A stretch of 64,000 nt of DNA from Chlorokybus atmophyticus (lineage: Eukaryota > Plantae > Mesostigma and Chlorokybus algae): assembly GCA_009103225.1 (NCBI GenBank), contig RHPI01000773.1, positions 210,003 to 274,002 on the forward strand, written 5' to 3'. How positions within the stretch are numbered: the stretch's first letter is position 1; every line of letters starts with the position of its first letter. Position numbers and translations under genes: made by a program. Positions 1-64,000 of this stretch are shown piece by piece. A model generated the notes under the pieces. It worked only from the letters and a program-made list of their open reading frames with translations, was not told where the DNA came from and ran no database searches.

Positions 1-2391
1 CCGTGTTTTTTACAAATTCTTGGCCAAGGCACTCGCTCCAAGGCTAATCCGCACCTTCCAGCATGCATCCATCCCACACAATTCGGGATTGTACCTCATT
101 GTTGCATCCTCAACAATGTGTTGATCATAATGGACGCCATGGCCACATGGCAATTTTCCCGCGGACTAATACTGGGCCCGACATACCGGACCAGTATCCT
201 TTAGCATGTCCACGGGGGCCGTGGACTGGTCTCAAGATTGGTCTGGATTGGCAGGGACCGATACTGGTCCCCGATCCTTGAACTGTCGTGGTGGGCCGCG
301 GCAATTTTCAATCATAATGTTGGTCCATACAATGCATTCCAATAATGGTCTAAAAAAGGACCAATAGTTATAAATTTTAACTCATCTGTGGTTTCAATAT
401 TAGTACCAATTAATTCATACATACAATGTTATAAATGGTTATGTGAACCAATACAAGACCAGTACCAATAACGGTACTGATCTTTGAAGCTACTATTTAA
501 CATGCACATCACGGGCGCAGTTGGAACAGCATTATCGATATTTACACATGAAATATAACCTGCACTGAATGGGAAGCACCAAAGCAGTACTCACTACATC
601 ATTGACATTCATATCATTTGAGCCATCAACCACAACAAACTACATCAGATCCTGCATACAACTTGTACGCGGTTGTAAGTGGCACACGCTACAGGCCTGC
701 GCAAGTGTACGTTCAAAAAGCCGGCCTAAACACTTAAAGCTCTTCACGCCTGAAAGGGCTGTTTGTGTGCGGACTCACATGCGTGCATGTGCACACGCCT
801 GGGCGCCTGCAAGCCCAACGCATGTTGACTGCCTGAACAACGCAACATCATAATGCCTACAGGGTACCATGTGTGTGCGTAGCCACGCGAACGGCATGCG
901 CATATCTGAACTGTAGAGCCAGCCACACCTGGGCGATATGTGTGTTGGTGTGCGTGTGCGTGTAACGCATGTGTGTTGCATTAAAAAACAAATGTCTAGC
1001 TAAGCTGCAATTGTCAAGCTTCCACCAGCGCGTAACACCAGAGAGGTTTGACATTGCTGTCGGCAAGTGAAACTAACAAAGTACCTATGCGACTGGAAAG
1101 CCTTGCAAAACACTCGCTGCAAAGCATGGTACTAGGTAAGGAGGAGCAGGCGGCATAGCAAACCTCCAACCTACTTGTATGCAATAGCCCTATTTGTAGC
1201 TTGTGGACTTGCATGCAACGGTAGAGAAAGGGAGGGTCACAAAGACTACTATGTACCGCTAAGAGATAAGCAAGTTAACCTTCATTGCTAAACTTGTGGA
1301 TACCTTAATCAATGGCCAAGCTACAGTGCAATAAAAGCAATTGCACAGTCGCACCTTGCATTGCAAGCTGTAGACAGCGAGGCAATGTTAGGCCGAACCT
1401 TTGGCCTGTACATGACTGCAGCTTAGACTTCAAGCTGTAAACAGCTGCAGCATGTCTGCTCATCAACAACAACAGTAATTTCAACAATAACTGTCAACGC
1501 CCATGAAGAACAACAAGGTAACACCGGTAATACTGAGACCCCCGATATTCTGATTATTCACGAAAAATGGACTGAATATTTAGTCCATTTGCCGTTTCAC
1601 GCGTGTATCGCTTGAAGATTTAGCTATAGTCGTACATTCTGTGCAATGCCTGCCGAGACGAAATCGCGGTTTTCATCCTTGCATGGACTGAATTTTACCG
1701 CCGTCAACAATTGCTGTTAGCGCTGCGAATTTTCACGGCAAATGCTCTAAAAATTTACTGATATTTACGTTGTGTTGGATCAATACTTGAGTACGTAGGT
1801 AAATGCCGTTAATTTTCAACAACACTATCATTATTCACGTTGAAAGGGCCTGAATAACCATCGATAGTTGATTGCGATCAATTGTAAAGCTTTATGTAGT
1901 GCAAATGCCGTTCAACTATATTATTGATAACGGCATGGCGCCGCCAGAGTAAATGACGGGGGTTAGCTGTGTATGTAAATTGCAAGCACCGTAGTAGGCC
2001 AGCGGCTTGGCCTAGTCTGGTGGCTAGCCGGGCGCAGTGCGGCCGGAACACCAGGCCAAGCGCTTGGCCTGGTCCTTCTGACAATGTGGCGTACGGGCGT
2101 TTAAGCCTTACGCCTGCGTGGCCTTGCCGCTGCAGCGCAAGCAAGGCCACGCAGGCTGGCCTGGGCTAGCCAGGCCGGACCAGCGCCGCCGGACCAGCGG
2201 CGGGTCTGGCTACGCTTGGCCTAGCCTCTTGCAGGCCTAGGCTTTAAGCGGTTGCACCCAGGCCAGCTGCTTTGCTGGCGGAGAGAGTAAAGTGTTGCTG
2301 CCAGCACGAGGGTGAGGGCGTGCGAGGGGGCAGTGGGAGAGCGCGAGGCAGGGTAGTTCACAGCGCAAGAGCTCTCTCGCGCTCTCGCGCA

Positions 2392-2433
2392 CTCTCTCTC
2401 TCTCTCTCTCTCTCTCACAGGGGGGGGGGGGGG
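2392..2433. repeat. (CT)n microsatellite followed by poly-G
   Basis: Directly visible. Confidence 0.9.
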
Positions 2434-3576
2434 CACGAGGGCGCAGATAGACACTGTGTAAGAGTTCAAACCTTAAGACATGACCCTTACCTCTCTCTCT
2501 TACTCAATCTCTCTTGCATAAAAGGCTCCCCTTTCTCTCTCTCGAGACGTGCATTGCGTATCTGCAGAGATTTGCACACACGCCACCTCACATCGCATTT
2601 TGTGTACACGTACTTATATGCACACACGCACATTCTTCCCTTCCTCCTCTTCAAACCGAGCGCATGCTACTCGCAAAGAGTTACACACGCATTCTGACAC
2701 GCACACACACATGAATGTGTACAGCCGCCATCCCAACCAAGCAAGAAACTCCGAATACATTTCTCCCTTACGCAAAACCCCCTTGCAACATTTGTACGCA
2801 ATCAGACACCATCTAGTAAGCTTTCTAAACACACACATGCTGTGGTTGAGCGCCTTATACACACGCACACACATGGCAGCACACCCCTTTTATACGCACA
2901 CATGCTGCATGCATGTGTGAGAAGGGTGCACCGCAGTCATTCACTATACACGCATGCACACGGATCCGCATGCACACTAACGCTGCACTCCGTTAGCAAC
3001 AAGCCTTTGCCTATCCTTTCAACATGCCTGTGGTGATTCTCATGTGCTATGCTAGACAATAGGCTACCATGCAAACTGCTGGCATACACCTAAACCACTA
3101 ATCTATACAACCAATCTATCAAGCACACATAGCAGAAATCGCAACAATAATAACGACACCAACAACTGCTACTGCTGCTACTATTACGGCTACTACGGCC
3201 ACTGCTATTCCTTTCTACTAGGGCCTACTGCTTGAAGGAGCAGGGGGAAGGAGCAGTGGAGCTAGAGGGCAAAAGCACCGGGAAGGCAGCAGCGGTGGTT
3301 CCGCCGAGCACAGGGAAAGCAGCGGGGCGGAGCAGCAGGGCAGCAAAGCCTGGTACAAACCGCACAAAGCACCTTACCTACAACTGTACAAACAATCACA
3401 CTCTGCAACACTCTCATACTGCCATTACCTCCGCCGCTGGCGCCGCCAACGCCGCCCACACCGCGACCGCCACCGCCACAGTCAGCAAGGTAACTGTTGG
3501 CGGCGAAGATAATGTAGATTAGGGTTTAACAGCGTGCTGCAATATGAACATGGCATCTCACTTGTTTGTTCGGTAT

Positions 3577-3648
3577 GTGCATTGTAGTCTAGTGGCTTAT
3601 TGCTTGTCCTAGTAACCTGCAGGTCGTGAATTCAATTCTCGCATGCCC
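3577..3648 (+). pseudogene. tRNA-like (Thr-AGT-like) head, probably SINE- or pseudo-tRNA-derived
   Basis: A-box-like GTCTAGTGG, anticodon loop CTAGTAA, B-box-like GAATTCAATTC, and a 3' CATGCCC acceptor-like end. Stems pair imperfectly. Confidence 0.45.
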
Positions 3649-3824
3649 CGCCGTCAGCTACTAGAGGGACGTTGTCCCACTTTCGTGATTCCGGGGTCGC
3701 GCTGTCCTCTGCACTGTCCTAGTAACCTGCAGGTCGTGAATTCAATTCTCGCATGCCCCGCCGTCAGCTACTAGAGGGACGTTGTCCCACTTTCGTGATT
3801 CCGGGGTCGCGCTGTCCTCTGCAC
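3605..3824. repeat. Perfect 110-bp tandem duplication
   Basis: 3605-3714 is identical to 3715-3824. Confidence 0.95.
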
Positions 3825-4936
3825 CTACTCCGATTGGTCCTTGCCATCGGACCATTTTTTTCATGCTCAACGCGCGCGTTCGTGAATACTAAGACTTCTC
3901 CACTGTGAAACTTCACGCACACTATGCGTGAATAACCAATCCTTAGCGCTGGCCAGTTTTTACCGGCAAATCCATTGAATATTCATTGCTTCTATTCAGG
4001 GCATTTGCCCTGAATAATCATTTATCTCAACGGCGACCACAACAGCCATGTGTGTGGCGCATTCACGCACACAATACATGAATATTCAGACTGAACGCCT
4101 TGAATATTTAAAAAATCGAGGGTCTCAAAATTACCGGTGTAATGACAACCAGTATATGTGAACCTATGCGTTAGATATAACGATAAGCTTAAAAATGCAA
4201 GCTTAAATTGTACGGTCGGCCCCGCAACACGAGCATCCAATCCAGATCAATGTTGGTCCCATAGTAACACGAGTTTAAATGCTATAGCCACTTGCACGAT
4301 CGGTCATAGTTCAGACATCAGCACTAGTAGTGGTTTTAATGTCGGCACCTCTATACTGGCAACAATCAATGACCGAACTAACACCGGCTTTGATGTTGAC
4401 CCAACCGGTATACTGGCTCGACGGTATCAGCATTGGTCCGGTACATTGATAGAACTACTTATAAGGGGCTCGCTTTTGCGCGCCTGTATTAGACCGGCCT
4501 CGTGGAACAGTAGTTTTTGCAAAAATTGCCATGTGGGCTCACCTACTCTCCACTGAACAACAAGGAGCACTTTTTTTATTCAACTTTCAAAGGCCTTTGA
4601 CGGGGTGGATTGAAACTTCCTCAACCTAATTTTTCGCTTCGGCTTTTCCCCAGGTATTGTGACTGGGAGTGCACACTCGACGGGGGCAGACACAGCTGTG
4701 TCAACATCAACAGGGTTCCATCTCACTCATTTCCATTGTAGAGAAGTGTACGCCAAGGTTGCCCTCTGACTCCGTTCCTTTTCATCTTCGCCACAGAGGC
4801 GCTTGGCGCTCTCATTGCAGCTCCACAACCATTCAAGGTGTCTCCCTTCCCACCCCACAATACCATGGAGGTGTACTTGCTTTGTACATAAGCCTCCTTC
4901 ACCGGCCCGAATACTCCCTCGCCACACTGTAACATC

Positions 4937-6282
4937 GGCGCCTTAACCACTAGGCTATGCCAGCAAAATCGCTGCTATAAGAGGAGCAACATGCCATTGA
5001 TCATGTCACATGCGTTGTAAATCTCTTACTGTGACTGATCAGGGACTAACGGGTGCCTGACCCTACCTGACCCTACCTCGACCTGATGACTTTGATCGTA
5101 CAAAGACTGACTGCTGGTGCATACATAAATATTGTGCACAACAATTAACGGCCGACTGCCTATCGTACAATATGTCGAGTGGACTGTTGCCTGCATGTCA
5201 TGACCTGCTTGTTATATATATTGACGGCCGACGTAGGTTGTGTAGCATCTGCGGTGGCGACCTGCCTGTTATGATAATTAAGTGACCTCTCAGTCTTCTA
5301 ATAGCGACAAATAATACCCGAAGGTCACGTAATTAGCACGGCCGACCGCCAATCGTACAGCATATGAAAATGCTGTATCCTCCCCAGGTACATGGCCATT
5401 GCCAATATGTAGTCGGCCGGCAGGGCAAACATTTTGCAACGTAACTACAATGTGACATTCCTCCCAACTCGCTACCGGTGGGGTCATCCCCGTGCGTGAG
5501 CCAAACACAACGACTTACCCATGTTACTCAAGCTCGCAATGACCTGCCCGCGATCAGCAAGTTGCGCGCCGCAGCTAACCTTTTTCCCTGTCCCATGCTG
5601 ACCGGACCCTCTCAAAGCGCGCAGTGACGAGTCGTCAATGCGTGCCGATTGCCAATCATTGGGCAAGCCTGCGACTATTTGAACGGTCGTAGGTTCATAA
5701 GCAGTGCTCATTGAGCACTACCTGTAACGGAGTGCTACCTCTATAGAGGTTCCTCGTCCTTATTTAGGATTGAATCAGGGTCCCAACGGGTATTTATATA
5801 CAGCTAATTAGGCCGTATTAAAGCCGTTGACCTAGTGTTAAAATCTTAATGTACTGTTACTTATCTGTGACACTGATTGACGTTCGACATGAGTCTCATG
5901 TCGATATTAGTTGTATGGAGGCACTGCTACTGCAACAGCCGCCATAGCCAACGGATCTTCTGCTCCAGCAGTTGCCCATGGCGACGGCGGTGAGAACGGC
6001 GTGGCTGGAGGTGGTGTTGGGGATTGAAGGGAGGAAGTAGCACCCTCTCTCCTTACACAACCGCTTCAACGGGTGCAACCTCGCGCGGTGCTTACAAGCA
6101 TTAATTTGCCAATGTTCGACTTGATTCAGTTTCACGGTAGCCAGCCATTCTTGTCCCTTGGAGTGAGATTGACCCTGTGCCGGTCAGCTTCGTTATTATT
6201 ACTAAAGTATTGGCGCTCTAACCACTAGGCTAAGGCAGGAGAAGTTGCTGCCATAGGAGGAGCCACATGTCATTTAGCCATG
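4937..6282. repeat. Diverged ~70-bp direct repeats (4937-5007, 6212-6282)
   Basis: Both read GGCGC..TAACCACTAGGCTA...GCTGC.ATA.GAGGAGC.ACATG.CATT. Confidence 0.7.
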
Positions 6283-7462
6283 TTCCATAACCATGATATC
6301 ACAACCACATACTGCTCGGCGTCAAATTCATAGCTCAACCTTGGCAAATTCATGTGCTTTCGGTCCCACCTCATTTCCGCTTCCAGACCGAGGCGTGTCA
6401 CGGCTTCAACCACACAGAGTGATCAAAGTGCTTGGAGTCCCAATTGTCCGGGGAGGGCCTCAACAAAGCAGCAACTTTTTACCATGTCATCAACACCATG
6501 CAACAAAGTCTGCAACGGTGACTGCGTCACCCTCTATCCTTGACATGTCGAGCCATTATCTCTTTATATGCAGTCTTAGCATGCATGTGGCACATGGTAG
6601 CAGTGGTCTCACCTCCTCTCTCCTCACTAACTATCATCACATCACATATCCGCTCCTTTCTGTGGAAGCGCTCTTCAATAGCAGGAGGTCTGAAAAACCA
6701 GGCACGGGCGACTGCTTGGCTTGCATTCGCATGGATGACGACGATTGCTTGCTTTGCGATCAGCAACAGCAAGAGTCTCCCCCGCACCTTAATATGAAAT
6801 GCAACAACAGCCAGCTATTGTGGGCTTGGGTCTAACTGTGGTCAAGCCTTGGAAGAGGCTTGCTACGCCTGAACCCGGCCTCTTTCGCTACACCTTCCCA
6901 TGGTCCTTCACACTTTTGCCACGTGTGGCACATCGTGTTTCAAAGTGAGTCCCATTTTGTTTTGGTAGATCAAGGTCTCCCGCAACAGATTTATGTTTTA
7001 CAACCAAACAGCATCCTCTTAGCAGTGCATATCCGCCTTCTCTCACTCCATTCTACAACACGCAAAGGGAAATGGCAGCGTGTTACCTTTACTTCCAGCT
7101 CTGAGGACAAACGCCTTCCTTGCCTGCAATAAGTTCCAGTCCATATGGGGCTTCAACAACCTTCTCTGCTCACCAACACGGTCTCTCCCATTCCCAACAA
7201 TCTTATGGCATCCCTCCGCTCTCTCTTAGCCCTCCTCATATATTATTTTCCATGCTTACGGGTTTTTCCTTTTGCCTAGCACATCTAAGGCTCCCGCAAC
7301 AGGTGCAAATTGACAACGAGACAACATCCTCTCAGCAGTGCATATCCGCCTCCTCTCACTCGATTACATGGGGCCTGCAGCCCATGCCATTACTAGCACG
7401 AACCGGTTGTGCCAATACGGACACCGACCTTTTTGAGCTCGGCGCAAGAAGCCCCGAAACTG

Positions 7463-7512
7463 GCACCAAACCGCTTGTGCCACTTACCTACATGGCACAA
7501 GCGGTTTGGTGC
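7463..7512. repeat. Perfect 20-bp inverted repeat with 10-nt loop
   Basis: GCACCAAACCGCTTGTGCCA-cttacctaca-TGGCACAAGCGGTTTGGTGC. Confidence 0.95.
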
Positions 7513-8019
7513 TAATACTGGCACGCCTAAAATGCAGTTCAAACAGTCACAATAATGGCTGAATACCATCGTTAGCACAAATCTAGCCGTGCCAGCATTA
7601 CATGTGCCATCAATCATGGCGTACACGGTGTACTACTTGCAGGTGCTAATACTGGCACATGTTATATCATGCTGTTTACGTAGTCATGAAAGGTAATTAC
7701 GAGGATCACGATGTCACAATATGTGATTCGGTCATACCATAAACCAAGTGTACAAAGCAAAGCGCATTTTACTACACGGTCATAGCTATCGCTCTATATC
7801 TCAAAACTTGTATCATAATTACAATAACATCTGCAACTTATGCAGCTGCCGTTGCTAGAGCTGCAGCAGCTCCAGCTCCAGCTCTGTAGGGTTGCGACGA
7901 ACGCAAATTAAAAGAAAACACCAATCAACTGGAAGACCCGCGCAAACATGCAAATCAGACCAATAGCTATGCAAGCAGGTCAATGTATGCAACATCACAT
8001 ATTTGGTTGCATTGTTCGC

Positions 8020-9700
8020 ATGCAAAAAGTGGAAGTCAGTATGATATACATGAAGTGCATTAGGTCATGTTTGACAAAAGCTGCATAACTGGCGTATATT
8101 CAATGGCATGATTGGCATGCAAAAGGTGGAAGTCAGCATCCGCAAGTCCAGATGCAAGAACAACTTGCAGCGCATGCGCCTCTACTCAGCGAAGCTCCAA
8201 AGCAAGTTCAACATAACGTGGGACAAGCAGGCGGCTTCCGACAGCGAGAATTTCAATAATGCCGACTACACCATAGAAGTCACGAACTCGAACATCTCAA
8301 AAGCCGAAGTTTAGTTTGCCACTTGATGCTTTGGGGAGTGGCGTGTATATAATCGCCTAGGCATCACAATAGGAGTGAGGCAGCGTGCTAGCTTGACAGC
8401 GACTTGTGTCCTTGTATCGTGTGACAGCGCGCGTGCGGCAGATTTTGTTCCATAGATTGGCTTGGGTTGTTAAGCTGCCTGTCATCTACCTTCATGGCTA
8501 TGTGTCATATGTAACTTCTATTTTGCCACCAGCTACTTTCATTGGAACTCGCAGAACGCGTTTTTGAATGCATGCAAGTTGCCCATGTGTGCTCCACGGG
8601 GTGATGCATGCACACTGTTGGCAATGCGCAGGATTGCAAGATGCTTTTACCTTCTCTTCAAAAATTGGGTCACAGAAGCTGCTAATGGTGGGAGTTGACC
8701 CAAAACCCTGCAGCGTATTTGGCAACAGCGTTTACCATTATATCCATGTAGGCCTTGCAGCCATAATCAAGAATTTAAGGTAATATGTAGACAACTTTAC
8801 CTATTAGCTGTAAGGCTGTGTGGTCAAGAAGGTACATGGCGACAGGGGTTGTGTTGTAGTTGGGCATGGCGTAACGGGCGGCATAGATGTTGTACAGGCA
8901 AGGGGCCTTCAGCCGGCGAGGTTGTCTTGGTTGCCACCATGCAAGGAGGCAGCACTTCAGCGGCGGCGGCGGCAGCGGCGGCAACCCCTGTTGATGACTC
9001 AGACATCACCGGCACCAAAAATCGGTGGTACAAGAAATGTGAGTGGACGCAGCTGGGTGCACCCGGGTAGTCACACATATGCCTCAATGTGGCAGGCATT
9101 ACCCCATTCAAGCCTTGCCTATGCATATCTTTTGCATGCATGGTTAATAGCTCCATCACTTTTTGAGTCTTGTAGGCTGGCGCTTGACGCAAGCAAGTCA
9201 CGGAGCTTATTAAACACATCGCCAAGCTGGCAAAAGAGGCAAGGCCTGTCATTGCAATATCAGGTACATGCTGAGTAGGTTGTCATCTGCCTGCTGTCAA
9301 CTGCCTCAAATTTGCGCGTGCAAAACAAGGCACTGAAGCAAAAAAAACAGAAGCTGCTAATGTCGTATTTTGAGGAGCAGGGTAGCTACGTTGTGGTTGT
9401 GAATGAGGTATGTTGTCCTGTATTCAGCATGCTTGCTTGCACCGTTGACTATGAAACTTGTATTGATATGTGTCTATTATGTGCAAAAAGTGGAAGTTGA
9501 GGTGTGCAAATCAAGGTACAAGAAAAAGGGAAGCGCATGCATATTCATATGGAGAAGCTTGCGCATAAGCTAAACAAAGCATAGGCGAAGCAGGCGGCTA
9601 ACGACAGCGAGACCTCCAATGATGCTGACTACGGCAACGAAGTGACGGATTCCTCTGACATTAAGCTATCGGAAGGCGAAGCATAGGGACTTAGTGGCTA
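8020..9700 (+). pseudogene. Decayed, partly duplicated orphan gene fragments
   Basis: 8020-8320 and 9485-9690 encode related peptides (QKVEV...KQAASDSENFNNADY versus QKVEV...KQAANDSETSNDADY). Spliced-looking exons lie at 8940-9262. Stops and frameshifts are present. Confidence 0.45.
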
Positions 9701-10128
9701 AGATGAAGGACTTAGTGTCTCTGCAGCTTGCACATAAGTATTGTGTGACTGACAGCATAGCTCGCTATAGTGCTGAGTTGGGTGGGTCTGGGCGCAATTG
9801 AGCACATCGAAAAAACTCGATTCACGCTCAGCGTATCTTGCAACATGCGGTTTACCGACCATGTAACAACCACAAGACTTGCTCCCTGCTTAACACTTTG
9901 TTCTGTTAGGTTGTGAATCGCATGCGTTACTGTGCAGCGTGTATCACAATCACGCTTGCTGCAAATAGTGATGTCCTTGGTGGCATGGCTAACACTATGT
10001 GTCATGTCAAGCATCAGCAATAGCAAGAAACACACCAGCACACTTGGATCATTTAAGCATGCAACATTTGGGTCTCGCACCCTCTATGCCTGGGCCATCA
10101 CTGCAGACACAACCCATTATCAATATGT

Positions 10129-12700
10129 CTATATGCAGATTCCGATGCAAGGGGCAGACCATGCTTGAGCCACGGCCCTTGCTCTGTGATGGCTGCCAGG
10201 CAAGAAGTAGGCAGGCGCTCCATCCTTCTTTGTACCGCGCAAGACTTTGCCTGTGCCATGGTCATCGATGCGAACACAAGATGCAAGTCCTTGGGCATCA
10301 CCATGATGCGTTTGGTATGAATGGCGACCAATTGGCTGCATGGCAAACAATAGTTTAAGGAAGACATTACTGGCATCTGCCTAGTGCGCTCACCTTCTTT
10401 CAAAAATCTCAACAAGAAAAGCCTCAGCGGATTCGTGCATCGCTGACATTGCGGTGGCCTGAAAGCGGACTGCCTCAAGCATTATTGGCGTAGCGATCTC
10501 GCGGACCAATCGAGCGAACGGGAGCTGCGACAAATATGCACAAAATTGAGATTGGGTTGCGTTTTGCCACATGCATGTGCTACCGACTGTGTTTGCAATG
10601 CAGTGGCAACTCACGCACCTTGGGGAGCAACAACTCTCGACCCTTTTGGTAACGGCGTATCTTGGGCAATGCTATGGTCTTTGATTAATACTTGTGTGGC
10701 TTGGACGCTTTGCGCTTGTTGGTGGCAGCTGCTGCCTCTTAATTGGGAGGCAATTCCGCTGGCTTGCGCGGCAATGACTTCTTTGCGACGCGCGAGTGGC
10801 GTCCCTTCTTCTTCATGAGAGTGCGCGTTTTTGCTAATGGTGACTTGCTTTTTGATATGCGCTTGACGGGAGGGGTGCCGGGTAGAGCGTCGGCGCTGCT
10901 GCGCTCTCTTTTGCCCTTGGCGGCTGGTGGTGCCGTATCAGCATTCTGCATGTGTTTCACCGCATGTTTCGCCCAATCCCACTTGAGGTCCGCTGCCTTC
11001 CTTGCATTTTTGCCCTGCAAATTCATCACGATTTGTCTGCATTGGCATGCCAGGCCAAAAGAGATCACGTCAACCATCAACAACAAACATGCAGATTGTG
11101 AGGACGCAAACAGGCTGCTAGACCATCAAGTGCGTATTTGTTGATGCTGGCTCTTAGCATGCTTTTATAGATTAAGCTGCTCTGTTAAATAGCCTTCCTT
11201 TGCCTCCTTCTGCAGCTTCTTGGACTAAACCTGCTCACCTGCTGGGAGGCTATTCAATTCATCATCGCCTACCAGCAGCCGCGACAAATTTTTAAACGCA
11301 ATTGACTCTTGCCCACGACTTGTCCTGTTTGGACTTCTCTTTATCTGCTTTTAGTTCAACACAAGCTAGCGCGAAGTTGGGGTCCAGTTGTGGTTCGGCT
11401 TTGGCTTCTCGGGTGCTGGGGTGTTGTCCGCCTCCTTGCGGGTGCTTGGTTGTTGTCCGGGTCCTTCGTGGTTGGTGGGTCATATAGGAGGGTGCGCCCG
11501 CAGAGTCCTTGCTGCGCATCAACTCATGCCATTGCTGCAGCACCTTGCAACTCCGTGCCCCGCACAAACAAGTCAGTGACGACCTTTCAGTCGTCACGGT
11601 CGCCACCTGCTGGCACGCCCTCCTTGCTAAAGTCTCTGACTGTCACAGGGATCCTCATTGTGTACAATTGTTTGGGTACACCTTGACACAATTGTGTAAT
11701 GGAGCACTATATATGCGTTGCATAGGTGCAGTTTTTAACACACAAGTGCTGACCTCCGAGTGCGTGCTTTCCTTGTTGTCTTGCGCCATTGAATTGACCA
11801 ATGGTGCATCTACGGGATGTAAACAATCATCACGGATTGCTAAATTGGCAGGGTCCCCCGTTTCGTGTGCCTGCACGCAGACATTTGCAATGTCAATGCA
11901 GGCAATGCATTGTTGTATGTTTCAACTGCATGATTGGGTCTGCAGGGACTCACCTCGCCGGCGCTGTTGTTTTTTGGTCCGGATGCTCGGCTAGTAACAG
12001 CTGAGCAGCAGGCAACTCTGGCTGCTGCTGCGGCTCATGTGAGTTTATGACAAAGCTTGATGCACATACACATAACATGTTCATGTGGAATATATGTAAA
12101 TGAGACTATTCGCGCGTGCTGGTCATGATGCGGCATGCTGCAATGCAGTTGGCAATGAGATACAAATGTCATTGCACATACAAATTTTAATAACCTGCCT
12201 TGTTGGCAACGTTGACCAAGACTGTCCGCTCTTCAAGTCCGAGCTGGGGAGTCGGCGGTTGTTCGAGTGTGCATGCAGCAATTGACGCTACTCACAAACA
12301 TAAACAGACATATACATACACCACATCACACACAAGAGCACTAGGTAGCCAGCACAGCAATTGTCAACCTTTGTCGATCACAACGTCGTCGGAGATTGAG
12401 AAGACAGCGAACACGCACACGAGCACACACTCACACTTGGCTTTTATGGTTGAGCAGCAACACTTACCTGCTGGTCGTCCGCCATGACCCTTAATTCGTT
12501 GTCCAAAGGTGAAAGCGGGTAGACCTGCCGGCGGATGGTAGTTTCCCGCACTCTCGCCACAGCTGCCAGTGCTGCCATCATGCTATGAGCCGTGCCTCTG
12601 CTTTGATCGGTTGATGGCCTGTCCAAACACTGAACGCCAGGGTTGGCAGATGGTCTATTGCGCATGCTGACAATGGAGTTGGCCTCATAGTTGGCTTGAT
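10129..12700 (-). pseudogene. Long multi-exon protein ending in a histone H3/CenH3-like fold (degenerate)
   Basis: Exons ...-10619, 10524-10394 and 10335-... joined by GT-AG introns give KPHKY*SKTIALPKIRRYQKGRELLLPK|LPFARLVREIATPIMLEAVRFQATAMSAMHESAEAFLVEIFERS|QLVAIHTKRIMVMPKDLHLV, a clear H3 fold. In-frame TAA at 10739-41 and 10685-87, and a probable frameshift after the fold. Upstream exons (11.0-12.7 kb) are inferred only. Confidence 0.8.
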
Positions 12701-13430
12701 AGTTGCACGTGATGTTTAAGGAGAATTGCGGTGCATACCCTAGAGTGGCGAAAGCCAACCTTGCAAACGGTGCAAGGCCTGGAGACACGGGGGAGTGCAA
12801 CAACATGGTTGATGTAGATGGCTTAACGTGGCCATAATGATGCACCAACGGCAAGAGTTAGCCACAGTCATGCCAAATTGCATGTACAATTGCTTGAACC
12901 TGCAACATGCAGCCCTACGCACAATTTATGTGTTCTACATGTACGTGTGCGTGCATGTGCATGTGCATCAAACTGCTTGGTTTGGCTGTGCTGCACTCTT
13001 TTCACGACTGCTGCATGTCCGTTATGACCCTTGTGTATGGATGGATTGTGTGTGTGCGCATGCTTGTGTACCAGGTCCATTGCCTTCATGCTGTGCCCGA
13101 TTGTGCCTGATGGGCACCGATTGTCTAGCAGAGAGTGACCGCATGCATAAGTGTACAATATGCCCATGTTGTTCAATTGTCTATTGTGTCCGCATGCTTA
13201 TAGGGTGTGGACCAGCTTTATTGTTGACCTGCTATGTGCGTATGTGCGGTGATGTGTTGTGTGCGCTTGGCACAGTGTGACAGCCCATGCGGATTTGCCA
13301 TGCACAGCGTCGTGGTCTGCATGGTAGCATGCATGCGAGCGCAATGTATACATCTGCTTGTTTGGACCGATGTGGTGTGTATTTTGCATGCACGTGTGGA
13401 AGTGCAAGAATGATGACGTCGCAAATTTTA

Positions 13431-13780
13431 CACGGTGACTGACTAAGGACTGAGGGACTGACTGGTGCCTAGCCTGCCTAAGCCTGCCTGTTTGCCTGAA
13501 ATATTACTTTTGGCTTGTTGGGTTTGCCGTCGGCTTAAGTGGACTGATGCAGCGGACGGCCGCGGGCCGAAAGTGGTTGTCAGTGGCACTAACCGGCCGA
13601 GAGTTGTCAACCAGTTACCCTTTGGTCGACGTGCACAGACGGCCGTTAGCCGATAGTTACGGACAGCTGACAGCAATAGCCGGCAGTTTTTTGCCGTTAC
13701 ACTGCTGTTAATATGTGACCCTTGCCGTTTGACAAAAGTTGGCAGTTCTTGCCGTTAGCCAACACTAACATGCCATGCAG
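13431..13780 (+). mobile_element. Candidate left terminus and subterminal repeats of the Plavaka element
   Basis: Starts CACGGTGACTGACT after TTA, followed by GACTGA/GCCT and TTGCCGTT repeats. Similar to 5027-5085 (TACTGTGACTGATCAGGGACTAACGGGTGCCT). No matching right end was found. Confidence 0.4.
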
Positions 13781-14059
13781 CTTGTACAAACTTTAGACTG
13801 ATTGTTTGGTCTTGCACCCATAAGCCCACAATATATACAATGTACCGGTAGTGGTGAGAGTATGTCCACTTGCAACTGAGCAGCCGACTTGCGCATGAAA
13901 CTACCCTATAACATTGAGTCTAGCTGTCGGACTCATGCGCAGCTTGTCAACCCGTGGTGCCTGCCTCAGAACTCCTCCTCAAACCCCTTCCTCTTGTTCC
14001 TCCTCCAACAAGTCTCCTGCTTCAACGCTGGAGTCATCTTCATCCGCTGCCTCGCTCGC

Positions 14060-15023
14060 TTACAATACAGCGGCTACTTCGTCCTTCAGCTTGAATGTCA
14101 GCGCCTCGCCGTGCACGCGCATGCGCTCGATGGTCGCTTTGAGAGTGACCACCTGCAATTGGTAATGCTGTAAGAGTGGCGTGCTGCCAGAGGACTAGCC
14201 CATCAGCATACACACGCTTACCTCGTCTTCCGCTTCGTTGCACTCCGCCAGGTAGACAGGCAGCCTGCCGCGCTGCTCTCGGTTCAGTCTAACCAACATG
14301 GCAATTTGCAAGCATACTGCTTAGTTACCGCTGTAAACATTACATCAAACTAGGTCATGGAATACCCGTTCGTGGTACTCCGCAGCTTCTCTTTTGCGAC
14401 TTGTGAGCTCCCGCAAGTAAAAATAGGCTGTGCATTTGCGAGATTGGTCATGCTGTTCATGTGCATGACACTGGAGGTTGTGCATGAGGGTGTGCATGTG
14501 GTATTGACAGTGTATGTCAAGTGCAAGATACTTGAGGCTGTGCATGTGCAAGATAAAAGAACCCTAGCATGTGGCATTGACAGTGCATCGTAACCCACCT
14601 TGGTTATGCCAGTCTTGTTTGGTCCCTTCAATCATGTCGCCGTGGTCGCAGCTGCTGATGGGTCGGATTTTCTTAGAGGCAGTATTGTGGTGTGCCTTTG
14701 CCCACTCGGAGGGGGAGCCCTGTAAGATATCGCCCGAGTCACTGTTGTCATTGGCTGTGCCCTTGGTAGGCATGATGGGGTTTGACACCCAGGACACCTC
14801 TCCGGCACCCTGCCCGCCCTGTGCGAACATGGAATTCATCCCGAACCTCGACCACAATGCCCACTACGCCCCTGGCAGCGCCGCCAACGATCCTCCAAAC
14901 GCCACATACCCTCGGCATCACGCCTCTGTAAGGGCATAGCTTGGCGGAGCTATCAATGGTGTTTTCATGCGCAGGGGGACTGACATTGCCAGAGTTGTCA
15001 ATGGTACGAACTGCCATTGCCAT
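14060..15023 (-). CDS. Hypothetical multi-exon gene divergent from the transposase
   Basis: ATG at 15023. Exon peptides CPYRGVMPRVCGVWRIVGG..., AYFYLRELTSRKREAAEYHERVFHDL, LNREQRGRLPVYLAECNEAEDE|VVTLKATIERMRVHGEALTFKLKDEVAAVL*. No recognisable domain. Confidence 0.4.
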
Positions 15024-15285
15024 TGTNGCGGTCGCGGCGGCGGCGGCGGGTGTGCGTGTTGCTGGATATAATGCAGGTTACATTGGCGACACCTGTGTCG
15101 ACGTTAGTCGTGAGATACGGGAGTCCTTGGTCCGTATTGCCACATGCGCTTTGCCACACGCAGCTCGTTCTACATGCACATTATTAGCAGCAGGGCGTGC
15201 AAGCAGATCGAGCTATGTCGGCCAGCGTCCATAACAGTACGATGCGGGTCATGTTGAACTGGGGAGTTCAATCCAGGATGCGCAC

Positions 15286-18244
15286 ATGCTAAATGCTGAA
15301 GGATTCTTCCAGGAGACACACGCACAGCAGCAACAGGAGGAGGAGGAAGTAAACGAGGGCTTTCGATGTGTGCCTGAGAAACCTGTCGCACGCCAACATG
15401 GAAGTGGAGGCGTCCCTTCGCACGCGTCGAAATCCAGGTGGTATGGCTCGGAGCATGCTCTTGCAGTGGCATTCGTGCAGTGCAACAACGGTCAAGGCCT
15501 GTCGGCCTCCGACATGGGGCGGATCATCAAGTGCATCCGAAATGCACACTCCCTGACGGACGAGCTCCAGTGGGAGACCGGTGTGCATGTGGCCAGCTAC
15601 CTCCGGACCACAATTGCTTTCTCTCAATCTGAGGTGTGTTCACGGTGTGCGGTGCATGTGCTTCAACCATTAGAGCCATGTCACATATGCACATGCGAGT
15701 GTGCTGCCGTATCAGAACTACGTGACGGCTGACCTGCGCAAGCCTGGAGACCCTGAGGATCAGGACATCAGCGTCACATATATGCCGGCGAAGGTCTGTG
15801 AAATGCAGTACCTAATGCAATATCGATGCACTATCTATTTCGAGGCCAGCATAGTAAGTAATGCTCTTGGTCAGAGCAGGTATGGCTCGCGCGGTTGTAT
15901 GGCAATCCACATGCCGCAAATGGCTTCAATCTCCAGTACACTGGTGACGAGCATAGCTTGGCCATCCTTCCACGGGCGATTGGTGGAAGGATGTGGAGGT
16001 GGATTTGAGGAGAGAGGTGGGGAAGCGTCCTACTTGGCGCCTGCCATTGTGTGCAGTGACAAGACCACGCTGGACAGTGCGGGCAAGCGCTCTGGCTACC
16101 CTCTGATGGCATCGCTTGCCAACTACAGTTGGGACATGCATGCTAGCAACATGGGGGTTGTTATGATAGCGCTTCTGCCGGTGGTTCACGCAGTGGCCGG
16201 GCATCCACCTGGGCGCAGGGCAAGGAATCGTTCTCCATTCGGAAACGTGAGTTTTTTATGACGCTTTGAATGTAGTGTCAGGGGATGTGAATCGGGCGAG
16301 TTGGAAAGGTCAGCAGCTCATTGATCGGAATGGCATCGAGCGTCGCGTGTTTCTTGCGCTTGCCAACTACATCAATGACTTGCAGGTAGTGGGCATGAAT
16401 GATTGTAACCAGATGCAGCCTGCCAGCAAATAGTGCATGGAGGATGCTGTCAGTAAAACATTTGAGTTTGTCGTGTTGTAGGAGACTGCCACACTCGCAC
16501 GCACTGTGTCGGGCAACCAAACACGACATCCTTGCGATGTTTGTCTTGTCACCAAATCATATCTGTTAGAGATGGATGAGGATCGAAAATTAAGAACCGA
16601 GGCCTTCTATACACCAGCAATACGTCAGCTGCGGGCGAACCTGCATAGCGGTGTTAGGAATGCACGCCAGACAGCTAAGGCTTTCAAAGAGCAGCACTCC
16701 ATGCATGTCGAGGAGGTAATGGTCAAATTATACGCATTCGTGAGGATGAATGGCTTTGTGTGAAACCAGGCAACGTGGTTTGGCAACAAAATGCACTGTG
16801 GGGTTGGCGACAGTCGCGGGTGCCGGGAGCTGACTGCTACTCTCGTTTTGCCTGATGCAATGCATGTGCTGGAAGGCATCATTGACCACCTGCTTGCTGC
16901 TGTGTACGACGCCGCGAAGGAGCGAATGCGTCCATCCACGAGACAGATTCTGCAAGCCAGGCACGTCATTGGTGTTGCTTTTGTGCTAGACACAAAAGCC
17001 AACGATACGTGCTCACAAGCAGATGTGCACAGGCTGAATGCATGCAAGGCGACTCTGCGGGTTTCGCACTTCAAGGCACCCACAAGCACAGTAGATTTCT
17101 TCCTGTCCGACCACTCCTTTCAGGTGGTGGAAAAAGTGGTGGTGCTGCAGCTGCTGCCGGTCCTCGCAGACGGTTTGCTGCTCGACAGTGAGGGCAACGA
17201 TTTCTGCACCATTGCTGCCGCATCGCTTGCCTAGTGGAACAAGAAGTTGCTCAAGGCACATGAACACACAAGAGAGACCCTGACCACATCCGACAACGAG
17301 CTGGCTGCCTTTAAAGCTGCAGTGTTGCATCCGCTACTGTCGTCATATTCTGCACAGAAGTCAGGTTGGAAGATCGAGAAGATGCATCAGCTCACTCATC
17401 TTGGGCCGGCAATTGTCAGCAGTGGACACCGAGATTGGTTCAGCGCCAACCGCATGGAGCAGACGCACGCCTAAAATATCAAACGGTGGGCGCGTGGTGG
17501 CAACAACCGGGACTACCATGCACGTATCCTGAAGGCATGGAGCTGTGCGAAATATGTGAGAGAGGATGGCATGGCCGTGGATCCCGAGATGCGCTCGGTC
17601 ATGGCGCAGGCGCGGCAGCAGTGCTGTAATGTCATGGAGAAGATGGACAAGTTGCTATGGATCAATGTGCTGAGAAGGAGGGAGTCCAGCCCGTACTGCA
17701 GCGGATCTGCGCGTAGCCGCCAAGTCGCCTTGAAGACTCCATTCGCCGACAAGCTGCCTGCCGCCCTGGACAGCTGGTTGAGGAGGGAACAACTGGAGTT
17801 GGCCGACGGGTGGCGCGCTGTTCGCGTGGTGAACGGAGGCGCAGCGGTGTATATGACATCCGGAGTCAGCATGGCGCGCGCAACTGGGATGTTCCATGGG
17901 CGGCCTTGGTTCTCTACACTTGAGTTAGAAGGTGATGAGAACGGTGTGAACGTGACGTGGTGGGCTCAGGCACTCCTTTTTTTGGGCGTGGTGGTGTGGG
18001 GTGGTAGCGGCGAGCGCGTGTGGAAGGAGGTCGTGTTGTCCGCTGGTACACGAAGCTGGATGTGACGAGCGACATAAAGTGCATCGCTCTGGAAGGGGAA
18101 AAGCGTCGAGGCGGTCCACATTTCGATGTCGTGACTCTAAAGCAAGTAAAAGGCATTGTCCAGCTGCTCCCCATGTTTGACAAGGACAGCGCGCGTGTAC
18201 AAGAGGGCAAGTATTGGGTGAACGTCCACTGCACTTCCACGTGA
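15286..18244 (+). pseudogene. Plavaka-family (CMC-related) DDE transposase, disrupted
   Basis: Motifs in the expected order: HPSTGDWW, AIVCSDKTTLDSAGKRSGYPLMASLAN (D1), LANYINDLQE (D2), HPCDVC, PDAMHVLEG, KIEKMHQLTH...SANRMEQTH (E), RATGMFHGRPW, VRWY...VQLLPMF...YWVN. GT-AG introns. In-frame TAG 17232-34 and TAA 17472-74, plus several frameshifts. Confidence 0.85.
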
Positions 18245-18447
18245 CACATGTACTTGTCTTACTGCTCTGAGTTTGTAGCATTTCAGTAAGTTAGGCATTG
18301 CTAATCATATGCTAAGACTTTTGCATGTGGATGTGTACGATACCGGGCAGCTGTCACTGCACAACTGTCACCACAATCGAATGTGCCATGCAACATTTAA
18401 GAATCAGTCCGCCGTGTGGCATTAAGCATCAATACAGTGCACCACAC

Positions 18448-19400
18448 TCAAGCCTCATAGTTCCATGACACAGCAGGGTAGTCATAGCGCATATCCATTG
18501 TTTCAAGCATGAGACGCCCTATGCACTCCGCCATTGCGGGAGGAACTGCATTCGCTATAAAAACGGCCGAGGTCATCCATGGCACTCCCAGCGCTGATTG
18601 CCACGCAGCAATGCCGCCCCTGGTGCTTGAAAGGCCATAGACTGGGTACATCTGCTGTGGCGCGTTTGATGTCACAATTGTCTTCTTCGCGCTAGCGGAC
18701 AGATGCGGCAATAGCAGTCCAACTGCCTTGCCCGCGTGCTGGTGGGGTAGCTACCACTGGCGGTGTCTCAAACAGACGGTGTCGGAAAGTTGATAGGCCA
18801 AACATCGTGCCACAAAGGGACAGATTGGGTCTGAATGAGGAAGCTGCTCCTGGCACATTCTCAATCACAAACTTGACCTGGCTTGCAAGCAGCAGACGTC
18901 GGACGAGCGGTATCATATCCTGATGTCTCTAGGATGTGCCATGTGCCGCCCGTTCAGGTGCCGGGATAGCACCTGAATAGGCCTGGCATGGTGGACTGGC
19001 CCAGCTAAGCTCGTACTTGCTCAGCTCTCCTGCACTTAGGGTGCATACATCGCGGTGTATGAACGGCAGCGGGTACTCAGAGGAGGGACTTATGTCCATC
19101 CCGGTCACGTCAAAGCCTGCGTGGCATAGAGCGATACTGGCACCGCCACTGCCGCAGAATAGGTCGAGTGCCCTTGGTCTGCGTGTGCGTCCAAGCTTGT
19201 TGTCAAATGGCGTGTATGTGGTCCAGGCTGGCCATGGTGCTGGCCAGGGACCAACAATGATGCCGTTCGGGCTTACTTTGCGACTGACGTTCTCCCTTCC
19301 GGCGCGCAGAACATGGCGTGCCCCGTCAACTGATGTGTACGCAAATACGTTGTGCCCTTTCAAGTTAATGGTTTGTAGTCGATCACCGTTATCGTACTAT
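18448..19400 (-). pseudogene. C5 cytosine DNA methyltransferase domain, compact phage/viral type
   Basis: Motif I LDLFCGSGG, II GMDI, III RDV, IV ASPPCQAYS, VI VIENVPGA, VIII FRHRLFE, then ALGVPWM and X NAVPPAMAECIG. In-frame TAG at 18929-31 and one frameshift near 18740. The catalytic domain has no intron. Confidence 0.9.
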
Positions 19401-20163
19401 ACAGTGCTACCCTGCAAAGACATTTTCCATTACACCATGCATATATGATGCGTCCTCAATCTCGCACGCCACAAAGCGATGCTGACCTGACACTTGCTTG
19501 AATGATTCCACAACGCCCGCATACCATTCCCCATTCAGCGGCCAATGCACCATGACACTCACACCGATCAGCTGCTCGCATCCCAACTTAACTGCGTTCC
19601 GCAGCCGATGCAGTGCGCTGTCAAACGGTCGATGGTCTGCCTCCTCTACAGCGGCCAGGGGATGGAAGTGCCCACGCCCACACCCTGGAAGACTGCTCTG
19701 AATGCGACAATAGTTTCAACATGCATGAAATAAGCATACGCCCAACATAACATGCAGTGATACATCGCGGTCCACTCTGCCGAATTACCTCCACAGCATC
19801 CGCCACCTGCCCACTAACCACATGTCCCGGTGTTGTCCATGTGAAGAAGCGCGTGGGTTCCCCTCGCCACTCGAAGCATGGGCGCGAGCACGATTCGCAC
19901 ACGCACTGCACGCAATGTAAAAACTCGGGTTCCTTGCACAGCACTGGGCCGAGGTGGCAGCCAAACACGTCGACATTGTGTGTGGTGTGATGCCAGCAAG
20001 CAGCACTAAAACCGTGGCACACTTTCTGCACTCGCTGGCATTCGGTTAAGTGTGCTAGCATTTGCTGCCTACGGCCATTAGCACATACGTACGCATTGCA
20101 TTGTGGGCACACCAAGCATGGTCTCCTAGGTGAGGGGGATTTAACTGCTGCCGCCGACATCAT
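19370..20163 (-). CDS. Cys/His-rich region plus Tudor-like domain, N-terminal part of the methyltransferase gene
   Basis: MMSAAA...CLVCPQC...HLTEC; CKEPEFLHCVQCVCESCSRPC; then LIGVSVMVHWPLNGEWYAGVVESFKQ...YDNGDRLQTINLKG, which runs in frame into the MTase ORF at 19363. Confidence 0.65.
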
Positions 20164-20206
20164 GCAAAATAGGAATCGGCACGGCTGCCCACAAACTGAG
20201 CGAGAC

Positions 20207-20254
20207 TTTAGGGTATGGGCATCAATTTAGGGTTGCCAGCTTACGAACCCTAAA
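20207..20254. promoter_or_regulatory. Cluster of three telo-box (TTTAGGG/CCCTAAA) motifs upstream of the Tudor-MTase start
   Basis: TTTAGGG at 20207 and 20226, AACCCTAAA at 20246, 45-90 bp upstream of the minus-strand ATG at 20163. Confidence 0.45.
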
Positions 20255-20683
20255 TGGGTCAAACTTCAAGTGAAGCACGACTGTACCAAGAACGCTATTG
20301 CAAAACCATGCATGGTACTACATAAACATGAATGGTACTCCATCTGTTAATGGTACTACAGTACAAGGATACTCGCATACTACCACGATCGTAGAGTAAA
20401 ACTGTGCTGTCATGCCATGGAACCCAGAGCGCTGTCCGAGTTTGTTGCTATCAACCACGCTCTAAATCAACGAGGTATGCAAGCCATGCACTGACTCATG
20501 CGCCGGGCAGTCATAATACACATGTACAGCCAATGCTTCCAACAACAGCAGATCTCTGGTGCACCATGCACTATGCTGCAACTATACATGTACCTACATG
20601 GTTCACAGAAAGCCAACACAAAACTACAACATGCACAATTGTCATTAAAGCGGGGGCCAAGTCACCGCCGACACGTTGGCGTC

Positions 20684-23600
20684 TTACATCAGGCGTGGCG
20701 ACCAAAACGGGTGAGGTTGCTTGCACATGGGACACGCTTGCAGATGCTTTGATTTATTTGCCACACTCTTCTGATGTGCTATAATGCAAACATGGCACAT
20801 CGCTTTCTTGCAACATGGCGTCTCCCCATCCGCCGGAGGGGGGGGCTCTTCAATGTAACAAATCAGCACACATGGTGCACGCGGGTGTGCAAGCTGCCTC
20901 TGCCACCAAAGTCTGTTATTACGTCGCAGGCGTAGCGACTCCCAACTGAATGGCGCAGCATACCGCTCCACTGCCTGCTTGATCACCTGTTGCCCATCTG
21001 CCGCCATACACCACCTGCTGGTCTTGGTGGTCTTATCCAGCATGTGTTCATCCAGGCCCTCGACATGGCTGTCGTCACTCGTGTACTCCCCCGCATCGTC
21101 ATTTATTTCGAGCTTCCACAGAATCAGCTCGACGTGCCGTATGACATACAGCCATTGCCAGCCAAAGCATGCCACGTACAGCTCGAATGGTTGTACTTGC
21201 CACCCAATATGTTTGCTCAGATAGTGGCACACATCTCGACCCGCATTAGTCGACATCGACAGGTACATCTGCTACAGGAGGTCGAAGTTCTGCTCCGCAG
21301 ATAGCTCTTGAACATTGCCGGGTTGCTGCGGCAGCAACAACACCATCATATCGAGGACGGCGAGGGGCATCAACGTACTACGGATGGCCATATCGTGTAT
21401 GGGTTCCAACCACGGCCAATCCCCAGAGGTCTGTTTAGACCGCACTCTCCGCGTTTGCTCCCACTTATTGCATACTTTCGTCACCCACCTCGAGGCATGC
21501 CGCATGCGGTAATGCAGCGCGTCTTGGGCGTACTGTAGGGTGATCAGCTCCTTTACACTACGAGTCAGCCCCTCGAAGCGTCTGCGCGTCGGTGCTTTGA
21601 GCTTAGGCTGCTCGTGCCGCACTGGCTGTCTCTTACAGACGATGCTGAGTAGCCACTTGACGCTGTAAACCCGCCTGTGCCTACTCAGGACACACAATCA
21701 GCCCCAGTGAGGCTTCAAGGCGCTGTGCTTCTTCTAATGTTGTTACGATGCCTCACTTGTCCTTTTTTGGTCCTGTCAGCGTCCTTTGTTCCAACAACCC
21801 TCTTTTTTTTTTTTGTGTCACCCTGCACATCCTGGCAGGCGCTCCGTGGCACTGTCACTCAGAGGAGGTAAGGCGTTATCTTCTTGCTCCACAGCCTTGC
21901 GCTTGTTGGTTGCCTCTCGTTCCTCCACGACCTCATGTTGCTTCATAAGGTCGAGCATGAAGCCTTTGTCTTTCAGCGCAGCTTTCAGGACACCTCAATC
22001 AATCTCTTTACCAACAAGACAAGCTGGGATCAATGTGGCAAGCTTAGAGGGAGAGGGCGAGCTACAGCTGCTTCTTGATGGAGATGCCTTTAAATGGTCA
22101 GAGTGCGGTGGCAAGTGAGTCTCCGCGGCAGGAAGGGAGGGTGCTGAATTGGGATTGCGAGCATGTGGCTGTGGTTGAGGGGAGGCAGGATGTGCAAAAC
22201 ACTCGGCTACTGCTTGCCTAGCACACGAAGGCGAGGCCTGAGGCGTTGGCGCAGCCCTCTGGGTCACAGCCAGTGGTAGCGGGGAATTGGCAACGCCATT
22301 CCGCCACTCTCCGATCAGGTGTGTTACCTCCGGTGCCACTTCATGCATAGGCCACGACCACTGTTCGGTGCTTGCAGGCTTGAGGAGCCAAAAGTGTGCT
22401 TCTGGCTCATCAGGAGCAGTGTTGCCCACCACCAGAACTGAGTTGGGGGCTTCTTTATTTCCAACCCAAACTGCGCTGCCGGACCGTGGCACCCACTCCT
22501 CATGCTCGTGCTGAACGGTCACGCAGCCAATCAACAAGCCAAGCTTGTTGGCAAACATAGTCATCTGCAGGTAACGATGTACAAAACTTTTCTCCGCACG
22601 ATCTGTCGCACTTTAGCCATGGCTAGGTCAATGTTGCAATTGACATCAGCCAACATGGTCGCAGGCAGTTTATCGTAATACTGCGCCATCTCTCCCGCGG
22701 CACCAGTGGCTCTTTGGAAGTCTAGGATTCTACTCGCCACGCCTGCATCGACAGCCTTGGCGGTGATTTTGCGGAGAGTGTGCCCCCTGCCGTCGTCGTC
22801 CATGGTGTCCAGCATGGCCCAAAATCTGCTCGAGCTGGGGCACTTGAGATACTCCAGGACACTTTGCGCTATGGATGGCCTGGCGCAAAATACACAATGG
22901 TAGAAGCAATTACCATCCGTTGGCGCATTGAAGTGGTCTCATGAGGCGAGCTGGCCACCTAGCATGACTAATGGTCGTATGCCGGTTGCGGCCAGCTCTT
23001 CTGATGACTCGCTGGCAGGTGGTGACCCCTGCTGCATGCGCATACAGCACTCAAATGGTGTGTCTAATTGTGGACGGCAAGAGTCACAGTGACTGCTAAA
23101 GTACCTGAGTTTGCGGCAGACTGCCGGCTTCAACTTGCAGCGGGTGGAGTAAGGTAGGTGCAGAAGCCACATCGGTTGTTGCATTGTGCTGTGGTCTCGC
23201 CGGTGGCGGCAAGAAGGATTGTTGCCCCGCAATCACCGGTGCTGCTTGTGGAGGAGATGGCAGTGCATGAAGGACTGGTGCCGCGGAAGGTGGTTGCGCT
23301 CTGGCTGGGAGGGGAGCAGGAGCTGCAGGTGAGACCACTTGTGCATGCAGTAAAGGGGGCTGTATACAGGACCCAGGATAAGATGGCTCACAATGTTGCA
23401 AAGGACGAATATAAGCTTTCGCAGTGCCTGACGCATTGGTACCAAGGCACGAGCATAAAAGATAGCGACTTACCTTAATGGCCCGTGGGCTGCATGGAGC
23501 AGGGGAAGCCATGAGGGCTGACAAGGTGGTATTGGGTGCACTCTCCCCGCCACCCTTGATGGCAGACTCGTCACGGAGCTCGTGAGCCATGGGCACATCA

Positions 23601-24700
23601 TGCGCCACTGCCCCAATGGACATGTCGGGATTCAACAGGCCAACATGCATGTTAAACTGATGCCGCATTGCCGCCGCGCCCATCAGCAAGTGGGATTGAA
23701 GGACCAGTTGATGGGATTGAATCCAGGCTTGCATAGGAGCTCCAACAGGACCTAGTGCACTGTGGTGCTGTCAACCAATCACATGTGGGTTAGCTGCATG
23801 CTTGCGACACTGCAATTGCAATAGTCAACTGCGTCACACCGTCATCAGTTGGTTGCTTCGAACAGTCACCTGCGGCATTGCTGGTTGATGCACTATTGGT
23901 TGAATGCCGGACGAATGGCCACGCGCTCCTGTGCTCAAACCCAGCCTACTTCGTTCGGCACGCGCGCGCGACTTCGCACGCTCACGCACATCCTAGCATG
24001 CAAAGGTAGGCATGCATTGGAGCCGACATTGCAGTCAACATGCACAGCGAGATTGGCAACAACATACCGCCGCCCAGCTCTGTCTATCTGCTCTTGCTTC
24101 CGCAATGTCGGCTTGACTGTAGGGTGGGTATGGGTGAATAGTGGAGGCCTGCAGCCACGCTACATATATCACATGGACTGCGCTAAAAAACAAATTGCTC
24201 TTGCAAGGAAATGCATGTGACTGTTGAGCGTACCTCTGCATTCCTTTGTGCTTGTTCCCACAGCCGCAATTGATCCCACATGGTTCTGACAAGGGGCTCC
24301 AAGGATTGCAGCTCCTGATCCACTCCTTGTTGCAGAAAGCGAGCCACCAAGCAACTCTCTGTGTGATGATGGTCATCAATGGCTTGCCTGCTGGTTTGTC
24401 CAATGTTGGTGATGCATGTTGGACAGCCCCATTGCTGACGCCTGCCATGATCCATGTCGTGGCGACCGTTATAGCTGGCTTTGCTGCTTGAACTCTTACG
24501 ACCACAACTTCTCGCAAACTGTGCCACGCCGCCGCCGCCGCCGCCGCCGCCTCCTTCGAGTCCTGGTCCTCCGCCTCCTAGTCGAACCCAGGCCCATCAA
24601 GCCTGACATTCGACCCGTCATCGACCTGGTGCCCTTGCGTGCCATCATCCGGCCATCAATGAAGCGTGTTTGGGTGAGTGCACGATAACTCTCATTTGGG
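20684..24700 (-). pseudogene. Long multi-exon orphan gene (or two genes) ending in a RING-type zinc finger
   Basis: C-terminus CVLIC...PCCKKAMCHVC...CPMC. ORF 21272-21697 continues through an in-frame TAG into ORF 20684-21268. Upstream coding-like exons reach ~24.6 kb, with stops and frameshifts. Confidence 0.55.
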
Positions 24701-24715
24701 CTGATCGAGCAATGC

Positions 24716-24872
24716 CTCTGTCGTACCATGGATGGTACGACAGAGCCATTGTACGGCAATGGCTGGGGTTGGACGAGAGATGCCTCTGTCGTACCATAAA
24801 TGTTACGACACAACCATTGTTACCAATGGTTGTACGAAGCATGGATGGCACGAATGCATAAGTCGTACCATC
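24716..24872. repeat. 14-bp hairpin and repeated GTCGTACCAT motifs between divergent genes
   Basis: CTCTGTCGTACCAT-gg-ATGGTACGACAGAG at 24716-24745; motif repeated at ~24785 and ~24862. Confidence 0.85.
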
Positions 24873-25053
24873 AACCATAGGAGCAAGGACGCACTACAAG
24901 TGCGACTCTAGTGCGGGACTCTAGACGCTTAAAACCGCCTCATTTTCGTTTTCGCGCCTCGTATATTTGAGCGGGCCAACCGGCGGCGGCAGGGTTGGAG
25001 GCGGCAGCGCCACTATCAGCTAAACAGGCGGCACCGGACTATCAGTTGGAGAG

Positions 25054-26877
25054 ATGCCCCGTGGTCCATCCGTAAGTGCACCTCGTCGTGGCGGTCGGCG
25101 CCAGTTGTCTGCATTGCCCCCAGTGTTCAACCAGGCAACCGTCGCCAACCAATCGCAGCAAGACCCCGCGCTAACGCCCAGCACATCACAACAACTGCAC
25201 CTGACACTGTAGTCGCAAGGGCAAGCTAGACTGCATGCGTTCTTGATGCACTGTGCACGATGCTTCTTGCTCAACTGTTAACTTGGATGCTTGCTTCTTT
25301 CATGACTAGCACAGCGACTCACTGCATGCGTTCTGGATACACTGTGCACGTTGTTCTTCTTTTGCAACTGTGAGGGTTGCATTTTTCATGGCTGGCAGCA
25401 TGACTCATGTGGTTGTGCTTGCAGAGGGTCGATCGGAACCCCCAACCCAAACGCATTTGGCCGTGACGTGGCAACCTCGGACGTCAGCAACCCTTCCCCA
25501 AGCAAGTGGAAGATTGGCAACGAGGTAAGCACTGTGTGACACTGTGACACTGTGTGTATGTGTGTAACGGATTGTTGTTCTGTGGACAGCATTCGCGAGA
25601 TGCCGTCGTTCAAATCATAAACGGCCACTGGGTAGAGAGCCACGTTTATCCCAAGGAGGACACTATTTGTAACGTCATGTGTCAGGTGCTGTGAATGCTT
25701 CATGCCGCACTGCACCGTGACACTGACCAACCTGCCCGTGACAGGTAGTTGGCTTCGACCATGACGACGAGGCCGATGCGGCCAAATTCTATAAGGTGTA
25801 CTGGACTCCCAAGAAGTGCCCTTCCACAGGAGTGTCACCTTGAAGAAAGCTACGCAGGTCTGGTCTGAAAACGTCACCAAGATCAAGCATGTCCTTGAGA
25901 AGGAGTACAAGTAGACACTGTTTAATAGCAACAAGCGCAAGTGAGTTGGGTCCCTCACCACCATGTCTGCTATACAATACTGCCTTCTTACTCAGCCTCC
26001 ATACACACGTACTCATCTCGCCTATTGTAACCGATTCAATCAGGCACATCGACGCCCTAATGGACCCCGAGACCCAAAAAGCCTAGATGCGCAACGCGCT
26101 CCAAAGTAAGTCACAGGCACTATTCTAGCCTGGTGCAGGCTCAACTTGAACTATCTATTTCGTGACTAATGCTTTGTCGGTATGACTGTCGCAGACAAAT
26201 CATGGCGAAGATTTGAGGTGACCGACACTGCAGACCCGGAGCGGAGGAGATGCATCTATGAATGGGGCAATCCCATAACTTGGCAAATGATCGTCAATGC
26301 TGGTCTTACGCCGTCACTACACCTGGTCGTCGGCAGCTGACAATCAACCACCTCGCATACCTGTTGCTTACGGTGAGCACTCTAAACTCCATCATTAGCA
26401 ATTCAGGAATGCTAAGCCCCAAACTACAGGCTTGCAGACGCGTTGCAGTGAATAGTGGCTTTCGATGCCGCGAAGACATGCCTGTAAACTACGCAGGTGG
26501 AGCGCATCCTAAAGGGCAAGGATGGAGACCCTCTCCTAGCTCTCAGCATAGACACACATGAAGAGTACCTCAGCGAAATCAACACCATATTCATGTCAAT
26601 GAAGCGGGAGATGAGGCAACGGTACGCAGCCCTCCAGCCATTCACCCTTGTGAAACGCCGCACTGCATCTTGTGTCGAATACCTGAAAGATCCCAATCGG
26701 CGCCGGCCGCAAGAGACAGCAGCTCGTGACCCGCTTGCTGAGACAGAAGCGGCATTTGATTGGCTGGCACAACCGTTTGAGGAGGAAGAGCAAGCTCCAG
26801 CGTCTCCTCCACAGGCCCCAGCGCGTGGTGCTTTGTTCCGTAATGACGAGCAAAGCGATGATGAAGAGGAGCTGTAG
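25054..26877 (+). pseudogene. Multi-exon orphan gene, disrupted
   Basis: MPRGPS... start; exons SRDAVVQIINGHWVESHVYPKEDT|VVGFDHDDEADAAKFYKVYWTPK...; last exon VERILKGKDG...SDDEEEL*. In-frame TAGs (e.g. 26084-86) and frameshifts. Confidence 0.55.
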
Positions 26878-27258
26878 CGCAGTTGGTAGTCCGTTTAGCT
26901 GATAGTGTACATAGCTACAAGGCTCTTGTAACTGAGTGTTGTGCATCTTAAACCAGCTCAGTCAATCGTCATTATGCTCATGCATATCAATGCTTGCATC
27001 CCTATGATATACAACAGAATTGCATTCAAGTCACATAATCGAACTACAAGCCTTGGCTGGTGACAGAGAGACACTGTACACATTTCAGGTACATGTACAC
27101 AGCACAGGCACATAACAATGCTAGCAATCAGTGACAGTCGCGTGTAGTCAAGCTATGGAAATACATATGACAACAGTTAGGCATTAGTCACCTTCAGCTG
27201 TTAAAGAATGCCTTATTTTGTCGATAATTACCTAATTGGTGCTTGTAAATTAGGCTAA

Positions 27259-27480
27259 GTCGCCTGCGCTGGACTAATGTGTAACCTGCAGGTGCCTATC
27301 ACATAGGCTGAGTCACTTAAGTAAGACTGATGTATAATTTGCAAGTGCCTGCTAATCAGGTGTAGTCACCTGTTAAGGCCTAATGTGTAACTTACAGGTG
27401 CCTGTAATTTATATGAAGTCACTTGTTAAGGCCTGATGTGTAACTAACAGGCGCCTGTTAGTTAGGTATAGTCAACTGTC
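27259..27480. repeat. 53-bp tandem array, ~4.2 copies (subterminal-like)
   Basis: Units start at 27259, 27312, 27365, 27418 and 27471 (GTCACCTGTTAAGGCCTAATGTGTAACTTACAGGTGCCTG...). Confidence 0.85.
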
Positions 27481-27581
27481 AAAGATTAAATTGTAATTAA
27501 AAGGGCCTGATAGTAACGAAAGTTACTATAAGGTCCCTGTATCAAGATTACAGGTGGACTGAGCCACGACAGTCTAGATTA

Positions 27582-29532
27582 GTGTCCTCAGGTGCACGGC
27601 CGTTGCCAATATTTAGTCGGCCGCCAGGGAAAACATATTGCGACGGAGCGCAAAATGTGGCGCTTCCTGGTTTCAGAGCCACATTTGCTCAACCAGGACA
27701 AGGTCACCGACATTTCGACAACCAAAAGATCAGCATGGCAGGCTTTGGGGACCCGCACCTGAATGCTGTCTTCTCTGATTGGATTGAAGAGGTCCACTCG
27801 CTGTGCGTCGTTGAGCCGATGACATACCCATCACTCGTCCGCGGGCTGCGGCAATTTGACGCTATGCATCAAGCGCGGGTGATGTATAGCAATCTGATAA
27901 TGATGGTGGAAGATTTGTATGAGGTGGCCAAGACATTGGCGGCTGCCAACGAGGACCGGTTGTGCGACTTGCGTACGATGTAATCCGCGTTGGCACGTAC
28001 GGTATTGCTCGATAAAGGACTCATCCATGCCTATTTTGCTCAGTTGCGGCGATGTACGCATCGCACTATCAGGTAACAGTTGCGCATTGGAACACTCTTG
28101 ATGCACAAGAATTGGTTATGCTGTCTTGGGTCAGCGGCTTTGCTGATTGCCAATGTGAATTGTAAACTGAGGTGTTGTGTGAACAACGGTAAACCGTCCC
28201 CGCTACTCTTTCCTGACTGGCGTACATCTGCAGAAGGAAGCTGTGCACAGCGCCCATGCGCGTTGCAAAAGTGGAGGGTGTTGAGAACATACGCGCACGC
28301 CACAAAGGGCATGCACCATCTACATCGTGCGCATCTAGGTTATGCTGACGCTGCGGATGATGCAATCACGTTTATGCGACTCCGTGATTTTTATTGATGG
28401 CAAAAAGATGTCACGGCACGCGCTGAGCGTGTATTAATGACCATTGGCAACTCTCTTCACAACTTTGGCAATATTTGTAAGATCTGCTGCCAGGACGTGC
28501 GAATGGTTGAGTTCCAGGCCTTGGTTGAAAGTGGTAGATGTGCGGCACGTCTGCCTCCACTTGTCTTCACTGGCTACGAGAGGAACCGCACCATAGAGCC
28601 AGAGCCATTGCCACATCAGGGTCAAATTCGATCGTGATGCTGTTTACCAACAGATGGAGCAGGTTCATGTTGATGCATCCAAAGTGATAGCAAATGCGCA
28701 TGCCGCCAACACACGCACAGCAAAACAAGAACCGTTGGTGGTGAAGCCTAAAGGGGCAACATCATCCATTGCCGAATGCAAGGGGTCCTTTGTTTTGCGC
28801 CTGGTGAAGGAGATCAGGGAACGCTTCATTTGTGTCCATTAGAAGCTGAGCACGATGCATCAATGGCGCCGGTTTGCTTTGCGTGTGCTGACTAGGGCCA
28901 ATCCTGAGTGTGTCGTCAGCAATAGTAGCTCTCCTTTGAAGGTGTTGGTGCAGCAGGGGGGGGGGCTGGAACTGCATTATACTATGCGGGTTGTAGACAC
29001 TCCAAGTGAGCCGAGTTTATTGCAAGTGGATTGCCATGAACCACCTGCATGCATTTCGTTGCGATCGCCAGCGGCAAACCGTTAACATCGCTGTCTTTGG
29101 GCAGTGGAACTGCAAATTGCCATTGCGCATCCTGAATGCTGATGTGTTGTTCATGGTGGCAAACCATTTGACTTGTCACGTCCGCAACCATGATTGCATG
29201 TGTTATGGAGGACGACGTCAACACTCCGGATGGATAAGGGTAAGGGCGAGTGGCCGCTGCCCGGGGTGACGCAGCCGCGCGACAGTGCGGGCCCATCCAC
29301 AACGGGCTTAGATCCTTCTGCGCCACTCTTCTGCAGCGGAAAGCCAAAGCTTCAGCCTTTTGCGCCACACAGTCTCCTCATTGCCGCATCGACCATCGAA
29401 ACAAAGCAAGAGGACAAGGCAGAGGTTAAGGTCAACTTCGAGCTAGAGCCAGAGGTTAAGATCAAGCTCAAGCCAAAGTCAGAGGTCAAGGTTAAGCAAA
29501 GGCCAAGGCGAGGAAGGCAGCTTGCGGGTTAA
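27582..29532 (+). pseudogene. Decayed orphan gene(s)
   Basis: Co-linear coding-like ORFs at 27582-27983, 28230-28637 (in-frame TGA 28395-97), 28654-28842 and 29006-29532. The 5' part is homologous to 5385-5460. Confidence 0.45.
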
Positions 29533-30779
29533 ATCGCAAGCTGCGACGCTTGTTAAAAGTTGACTTGCATAGTTGCACTGTTGAGAGCATATTATGGACA
29601 AGTTCGGTCAGCTTGAAATGGCCAAGTCCCTAATGTACTAGTGGTTATGGTATAAGGACTGATATCGAGCAGTTGTGAGTCCAGTGGCCGATATCTGTGC
29701 AACGCGGAGTGTGAGCAAGCCCGAAAACTTTAGACTTAGCTGAGTCTGGCGCAGGCTGGCGCAGCTCAGAGCTCCAGAAGGCTGGCAAGAACTCCTTATG
29801 TAGTTAGTCTTATAGCGCGTGGCATAGCTTATTGGAAAGCGTGTAAAGCTAGCTATGTGGTACAGCGCCACGCTTAGCTGAGTATAGCTTAAGTGGTGCT
29901 TACTAGAGTAAACGTGTGTAGAGACTGGCAGGGTACAAAAGCCTATGAACTCATAATATCTAAGCTCGTTGTGCGTGCTTATGCTCATGGTGTAGCATGC
30001 GTATGTGTATTGGTGTTTGCACCAGCTCCATGCATGTGTAGTAGTTTGTGAAAATCTCAACAACGCTCACTGAAAGCAACACCACCCGCTGCTGCAACCA
30101 ATATCGCGGCAGACGTGCAAGACTTGACGAGTGATGACAAAGGCCTTGGCCAAGGTATATCAGAGTTCAAACACGACAAATAGCACAGATCATTTCGCAC
30201 CATGATATGCAATTCATGCGACGATGGCGAGGGATATTTGGGACGTGACGATGACGGCCTCTCTTCAAAACCGACCCTTGAAGGCTACGATGTGGACGAG
30301 CAGCATGCGATCTAAGAGTCTCATAATGAACAGGTCAACACCGTGGTGGCCCAGCTCCTCATTAATTGCTTGCGGAGTAAGCCTAGAAGAGGCGAAGCAT
30401 CTCGTGTTGATCGATTTAGGCAAGAGGCATTACACCATTTCGCATTACCTTGGCATGCAATCGATGCCGGGACATCAGAGAGAGAGATTAGCATGTGTAA
30501 TGACTCACTTTTGCAGTTAAGCATGCCGATAATATTGCATGTACACACCATCAACCAAAGACACACCATCAACTAAAGGCCCAACATATTATTTCAATGT
30601 CGACTCATCGCCACACACTCCAACTACTAAGGTTGAACAGACAAGATGAAGCGCGATATCAGGCACATGTACAAAATATTCAGATAAATGGAATTTGTTT
30701 TTTATGCAATATTTACAAACTCAATACAATTCATATACATACACATATACGTATATATGCACCATGCACACGTGTATAT

Positions 30780-31340
30780 GTATCTGTATACACATATACA
30801 TATGCATAATATATAATATAATATATACACCTTCAATACCATTTGCATGCAAGCACTTACACACCATCACACTCTTGAGGTGAGGTGACAAGGTCACATG
30901 CAATATTATGCACATGTACTTGCACTGCTATATGTACATGTATATACATATACATATAAATAATATATACACCTAGAGTACCATTTGCATGCAAGCACAC
31001 TTCTACACCATCGCACTTTGGTTGAGGTGATAAGATCACATGCAAGACTATGCACATGTATTTGCACGTGTATATCTATATGTATATATGTACACATATG
31101 CATAATATATACACCTATAATGTCGTTTGCATGCAAACACACTTCCACACCATCACACTCTTGGGTTAAGGTGACAAGATCACTAGCAATACTATGCATG
31201 TACTTGAGACACAAATAACATAGATAAGTATATATGTATGCAGCATCAACCCTTACTACAATTAGGGTGCAAGCACACTTGCACACCTGCAACACTTGGG
31301 TTGAGGTGTCAAGATCACATGCCACATACTTATTGCCGAA
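30780..31340. repeat. AT-rich ~142-bp tandem repeat, ~4 diverged copies
   Basis: The anchor CATTTGCATGCAAGCAC...ACACCATC.CACT.TTG.G.TGAGGTG recurs at ~30840, 30982, 31124 and 31265. Confidence 0.8.
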
Positions 31341-31920
31341 ATACTTGAGATACATATAAAATAGCATCAGCCTTCAATTCAATTAAAGTTATCACAATTT
31401 ATACTTGCACATATGTTACTGTACATTGCAACGTTAATCACTTGGGTTAATACCCAATTGGAGGGACAAGATGACAAGCAAGATAACGCACATATACTTT
31501 GGTTACAATGAACATAGCAGAAACCTTTGTTACTAGGTATACTATGCATCACATTCACACACAACTTTTACAACTTTAATTAACACTCAAATGTGGTGAC
31601 AAGATGCATGCAAATTTCAATTGCATGCCAAAAAGCATGCCATTAACAACAATTGCATTCTCGTGATACTGTAAATAATGCACACGAGCTTGGGTACAAA
31701 CAATACAGCTTGAACCATAAATAAAGTATTTAAACTACAAGCACAATTACTCAACATTCAGCATGCGCAGTTTAGCTTAGGCTAATTAAACTGTTATGGT
31801 TTGTATGGTGTTTTGCAATACACAAAATAATGGAATTATATGGAATTGTTGTCATCATAGTGATTTGAGGGTTGTGCAGACTGAGCATTGCGAATGCAAA
31901 CGTGTACGCAATCAAACGCT

Positions 31921-31953
31921 TGAGCTACATAAAGCTTTGCTTTATGTAGCTCA
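31921..31953. repeat. Perfect 15-bp hairpin
   Basis: TGAGCTACATAAAGC-ttt-GCTTTATGTAGCTCA, extending imperfectly by ~12 bp. Confidence 0.9.
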
Positions 31954-32979
31954 GGCTTGTGATTGTATGTGACAATCTTCATGTCAAATTCATATGATTG
32001 GGAGGTGCCTAATTCTCATTGATCATGCCACTTACACATGTTAATTCTTTGTGAAATAGACCAATTGTATGTGCAACGGTGTTGTCTTTATTTGTACATG
32101 TATTCACATGCTTTTCGTCACTTCAAGTACCAACCCTGCATTGTATTTGCATACAAAATAGAATATAATAGAATATAATTGCCATATGTGTCATCCGACC
32201 ATTGTTGCCATGCACTGAGCTATCAATCTTAGTGTTGTGCATTAAGGCCGGACAAGCGGCTACCATAATGTTCAACATTGGGGAAGCTGGCCTGTTGGCT
32301 TAGCCAGAACCCAAGCGCCCTTTTGTGTGAACGCAGGCGTTGGCGGAGCGCACTGGATGCCCAGTTTCACAGAGCAAGCTGGAGTCTGAACAAGGTGTAC
32401 GTAGAAGCTTCATTGAGTTGCGCACTTTTGACTGGCCGACACATACGTACAGCCCGTGTGACACAGGCTCCTAGCGCAGGAGGGCGCGGCTGAGGCAGAC
32501 ATCTGGCGTGTGGCGCGCGCTGTCGGCGGCACTTTATCGCCCCTGCTACACATCGGACGGCCGAGATCTGCCGAATAGGCGCCTACGGCACACGCTAACC
32601 GCCGGCGGGCTGCATGCGGCGTGCGCCGGCTGCAGTTTGGAGTCCGGCAAAGGACGCCGGACTCCAAACTTAACCGGATGTCATTACTATTCACTCCGAC
32701 AGGGCTTTTGTTTCTTAGTTGCCTGTTGCCTTAGAGTGCTGAAACATGTTGGCCAGCATTTCTTCCGCTAGGAACTCGGTCACCTGGCTCTCATTACATT
32801 GGACCTCAGGCCCCACTAACCTAACCGCTGTTCCGCGATCGCTTATAATGCAGCTAAGTTTCAGATATTGCAGAAGTGTGCAGTTGCCGTAGTGCATTTC
32901 CGCCGACAAGCAGGACGTGGTCGCCGCCGCCGCCAGGAGGAGGTCGCCGTGGTGGTGTTTATTGTTGTGACCCGCAGCC

Positions 32980-34539
32980 ATGGGTGCCTCCGACTGGTTC
33001 AGCGCCACGGCCATGTTCATCCTCTTCAGGGAGACATTGGAGGCGGCGGTCATCCTCTCAGTGCTGCTGCAGTTCTTGAAGAAGACCAACTCTGAGCACT
33101 GCAAGAAGCATGTACGTGTGCTGCTGAGTAGTGAAGCGCATGCATTGTCTCACAAGTTCGTCCTTCTCTCTCCAGCATGCTCACAAGGCTGGCAATGCAG
33201 GTCTGGTGGGGTGCTGGTCTTGGTCTAGCAGTGGCCATTCTGGTTGGCGTCGTCTTCCTGATCATATACTACACCCTTGACAAGGAGGTCTTCTCAGGGA
33301 AAGGCGAGCAGGTGAGCACTTTGCTGTTTCGTCGCAATGTGTAACTTTTCTCGCGTGCTTGTCTCATGCCGGTGGACGTGACTGTGCTTTGGCAGATTTT
33401 CGAAGGAGTCGTCCTCACTATCGCCACCGTCATGATTACTGTGCTGGGTTTTGCAATGCTGAAGATGATGGCAATGCAAGCCAAGTTTGAGAGAAAGCTT
33501 GCGGTGAGCATTGTGTCTCTGATTGTTGTGACCAGTTTGCAAGTATGTGTATGAAGCTCAATGCAACTCTTGAACTTCATGCAGGCGATGGCTGAGAAGA
33601 ACCTTGCTGGCAAGCAAGGCAAGGCGATGTTCATAATCGCATTCACATCGGTGGTGCGCGAGGGTATAGAGGCGGTGCTGTTCTTGACCGGTGTGGGCGT
33701 GGACAATCCCAAGGCCATCCCCATCGCTGGGGTTGTCGGCATCATCCTCGGCATCATCGTCGGTTACATCCTCTTCTTCAGCCTAAAGTTCACCAATCTC
33801 AAGTGGTTCTTCTACATCTCCACCGCTATCCTTCTCATCATTGCTGCCGGCCTATTCCGCCAGGCCATCCACGAGTTCCAAGAGGTGAGCTAAGCCAAGC
33901 TGTATCAGACTGCCTCACTGCGCATCTCAATGACTGACTGACTGACTGACTGTTTGACTAACTCACGAAATTGATTGTGTTCAGGCTGGTGCTTTTGGCA
34001 AGTACTTTGAAAGTGAGGAGGAGGAGGAGGCGGATGAGGGAGAGAAGCCTGCAGATGGCGGCTCTCGAAGGATGAGGTTTATGAGGCGGTCTCTCCTGCA
34101 GTCTGAGGAAGAAGAGGCAGGAGAGGAGGAGGACGACAACTACAAGTGGTTCAACAAGCCGCTGTGGAATGCTTGCAGCTGCTGCGACGATGATGACAAG
34201 GGCTTCTGGGAGCTGCTCAAGGCCATAGTTGGCTGGACTTGCGATCCCACCTTCATGGAGCTGATAGCCTACATCAGCTACTGGATCGTTGTTGCATGCA
34301 TCTTCGCCTGGAAGCTGCACAAGGGCACGCTCACGCAGTACAGCGACGTTGCGGGCCTGCCCGTCACCCGCGCGGACGTGCCTGACGAGGATGCATGTGG
34401 TGACGCTGCCGGATACAAGACGAATGACAAGGATGAAGCCTCAACCAGGATTGACATGCCGTCCGTTGCTGTGTTGGCTGCTGAGTCGAGGCCAGTTGAG
34501 GCAAGGACTAGTACTATACCAACAGCTCCTGTAGCCTAA
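32980..34539 (+). CDS. FTR1: High-affinity iron permease, copy 1 (5 exons)
   Basis: Exons ~32980-33111, 33201-33311, 33396-33503, 33585-33884, 33985-34539. Two REXXE motifs (FRETLE, VREGIE) and multiple TM segments. Confidence 0.93.
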
Positions 34540-35511
34540 GATAGCTGCACATGTACATAATGTTGTAGAAGACTTAGCTTGGCGCTGTTTAACAAGCGCA
34601 TCCGATTTTGCCATTAGTAGCAACAGCTAACTTAGAGCTACCAGCTGCGCTGTCTATATGCTTGCTTGACACGCTGTAATCTACTGGACATGCCTGTAAT
34701 CACAAGCGTCTTGTTGCAGCTAGCTAGTCCTTGTGTACCTGGTCTGCACATTGTATTCGGAAACTTGCTGCTGGTACACAACCTTTTCTTCCCACATGCA
34801 TGGTCCTGCTCTGTATAGAACTCGTTACATGTGCATATCGCTGCTGGTCTCTGCATGATGGTGGCCGAAAAAGCATTGCTCCCCACCACTGCAGTGCAGC
34901 TGCTGCAGGTCCTTGAGAACTGCGTGTGACAGGCTCCTAGCGAAGGGGCCCTACGGTAGGGCGCGGACAGACCTGGCGTGTGCCGCGCGCACTTACTGAC
35001 CTGTTGGCGGCACTTTATCGCCTCCGTGGCGCATCTGACGGTCACGATCGGCCAGACATGCGAGTACGGCACGCGCTAACCGCCGGCAAGCTGCATGCGG
35101 CGTGCGCCTGCTGCATGCCGGACCTCGACGTTAACCGGTATTCCTTTATGAAGATAATGTTATCAGCTCCGACAAGGGCGTTAGCGACGCTAACTTAGCG
35201 TGCCTATTGCCCCGCAGTTTTGAACATGCACGACACCCGCGTTGCACCTCGAACTCTTCCGGTCAGAATAACCGTACTTGGTCAATATCCCAGTTTGTTC
35301 TCGCTACATTGGACCTCAGGCTTTATTAACCTAACCGCTGTTCCGCGGCTGCTTAAAAATGCTGCTAAGTCACGGATATTATGGTAGTGCGCATTGGCGA
35401 TAAAGCATTGCCGCCGCCTCCGCCAAGTAGGCCGCCCCCACCGCCGGCATCAAGAGGAGGTTGACGCTGTCCTCGTCGTGGTTCTGGTGGTTGCGGCTGT
35501 GACCTGCAGCC

Positions 35512-37003
35512 ATGGGTGCTTCTGACTGGTTCAGCGTCACGGCCATGTTCATCCTGTTCAGGGAGACACTGGAGGGGGCGGTCATCCTGTCAGTGCTGCT
35601 GCAGTTCCTGAAAAAGACCAACACTGAGCGCTGTAAAAAGCATGTGCGTATGCAGCGCAGCACATGCGTTGTCTTGACATACCAGTTCAACTTTCTTGTC
35701 TCAATAGCATGTTGACATGGTTGGCAATGCAGGTCTGGTGGGGTGCCGGTCTTGGTCTAGCAGTGGCCATTCTCTTCGGCATCATCTTCCTCATCATATA
35801 CCACACCCTTGACAAGCAAGTATTCAACGGAAGAGGCCAGCAGGTGAGCACTGCGCTGTTCTGTCAATCAAAGTTCAGCTTGCACGCTTGTCTCACGCTG
35901 ATGCATAACGTGGTATGGCAGATCTTTGAAGGAACTATCTGCGTTATCGCCACCGTCATGATCACTGTGCTGGCTTTTGGCATGCTGAAGATGATGGCTA
36001 TCCAAGCCAAATATGAGCGCAAGCTTGCGGTGAGCACATTTTCTCTGCTCGTCGTGACAGGTTTGCAAGCATATTCAAGCAAAAACGATGCACAACTTAC
36101 CACTCAACCAAACATAGGCGCTGGCTGAGACGAACATTGCTGGCAAGCAAGGCAAGGCAATGTTCGTGATCGCATTCACATCGGTGGTACGTGAGGGTAT
36201 AGAGGCGGTGCTGTTCATGACCGGCGTGGGTGTAGACAACGCCAAGGCTGTCCCCATTGCCGGGGTCGTCGGCATCATCCTCGGCATCATTGTCGGCTAT
36301 GTCCTCTTCTTCGGCCTGAAGTACACTAACCTCAAGTGGTTCTTCTACATCTCCACTGCTGTCCTTCTCATCATCGCTGCCGGCCTATTCCGCAATGCCA
36401 TCCACGAGTACCAAGAGGTGAACTAAACCATCTGAGGTGTTGACTTGAACGGATCAGTGCACTGATTGATTGGACTGATTGACTCATCGAGTAAACCTTG
36501 TCCAGGCTGGTGCTTTCGGAAAGCCATATGTGGACGATACGGCAGAGACAGGCGGCACTCGAAGGTTGCTTCAGTCTGACGAGGCAGGAGAGGTGGAGGA
36601 GCACTACAAATGGTACAACAAGCCGCTGTGGAACACTTGTGGGTGCTGCTCGGACGATGACAAGGGCTTCTTCGAGTTGCTCAAGGCTATCGCTGGCTGG
36701 ACATGCAAGCCCACGTTCATGGAGCTGATAGCCTACGTCGGCTACTGGATCGTTGTCGCTGGCATCTTTGCATGGAAATGGCATAAGGGCACTCTCACCG
36801 AGTACAGTGATGTCGCGGGCCTGCCCGTCACCCGTGCGGACGTGCCTGCTGATGGTGGTGACGCCGACCTCGATGCCGTCAAGGTGAATGACAAGGAGGA
36901 AGCTGCAGCCAGGCATGACATGCCGACAATCGCTGTGTTGGCTGCCGAGTCAAGGCCAATCGAGGCAAGGACTAGTACTATCCCAACCGCTCCTGTAGCC
37001 TAA
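35512..37003 (+). CDS. FTR1: High-affinity iron permease, copy 2 (tandem paralog)
   Basis: Same exon structure and motifs (FRETLE, VREGIE); ends ...TIPTAPVA*. Confidence 0.93.
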
Positions 37004-38293
37004 GGTAGTTGCAGATGTACATAGAGTTGTAGGAGACTTAGCTTGGCGCTATTGATCAAGCGCATCCGATTTTGACATTAGTAGCAACAGCTAATTGTAG
37101 CTAGCAGCTGCGCTGTCTATATGCTTGCTTGATGCGCTGTATTCTACTGGACAAGCCTGTAAGCACTAGCGTCTTGTTGCTGATAGCTAGTCCTTCTGTA
37201 CCTAGACTGCACGTTGTATTCGGAAACCTGCTGCTGGTAGACAACCCTTCCCACATGCATGGTCCTGCTCTGTACAGAACTCGTTACATGTGCATATCGC
37301 TGCTTGTCTCTGCATTATGGTGGCTGAGAAACATTCCACCTCAACACAGCAGTGCAGCTGCTGCAGGTCGATAAGCGCTGCAAGTGTCTGGTTTGTTGAA
37401 ATCCTGTTGTAAGGAGGGCAATTGTCCGCGAACACATCCTGGTGGATCTATTGTTACTCTGTCACATCTGGAGATTATTAAGACTTCGCTACTATTTACT
37501 AGGCAGTACGGTTGGTTGTTAGGCCACACTTGTCCTGCATTGCAATGAATCTTCATTACCAACGAGTGTCTATGGGCTGTTACCTTTGTCAATGGCTCGC
37601 GAACTGGCTCACCTCACCTCACCTTACACACACTCACGCACACACACATTACATCACATAGTGTCAAACATGCACACGCCGACATACAGCAGGGTACTCC
37701 AGCACTGATGATGTACAAGTTGCTAAGGCACATATGCTTTGCACTTGCTGCTCTGCAGCCGCGTGTGCAGCAGTGCGCTATGAAAGTCTGCATTGCATGA
37801 AGGAATGAGGTGATCTTTCCCGACGGAATGCACACATACCTTGCAGTGATAGTGGCACAGCCGCGCATGCACACACATACACTTTCGCAGTTGATGCACT
37901 GAGTTGCTTCAACTCCGCCACTGACAGCAATCCGCAACGTGCTATACTAGATGTGTGCAAACAACAGGTGCAGTGTTCCATTATGGGCAGTTTGCCATGG
38001 CACTTGGCGTCACGTCGGACATTGGCGAGTTCAAGGGAATCCCTCAGTACGCACATACCAATAACTAGTCACATGTACATAGCCCAAGACCTGTATCAAT
38101 CCAAAACAACCGGCACAAACATAACCAAGCCACAAACCTAAGGGAAGCAAGCGACCTACAATGTACATAAAGCTAACCATCACTCAACGTCAGAAAGTAT
38201 GCCGACTATCAATGGAACAAACAATGCATTGCTGCTACTAATGAAGATAAGGAACCTAGTGATACACAATATTCCATCTGACTGCACGTGCTC

Positions 38294-41200
38294 TTACACA
38301 ATGGACTCGACACCGCCAATTGCAGCCGCCGCCATATCTTCAGCATTGCGGTCCTTGGGTTTCATGGCATCAGGTGCGGTCTCCATCAGGTACGTCACGG
38401 GATCTTTCATGAAGTCCGGCTCGTACGCATTGCGCAAGACTTTTGTGTCTGGTGGAGAAGTTGCACCGGTACCGTCGACATTGTCCACACCCGCCGCAAT
38501 GTCAAGTGGCAGGATCTCCGTGACTCTCTTCCATCTCTTCTCACACCACCTATCAAATGCAAACCTGCAAGAGGCCAGCGTGGGGTTGGACCCTTGCAGC
38601 AGTGGTGGTGAGCGCATGTTGCATCCAAAACAACAACTCACGTGAAAATTGGCAGTGGGATTAGCAAAACTGCGCCGATGCCGCCAGTCCATCCCCGCTT
38701 GAGGCCAAACAGACCGATCATCAGCAGCTGCCACACTCCCAGAAGGAGGCATATCCGTCGATGTATGAGTGGCCACATGCGGCCCGAGGCGTCGTACTTG
38801 GGCGTGTACACATGCAGGAACTGCATACACGTAGAGCAATGATAAGGTTACAACACAAACCTGTATGCCATTGCAGCTTCTCATGATAGGTGAAAACAGC
38901 CTGCCAGGATGAGATGCATTGCCTGAAGAGAAAGGGCGTGGGGGGGGTGTACCTGATTGCGCATGACGAGCAGGCCAGCACCAAAGAGGTACAGCACAAA
39001 AACAACCATAAGTGGTTGAATGACCATGTACATGATCCCCAGCAAGACGAAGAACAAGTAGTTGGCCACGAAGTTCAGATACCTGCAAGTACCAGGTAGT
39101 GATAGTCAGCAACCAATGCATTGTCAACGCAACAGCATAGCCAGCAAGTTAACGTACGGCGCAGGGGGAGGCTGATACAGGGCGGCAATCTCACGTGGCG
39201 TCTTGGCGAGGAACTTTATCTTCAGCCAGAACACCAGCACGGGGATCAAGCGCGACAGCTGTCATATCATCCACAGCCAGCATAAGACGAGTCAAGTTAC
39301 TGAACCTTGTCGCATGACACAATGTGGATTGTCCATATGCTACTTTTGAGTATGTCCACCAGTGCAAGTTTTATGCAACTCATGTGCATAAAAGCATGCA
39401 GCATAGTGACAGCACCAACCATTCTTGCCATGTATTGTAGCACAAGGCAATGTCTGTACATTGTGTGCATTGCTGTTATCTGTGATGGGCCATAGAGATT
39501 GAGCCTCACCTCAAGGGGCAGAACCACCAGAGCTTTCAACAGCACGAAGGCAAGGAAGAAGGTGGCAGTTTGTGGTATACCTGCCAATGAACACAAAGGT
39601 GTTGATTGGGAACCCGAGGCGTTGCTGCAAGCATGCGTGATAAGGCACTGGCACTGGCTCAGTATGACGGTATGCACACACACCTGTCGCGAGCAAAGAT
39701 GGAATGCTTGTTGGCGAGTCAATCATGCGCTTCAGATTGGAGAATATGCTGCCTGACACCGTGTAACCCAGCCAGGAGTTGATGAGCATGAAATAAAACA
39801 GTTTCGAGGTGCCCATGCGGTCTATCTTGGAGGAAGCCCACCAGCCTTCAAATTGGCTCATCTTCCTGCAGATTCCAGGAAGAAGAGCCAAGAAGATGAG
39901 CAGTGCAACGGTGGGTAGAAAACCCTGCCACACACAAGCCTCTGTCAATGTCTCATGTTTGCTTAGCGTGAAAGCCATTTGTAAACACAATACAAGCGCA
40001 ATGCTCAAACCCCACCTGCAGGAAAGTTCTCAAAACAGACTTCTCCGTAACGGGTCTCAGAAATGGTGCCAGCCGTTCCAAGTTGTCAAGCGTAGTCAAG
40101 GCAGATATTGCGGTGATGGGAATCATGAAGAACAGCAGCATCGCAACAAACACGCACATAATGATAAGCCTGCACAGAAGCTGTGTCACCATAGCTTCCC
40201 TTCGTAAATCTGGTGGGGTGTCTATGCAGTTGTTCATCTCGGAGGCATCAGCAACTCACCTGCGCATGCCTCGCATCTCGGTGCTCATGCTGAGGTTTGA
40301 CCAATACGTGTCACGGGGTTCCGGTGCGGGACACGTAACCCACTGAGACTCACTGCTGTGGTGAAGACTCTGCTAGCCAAACTTACTATTAATAGAAGCT
40401 TGCGCACAATTTGTTCATTGACATCTGCCTGGTGACTGCCAAGCACATCTTTGGGACATTTTGGCCGTTACCTGTGAGGCCATGGACGCCGTCAGACGTG
40501 TCTTGAAGGTGACAATGGCTGCAGACTGCTCTTTGCCAAGCGCCTCTTGCTGAGCAGATCTCAGGTCTGTCATGAGCTGTGCGACCTTGTTGCGGTGGAA
40601 CTCAACCGCATCCACCTTTTGACCGACAAGTCCAAGCAGCCCATCCCGCGTTGTGGGTCTAGGCTGGCCCTGCCAAGACAGGCGCATATGAACTAACTGT
40701 GAAACGATAAGGTTGTAACCAAACTGTTGCATGACCTCTGAACAAACCAATGAGACTGAGTGGCAACAGCAACAACATTGAACGGCATTGCAACAACAAC
40801 TGTTGTGCGTTCCATTAATGTTTGTGACACATGAAGGCCATAAAGCAGGTATTCATGAAGCAACCATCTGCAGCTGAACTTGTCTTGGTACCTTGGGTAA
40901 CGCGTGTTCGGCTTTCCATGCAGCCTTCTCAAACTTGATCTGCGCTTCATTGAGCTTCTTGGCAGCAGCATGTGCTTTGTCGTAATCGCGCACTGGCGTG
41001 CAGTCAAGGACGGCTCCATGGTATATCCTCTCAAAAAACATCCTTACGTAGTCACCTTTGGACACGCCATGAGGGGGGCTCTTCGAATCACCGACCCTGA
41101 TCGCATAAGGTGCAGCGGCTGGCAAACCAGCCGAGAAGTGTCGTACGCAATCATCAGCGTATTTCCTGTTGACCCATAACATAGGTTGATTTTGCATATG

Positions 41201-42950
41201 TAGTCATGAAGACAGGACCAATGTACTCAACCATATTGGTGAATGACAACAGTTGCCACTATAGATCAACCCCACCTGTAGTAGCGAAGCAGCAAGTAGT
41301 AGGCCCAAAAACTCAGCAGGTATGTGGTTATCCAGTGTGCCCACAGGCGCACACTGCCGATCGGTACATTTGCCATGCTGATGTAATCAAAGCTCTGCGT
41401 GACAACCGCACTTGCGCAACGAGTCTCCGGAGTGGAAGTGAGGCTGGCACTAGTACTTGCGGCGGCCTGCCGCAGCTGTGTTGAGCAAGGCATCTCCATG
41501 GTTTTGCAAGTACACACGCACACGTGCGTAGGTGCAGACGCATGCACACACGCACACACGCACAAGCAGAGAGGTACAAATGCAGACAAAGACACAAATG
41601 GCTTGTGAGTTGAATGCACGCGCACATGGGGACGGGAGAGGGAGGGAGGGAGAGGGGGAGCTTTATTAACCTAACCGCTGNNNNNNNNNNNNNNNNNNNN
41701 NNNNNNNNNNNNNNNNNNNNNNNNNNNNNNNNNNNNNNNNNNNNNNNNNNNNNNNNNNNNNNNNNNNNNNNNNNNNNNNNNNNNNNNNNNNNNNNNNNNN
41801 NNNNNNNNNNNNNNNNNNNNNNNNNNNNNNNNNNNNNNNNNNNNNNNNNNNNNNNNNNNNNNNNNNNNNNNNNNNNNNNNNNNNNNNNNNNNNNNNNNNN
41901 NNNNNNNNNNNNNNNNNNNNNNNNNNNNNNNNNNNNNNNNNNNNNNNNNNNNNNNNNNNNNNNNNNNNNNNNNNNNNNNNNNNNNNNNNNNNNNNNNNNN
42001 NNNNNNNNNNNNNNNNNNNNNNNNNNNNNNNNNNNNNNNNNNNNNNNNNNNNNNNNNNNNNNNNNNNNNNNNNNNNNNNNNNNNNNNNNNNNNNNNNNNN
42101 NNNNNNNNNNNNNNNNNNNNNNNNNNNNNNNNNNNNNNNNNNNNNNNNNNNNNNNNNNNNNNNNNNNNNNNNNNNNNNNNNNNNNNNNNNNNNNNNNNNN
42201 NNNNNNNNNNNNNNNNNNNNNNNNNGAGGGAGAGCGGGAGAGAGCGAGAGCGGGAGGGAGAGCGGGAGAGAGGGAGGGAGAGAGCGAGAGAGGGAGAGAG
42301 GGGGAGAGAGGGGGAGAGAGGGAGAGAGAGGGAGAGAGAGGGAGAGAGAGAGAGAGAGATGCGGCAAATGCACAGTTGTGCACAAACACAGACAAAGTTG
42401 ACGTGTCATAAAGAGACTCATGCACGCGCGTGTATCGCAATGAGCGACACACGTGCACGGACAGGAGTAGTAGTTGAGCGCACCTGTTTACAACCAGTGG
42501 ATGAGCCATTGCTGATGCCGCCCGCTGTGGCATTGATTGGTATTAGGACGAACACACAAGGTATGGCGGCGCCGAGAAAGAACCACAAGCTCCAAGTAAA
42601 TATCCGCAGAAAGGCGACGCCATCGAGGCCATTGCGCTTTTCAATGTCCCTCTCCGTCACGCTTACAATGCTGCACATGGCAATAGTCTACACCTCAGCA
42701 TCCACACAGACATAATCAGCTGCTGTGCTTTGCAAGCCATGTTCAGTGCATACCGCTTGAACCAGCCGAAGAAAGACTCGTGCGGTAACCGTTCATCAAC
42801 CCTGCCATTACCACTCTCCAAAGCATCCCGGGGATAATAGACTCTAGGCAACTGCTCTTTGCGCTTAAAGATTGACCACAGCACAATGCACGCCACTGCA
42901 ATGGCGCCATTGATAATCACCGACGACAGAAGGTCTGACCCAGCAGTCAT
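38294..42950 (-). CDS. CSC1/OSCA/ERD4 (TMEM63) family calcium-permeable channel
   Basis: MTAGSDLLSSVIINGAIAV...; GLDGVAFLRIF; RLWAHW; AAIVTFKT; APEPRDTYWSNL; GIPQTATFFLAFV; FLHVYTPKYDASGRMWPLIH. Multi-exon, with an N gap in one intron. Confidence 0.92.
41681..42226. other. Assembly gap (others at 43149-43331, 44290-44483, 63487-63624)
   Basis: N runs bordered by low-complexity GA or C/G tracts. Confidence 0.99.
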
Positions 42951-45439
42951 TGGGGCAACCGTTCAGCTTCCCCTCTTGATCACAGCTACCTGTACCTGTG
43001 CTGTCATGTCAGTCGGCTGCTGATCAGACTGATAACGCAAGCGCAGCATGCCTGGAAGTGCTTGCATTATTGCCCCCTCAAGTATACGCTTATCAGGTGC
43101 GTGCGTGTGTGTTGTGGTGGTGGTGTGGGTGGGTGTGGTAGGAGACTTNNNNNNNNNNNNNNNNNNNNNNNNNNNNNNNNNNNNNNNNNNNNNNNNNNNN
43201 NNNNNNNNNNNNNNNNNNNNNNNNNNNNNNNNNNNNNNNNNNNNNNNNNNNNNNNNNNNNNNNNNNNNNNNNNNNNNNNNNNNNNNNNNNNNNNNNNNNN
43301 NNNNNNNNNNNNNNNNNNNNNNNNNNNNNNNGGGGGGGGTACAAGCCAAGCAACAACCAAACTCCTGTAGATTGTTGAGCATTGAGGCGTAATAACAGTG
43401 CGGAGCACGTCAGCATAATCAGGATGCTGTCACATGTCCAGTCACCAATTGGCTGACGCTACTCAACGACCACGACCACACTCCAGATGACGCCTCACAT
43501 TCATATTTCATATTGAAAAATATATATTGGAAAATATATTGAAAAATAGTCAGAACCTACACACGTAAAGGAGGTGATTGCACGGACTGTTGCAATTGAA
43601 CGCAGAGCTGCACGTAAGCAGCATGACTACACTATGCGTTAGCTGGTTGGAGTCTGTAACTTGCCATAGGCAGCCTGCTCCACCCCCTTCCCGCACCCGC
43701 ACACACCTCTGTAAAGCGAGAAGCAAAGCCTCCTCTAGGTTTCCTTCTGCACCGAGCAGGCTGCGAGCGCCTCACCAGCGTTGTTGCCCGCAACCAGCTC
43801 GCCGACGCATGCTGCTCCCAACACTCCAACCCACAACAACTTCCGCCCAACGCCTCCATGCTTCCTCTGCTCCCAAGCCGCAGGATTGCCTCAATCTGTC
43901 TTACGGATCTGCTTGTTCGCGTGATTGCGGGCAGGGCGTGCGACGGGCGAGGCGAGCATGCAGCAGCGACTTGACAGCTGGCAATTCTATGCGTACGCGT
44001 CGGTGCCCGCGTTGTGGTGAGCGTTGCAGCATTGCAGCCGCACAGCGTTGGGGCCGCCCACCGCTGAGCCTGCTGCGACACTCCTCCTCTGTCTGACAAA
44101 AGTGATAAGCACTGCGATAGCTGTCAGAGTGACGGATGCCTAGGTTGAACCTTCTATTGTTTCTGCTTTGGATTGGATTAGAGCTCAACCTCTGTCAGTG
44201 GCGCGGGTTGCTGCGGAGCTCAACGTGGCGATACGAATTGGCGCGGAAGCACAATTGAATGTCGGTAACGAGACCCCCCCGGAATGAGGNNNNNNNNNNN
44301 NNNNNNNNNNNNNNNNNNNNNNNNNNNNNNNNNNNNNNNNNNNNNNNNNNNNNNNNNNNNNNNNNNNNNNNNNNNNNNNNNNNNNNNNNNNNNNNNNNNN
44401 NNNNNNNNNNNNNNNNNNNNNNNNNNNNNNNNNNNNNNNNNNNNNNNNNNNNNNNNNNNNNNNNNNNNNNNNNNNNNNNNNNNCCCCCCCCCCCCCGCCC
44501 CGCGCCCCTTCTTCTCCATTAAAGCCATGTTTAAACACAGTCATCTGTGAGTCGAGGGCATTGAATACTGGGCGTTTGCGTGTGCGTGTTTAACATATAT
44601 ATATATCATATACGTACGCATAATCACCATGTGGTGCCGTTATATGACATATTGACTTGCGTGTATATGTCTACGTGCACATGTGTACCGGTATGTGGCA
44701 CAAATGCGGCGTGCAATAATAATAGCGTTGATGCGAAGTCCATATATAAAAGTATAAAACGACATAGAGTTCGTTGTCTTAAATACATAATGCATTATTC
44801 AATAAGCCAGACAAATTGAAACAATACAGTGCGCTTAGCGGGTCGTATAACAGCAGTTGCACGTTCGCCTGTTTATAGCAACAAAACAAATGCTGTACAT
44901 GTATGCATGCTTGTGCATCAACTTGTTGCAGCGACAAGCGCCATTTAAACATAGCAACGGCATCAACCAATAGCATGCGTGCACTTCTAGTGGCATTATT
45001 CAGCTATTACGCTATCGCATGATTTGCAATCAACATTAACCTTTATGTATATACCACATTATTACATGAAGCATGCATATCTTGCATAACGAACAACTTG
45101 ATGCGCAGCACACAAGATACTGAGCAACTATTTGAAGTTGCAAGGGCTTATTTCGTAATATCAGCGGTCCTGTTACCATCCTTGTGTGCTTTGGCTACCG
45201 ATTGACGATATGTGATTGATCTTCAATCAAGCATTAAATGCCTGAAAGAATAAAACATACATAGATATACGGCCCTAAACGCTCAAAATTGTTATTTAGG
45301 CCTTGATCTAGGGTCTCAAGGGTCTGATTGCGCAGCTCGTACATGTATAGGCTTCTCGAACATACGACAATGCACATCTAAGCACAAGCCACAGCCAACA
45401 GCAGTCTAGTAGAAGAGGTGCAACACCAGGGTTTACAAT

Positions 45440-45939
45440 CACACACGTCGCAGCCTCACAGCGCAGGCCCAAGATCGGCGCGCTCAGCTGAGTATGTGAA
45501 AAACCTAATGCCACACATGCTACCAAGCACACACACACACAAACCCAAACACAAACACTTATCAATTACAGCGGGCACAGGGGAAAGCTTAACTACGTGC
45601 ACTAACTACGTGTATGTGGCGGAGTGGGGGTGGAGCATGCCGATGGTAACAGCAACAGGGCAAGCAGCGGCGGGCCTGTATGCATCTTGCACATGGTGTA
45701 CGCATATTTGCTGTTACACACAAGTTGAGTGCGTGACAGATTATGGCATACTGCTTAGCGGAATAGTTTGACATCGAAATGAGGTTGATTCCAATCTCAA
45801 CGCAACCCAAGATGGCCGCACCGCATGCGATTGCCGTGAGCATGCATGCACAGAATTTCTGTTGTAAGTCAGCGTGCAAACAGAGTGTGACACCAGCTGA
45901 ACTAAGCAGCTTAGCGTTGACGCGACAGCGCATGCGCAT
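45440..45939 (-). CDS. Possible small membrane protein
   Basis: Hydrophobic exon KFCACMLTAIACGAAILGCVEIGINLISM with plausible splice sites; model uncertain. Confidence 0.25.
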
Positions 45940-46711
45940 GGTCCGCGCAAGTGGCCGGCGAGGAGGTGGAGCAGGTGGTGGAGCAGCAGAACGGAATCAG
46001 TTGGGAATATCCGGCGCTGTGGCGGCTTCAGCAAAATTGAGGTAGGGGAAGTTGGCTGACCGAGTGGCGTACGTAGCCAGGTTGCGTTACGCTGTGCGAG
46101 CTGGAGTAAGGATCACACGTCATGTGAATGTGCAGCTGCTGCTTCCCTTGCATGCTTCTGGGTTTGCATGTTGATACGGATTGAACAGTACAACAGCCGC
46201 ATGGCAGACTGCATGCATTCTGACATGTGCATGCATGGCAATGGTGCTGTGCAAAGTTAGGGAAATCAGTTTGCGCACAAAGCTTTGCTACCATAACACA
46301 CCGTGTATGCACCGTGTATGCACGCCCGTTTGGCAGCTTATGCGGAATCGCGGACAGCTTCGCACACATGACATCATGCATAGCATTCTGTACTTAATGT
46401 GGGTCGCGTAGGCAGTGAAGGAGAAGACAGACGTTGTCACAGACAGCTTTTCCAATAACGTTGTCTGTCATTTATGGCATTGTCGCTGATCTGTTCGCAT
46501 GGCAATGCCAGTTGCCTTTGCTGCTTGGGTTTATCAGCAGGAATGCTTCGCAGCGTTCGCCTGATCATAGTATCCATGCATGGCGTTTCACAATCAACAT
46601 CAAGCAATTTGTGAGTGCTGTCGTTTTGACTAATTCAAGCAGTAACATAATGCTACAGTGATGGTTCAGCAGCAATAACAATAACAACAACAGTATCTGT
46701 AGTTTACTGCA

Positions 46712-47693
46712 ATGAGGAGTGACACAATTCTCAACTCCCATTTTTCGCTGACAGGTACAGGTTTCGTGAGCAAGAGAAGGCCAAGCGAAATGGATGCTGC
46801 TGCAGAAATCGAGGAGGAGAGCAAGCAGCAGGCTAGGAAAAGGAGGAGGTTGGATACAGCGGAAGGGAGTGACAACCGTACAGTTGATGATGCAACGACT
46901 GCCGCTGCAAAAGGTTGGAGGGAGCTGGACGCAGATTGCCTGCAAGGCAGGAGGGCGAGCAACGGCTGCCATGACGTCCGTGTGCAAGTAAGTAAGCACG
47001 TGGCCACTGCTACTTGATCTCAGCAACGTTGCTGCGTGTCAAACACTGCTGAGATCCCGTACAGTGAAGGGCACATCTGTAGTCACGCCCTACATACAAA
47101 CAAGCTGCTGCTTGAGTTGGCTATCGAGAACGTGTCAGCAGCCAGCAACTGCAGTTATACGATCATGCATGCTACCTTCTCCAATATGGTCCAGTCTTCA
47201 TCTCTTGTTGCAGGCATTGGGCTGAAGTGTTTCTCTCGAGAAGAGAGCGCTTGTGGCAGCCAGTTTGTGAATTGGACTTCCCTGAACGTGTACAGCGCAG
47301 AGCAGCAGATGCAGACTCTCCTTGCTGGCATGCGGTGTACAAAAGCGCCATGGCGTGGCCTCCTGAGGTTGCAACTCAGCACACACACACAACATGCTGA
47401 CTGGGTCTTGCAGCTTGCTGGAGGCGTACACTAAGGAGCAAGTGCGCCATCTGGTACCACAGGTAGTATGTTGGTGTGGCAGTCGTGTTGTCTCGCTGCT
47501 CGAAAACCGGCGGCCAACACTACTCGGCAGGGACGACTATCTTTTGCACGTGTGGAACATGCGTGACAAGACCTGCACATGGTTTGTCATCAACCATCAG
47601 GCAGCGCCTATTAAGCGCTCTCAGGAGTCCAAAGCTGCATTGGGACGGCCGGCTTCTACGTGTTGTGACGATGGTAGCTACAAATGGAAGTGA
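46712..47693 (+). CDS. Hypothetical multi-exon protein
   Basis: NLS-like ARKRRRL, GT-AG-bounded exons, ends ...DDGSYKWK*. Weak F-box-like KGWRELDADCL. Confidence 0.4.
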
Positions 47694-49119
47694 CCTTGCT
47701 ATTACGTTTACTATGAAATTATCAGCAGCGACAGAGCCAGTCGCCGTCGCTTTGCTGACTTGCTGCTGTGCAACACCATGGCCGGTAAAGCAAGGTGGCT
47801 GACCTTACGCACGCTCCCAGGCATGGCGGGTACATCTTCTGTTCAATGCTATCTCTCCGAGGGGCTTTGCCTATGCGCCCCCGCTGCACTGTTTGCTGGC
47901 CAGGTGGCCGTTCATTGTAACAGCGAGGTGGTTGTTATGGCAGAGTAAAAAGTGTGTTCATGTTTCTTCTATTCCAACATGAGTGCGTGCTATGCGCATG
48001 ATGTTAGTGACATAGCGGTTGTTAGTAGTCTGCTGGAGCGTTCATGGACTTGGAAGCTAGGTTGTGGGACAGCGTGGTGTGGCGAGATAGCAGCGAGCAG
48101 CGCTGTGTTATCAACTAGAACTGTATGTACACAGGTACATGTACATGAACATGGTCCATAACACCGTAATGCTGACCCATGTACATTTGTATAAATGTGG
48201 TGTGTATAAAGTAAGCTACTATGAGTGCATGCAAGGGTGTGGAACCTTCATTGGCCTAGCCTGTTGTATGCACGTGTAAGGTGCTCACATATATGATCCA
48301 AACTGCTTGCCAAGTAGTCTGAGTCAGTTTAGAAACAGCTTGAAGCTTGACTACATTGAACACATCAGGTGCTGCACAGTGTTCTGGCTAGGCTGCCAAA
48401 AGATTGCGTACCTTTATCCACCGCACCAACCTCCGACATAACGTTTTGGCAAACACTTAAACTTGCGCCCACCCAAGCAGGCATGCGCCACAAAACGTTG
48501 TGGTGCTGTGCAATTGCTGCATGCCACGCCTCGCACTGCGGTAAACGCAAAGAGCAAATAACAGCACATGCAGATTGTTGAGATCCAGCTTGGCACCATC
48601 CTTGCATACTACTGTATTGTACACAACCATTCAGCAGTTTGAGAGCCTAACCACGCTAGAAACACACAACGTCGTAGGGTAATGCTCTACCTTGCAGGTA
48701 TTTGCTCATATTTATTCTTAGCAACTGCTACTGGAAGTCTGGGCCATACTTACTCTGCATCAGGCTGCTGCCCTTCCTTACAAGCCAAGATCGACGGCGT
48801 TATTGCTTGTGGGGGCAACAGGGGCACTGTATGTCGTGTGCGGTGACAACCATGTGCAACATGTAGGGAAAAGCGCTGAGCTATAGATTGCAAGCTCAGC
48901 GAGCATTACTTCATACACTTGCATAACGGCAAGCTACAGTACTATTGACAAGCTACAAGCAATGGATAAATCATCATTGCTAGAAAACAATGGGTTCTAC
49001 GCGCAACCAGCCCCATCACACTTGGATCGGAAACTGTCAATGGTTGAGAGGGGCCACGACAAGCACCTGTATACAGGACAGGCAGCAGAGTTCTTCGTAT
49101 ACACAACGGGCGGATGTGA

Positions 49120-51912
49120 TTAGCACTGCAACTCCGCGCAGATAGGCATGATGAGCCCAGCCAGGCTGTCCCCACTGTGATTGTTGCAGTAGTCACCGTT
49201 GCTGACGACTTTGTGTCGCTTTCGCCCATTCTCAATCAACGCCTGCACGGTTGGGAGTTCGCAAGGATCACCCTTCTCAATAGCCGTCAACACTGTGCCA
49301 CCACCAGTGAACATGTAGTAAGTGCTGTCGTCCTGCAGGGGCAACATTTGGGGTTAAGCTGTGATGACAGGTGCACCCAAGGTGATCAGCACATAGCATG
49401 TTCACTGCAAACAAGTACATCCAGGCAGTTTGCTGGCTACTAACCTGTGCAGACATGTAGATCCCAGGCAGAATGCTTCGGAAGATTTGCAGTGTATCAC
49501 CGCCACCAAACATTTTGTGCCCAGTCTTATTCTTGGCAATCAGCGAGTCCATCGCATGAGTGCCCTCCATAAACGGTGGACTCGCATCAGTATACCTGCA
49601 AGGGGGTTCAAGTTGAGATTGCAACGAGAAGAGAGCAAAGACCAGACCTGGGAGGACACTGAAACCACTGTCTTGCATTCCACGCTTACCCCATGACAGC
49701 ATTCACGAAGACCAGCTTTGCTTCCAAGAAGACCTTTCGGATCCGTTCGACTTCAAACGACTCCGGGGCAACATCAAGAATGAAGTTGAGAGCATCCCCT
49801 TTCTTCAATTTCCTGACATCGACGTTCCGATGCCTACCGGCAATCCTGCCTTCCATTGTGTCAGACTCCACAATGATTGGGAGCTCAAGGATCTTGGACT
49901 TCTCCCTGTCCAGCTTGACCAAGTCTCTAGCCATCTCCACCTGTAAGCGACGCCAACACAGCATTGACACGTGTTGCATTGTTGAGATGCATGAAAAGTT
50001 GCTGCTCGCAGTGTAACTGCGTGAAGCTCCCGCACACATGTTCTCATGCGTGTGGGCAGCTTGTGAAAGTGGCACTTCAAAAGCGCAGGCCAAGAGTGAA
50101 AAAAACATTGAACGTTTCAAGCACTTCAACTTCGCCTTGCTATGCATTCAACACACCTCTTCATCCGCAATGCCTTGAATCTTGATGTCGTACTTGGCGC
50201 ACAAGTAGGCGTTGTATAAGACTCCACCAAGAACCAGATGGTCCGCACTGTGCCAGATGCGCGTCAACGGCCCAACCTATTGGAGTGAGGCAGTGGTCAC
50301 TCATTGGTTTCATCTCTACAAGCTTGGACCACCTTGCTTGACTGCACAACAAGTTGTACCTTTGTGTCGTACTTGCTGCCAGCGACCACCGCAAGAAACG
50401 GTCTCTCTGGCTGTGCAATCTTCTTCAGATTGCGAAGCTACAGCAAGCATAAAGTCGCGGATACATTAGCTGTGAGGCTCAGAAGCAAGTGCCCAACCCA
50501 GAGATCTAACAAACCTCAGCTTGCATGAGCAGACCGGCGTAGCTGGGGAGGTACTGTGTGATGTCATGTGTGCTGACGTGTGGCTGCCAAGATCCAAAAG
50601 CTGCAAACCGCAGACCACATCAGCAATTTGCGCAGTGGCACATGAGAACATGCTGGAGGCCAAGGACACAGCTGATCGTACCGTCATTGACATAGATGTC
50701 TGCAAGGCCGGCCAGCTGGACAGCGAATCGCTCTCTAGCATCCTGCCCAAATCTGCCTTCTTCACCAGTGAACCAGCGCGTGTTTGGTAGGTAGATTGCA
50801 CCCACACGCCTCGCCTTCAACTCCTGGCAACAATAGTAATCCAACAGACAGCTCAAGACCTGATGCGACTCTGCATGCCAACTTGAGACAGCGAGTAGTT
50901 ACATCCATGCGTACAGCAAAACTCACAATGTTTTACAAACCGCGGCCATCAGTACCCGAATGTAGAAGTTGACACTGGTATCGATGGACTCTATGCCCTT
51001 CTGTTCGTTGGTGGCAAAATGGTCCGGTACGCACACTGATATCTTTAGCTTGGACCTGTGTCAGTGTGTAAGAAAGCCTGCATGCGCCCCACTTCGCACG
51101 ATACGTGTCACAGGACTTGATGGCAAGCACAACAGTGTTGCTGTTTGTGTACGCAGAGACTGCCCAAGTACCTGAGATAATCGACGATGGGTTGCACACT
51201 ACTTTTCTCGTCAACATTGATCTTGTAAGCTTTTTTGTCATACGGGCGCCCCACGTGCGTCATCAAGATGAGGAGGCCGCCCTGCAACAAAATGCAACTG
51301 GTCGGTATGCTGCCTCAAGAGAGTAGCTCCTGATCAAGTACACACTTACCGATGACACAATGTTGAAGAGTGTGGGCAAGGAGGCCTCGATTCGAAAAGC
51401 GTCATCGATCTTGCCGTTCTTCACAACATTGTGGTCCACTCGCACCAATACCACTTTGCCATCAAGCTTTACATCCTGCGATCAGTGCAATGCACTTCAG
51501 CACCGTGAGTTGAACAAGACAGGAGCCAATTGGCGGGCTCAACTTCAGTGGTGCTGCTTGCAAAGTGTGCTATTATGAGGTGACAGCATACAGCAAACAA
51601 CCGGCCTCTGAGCACGCAATCTTTGGAGACTGCAATACAACGCACTCTAGGCACAGCTTCAACAGCACGACTAGCTGTTACTTTCGCACACTCAGGTCTT
51701 CGCAACGAAGACCATTGCTGAATCACGGCAACGCAACTGTAGCATTTGAGATTCATCGTGTTAACAACTGGCCTACAATTGAACAACCAGAGAGGCATAG
51801 GGACAACAGCACAATATTTTCACAAACACAAGGTGGCCCAAACCTGCAGCAGAGGCAGCTCAGGGTGCAGCGCCTTGCGTAGGCTGCGCTGCTGCAGCAG
51901 CGTCATGACCAT
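49120..51912 (-). CDS. PGK: Phosphoglycerate kinase family protein, divergent
   Basis: Spliced exons give KVVLVRVDHNV, THVGRP, YLPNTRWFTGEE, YVNDAFGSWQPH, RPFLAVVAGSK, FVNAVMG, FGGGDT, FTGGG. Confidence 0.85.
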
Positions 51913-54900
51913 GGTTGCTGATCCCTCTCAATTGCGTCTACAGCTGAGTGAATTGATCCCTTTCGCCAGCAATACTGTCGCCGCTGCTACTGCTGCTGCC
52001 CGTTTCCACAACGACAAGCTTAGCAGCTGCTTTACCGAAATTTCAGCTAAGTCCGAAGCGCCCTTATCGTTTGTTGCATCCCACGTCACGTGGTGTGTGT
52101 CGATAAACTCGCGCAGAGGCCGCGTCACGCCCATCGTCAGCAAGGTTAGGAGAAGAAGATGGAGGGCATTGTGCGCTCGCTTCGTGCTTATCTGGATTAG
52201 CGCGCTATTCATAAAGCGCCCTGCCTCTGTCCACGCTGGACCAGGTGACCAGTGCTTATCGTCAGCCACGTGGGACTCCACGCAAGCTGATCGTAACGTC
52301 GCGCCACGATGGCAGGCTTGTAACTAACACGTGGCGCAAGCGCGATTGGGCTCAGGTCACGGACGCGTTCCCTCATGAGCTGAATCTGTCACGCCTTCAC
52401 ATCATGTGAAGGTGTGGTACTCTTCTCACCGTGTGAAGCACAATGTCCAGCTTGGCTTTCCATAAGCGGCAGTACCTAGGGTAAGGGTACAGCCTTGAAG
52501 TCCTTGAGAGGCGTTCGCCAAGTTCATTCAGGGGCCAAATCACGCGTCACGCTGCACGACCTGCTGGCGGTGGGCTGGCGATAGGCTGGCGTTTGTAACG
52601 CTCGGTTTTCAATCGTTATATGGGTTTATTAGCAGAAGTGGATCGTGTTCATCGTTGTCAAGCAAACATGATGTGCGTAAACAGAAGTATTTGCGCATAT
52701 ATTCATTTGATCAATCGTATGAATTGACACTTTTATATGCATGGTATATGTTAATATATCTTACGTATAAACTTTAATCAATCATGTATAATGTTGTGAG
52801 CAATAGTGTGAGTAGCTCTATTGTGTTTATATATTGATATTTGCATTATATTGCAGCTCGTTGAGCTCAGTAATGGTGGTTATTACTTTTCAAACTAACA
52901 TATTGTCATGTGTTTATGTGAATGCAAAACGTCGCATATGCCCTCCGCAGGTTGTTGCCATTGTTGAGTTCCTACTGCTTCTGCCTCCCCTGCTGCTTGA
53001 AGGTGTAGCTAGCTGTCTGTATTGAGTTGACTCAGTAGCTTGGTCTTAGCATGATAGCTTTGCCTTGGCCCACATCTGATTGAGTGATGTGCTTGCTGTT
53101 CGCTCTATGCTTTTGTGACTTGCATTGTGCACACTATCTTTAAGTGTTCCTAACGCAACTTTTATGCGGTTGATGTATTAACGCAAGCAACGCGTTGTTG
53201 CAACGGCGTTAAGTTACTTAATTTCTCACCAATTCCTTCTTGTCTTTTACTCTCCTTCTGTCTTTTTATCATTCTTTTCTATGTCTGCTCTCATGTAACA
53301 CATAAAGCTTTGATTGTCATGTTCGCAAGATAAAGCTCAATGTTTATTAGGTACCTTATGTGTCGTGTTTGACATTATTGGGTCTTAGGACTGCAGTGGC
53401 GGGCAAACCCTAATTCGCGGACTAGAAACCTCCCATAGCCTTAGGTGGCATTGCCCACTTGTGGCAATTGGTGGCGCTCCTGTGACAGGTGGGGGATCAT
53501 GCAAGCTGTGGTTGTTGTCTCGCCGCTGCTACTGCCTTGCTATCTTTTACGGGCTGTTAGTTGTGTTGGGTGGTTGTTGTGTCTGCACACTCTGTTGTTA
53601 GGAGCTTGGGCCAGCCCTTGGCACTGTGCATTGCTTGCCATTCTTGCTATATTTGCAGTGTTGTGATCACTGCGGCTTGTATTGCCTTGCTCTTTGTGCG
53701 TATATGATTGTTTGATTGGGTAATTATGATTCCAGTAGTAACACATCGCGTCCCCCCCCGCGCCCCCTAATTGCATAGCACGCTTCTATCTGATGCCTGA
53801 TATAACACACATGTCGCGCTCCAAACACCATAAGAAATACATCATACTCGACACAAGAAGAATAGGTATATCGCAAGAAAATTCATACGCGATTTTGCAG
53901 GTCGTCATCCGCTACAACCAACCTGTTGTGCTCGCTACCACATACGCAATGGAAGCCAACTTAACCGTCTAAGCGCCTTTAATTTAAAGAGCACTCCGGT
54001 CTGCTAGTTGGTTTCGCTGATAATAATCATACTGTGGATACATAAGTTGACATATAAAGGCAGCCATACTTGTGGTGCTGCATGTACAATGGTGGTTATT
54101 CATATGCCGTGTGTACAAAAGGGGTGTGCTACTATGCCGGCATGCACCGTGTGCCGAGACATGCAAGCGACATGCACCACACTCATGGGTAAACACATTC
54201 TATTCACCACCGAGCTAGTACTTCTTATGCTATGCCAACTCTAGCCTGCCCCGTTAGCCATGCAGAATTGTATCCACCTGCACCACAGCTGCGGTTAGCG
54301 GCCAGCCTCACACACAACAGTGACGATAGCAACAGCAGACTGTAGGACTCCCCCCGCCTTCCTCTCCCATGTTGCCGCCACCCTCTCCGCCCGTCATAGT
54401 GCAGCGCTGCCGATTGCGCATCGAGGGTTAGGTTCCCCGCAGCATGCATGCATGACATCGGCACGCATGCTCGTCGCCTGCAGCGGTGCTAGTCTGCGTC
54501 ATATATACAGAAGAACGTCAACGGAAAATGTACACAAAATGCGGAATGGATTTGCTTACGCATATCACATGCAGTCACCGTCATGACAAGATCACACCTA
54601 GCCAGCAGCAAGCATCATTACAAGTGGACACGTAGCAATCACTTGCCATGCAGCAACTATATTGCTAGGAGAGCTGAATACTTCTTGGCCGTTACATGTC
54701 AGTGTCTGGTCTGTTACTGCGAAAGGTTTTCCGCAAACCATGCCTGGGATGCTGCTGCAACAGCATGTATCGCACGTACTCAGTGTTTGCCTGGGCGCAA
54801 GCTCGCACATGTACATGCTACATGATAACGATGCCGGGTACGGTACATGCAGTGCCATGCGTAGCATGAACCTGATCCATGGCTACCGGATCGCACCGAA

Positions 54901-55126
54901 TTTGCAGCGCGTTCACATAAATACACGCACAACCGTGCAACCTACTGCAATCTCATTCTATACAGCAGCTGATTCCGATATCACCCACCTCCTCCTACTT
55001 TCTAGCGTACAACAACTCCCAGTATCCCCACAAGTAACTATGCCAAAACCACTGCGCAAGGTGTCAACTGTCAACTGTCAGCTGTCAACTGCATATATTA
55101 CATTGCAACCATTTAGCTGGAGGGCT

Positions 55127-58100
55127 TCAATCAACCACAAAGCGGCCACCGCGAGCAAACTCTTCCTCCTCTGGCGTGAACACCGGTTCCTTGTCTACAA
55201 ATGTGGGATCAAAGCGATAGGTTTCCTGGAAGCGGCAGTGCAAATGAGCGAAGACCCGATTGTTGGCAACCAAGAGCAGAGCAGCAGCAGACATGGCAAT
55301 AAGCTCAAGACAACTGTGTCCGAGCCACTTTCACACACAGCATCATAAGCGTCCAACCATGGCATGCTGATTGAACACATTCAAAGACACGCACATGCAT
55401 AACCTGCATGCTTCACTTGCCTGCAAGAAGCCACCCTCCAGGACAGATCGCTCAAGTTCAACAATGATCTCTGCGGCAGCTTGGGCGGTGCGCTCTAAGC
55501 CTTCATCATCGCCAGAAGCATCCAGCTCAGCAAGCCTGTACTTGTAGCTAAGCAGCCTTGCTGCCGGCTTCAGCGAGCCGTATATCCGATAGAGCCGTCC
55601 AATTGTCATCTCGCGCTGCCTCAACGCGGCTGCCCGCGCGAGCTCCGAGTCCAAAGACGGCCAAAACCGGGACGTGTAGAGACCTTGCTCATCCCTCGTG
55701 TACCACTCCTCCTGCATGGAGTGTGACCTTGATCAGCTTGTGCAAAATAAAGGCCATGCAAGGATGGGTCAGTATATCATGAGTTCTATGCCAACCAACC
55801 ACATCTCACGTAAGGACAGAAGTGTATCAATGCAGGCAGTTGAAGCATTCCAAATGTACCGTGCGCTCAATGGAGGAAGAGACGGTGTTGTGAAGCTTCC
55901 AAAGGAACATACGCATGGTTGGGCCATCGACAACTGTCGCCAGCTTGTCTTCGAGAGAGACATGCGACACCGGAGTTCCGGCCTTCCAACCCAGCAGCAA
56001 GTACTCCACAGGGTAAAGGTCCACCTGCATGGGAACGTTTAGCACAAGTTCCAGTGGTAACCTGAGAAGTAAGTGACTGTGTACAAGTCGCTTCAAAGGC
56101 CATGCATGGCCAGTAAAACTTCTTCCATGTGGCTCAAGATTCAGCTAGTGTGTTTGTTATTGACCTGCACTAGCCTATACGCGAACCAATGGACAGTGCA
56201 TCTTGCCAACAGGGGGGGGAACATGACAACGTGTGCAGCACCGACCTCCTTGTTCAGAGTCACATAGGCGTTAAGGTGGTGACGGCAATACGGACATGGA
56301 TACATGGTCTTGAACACACGGAAAAAACCCTTGAACGCCTCCACCAACTGTTTCTGTTCATCAAGCGGCTTCGTGCACACCACCTGTTTGAACAAAGCAG
56401 TTTGCATGTAGTTCCTTCAGGGCCTCTTAACTGCACTATACAACGCAGCATGCCGTAACGTATAACAGAACACACCTCAGCTGCGGTATGGAACAGTCGC
56501 CACGTGGCAGGACCAAGAAAGTAAGGAAATGACACGCGCATGTTGGCGTCCCCAACATCAGTGCGTCCCAAGAACACGTCAATGAATGCAACATACCTAC
56601 AAAAGTATACAACATGAGAATATATTACTGCATAAGCTGACAGACTTATATGAAAACACTGCTCATGGTCATAACGCAGACCTAGGATATACTGGAATGT
56701 GAGTGATACACTTTTGCTCCAATGCAAATTCGCGGATGTGATGTGACGTAGTAGCGTGCTGTCATTTCAAACACAGGACGCAAAAGGCAGCAGTGCTTAC
56801 TGCGAAAGGAAACCGGTGTCGCGGTGCGATGAGCCTTCACCATCGCGCTCTCTCCGCTTTTGCAAGCCGTTGAGGTAGTGTCTAGTGAGCTGCCACGCGC
56901 GCCGCACCAGACTCTTCTGATGCACATCGCAACGATCCCAGCCTTCCACTACGTCCTGCGCATACCTGCAAGAAGCACACTTGTTGGTCAACATGCAAGC
57001 GCACATGCACACCGAACATACACGCGCACGCACGCACGGACGCCGAGAACTACATATTGCCTGACAAGTGGCAATCATCCTTGAGGCACAAGCGCACGCT
57101 GAGGTCTAAGGTACTGCATGAGAATCGTCATCATGCACAAGCAAACAAGCAGGCTGAAGAAGAAGAAGAAGAAGAAGAAGAAAAGCAGCAGAAGCAGAAG
57201 AATGAAGAAGAAGCACTCAGGTCCGAGCGCAAGCAGATTGCTTGCCTCTCAAATTCACCCGCTTCCTTTGCTGCCTTGTACCAGGCATCCAACCTGTCTT
57301 CAGGCAGCTGCAGCAGGTCAACGCCAGCATGCGAGTCGATGTCCGGGTTAGGGCACAGGGCAGCCAGCAGCTTTGGCATGAAGTCCTCATACCTGTAGCA
57401 AACAAGAAGAGTTGGATAAAATCCAACTGTCCTGATCCACTACAAATGTAGGCAAATGTGTTGCATCATAGCATTGCGTCTAAAGCTGCGCTCAGATGGT
57501 GCATGCATTGCAAACATTTTGATGTACCATGAGCTCAGGCACAATGTGCTTGAGCAAAAGACAACATGCACATTTCGATGCTAGCCATGCACCACCAAGT
57601 CTTAAACACATTGCAAATGAAGGTGCTTGACGTTTGACACGTATGAAAACCATAATTCTCCTATCCAAGTATAACACAATGGACTCATCAACCCTTGAGA
57701 AATAGGCAAACCACAGCTTACCAGTAACGCACAGGAACCATGGCGCCGTTAATCGTCTCATCGGCACTCTCCAGCAGCACATGGTTCCACTTGTTCAGGT
57801 AGGCGGTAGGGTCTTTGCTGCGATCAACGTTCGGAGCGGAACCAGTCTTCTCGCATACGGAAGATCCCGTCACCTGCGGCGTCAGCAATGGTTGGTTTTG
57901 AGATATGAACAGAGGTCAGAGCTACTATGCAAAGCTGGCATGCAACAGTGGGTGCAAGGCGCCATGCCATGCTCACCTCTTCTTGCAGCTCTGCCCCTCG
58001 CAGCTTGTTCATCTCCTGCACATGCCATGCTTGTCATCATTGTCGCAATTACACTACTGTTGCTACATCAGTTGATGTGTCATCAAGATGAACAGTAAAG

Positions 58101-61100
58101 GCACCATCTGGCACTTATCGGTGCAAAATGCTGATTGTCACACAGCAGGTTGATATGATCGGCGCATCAGCTGCTGTGGGATAGTCATATGTGTGGTGGT
58201 TCGAGCAGCTTACCGCGCGGGCTGACATTTGGAAAACAACATCTCCAAAGTCCATAACTGTTTTCTGCTCATTCTGTCTCTTCCAAAGGGCCTCGGCCAG
58301 CGTCTTCTTTGCCTGTCTCGACTCTGTCCATGCATCCTGCGCATGGAACAACCCGAGGTCAAGGCTTGATGCTCCGACACAACGTGACAATTGATTATTG
58401 AGATTATCCATAAGCAGTCATTGACAACTATGTGACAAACTGATAGCACGGCACAAGCGCACCTCCATGGCCTTAGCTTCCGCAACCATTTCGCTCGTCT
58501 TTTCAATGCTGTCCCAGTTCGCAATACGCTCTTGCAACCTCGCCTCTTCTTGCTCAACTGATTGTGCCAACTGGCATAGCAATCAAAATCAGTCAGAACC
58601 TTTTGTGCAATGACGTGTTGAAGATACACGACATACGTACCATCAGTCATGAACCAACATATATGACGAATATGCGGTCAGCATTAGATACGTAAATAAT
58701 CTAAACTGCTGTAAGAACTGCCATCAGCTCACCGCATCTAATGCAGCTGACACAGTGGAATCCGCTGCCAGTCCCAGCCCTTTGTACATATCCACAGAAG
58801 CGCGCACATACTTTACAAAGTTGGGAAAAGTGTAGGGAAGGGTCTTCACGCGTAGGTGGGTCTCGTGGTGTGCAGAAAAGCTCTGCCGAAATGTGCGATA
58901 TGCTGCCCCCTGCACATGCCAACACAACATTCAGTTCTCTCACTTGCCTGCTACAATGATGTGGCTTATAGCAGCTGCAAGCGTTGAAAGCTGATGAGAT
59001 GTTGATGTATGTTGTGTGCGTGTTTTCTGCAACGTTGCGTGGCTCACATGCAATGCACCTGTAACAGCCTGAAGAGTCCAATCTGCAGCTGCAACAAACT
59101 CGTGCCTGTTGACTGCTTCGTTTCATCAGCCAGTAGCTCCTGGACAAAAAATGCATGTTACTGTGTAGCTCCTGGTCGCAGCATGACATTCCTTGCCGCC
59201 ATGTGATGCGCAGAGGTAGTATGCACTGCATTGTGGCCAGCAAGCACAGCAAGCACGCATGCACGCGCAGCCGCATGCACACATTCACACGCACACCTCC
59301 TCTGCAAGCACACTGCCCAATGAGCAGCGAGCCAATACCAAACGCAAGCTTACGACAGTTAACAACATAGGCATATTGGCAAGCACCGAGGCAATATTTA
59401 CGGGGTAATGGACATCAGCATGTGCACTGCATTGCATGCTGACTTGTATTGACGACAGACATATGGACGGAAGTTAGGAAAGAAATCGGAACATAATATG
59501 AGTACAAACAATCACATGCGCATGTCAAGCACGCAAGCATACCTTCCACCGAGCCGCCTCCTTCTGAGCCAGCTCCTTAGCGCGAGCGGGAGCTTGATGA
59601 CCGTGAGTGGAGGTTGACTTTGCAGAGGGTGCAACGTGCCCCTCTTTGGTGCCGCCTAGTTGCTCACTGCACATGTCGCATGTTAACTGTCATGCTAGCT
59701 GCAGATTGCATGTGGTATTACATTTGAGCCAAGAGAGCTGAGACTAATGACTGAACGTAAGCATACAGCCAACAGCCAACAGCGCACCTGTTCATCCACA
59801 TTTCTGCTGGAAGCATGAGTTTCGCAAACTCCGCCAGTGAAATCATGGCGTCTCCATCCTCATCTGCCTCACTGCATTACCATACCAGTATACTCATGAT
59901 TTGAAGTTAGCAAACAGCTGGGACACTCAGAAAAGGTGTGTCACGGAGCTTGCTTGCAATTGCTTGATGCAAATACTCACTGTAGCATCTTGTCCATGTC
60001 GGACTGCGCCAGGTTGGCACCAAAGGTTGTTCCACGCAATATGGTCTCCAGCTCATCCCTGCAGGCGTATGTACAAGATTGCAGCACAATGAATGTGTAC
60101 TATACTACGCAAGCTCACGTAGTCCCAGATACACTCTTTTTTGTCTCCCGCAAAGTCATGCATGCAGGGTAGTACGCACAACTTCCTGCGGTAAGGTGCA
60201 CAACCACTTGCCTGCTGATGTTGCCATTGCCATCAACATCTGCAGCCTCGAACGCTGTCTTCACCTCCGCCATGGCTGACCAGCCACTTTCTGCGACCTG
60301 TTGTCATGCTGTTAGCCAAGTGTTGTCACACAAGTTTACACCCCTACTTGCAACCTGAATTTACAACCAATCAGAGCGCGCAAGTGCACAAAGCAGACAC
60401 CAACAGACACACCTTCTCAGCCATGACAAGCATGTACTCATCAAACGAGATGCGCCCGTTTCCATCAGCATCGGCCTGTGCGAGCGTCTGTGCCACTTGC
60501 TGCAATGCAGCATGTGCAGCGCGTGAGTGCATTGCATCAGTTGCGTATTGCAAAATTGAGCATGTGGATGCTTGCATGTTGCAACGAGCAACTGCCGTCA
60601 GGTACTGAAGGGTGAAGCACGTACAGCTGGCGTTGGGGTTTGGCCAAGCAAAACCATCACGCGTTGAAGCTCCGTTGTGTCAATCTCACCCGATCGGTCC
60701 ACATCCATCTCGTTGAACACAGCAGTAAACTTGGCCACCTGCAATGTGAGTCAGTAAAACTTGCCATGCAACAATGCTGTATAGTAAAGCTTATCTACTG
60801 GCTTGCATACTAACGAGCAATAGACTTGCTCGCAATAGTTGCATTGCGCACATGTAGGGCGAGTAGGAGAGACAGGACATGAACATGCAAGCAAACGCTG
60901 CAACAAAGCCAGCCATCTACAAGCATACACAAACATTCACCAGCAAAATGTTGAGTATTGTTGGTTAACCACAAGGACTATGCATTGTTGCGTTCTTGGC
61001 AAGAAGTCAATGCTGCATAGAGCAAAGCACAAGTGCATTCTGCCGGGCGCAAACCTGCTGTGGATTCAGGGAGGCCGGCGTAACAGCTGGCTTTGGGTCA

Positions 61101-61366
61101 TTCCACAGCGCATCCTGTTGCTGCTGTTGTTGCTGCGCTGAAACCCTAAGCCTGGCCGTCCGCCTCCCTGGCATGCACCACCACCTGCTTGGCTTGGCCA
61201 GCAGGGAAGGCGGGCGGGAGGGTCGCCCCACCGCCCGGCCTGGTCGCTGGGCGGTGGCGGCAGGGCCGGCTGCTGCCCGGCCGTACAACGGTAGCAGCTG
61301 CATGGATGGCCGAGCGCCCAGCACCGACGACGCCGCCTCCGCCATGTTGACCTTGGCCGACAGCAT
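55127..61366 (-). CDS. Transit-peptide-like leader + 4 EF-hands + ERV/ALR sulfhydryl oxidase fusion (~20 exons)
   Basis: EF loops DVDRSGEIDTTE, DADGNGRISFDE, DVDGNGNISRDE, DEDGDAMISLAE. Exons splice in phase (...PVRYW|YEDFMPK...) through to GPATWRLFHT, YPCPYCRHH and LWKLHNTV. Stop TGA at 55127-29. Confidence 0.8.
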
Positions 61367-63401
61367 CTTGCTCCGGCTGAGCTGCGTAACCTTTGTCTTA
61401 CTCACGCCTTTGTGACTTGACAAGTGAAGGTCAGCAGCGCCTTCCAATGACTTGAGCAGCTGGACTTCACGGGACAGCTGCTGCAGGCTCCAGGGGACTG
61501 GAGTCCACCTAAAGGCCTTGCATCAATGCTGACATTTTACGCAGGTACAGTCCAAACCGCTCTACATGCGATCTGACTACGGGGAGTCCCCATTGGGAAT
61601 TGAAGTCCACCTAACATCAGCAACAAACAGTCACCCTATAATAGGCAGAGCAAACATGCAGGAGTCATCTTCCACATCCAGGCCCCTTTCCTTTCTTTAC
61701 AATACCTGCCATATATATTATATCATATGCAAAGGTGCAAGCAGGCAAGCAATCGACTTGAAGAAGTTGGTTGTCAGTGTTAACGATGGTTTTCACATGT
61801 GGATGAGGCCAATGGCGAGTTAGGCAATCCAATGCACTACATATATGCCAAGAGTGCCTTGGCTGTGAAACTTCGACGGTGGATGAACAATAGGTCAGAA
61901 CAAGTGTATGACACCACGTATCAGCAATTGTTCGGCCTAGTGTGCTCGCGCTGGGATGCTGCATGGGCAAGGGCACAGCTTTCAACATAAAACAGGTAAG
62001 CGAGGTAAATGAAAGGTGAGTAAGTGTGGGGAGCAGCAACAATTTGCCCACATCATGCGGTGTGACATACACGATGATGTGACATACATGATGTATGTAA
62101 CAGGGCTGCTTGGTGGTTGTAATAACTGTGCTGCTGTGCATGTTGAGTGTTGGAATATGCCTTGCACAAGTCATGACAGGGGTGCAATGGGACTGTTCTG
62201 GCTGAGTCATACTGCCTAAATAGTCTTAAACGGCTATGTATGACTCACAAAGACTACGCGGGTCTTTGGTAAATTGCACGCAGGTGGGCTTGGTGGGACC
62301 GGTTGAGCATACTTGCTGGCTGTCGGCGACCATATTGCGGGAGGGGGCTAAGCAGTTGTCGTCAACGTCAGAGTCATGCATAATGCAACCTGCAAGGACC
62401 ACGCCCCTCACCTCTCTTTTTGCTGCGTTCGTGCGCTCTGCAGGTGGTTACATTGCTCCATTGTGTGCTTGAGGGTGTGTTATGTACTATTCTGGTTCTC
62501 TTAACACTCTGTCTTGGCCCCCACCTAACTTTCTCCTGTATTATGTTGTTCGCCCTTTGTATGCTAGAACGCTTGCGTCTTGCACACACAGTCTTTGAGC
62601 GTACCTAGCGTAGCTCTTATGTGATCAAATAATGTGCTTTGTTAGTAATTGTAAATGTTGCTTATTATTATACTATAAGCCCCGCTCTGCCTGTTACGAA
62701 ATGAGGGTATCCCAATTGGCCACATTATCAAAAGGCGCTGATGGTTGAGGACTTTATATTGATTAATGCTACCATGGTAGCACTACCTCTCGACAGCTTG
62801 AACATGTACAAAAGCATGCACGAGTAAAAATAATATTATAATAACATCATGGTTAAGCGCTCGCACGTGCAACGGTATGCATTGTACATGGTATGCAATT
62901 TATGAAACGCTCATAGCCCAGTATGCCTAACACGAGGGCAATGTTTTACTAATGCATGTCTTTTTAATCAATAAAACATTGAAAAGATCGTAAATGATCG
63001 TTACCTTGATGTTTCGTAATTTGTTTATTTTTCAACATTCTGTTGATGTTCAAAGACTTGATTGCTATTTAATCCTCCCTTCGTTAATTTAAAAACACGA
63101 ATTTGAAGCAATCTCTGTGTGGGACATTACTACGTTCAATGACAAACTCGCATGAAGTAGATACACTGATACTGATATGTAACCACTAGCTGCATGCATA
63201 ATATGACATGAGATGAGGATACACGTAACATGCCATGTTGCTTCCTTAAAGCGGCTTCATGTAAGCACCACACATGCATACAATAAGGCACTTGAGTCAT
63301 GGTAACATGCATATGCATGCGCCAAACAAAAGCATTATATGCACATTGTGCATAAAGCGAACAAAGACATTTTTATTTAAACGCTTATGCACATGTGACA
63401 A

Positions 63402-63886
63402 CCCACTCGATTATAAAAGACTTGGTGCTTTTATGGTCGATTTGTGGTTACTAAATGTACCTTCCCGTTACATCCCCCCCCCCCCCNNNNNNNNNNNNNN
63501 NNNNNNNNNNNNNNNNNNNNNNNNNNNNNNNNNNNNNNNNNNNNNNNNNNNNNNNNNNNNNNNNNNNNNNNNNNNNNNNNNNNNNNNNNNNNNNNNNNNN
63601 NNNNNNNNNNNNNNNNNNNNNNNNNCCCACCCACCTAAGAACGCTGACGTCCTCCGCATCTGCCCGTTCTGCCAGGGAATCATTTCAGCTTCAAGCAATA
63701 AGTTATGAAGTTACCGTTTACGACGTGTTACTGGATTGAGAAACAATGATTGCGGAATTTGTGTGCAAGGCAGGAAGCGAACCTGGGTCTCAAGCTCCGA
63801 TACCAATGTCACAGCCCACTTAACCATAAAAGACTTGGTGCTTTTATGGTCGCTTTGTGGTTATTTGATGTACCTTCCCGTTACAA
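63402..63886. repeat. ~70-bp direct repeats with a 10-bp hairpin, flanking a gap
   Basis: 63402-63472 resembles 63815-63886; ACCATAAAAG-acttggtg-CTTTTATGGT at 63823-50. Confidence 0.75.
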
Positions 63887-64000
63887 CATGTGTAAAACCA
63901 ATGTTGTGCGCATGCGTGAAACCAACACTGTGATGAAGAGAGATTTAAATTTAAAAAACGTTATGCCTTTGTAGGCATAATCCTTGATAAGCATATGCGA

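Follow-up and report, generated by a model that had tools for sequence, protein, structure and literature searches.

A decayed copy of a probable multi-copy Plavaka-type transposon in Chlorokybus atmophyticus, with remnants of a putative Tudor-C5 methyltransferase gene and a histone H3-like pseudogene outside its ends

Which of the decayed genes crowded into this part of the Chlorokybus atmophyticus genome belong to one mobile element, and where does that element begin and end? The question was raised by an earlier note, which took positions 10129-30600 of the window (the whole 64,000-nt stretch analysed here) for a single 20.5-kb unit encoding its own writer, reader and histone. In that reading, a giant element of at least 20 kb would include an H3-like gene and extend out to the 30.8-kb satellite. 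Our analysis delimits a smaller unit. The segment 13417-27645 is probably a dead representative of an autonomous, multi-copy DNA transposon of the Plavaka type (CACTA/EnSpm-related), with the H3-like pseudogene and the stretch 27646-30600 as neighbours rather than cargo (Table 1).

To locate the left boundary, contigs from three public runs (X1, X2 and X3) were placed on the stretch, where they reach as far as 16392. Summed contig depth was 0-2.8 between 10393 and 13392, leapt from 0 to >100 in the bin 13393-13592, and from 13393 on stayed at 74-157 in X1, 169-435 in X2 and 3-16 in X3. Contigs also had loose ends at 13416/13417, before which their flanks were unlike one another, and one X3 contig starts exactly at 13417. 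Since contigs pile up from 13417 with nearly none leftward, a multi-copy element has its left end here, opening with the motif CGTCGCAA, and its copies share that sharp end.

This boundary decides the fate of the histone. The H3-like gene does have a histone fold (PF00125, 35.3 bits vs a cut-off of 26.4), as the earlier note had proposed, and carries an in-frame stop in its alpha-N helix. However, 2.7 kb separate it from the left end, on the outer side, and contig depth there is single-copy-like (0-2.8), as opposed to >100 within the element. A transposon-borne histone H3, placed between the ends and repeated along with them, is thus not what this locus holds, and the proposed toolkit fails on its histone, whereas a predicted C5 writer fused to a Tudor reader does reside on a large Plavaka element. 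Decay shared by every gene of 10129-30600, evident as stops and frameshifts in all genes of the element, was rightly noticed and would suit a giant element, as would an inverted sequence at 30245 that weakly resembles the left tip (10/12 bases). Yet at 13417 precisely, the contigs of all three runs end or part ways, with only single-copy-like pieces on the H3 side, and 30245 lacks a matching flank dinucleotide, for which it was rejected as the right end. We consider the giant element scarcely credible. Beyond 32 kb, host genes are recognisable, as had been stated: FTR1 twice and RSN1_7TM.

The right end was sought as an inverted copy of the left one. The left-end 8-mer recurs inverted as the last eight bases before 27646, which on the plus strand read TTGCGACG. 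When the left 40 nt were aligned with gaps to the inverted sequence at 48,623 positions of the downstream 50 kb, 27645 ranked first, with a score of 14 (mean 2.5, sd 1.45). Past its 8-mer the inverted repeat is imperfect, and neither seeded nor exact repeat searches turned up long ones. A second terminal-like copy (27307-27342) is embedded in the subterminal 53-bp tandem array. Both ends are flanked by GA, a 2-bp match seen in one copy only and with a chance of 1 in 16, consistently with the target-site duplications of 2 or 3 bp described for Plavaka families (PMC12730594). Taken together, these sequence features place the right end most likely at 27645, so that the unit shrinks from the 20.5 kb originally envisaged to 14.2 kb, and 27646-30600 falls beyond it. 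Joining the two flanks in silico did not restore a recognisable ORF, and CpG observed/expected ratios run flat along the window, marking no boundary. A scan of metagenomes for the left tip returned no matches, nor did tRNA and Rfam searches of the window.

Table 1. Coordinates of the element, its predicted parts and its histone-like neighbour (window positions)
Feature	Position	Strand	Basis
H3-like histone-fold pseudogene, neighbour, not in the element	10101..10720	-	PF00125
Putative 2-bp target-site duplication, left copy, GA	13415..13416	.	GA directly abutting element
Probable Plavaka-type element, decayed copy, 14,229 bp	13417..27645	+	Left end: contigs; right end: inverted terminus, GA flank, terminal-like subterminal repeats
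Left terminal inverted repeat, CGTCGCAA	13417..13424	+	Contig depth jump and loose ends
Cluster of ATGGTAC-type palindromes preceding the transposase, interrupted by one N (15027)	14990..15030	.	
Predicted Plavaka DDE transposase pseudogene	15235..18065	+	PF18759 match
Putative C5 DNA methyltransferase domain of small phage type, disrupted	18505..19180	-	Motifs I, IV, VI, X
Tudor-like reader domain, same gene, split at 19397-19469	19343..19589	-	phmmer to 7de9_A
Cys-rich N-terminal part of Tudor-methylase gene	19624..20226	-	ORF; no Pfam match
ATGGTAC palindrome cluster upstream of Tudor-methylase gene	20283..20358	.	
OTU-like and RING-like pseudogene, possible upstream part to 23770	20687..22938	-	
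RING-like Cys pattern	20720-20872	-	
OTU-like Cys loop	near 22897-22926	-	
Densest ATGGTACGA palindrome cluster, upstream of OTU-RING gene	24710..24871	.	
Orphan ORF with acidic tail	26488..26877	+	No Pfam match
Subterminal 53-bp tandem repeat, 3.9 copies, TTACAC..GGTGACT motifs resembling left tip	27274..27479	.	
Likely right terminal inverted repeat, TTGCGACG on plus strand	27638..27645	-	Inverted match to left tip
Putative 2-bp target-site duplication, right copy, GA	27646..27647	.	GA directly abutting element

The family assignment comes from the transposase. A match to PF18759 on 16025-16192 (profile positions 108-166) scored 32.7 bits (cut-off 26.3), and a weak, colinear second match (positions 184-226) followed in a different frame on 16254-16430. 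By the Pfam gathering score, the predicted protein is a Plavaka transposase, in agreement with the earlier proposal. Shifts of its reading frame occur at 15957, 16018, 16204 and 16251, sites with one extra base in some or all of the placed contigs, and some single-base indels in this copy could be assembly errors; five in-frame stops between 16254 and 18062 add to the damage. Among the private C-to-T or G-to-A changes of this copy, 4/20 lie at CpG, against a background of ~38%, and are thus not enriched there.

Tail to tail with the transposase lies the Tudor-methylase gene, on the opposite strand as previously described, although with the two stop codons 382 bp apart instead of the ~200 bp given. 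Its methylase domain displays the C5 methyltransferase motifs DLFCGSGG, PPCQ, ENV and NAVPP in this order. Three pieces align colinearly with P0004, a C5 methylase of 227 aa, at residues 2-79, 79-136 (E 5e-11) and 185-220 (E 1e-5). By itself, the window piece reached 15.9 bits vs a PF00145 cut-off of 22, which the aligned proteins do pass. In this copy, no open reading frame able to make a C5 enzyme is left: motifs IV and VI are separated by a TAG stop (18929-18931), and the frame changes before motif X. Upstream in the same gene, the Tudor-like domain has no Pfam match but hit 7de9_A in phmmer with an E-value of 1e-3, which bears out the Tudor claimed before; 7DE9 is the Arabidopsis PDS5C Tudor in complex with H3K4me1. 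This similarity to a solved Tudor makes it a candidate reader of the PDS5C/RDM15 type. The putative second half of the Tudor, YDNGDRLQTINL, stands at the start of the exon piece that follows.

Could this be a host gene whose place next to a transposase is incidental? Its apparent introns and plant-type Tudor domain would be in keeping with such an origin. On the other side, the gene is enclosed by the inferred element ends, its decay equals that of the transposase, it has an upstream palindrome motif in common with the element genes, and the nearest matches of the methylase domain are small enzymes borne by phages rather than eukaryotic DNMTs. A host gene is highly improbable on these grounds, and we retain the Tudor-methylase as predicted cargo.

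The third gene is harder to name. A single frame runs from 22612 to 20687 in this pseudogene, with ~6 in-frame stops. Its OTU-like part contains DGNCFYHC and AHFWLL, with weak matches only (vOTU E 0.15-0.9, Atlas 0.86), among them a nairovirus vOTU at the Cys loop (E 0.15), and no match in Pfam. For the RING announced in the earlier note the case is weaker: a Cys pattern is present (Cx3C...CC..x4..CHxC...CxxC) and aligns weakly with the TRIM30 RING (E 0.043; Atlas 0.87), but a Lys replaces the canonical His expected in C3HC4 and Pfam returned no match. An AlphaFold model of the RING ORF was unusable (pLDDT 35.7). Both the RING and the OTU assignments are weak, and the gene is a probable ubiquitin-editing one. 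Searches of protein collections, apparently without the alga's own proteins, yielded no homologues of the RING, OTU or right-flank ORFs.

Short palindromes tie the three genes together. ATGGTAC clusters were found only upstream of the transposase, Tudor-methylase and OTU-RING genes, which supports the unity of the element, and none occurs near the H3-like gene or in the right flank, against the giant element. All five exact ATGGTACGA sites of the window are within the element, and this 9-mer is common to 15.0 kb and 24.7-24.9 kb. At the N that interrupts the first cluster, other copies run on with GGTACCATTTCAATGGTACC, and public-run contigs show loose ends at 15026. The shared 9-mer bears on a further alternative, namely a shorter unit made of the transposase only or of transposase and methylase, with the OTU/RING gene and orphan ORFs as unrelated neighbours or a nested insertion. 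Contig placement ending at 16392 leaves room for it, as do the ORFs at 20.7-27.0 kb, which have neither homologues nor Pfam matches. Nevertheless, the exact 9-mer links the two sides of the proposed break, the best inverted left-tip match, the second terminal-like copy and the matching 2-bp flank all map to 27.3-27.65 kb, and a search between 18 and 27 kb found no alternative terminus. We regard a shorter unit as unlikely and keep 13417-27645 as the element.

Transposons are usually on the receiving end of DNA methylation. What intact members of the family would do with such cargo can be proposed from sequence. Their transposase would bind the terminal and subterminal TTACAC..GGTGACT repeats, cut at the CGTCGCAA ends and paste the element, duplicating 2 bp. 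The PDS5C-type Tudor would tether the methylase to H3K4me1-type chromatin, directing cytosine methylation to that mark, while the OTU/RING protein would edit ubiquitin marks; the likely purpose of the methylase would be tuning the element's own expression or mimicking host gene-body chromatin. That intact members are active transposons with an H3K4me1-reading Tudor, a phage-derived C5 methylase and an OTU/RING ubiquitin editor is a tentative proposal, which we hold to be possible rather than likely. If true, a relative of land plants would host a cut-and-paste element that could determine the epigenetic state of its copies or of the sites where it lands. As this copy is dead, the value of the locus lies in the exact ends and gene set of the family, with the histone removed from the story.

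When mobile elements carry enzymes that act on marks of DNA or histones, this suggests that the parasite helps to set its own chromatin state. Giant Plavaka elements of the red algae Bostrychia and Chondrus carry accessory genes for DNA and histone modifiers (bioRxiv 10.1101/2025.02.11.637652). Like these, the element described here combines a Plavaka transposase, a size in the 14-19 kb range and several predicted accessory genes, including DNA or chromatin modifiers, with internal tandem arrays of inverted repeats, and their copies are likewise mostly degenerate. The host lineage differs, and so does the cargo: PAG1, an N6-adenine methylase plus SET (PAG2) and ParB/2OG oxygenase (PAG3) in red algae, a putative Tudor-fused C5 methylase and an OTU/RING-like gene here. 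Pfam scans of the element ORFs gave no matches to PF01555, SET, ParB or 2OG oxygenase, and the PAG1-3 cassette is thus not recovered. In fungi, Plavaka and KDZ transposons carry a TET/JBP dioxygenase (PMC12730594). Those elements share with ours the Plavaka family, target duplications of 2-3 bp and an enzyme of cytosine methylation, but theirs removes 5mC whereas the predicted cargo here would write it. Termini also differ, being TGT..ACA or CATCA..TGATG in fungal Plavaka A and B and CGTCGCAA..TTGCGACG here, for which reason the element would represent a separate Plavaka lineage. Hence, the earlier suggestion that the combination was unrecorded holds in part: Plavaka elements with modifier cargo are already known from red algae and fungi, while Tudor-C5-methylase cargo looks new. 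A C5 writer with a plant-type histone reader would extend the modifier-cargo theme to cytosine methylation, and the Tudor-methylase would be a compact, naturally occurring reader-writer fusion available for testing.

Capture of a C5 DNA methyltransferase by a mobile element also recalls the retrotransposons of de Mendoza et al. 2018. There, the carriers are retroelements, usually with eukaryotic-type DNMTs, in contrast to the predicted cut-and-paste DNA transposon here, with its minimal phage-type enzyme and Tudor. The methylase domain is 45-53% identical over motifs I to X to the small phage-borne C5 methyltransferases P0001, P0002 and P0004, and P0004 and similar matches have the same compact size (~215-230 aa). 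These phage proteins lack the Tudor domain, Cys-rich head and apparent introns of the element gene. The P0001 and P0002 contigs carry ThyX, or terminase, Mu-F and ParB.

The left end of the element, a decayed Plavaka-type cut-and-paste DNA transposon, was located with contigs from four public sequencing runs (two studies, two organisms; X1, X2 and X3 are run codes) aligned to 10393-16392 at 80% likeness. Summed contig depth was 0-2.8 across 10393-13392, where only a few perfect, single-copy-like pieces were recovered (e.g., 12664-12848, depth 4.4), and depth rose to 74-157 in X1, 169-435 in X2 and 3-16 in X3 from bin 13393-13592 onwards, as far as 16392, the last base covered. Divergence of the contigs into unlike sequence falls exactly before 13416/13417. 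Five X2 records run off at this junction with a mutual agreement of only 50%, so that their flanks differ, and one X3 contig starts at 13417. Together, the depth jump, the contig divergence and the X3 contig start place the beginning of the repeated element at 13417, its first bases being CGTCGCAA. The depth ratio suggests tens of element copies, the depth figure itself not being a copy number. The window copy differs from the aligned contigs at ~118 substitution and 17 indel sites in ~3 kb (roughly 4%); its private changes over 13417-16392, scored against the family, are mostly C-to-T and G-to-A (in X1, 44 of the 94) and are not concentrated at CpG in this stretch.

When the 40 nt at the left tip were aligned, gaps allowed, to each of the 48,623 positions between 14 and 64 kb, 27638-27645 gave the best inverted match (score 14; mean 2.5, sd 1.45), and this is the only site downstream of the left end with inverted CGTCGCAA. 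A degenerate second copy of the terminal sequence occupies 27307-27342, within a 53-bp, 3.9-copy tandem array whose units carry the left tip's TTACAC..GGTGACT motif again. A GA dinucleotide flanks the element at both ends; target duplications of 2 or 3 bp are typical of Plavaka families (PMC12730594). On this sequence comparison, the right end very probably lies at 27645, and the element would span 13417-27645 (14,229 bp). Position 30245 was a weaker candidate for the right end, with a flank that lacks a match. The earlier note had proposed one large element, or a nested family, at 10129-30600: a mobile unit is present, but contig depth moves its start inwards, as the likely right end does its terminus. 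An ORF with protein-like sequence (MAGFGDPHLNAVFSDWIEEVHSL...; 27735-27980) begins 90 bp beyond the right end, and neither homologues nor a Pfam family were found for it by homologue search and Pfam scan.

Features of the element and its left neighbour (window coordinates)
Feature	Position	Strand	Score or context
Histone fold, PF00125	10393-10671	minus	35.3 bits (cut-off 26.4)
ATGGTAC/GTACCAT palindrome cluster	15.0 kb		upstream of transposase
Plavaka transposase, PF18759	16025-16192	+	32.7 bits (curated cut-off 26.3)
C5 methyltransferase motifs DLFCGSGG, PPCQ, ENV, NAVPP	18451-19396	minus	
Tudor-like segment	upstream of methylase	same as methylase	E 1e-3 to 7DE9
ATGGTAC/GTACCAT palindrome cluster	20.28-20.36 kb		upstream of methylase gene
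ATGGTAC/GTACCAT palindrome cluster	24.72-24.87 kb		upstream of OTU/RING gene

The palindromes suggest that the interior forms a single unit: the three short clusters hold 8 of the window's 14 sites, and the 9-mer ATGGTACGA has five exact matches in the window, every one of them inside the element; in the window search the motif was absent near the H3-like gene and from 27.6-30.6 kb. A single N at 15027 lies within a cluster, and contigs of other copies run on there with GGTACCATTTCAATGGTACC, which indicates that the assembly was interrupted inside the cluster; sequence has probably been lost at this point. The continuation in the other-copy contigs reads GGTACCATT(T/G)CAATGGTAC.

Six-frame reading and Pfam scans bore out the domain calls of the earlier note (Plavaka, histone fold, C5 methyltransferase), as well as the decay it had described in the corresponding genes. 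The transposase follows the frame order 0, 2, 1, 0, 2, with shifts at 15957, 16018, 16204 and 16251; its two Pfam matches are colinear but differ in frame, and five in-frame stops lie between 16254 and 18062. Some or all aligned contigs carry one extra base at the frame-shift sites, and assembly error could be the source of some of these indels.

Three pieces of the methylase match, in order, residues 2-79, 79-136 (E 5e-11) and 185-220 (E 1e-5) of P0004, a 227-aa C5 methylase above the PF00145 cut-off. A TAG stop (18929-18931) sits between motifs IV and VI, and a frame shift precedes motif X. The nearest relatives are small enzymes of phage-like contigs (~50% identity), one adjoining ThyX and another accompanied by terminase, Mu-F and ParB. 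The closest, phage-borne and located at L001:779-2140 and L002:1402-2745 (453 and 447 aa), have their own, unrelated N-terminal extension of ~220 aa. The structure matched by the Tudor-like segment shows the Tudor domain of Arabidopsis PDS5C in complex with H3K4me1; Pfam scans found no family for the Cys-rich head beyond this segment. The next minus-strand gene keeps a single frame over 22612-20687, interrupted by ~six stops, contains an OTU-like Cys loop (DGNCFYHC; weak: nairovirus vOTU E 0.15, Atlas 0.86) and a His loop, and ends in a RING-like Cys pattern (weak: TRIM30 E 0.043, Atlas 0.87).

Capture of C5 methylases has reportedly been described for retrotransposons. Giant repeats flanked by Plavaka are described in Amoebidium. 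Fungal Plavaka and KDZ elements bear TET/JBP (PMC12730594), and red algae harbor giant Plavaka of 17-19 kb with accessory DNA/histone modifiers and internal tandem inverted repeats (bioRxiv 10.1101/2025.02.11.637652). Whereas the red-algal elements carry those modifiers, the window element carries a Tudor-fused C5 methylase, for which literature searches found no description in a DNA transposon. The window element is a dead copy of a known kind of transposon with a new cargo.

The H3-like gene, formerly counted as cargo, sits 2.7 kb to the left of the element, where contig depth is low, and is therefore a neighbouring pseudogene instead; an in-frame stop falls within its conserved alpha-N helix (10640-10720; KPHKY*SKTIALPKIRRYQK). 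Further left, a perfect 110-bp tandem duplication (3605-3824, 100% identity) either arose very recently or is an artefact of assembly. The host genes noted past 32 kb are recognisable as a tandem pair of FTR1 iron permeases and an RSN1_7TM channel. An AT-rich 142-bp satellite of 2.9 copies (30800-31206) lies within a 39% GC trough between transposon-side DNA and these genes, and the two FTR1 copies lie within a tandem duplication of ~2.5 kb (32500-37400; 80-94% identity).
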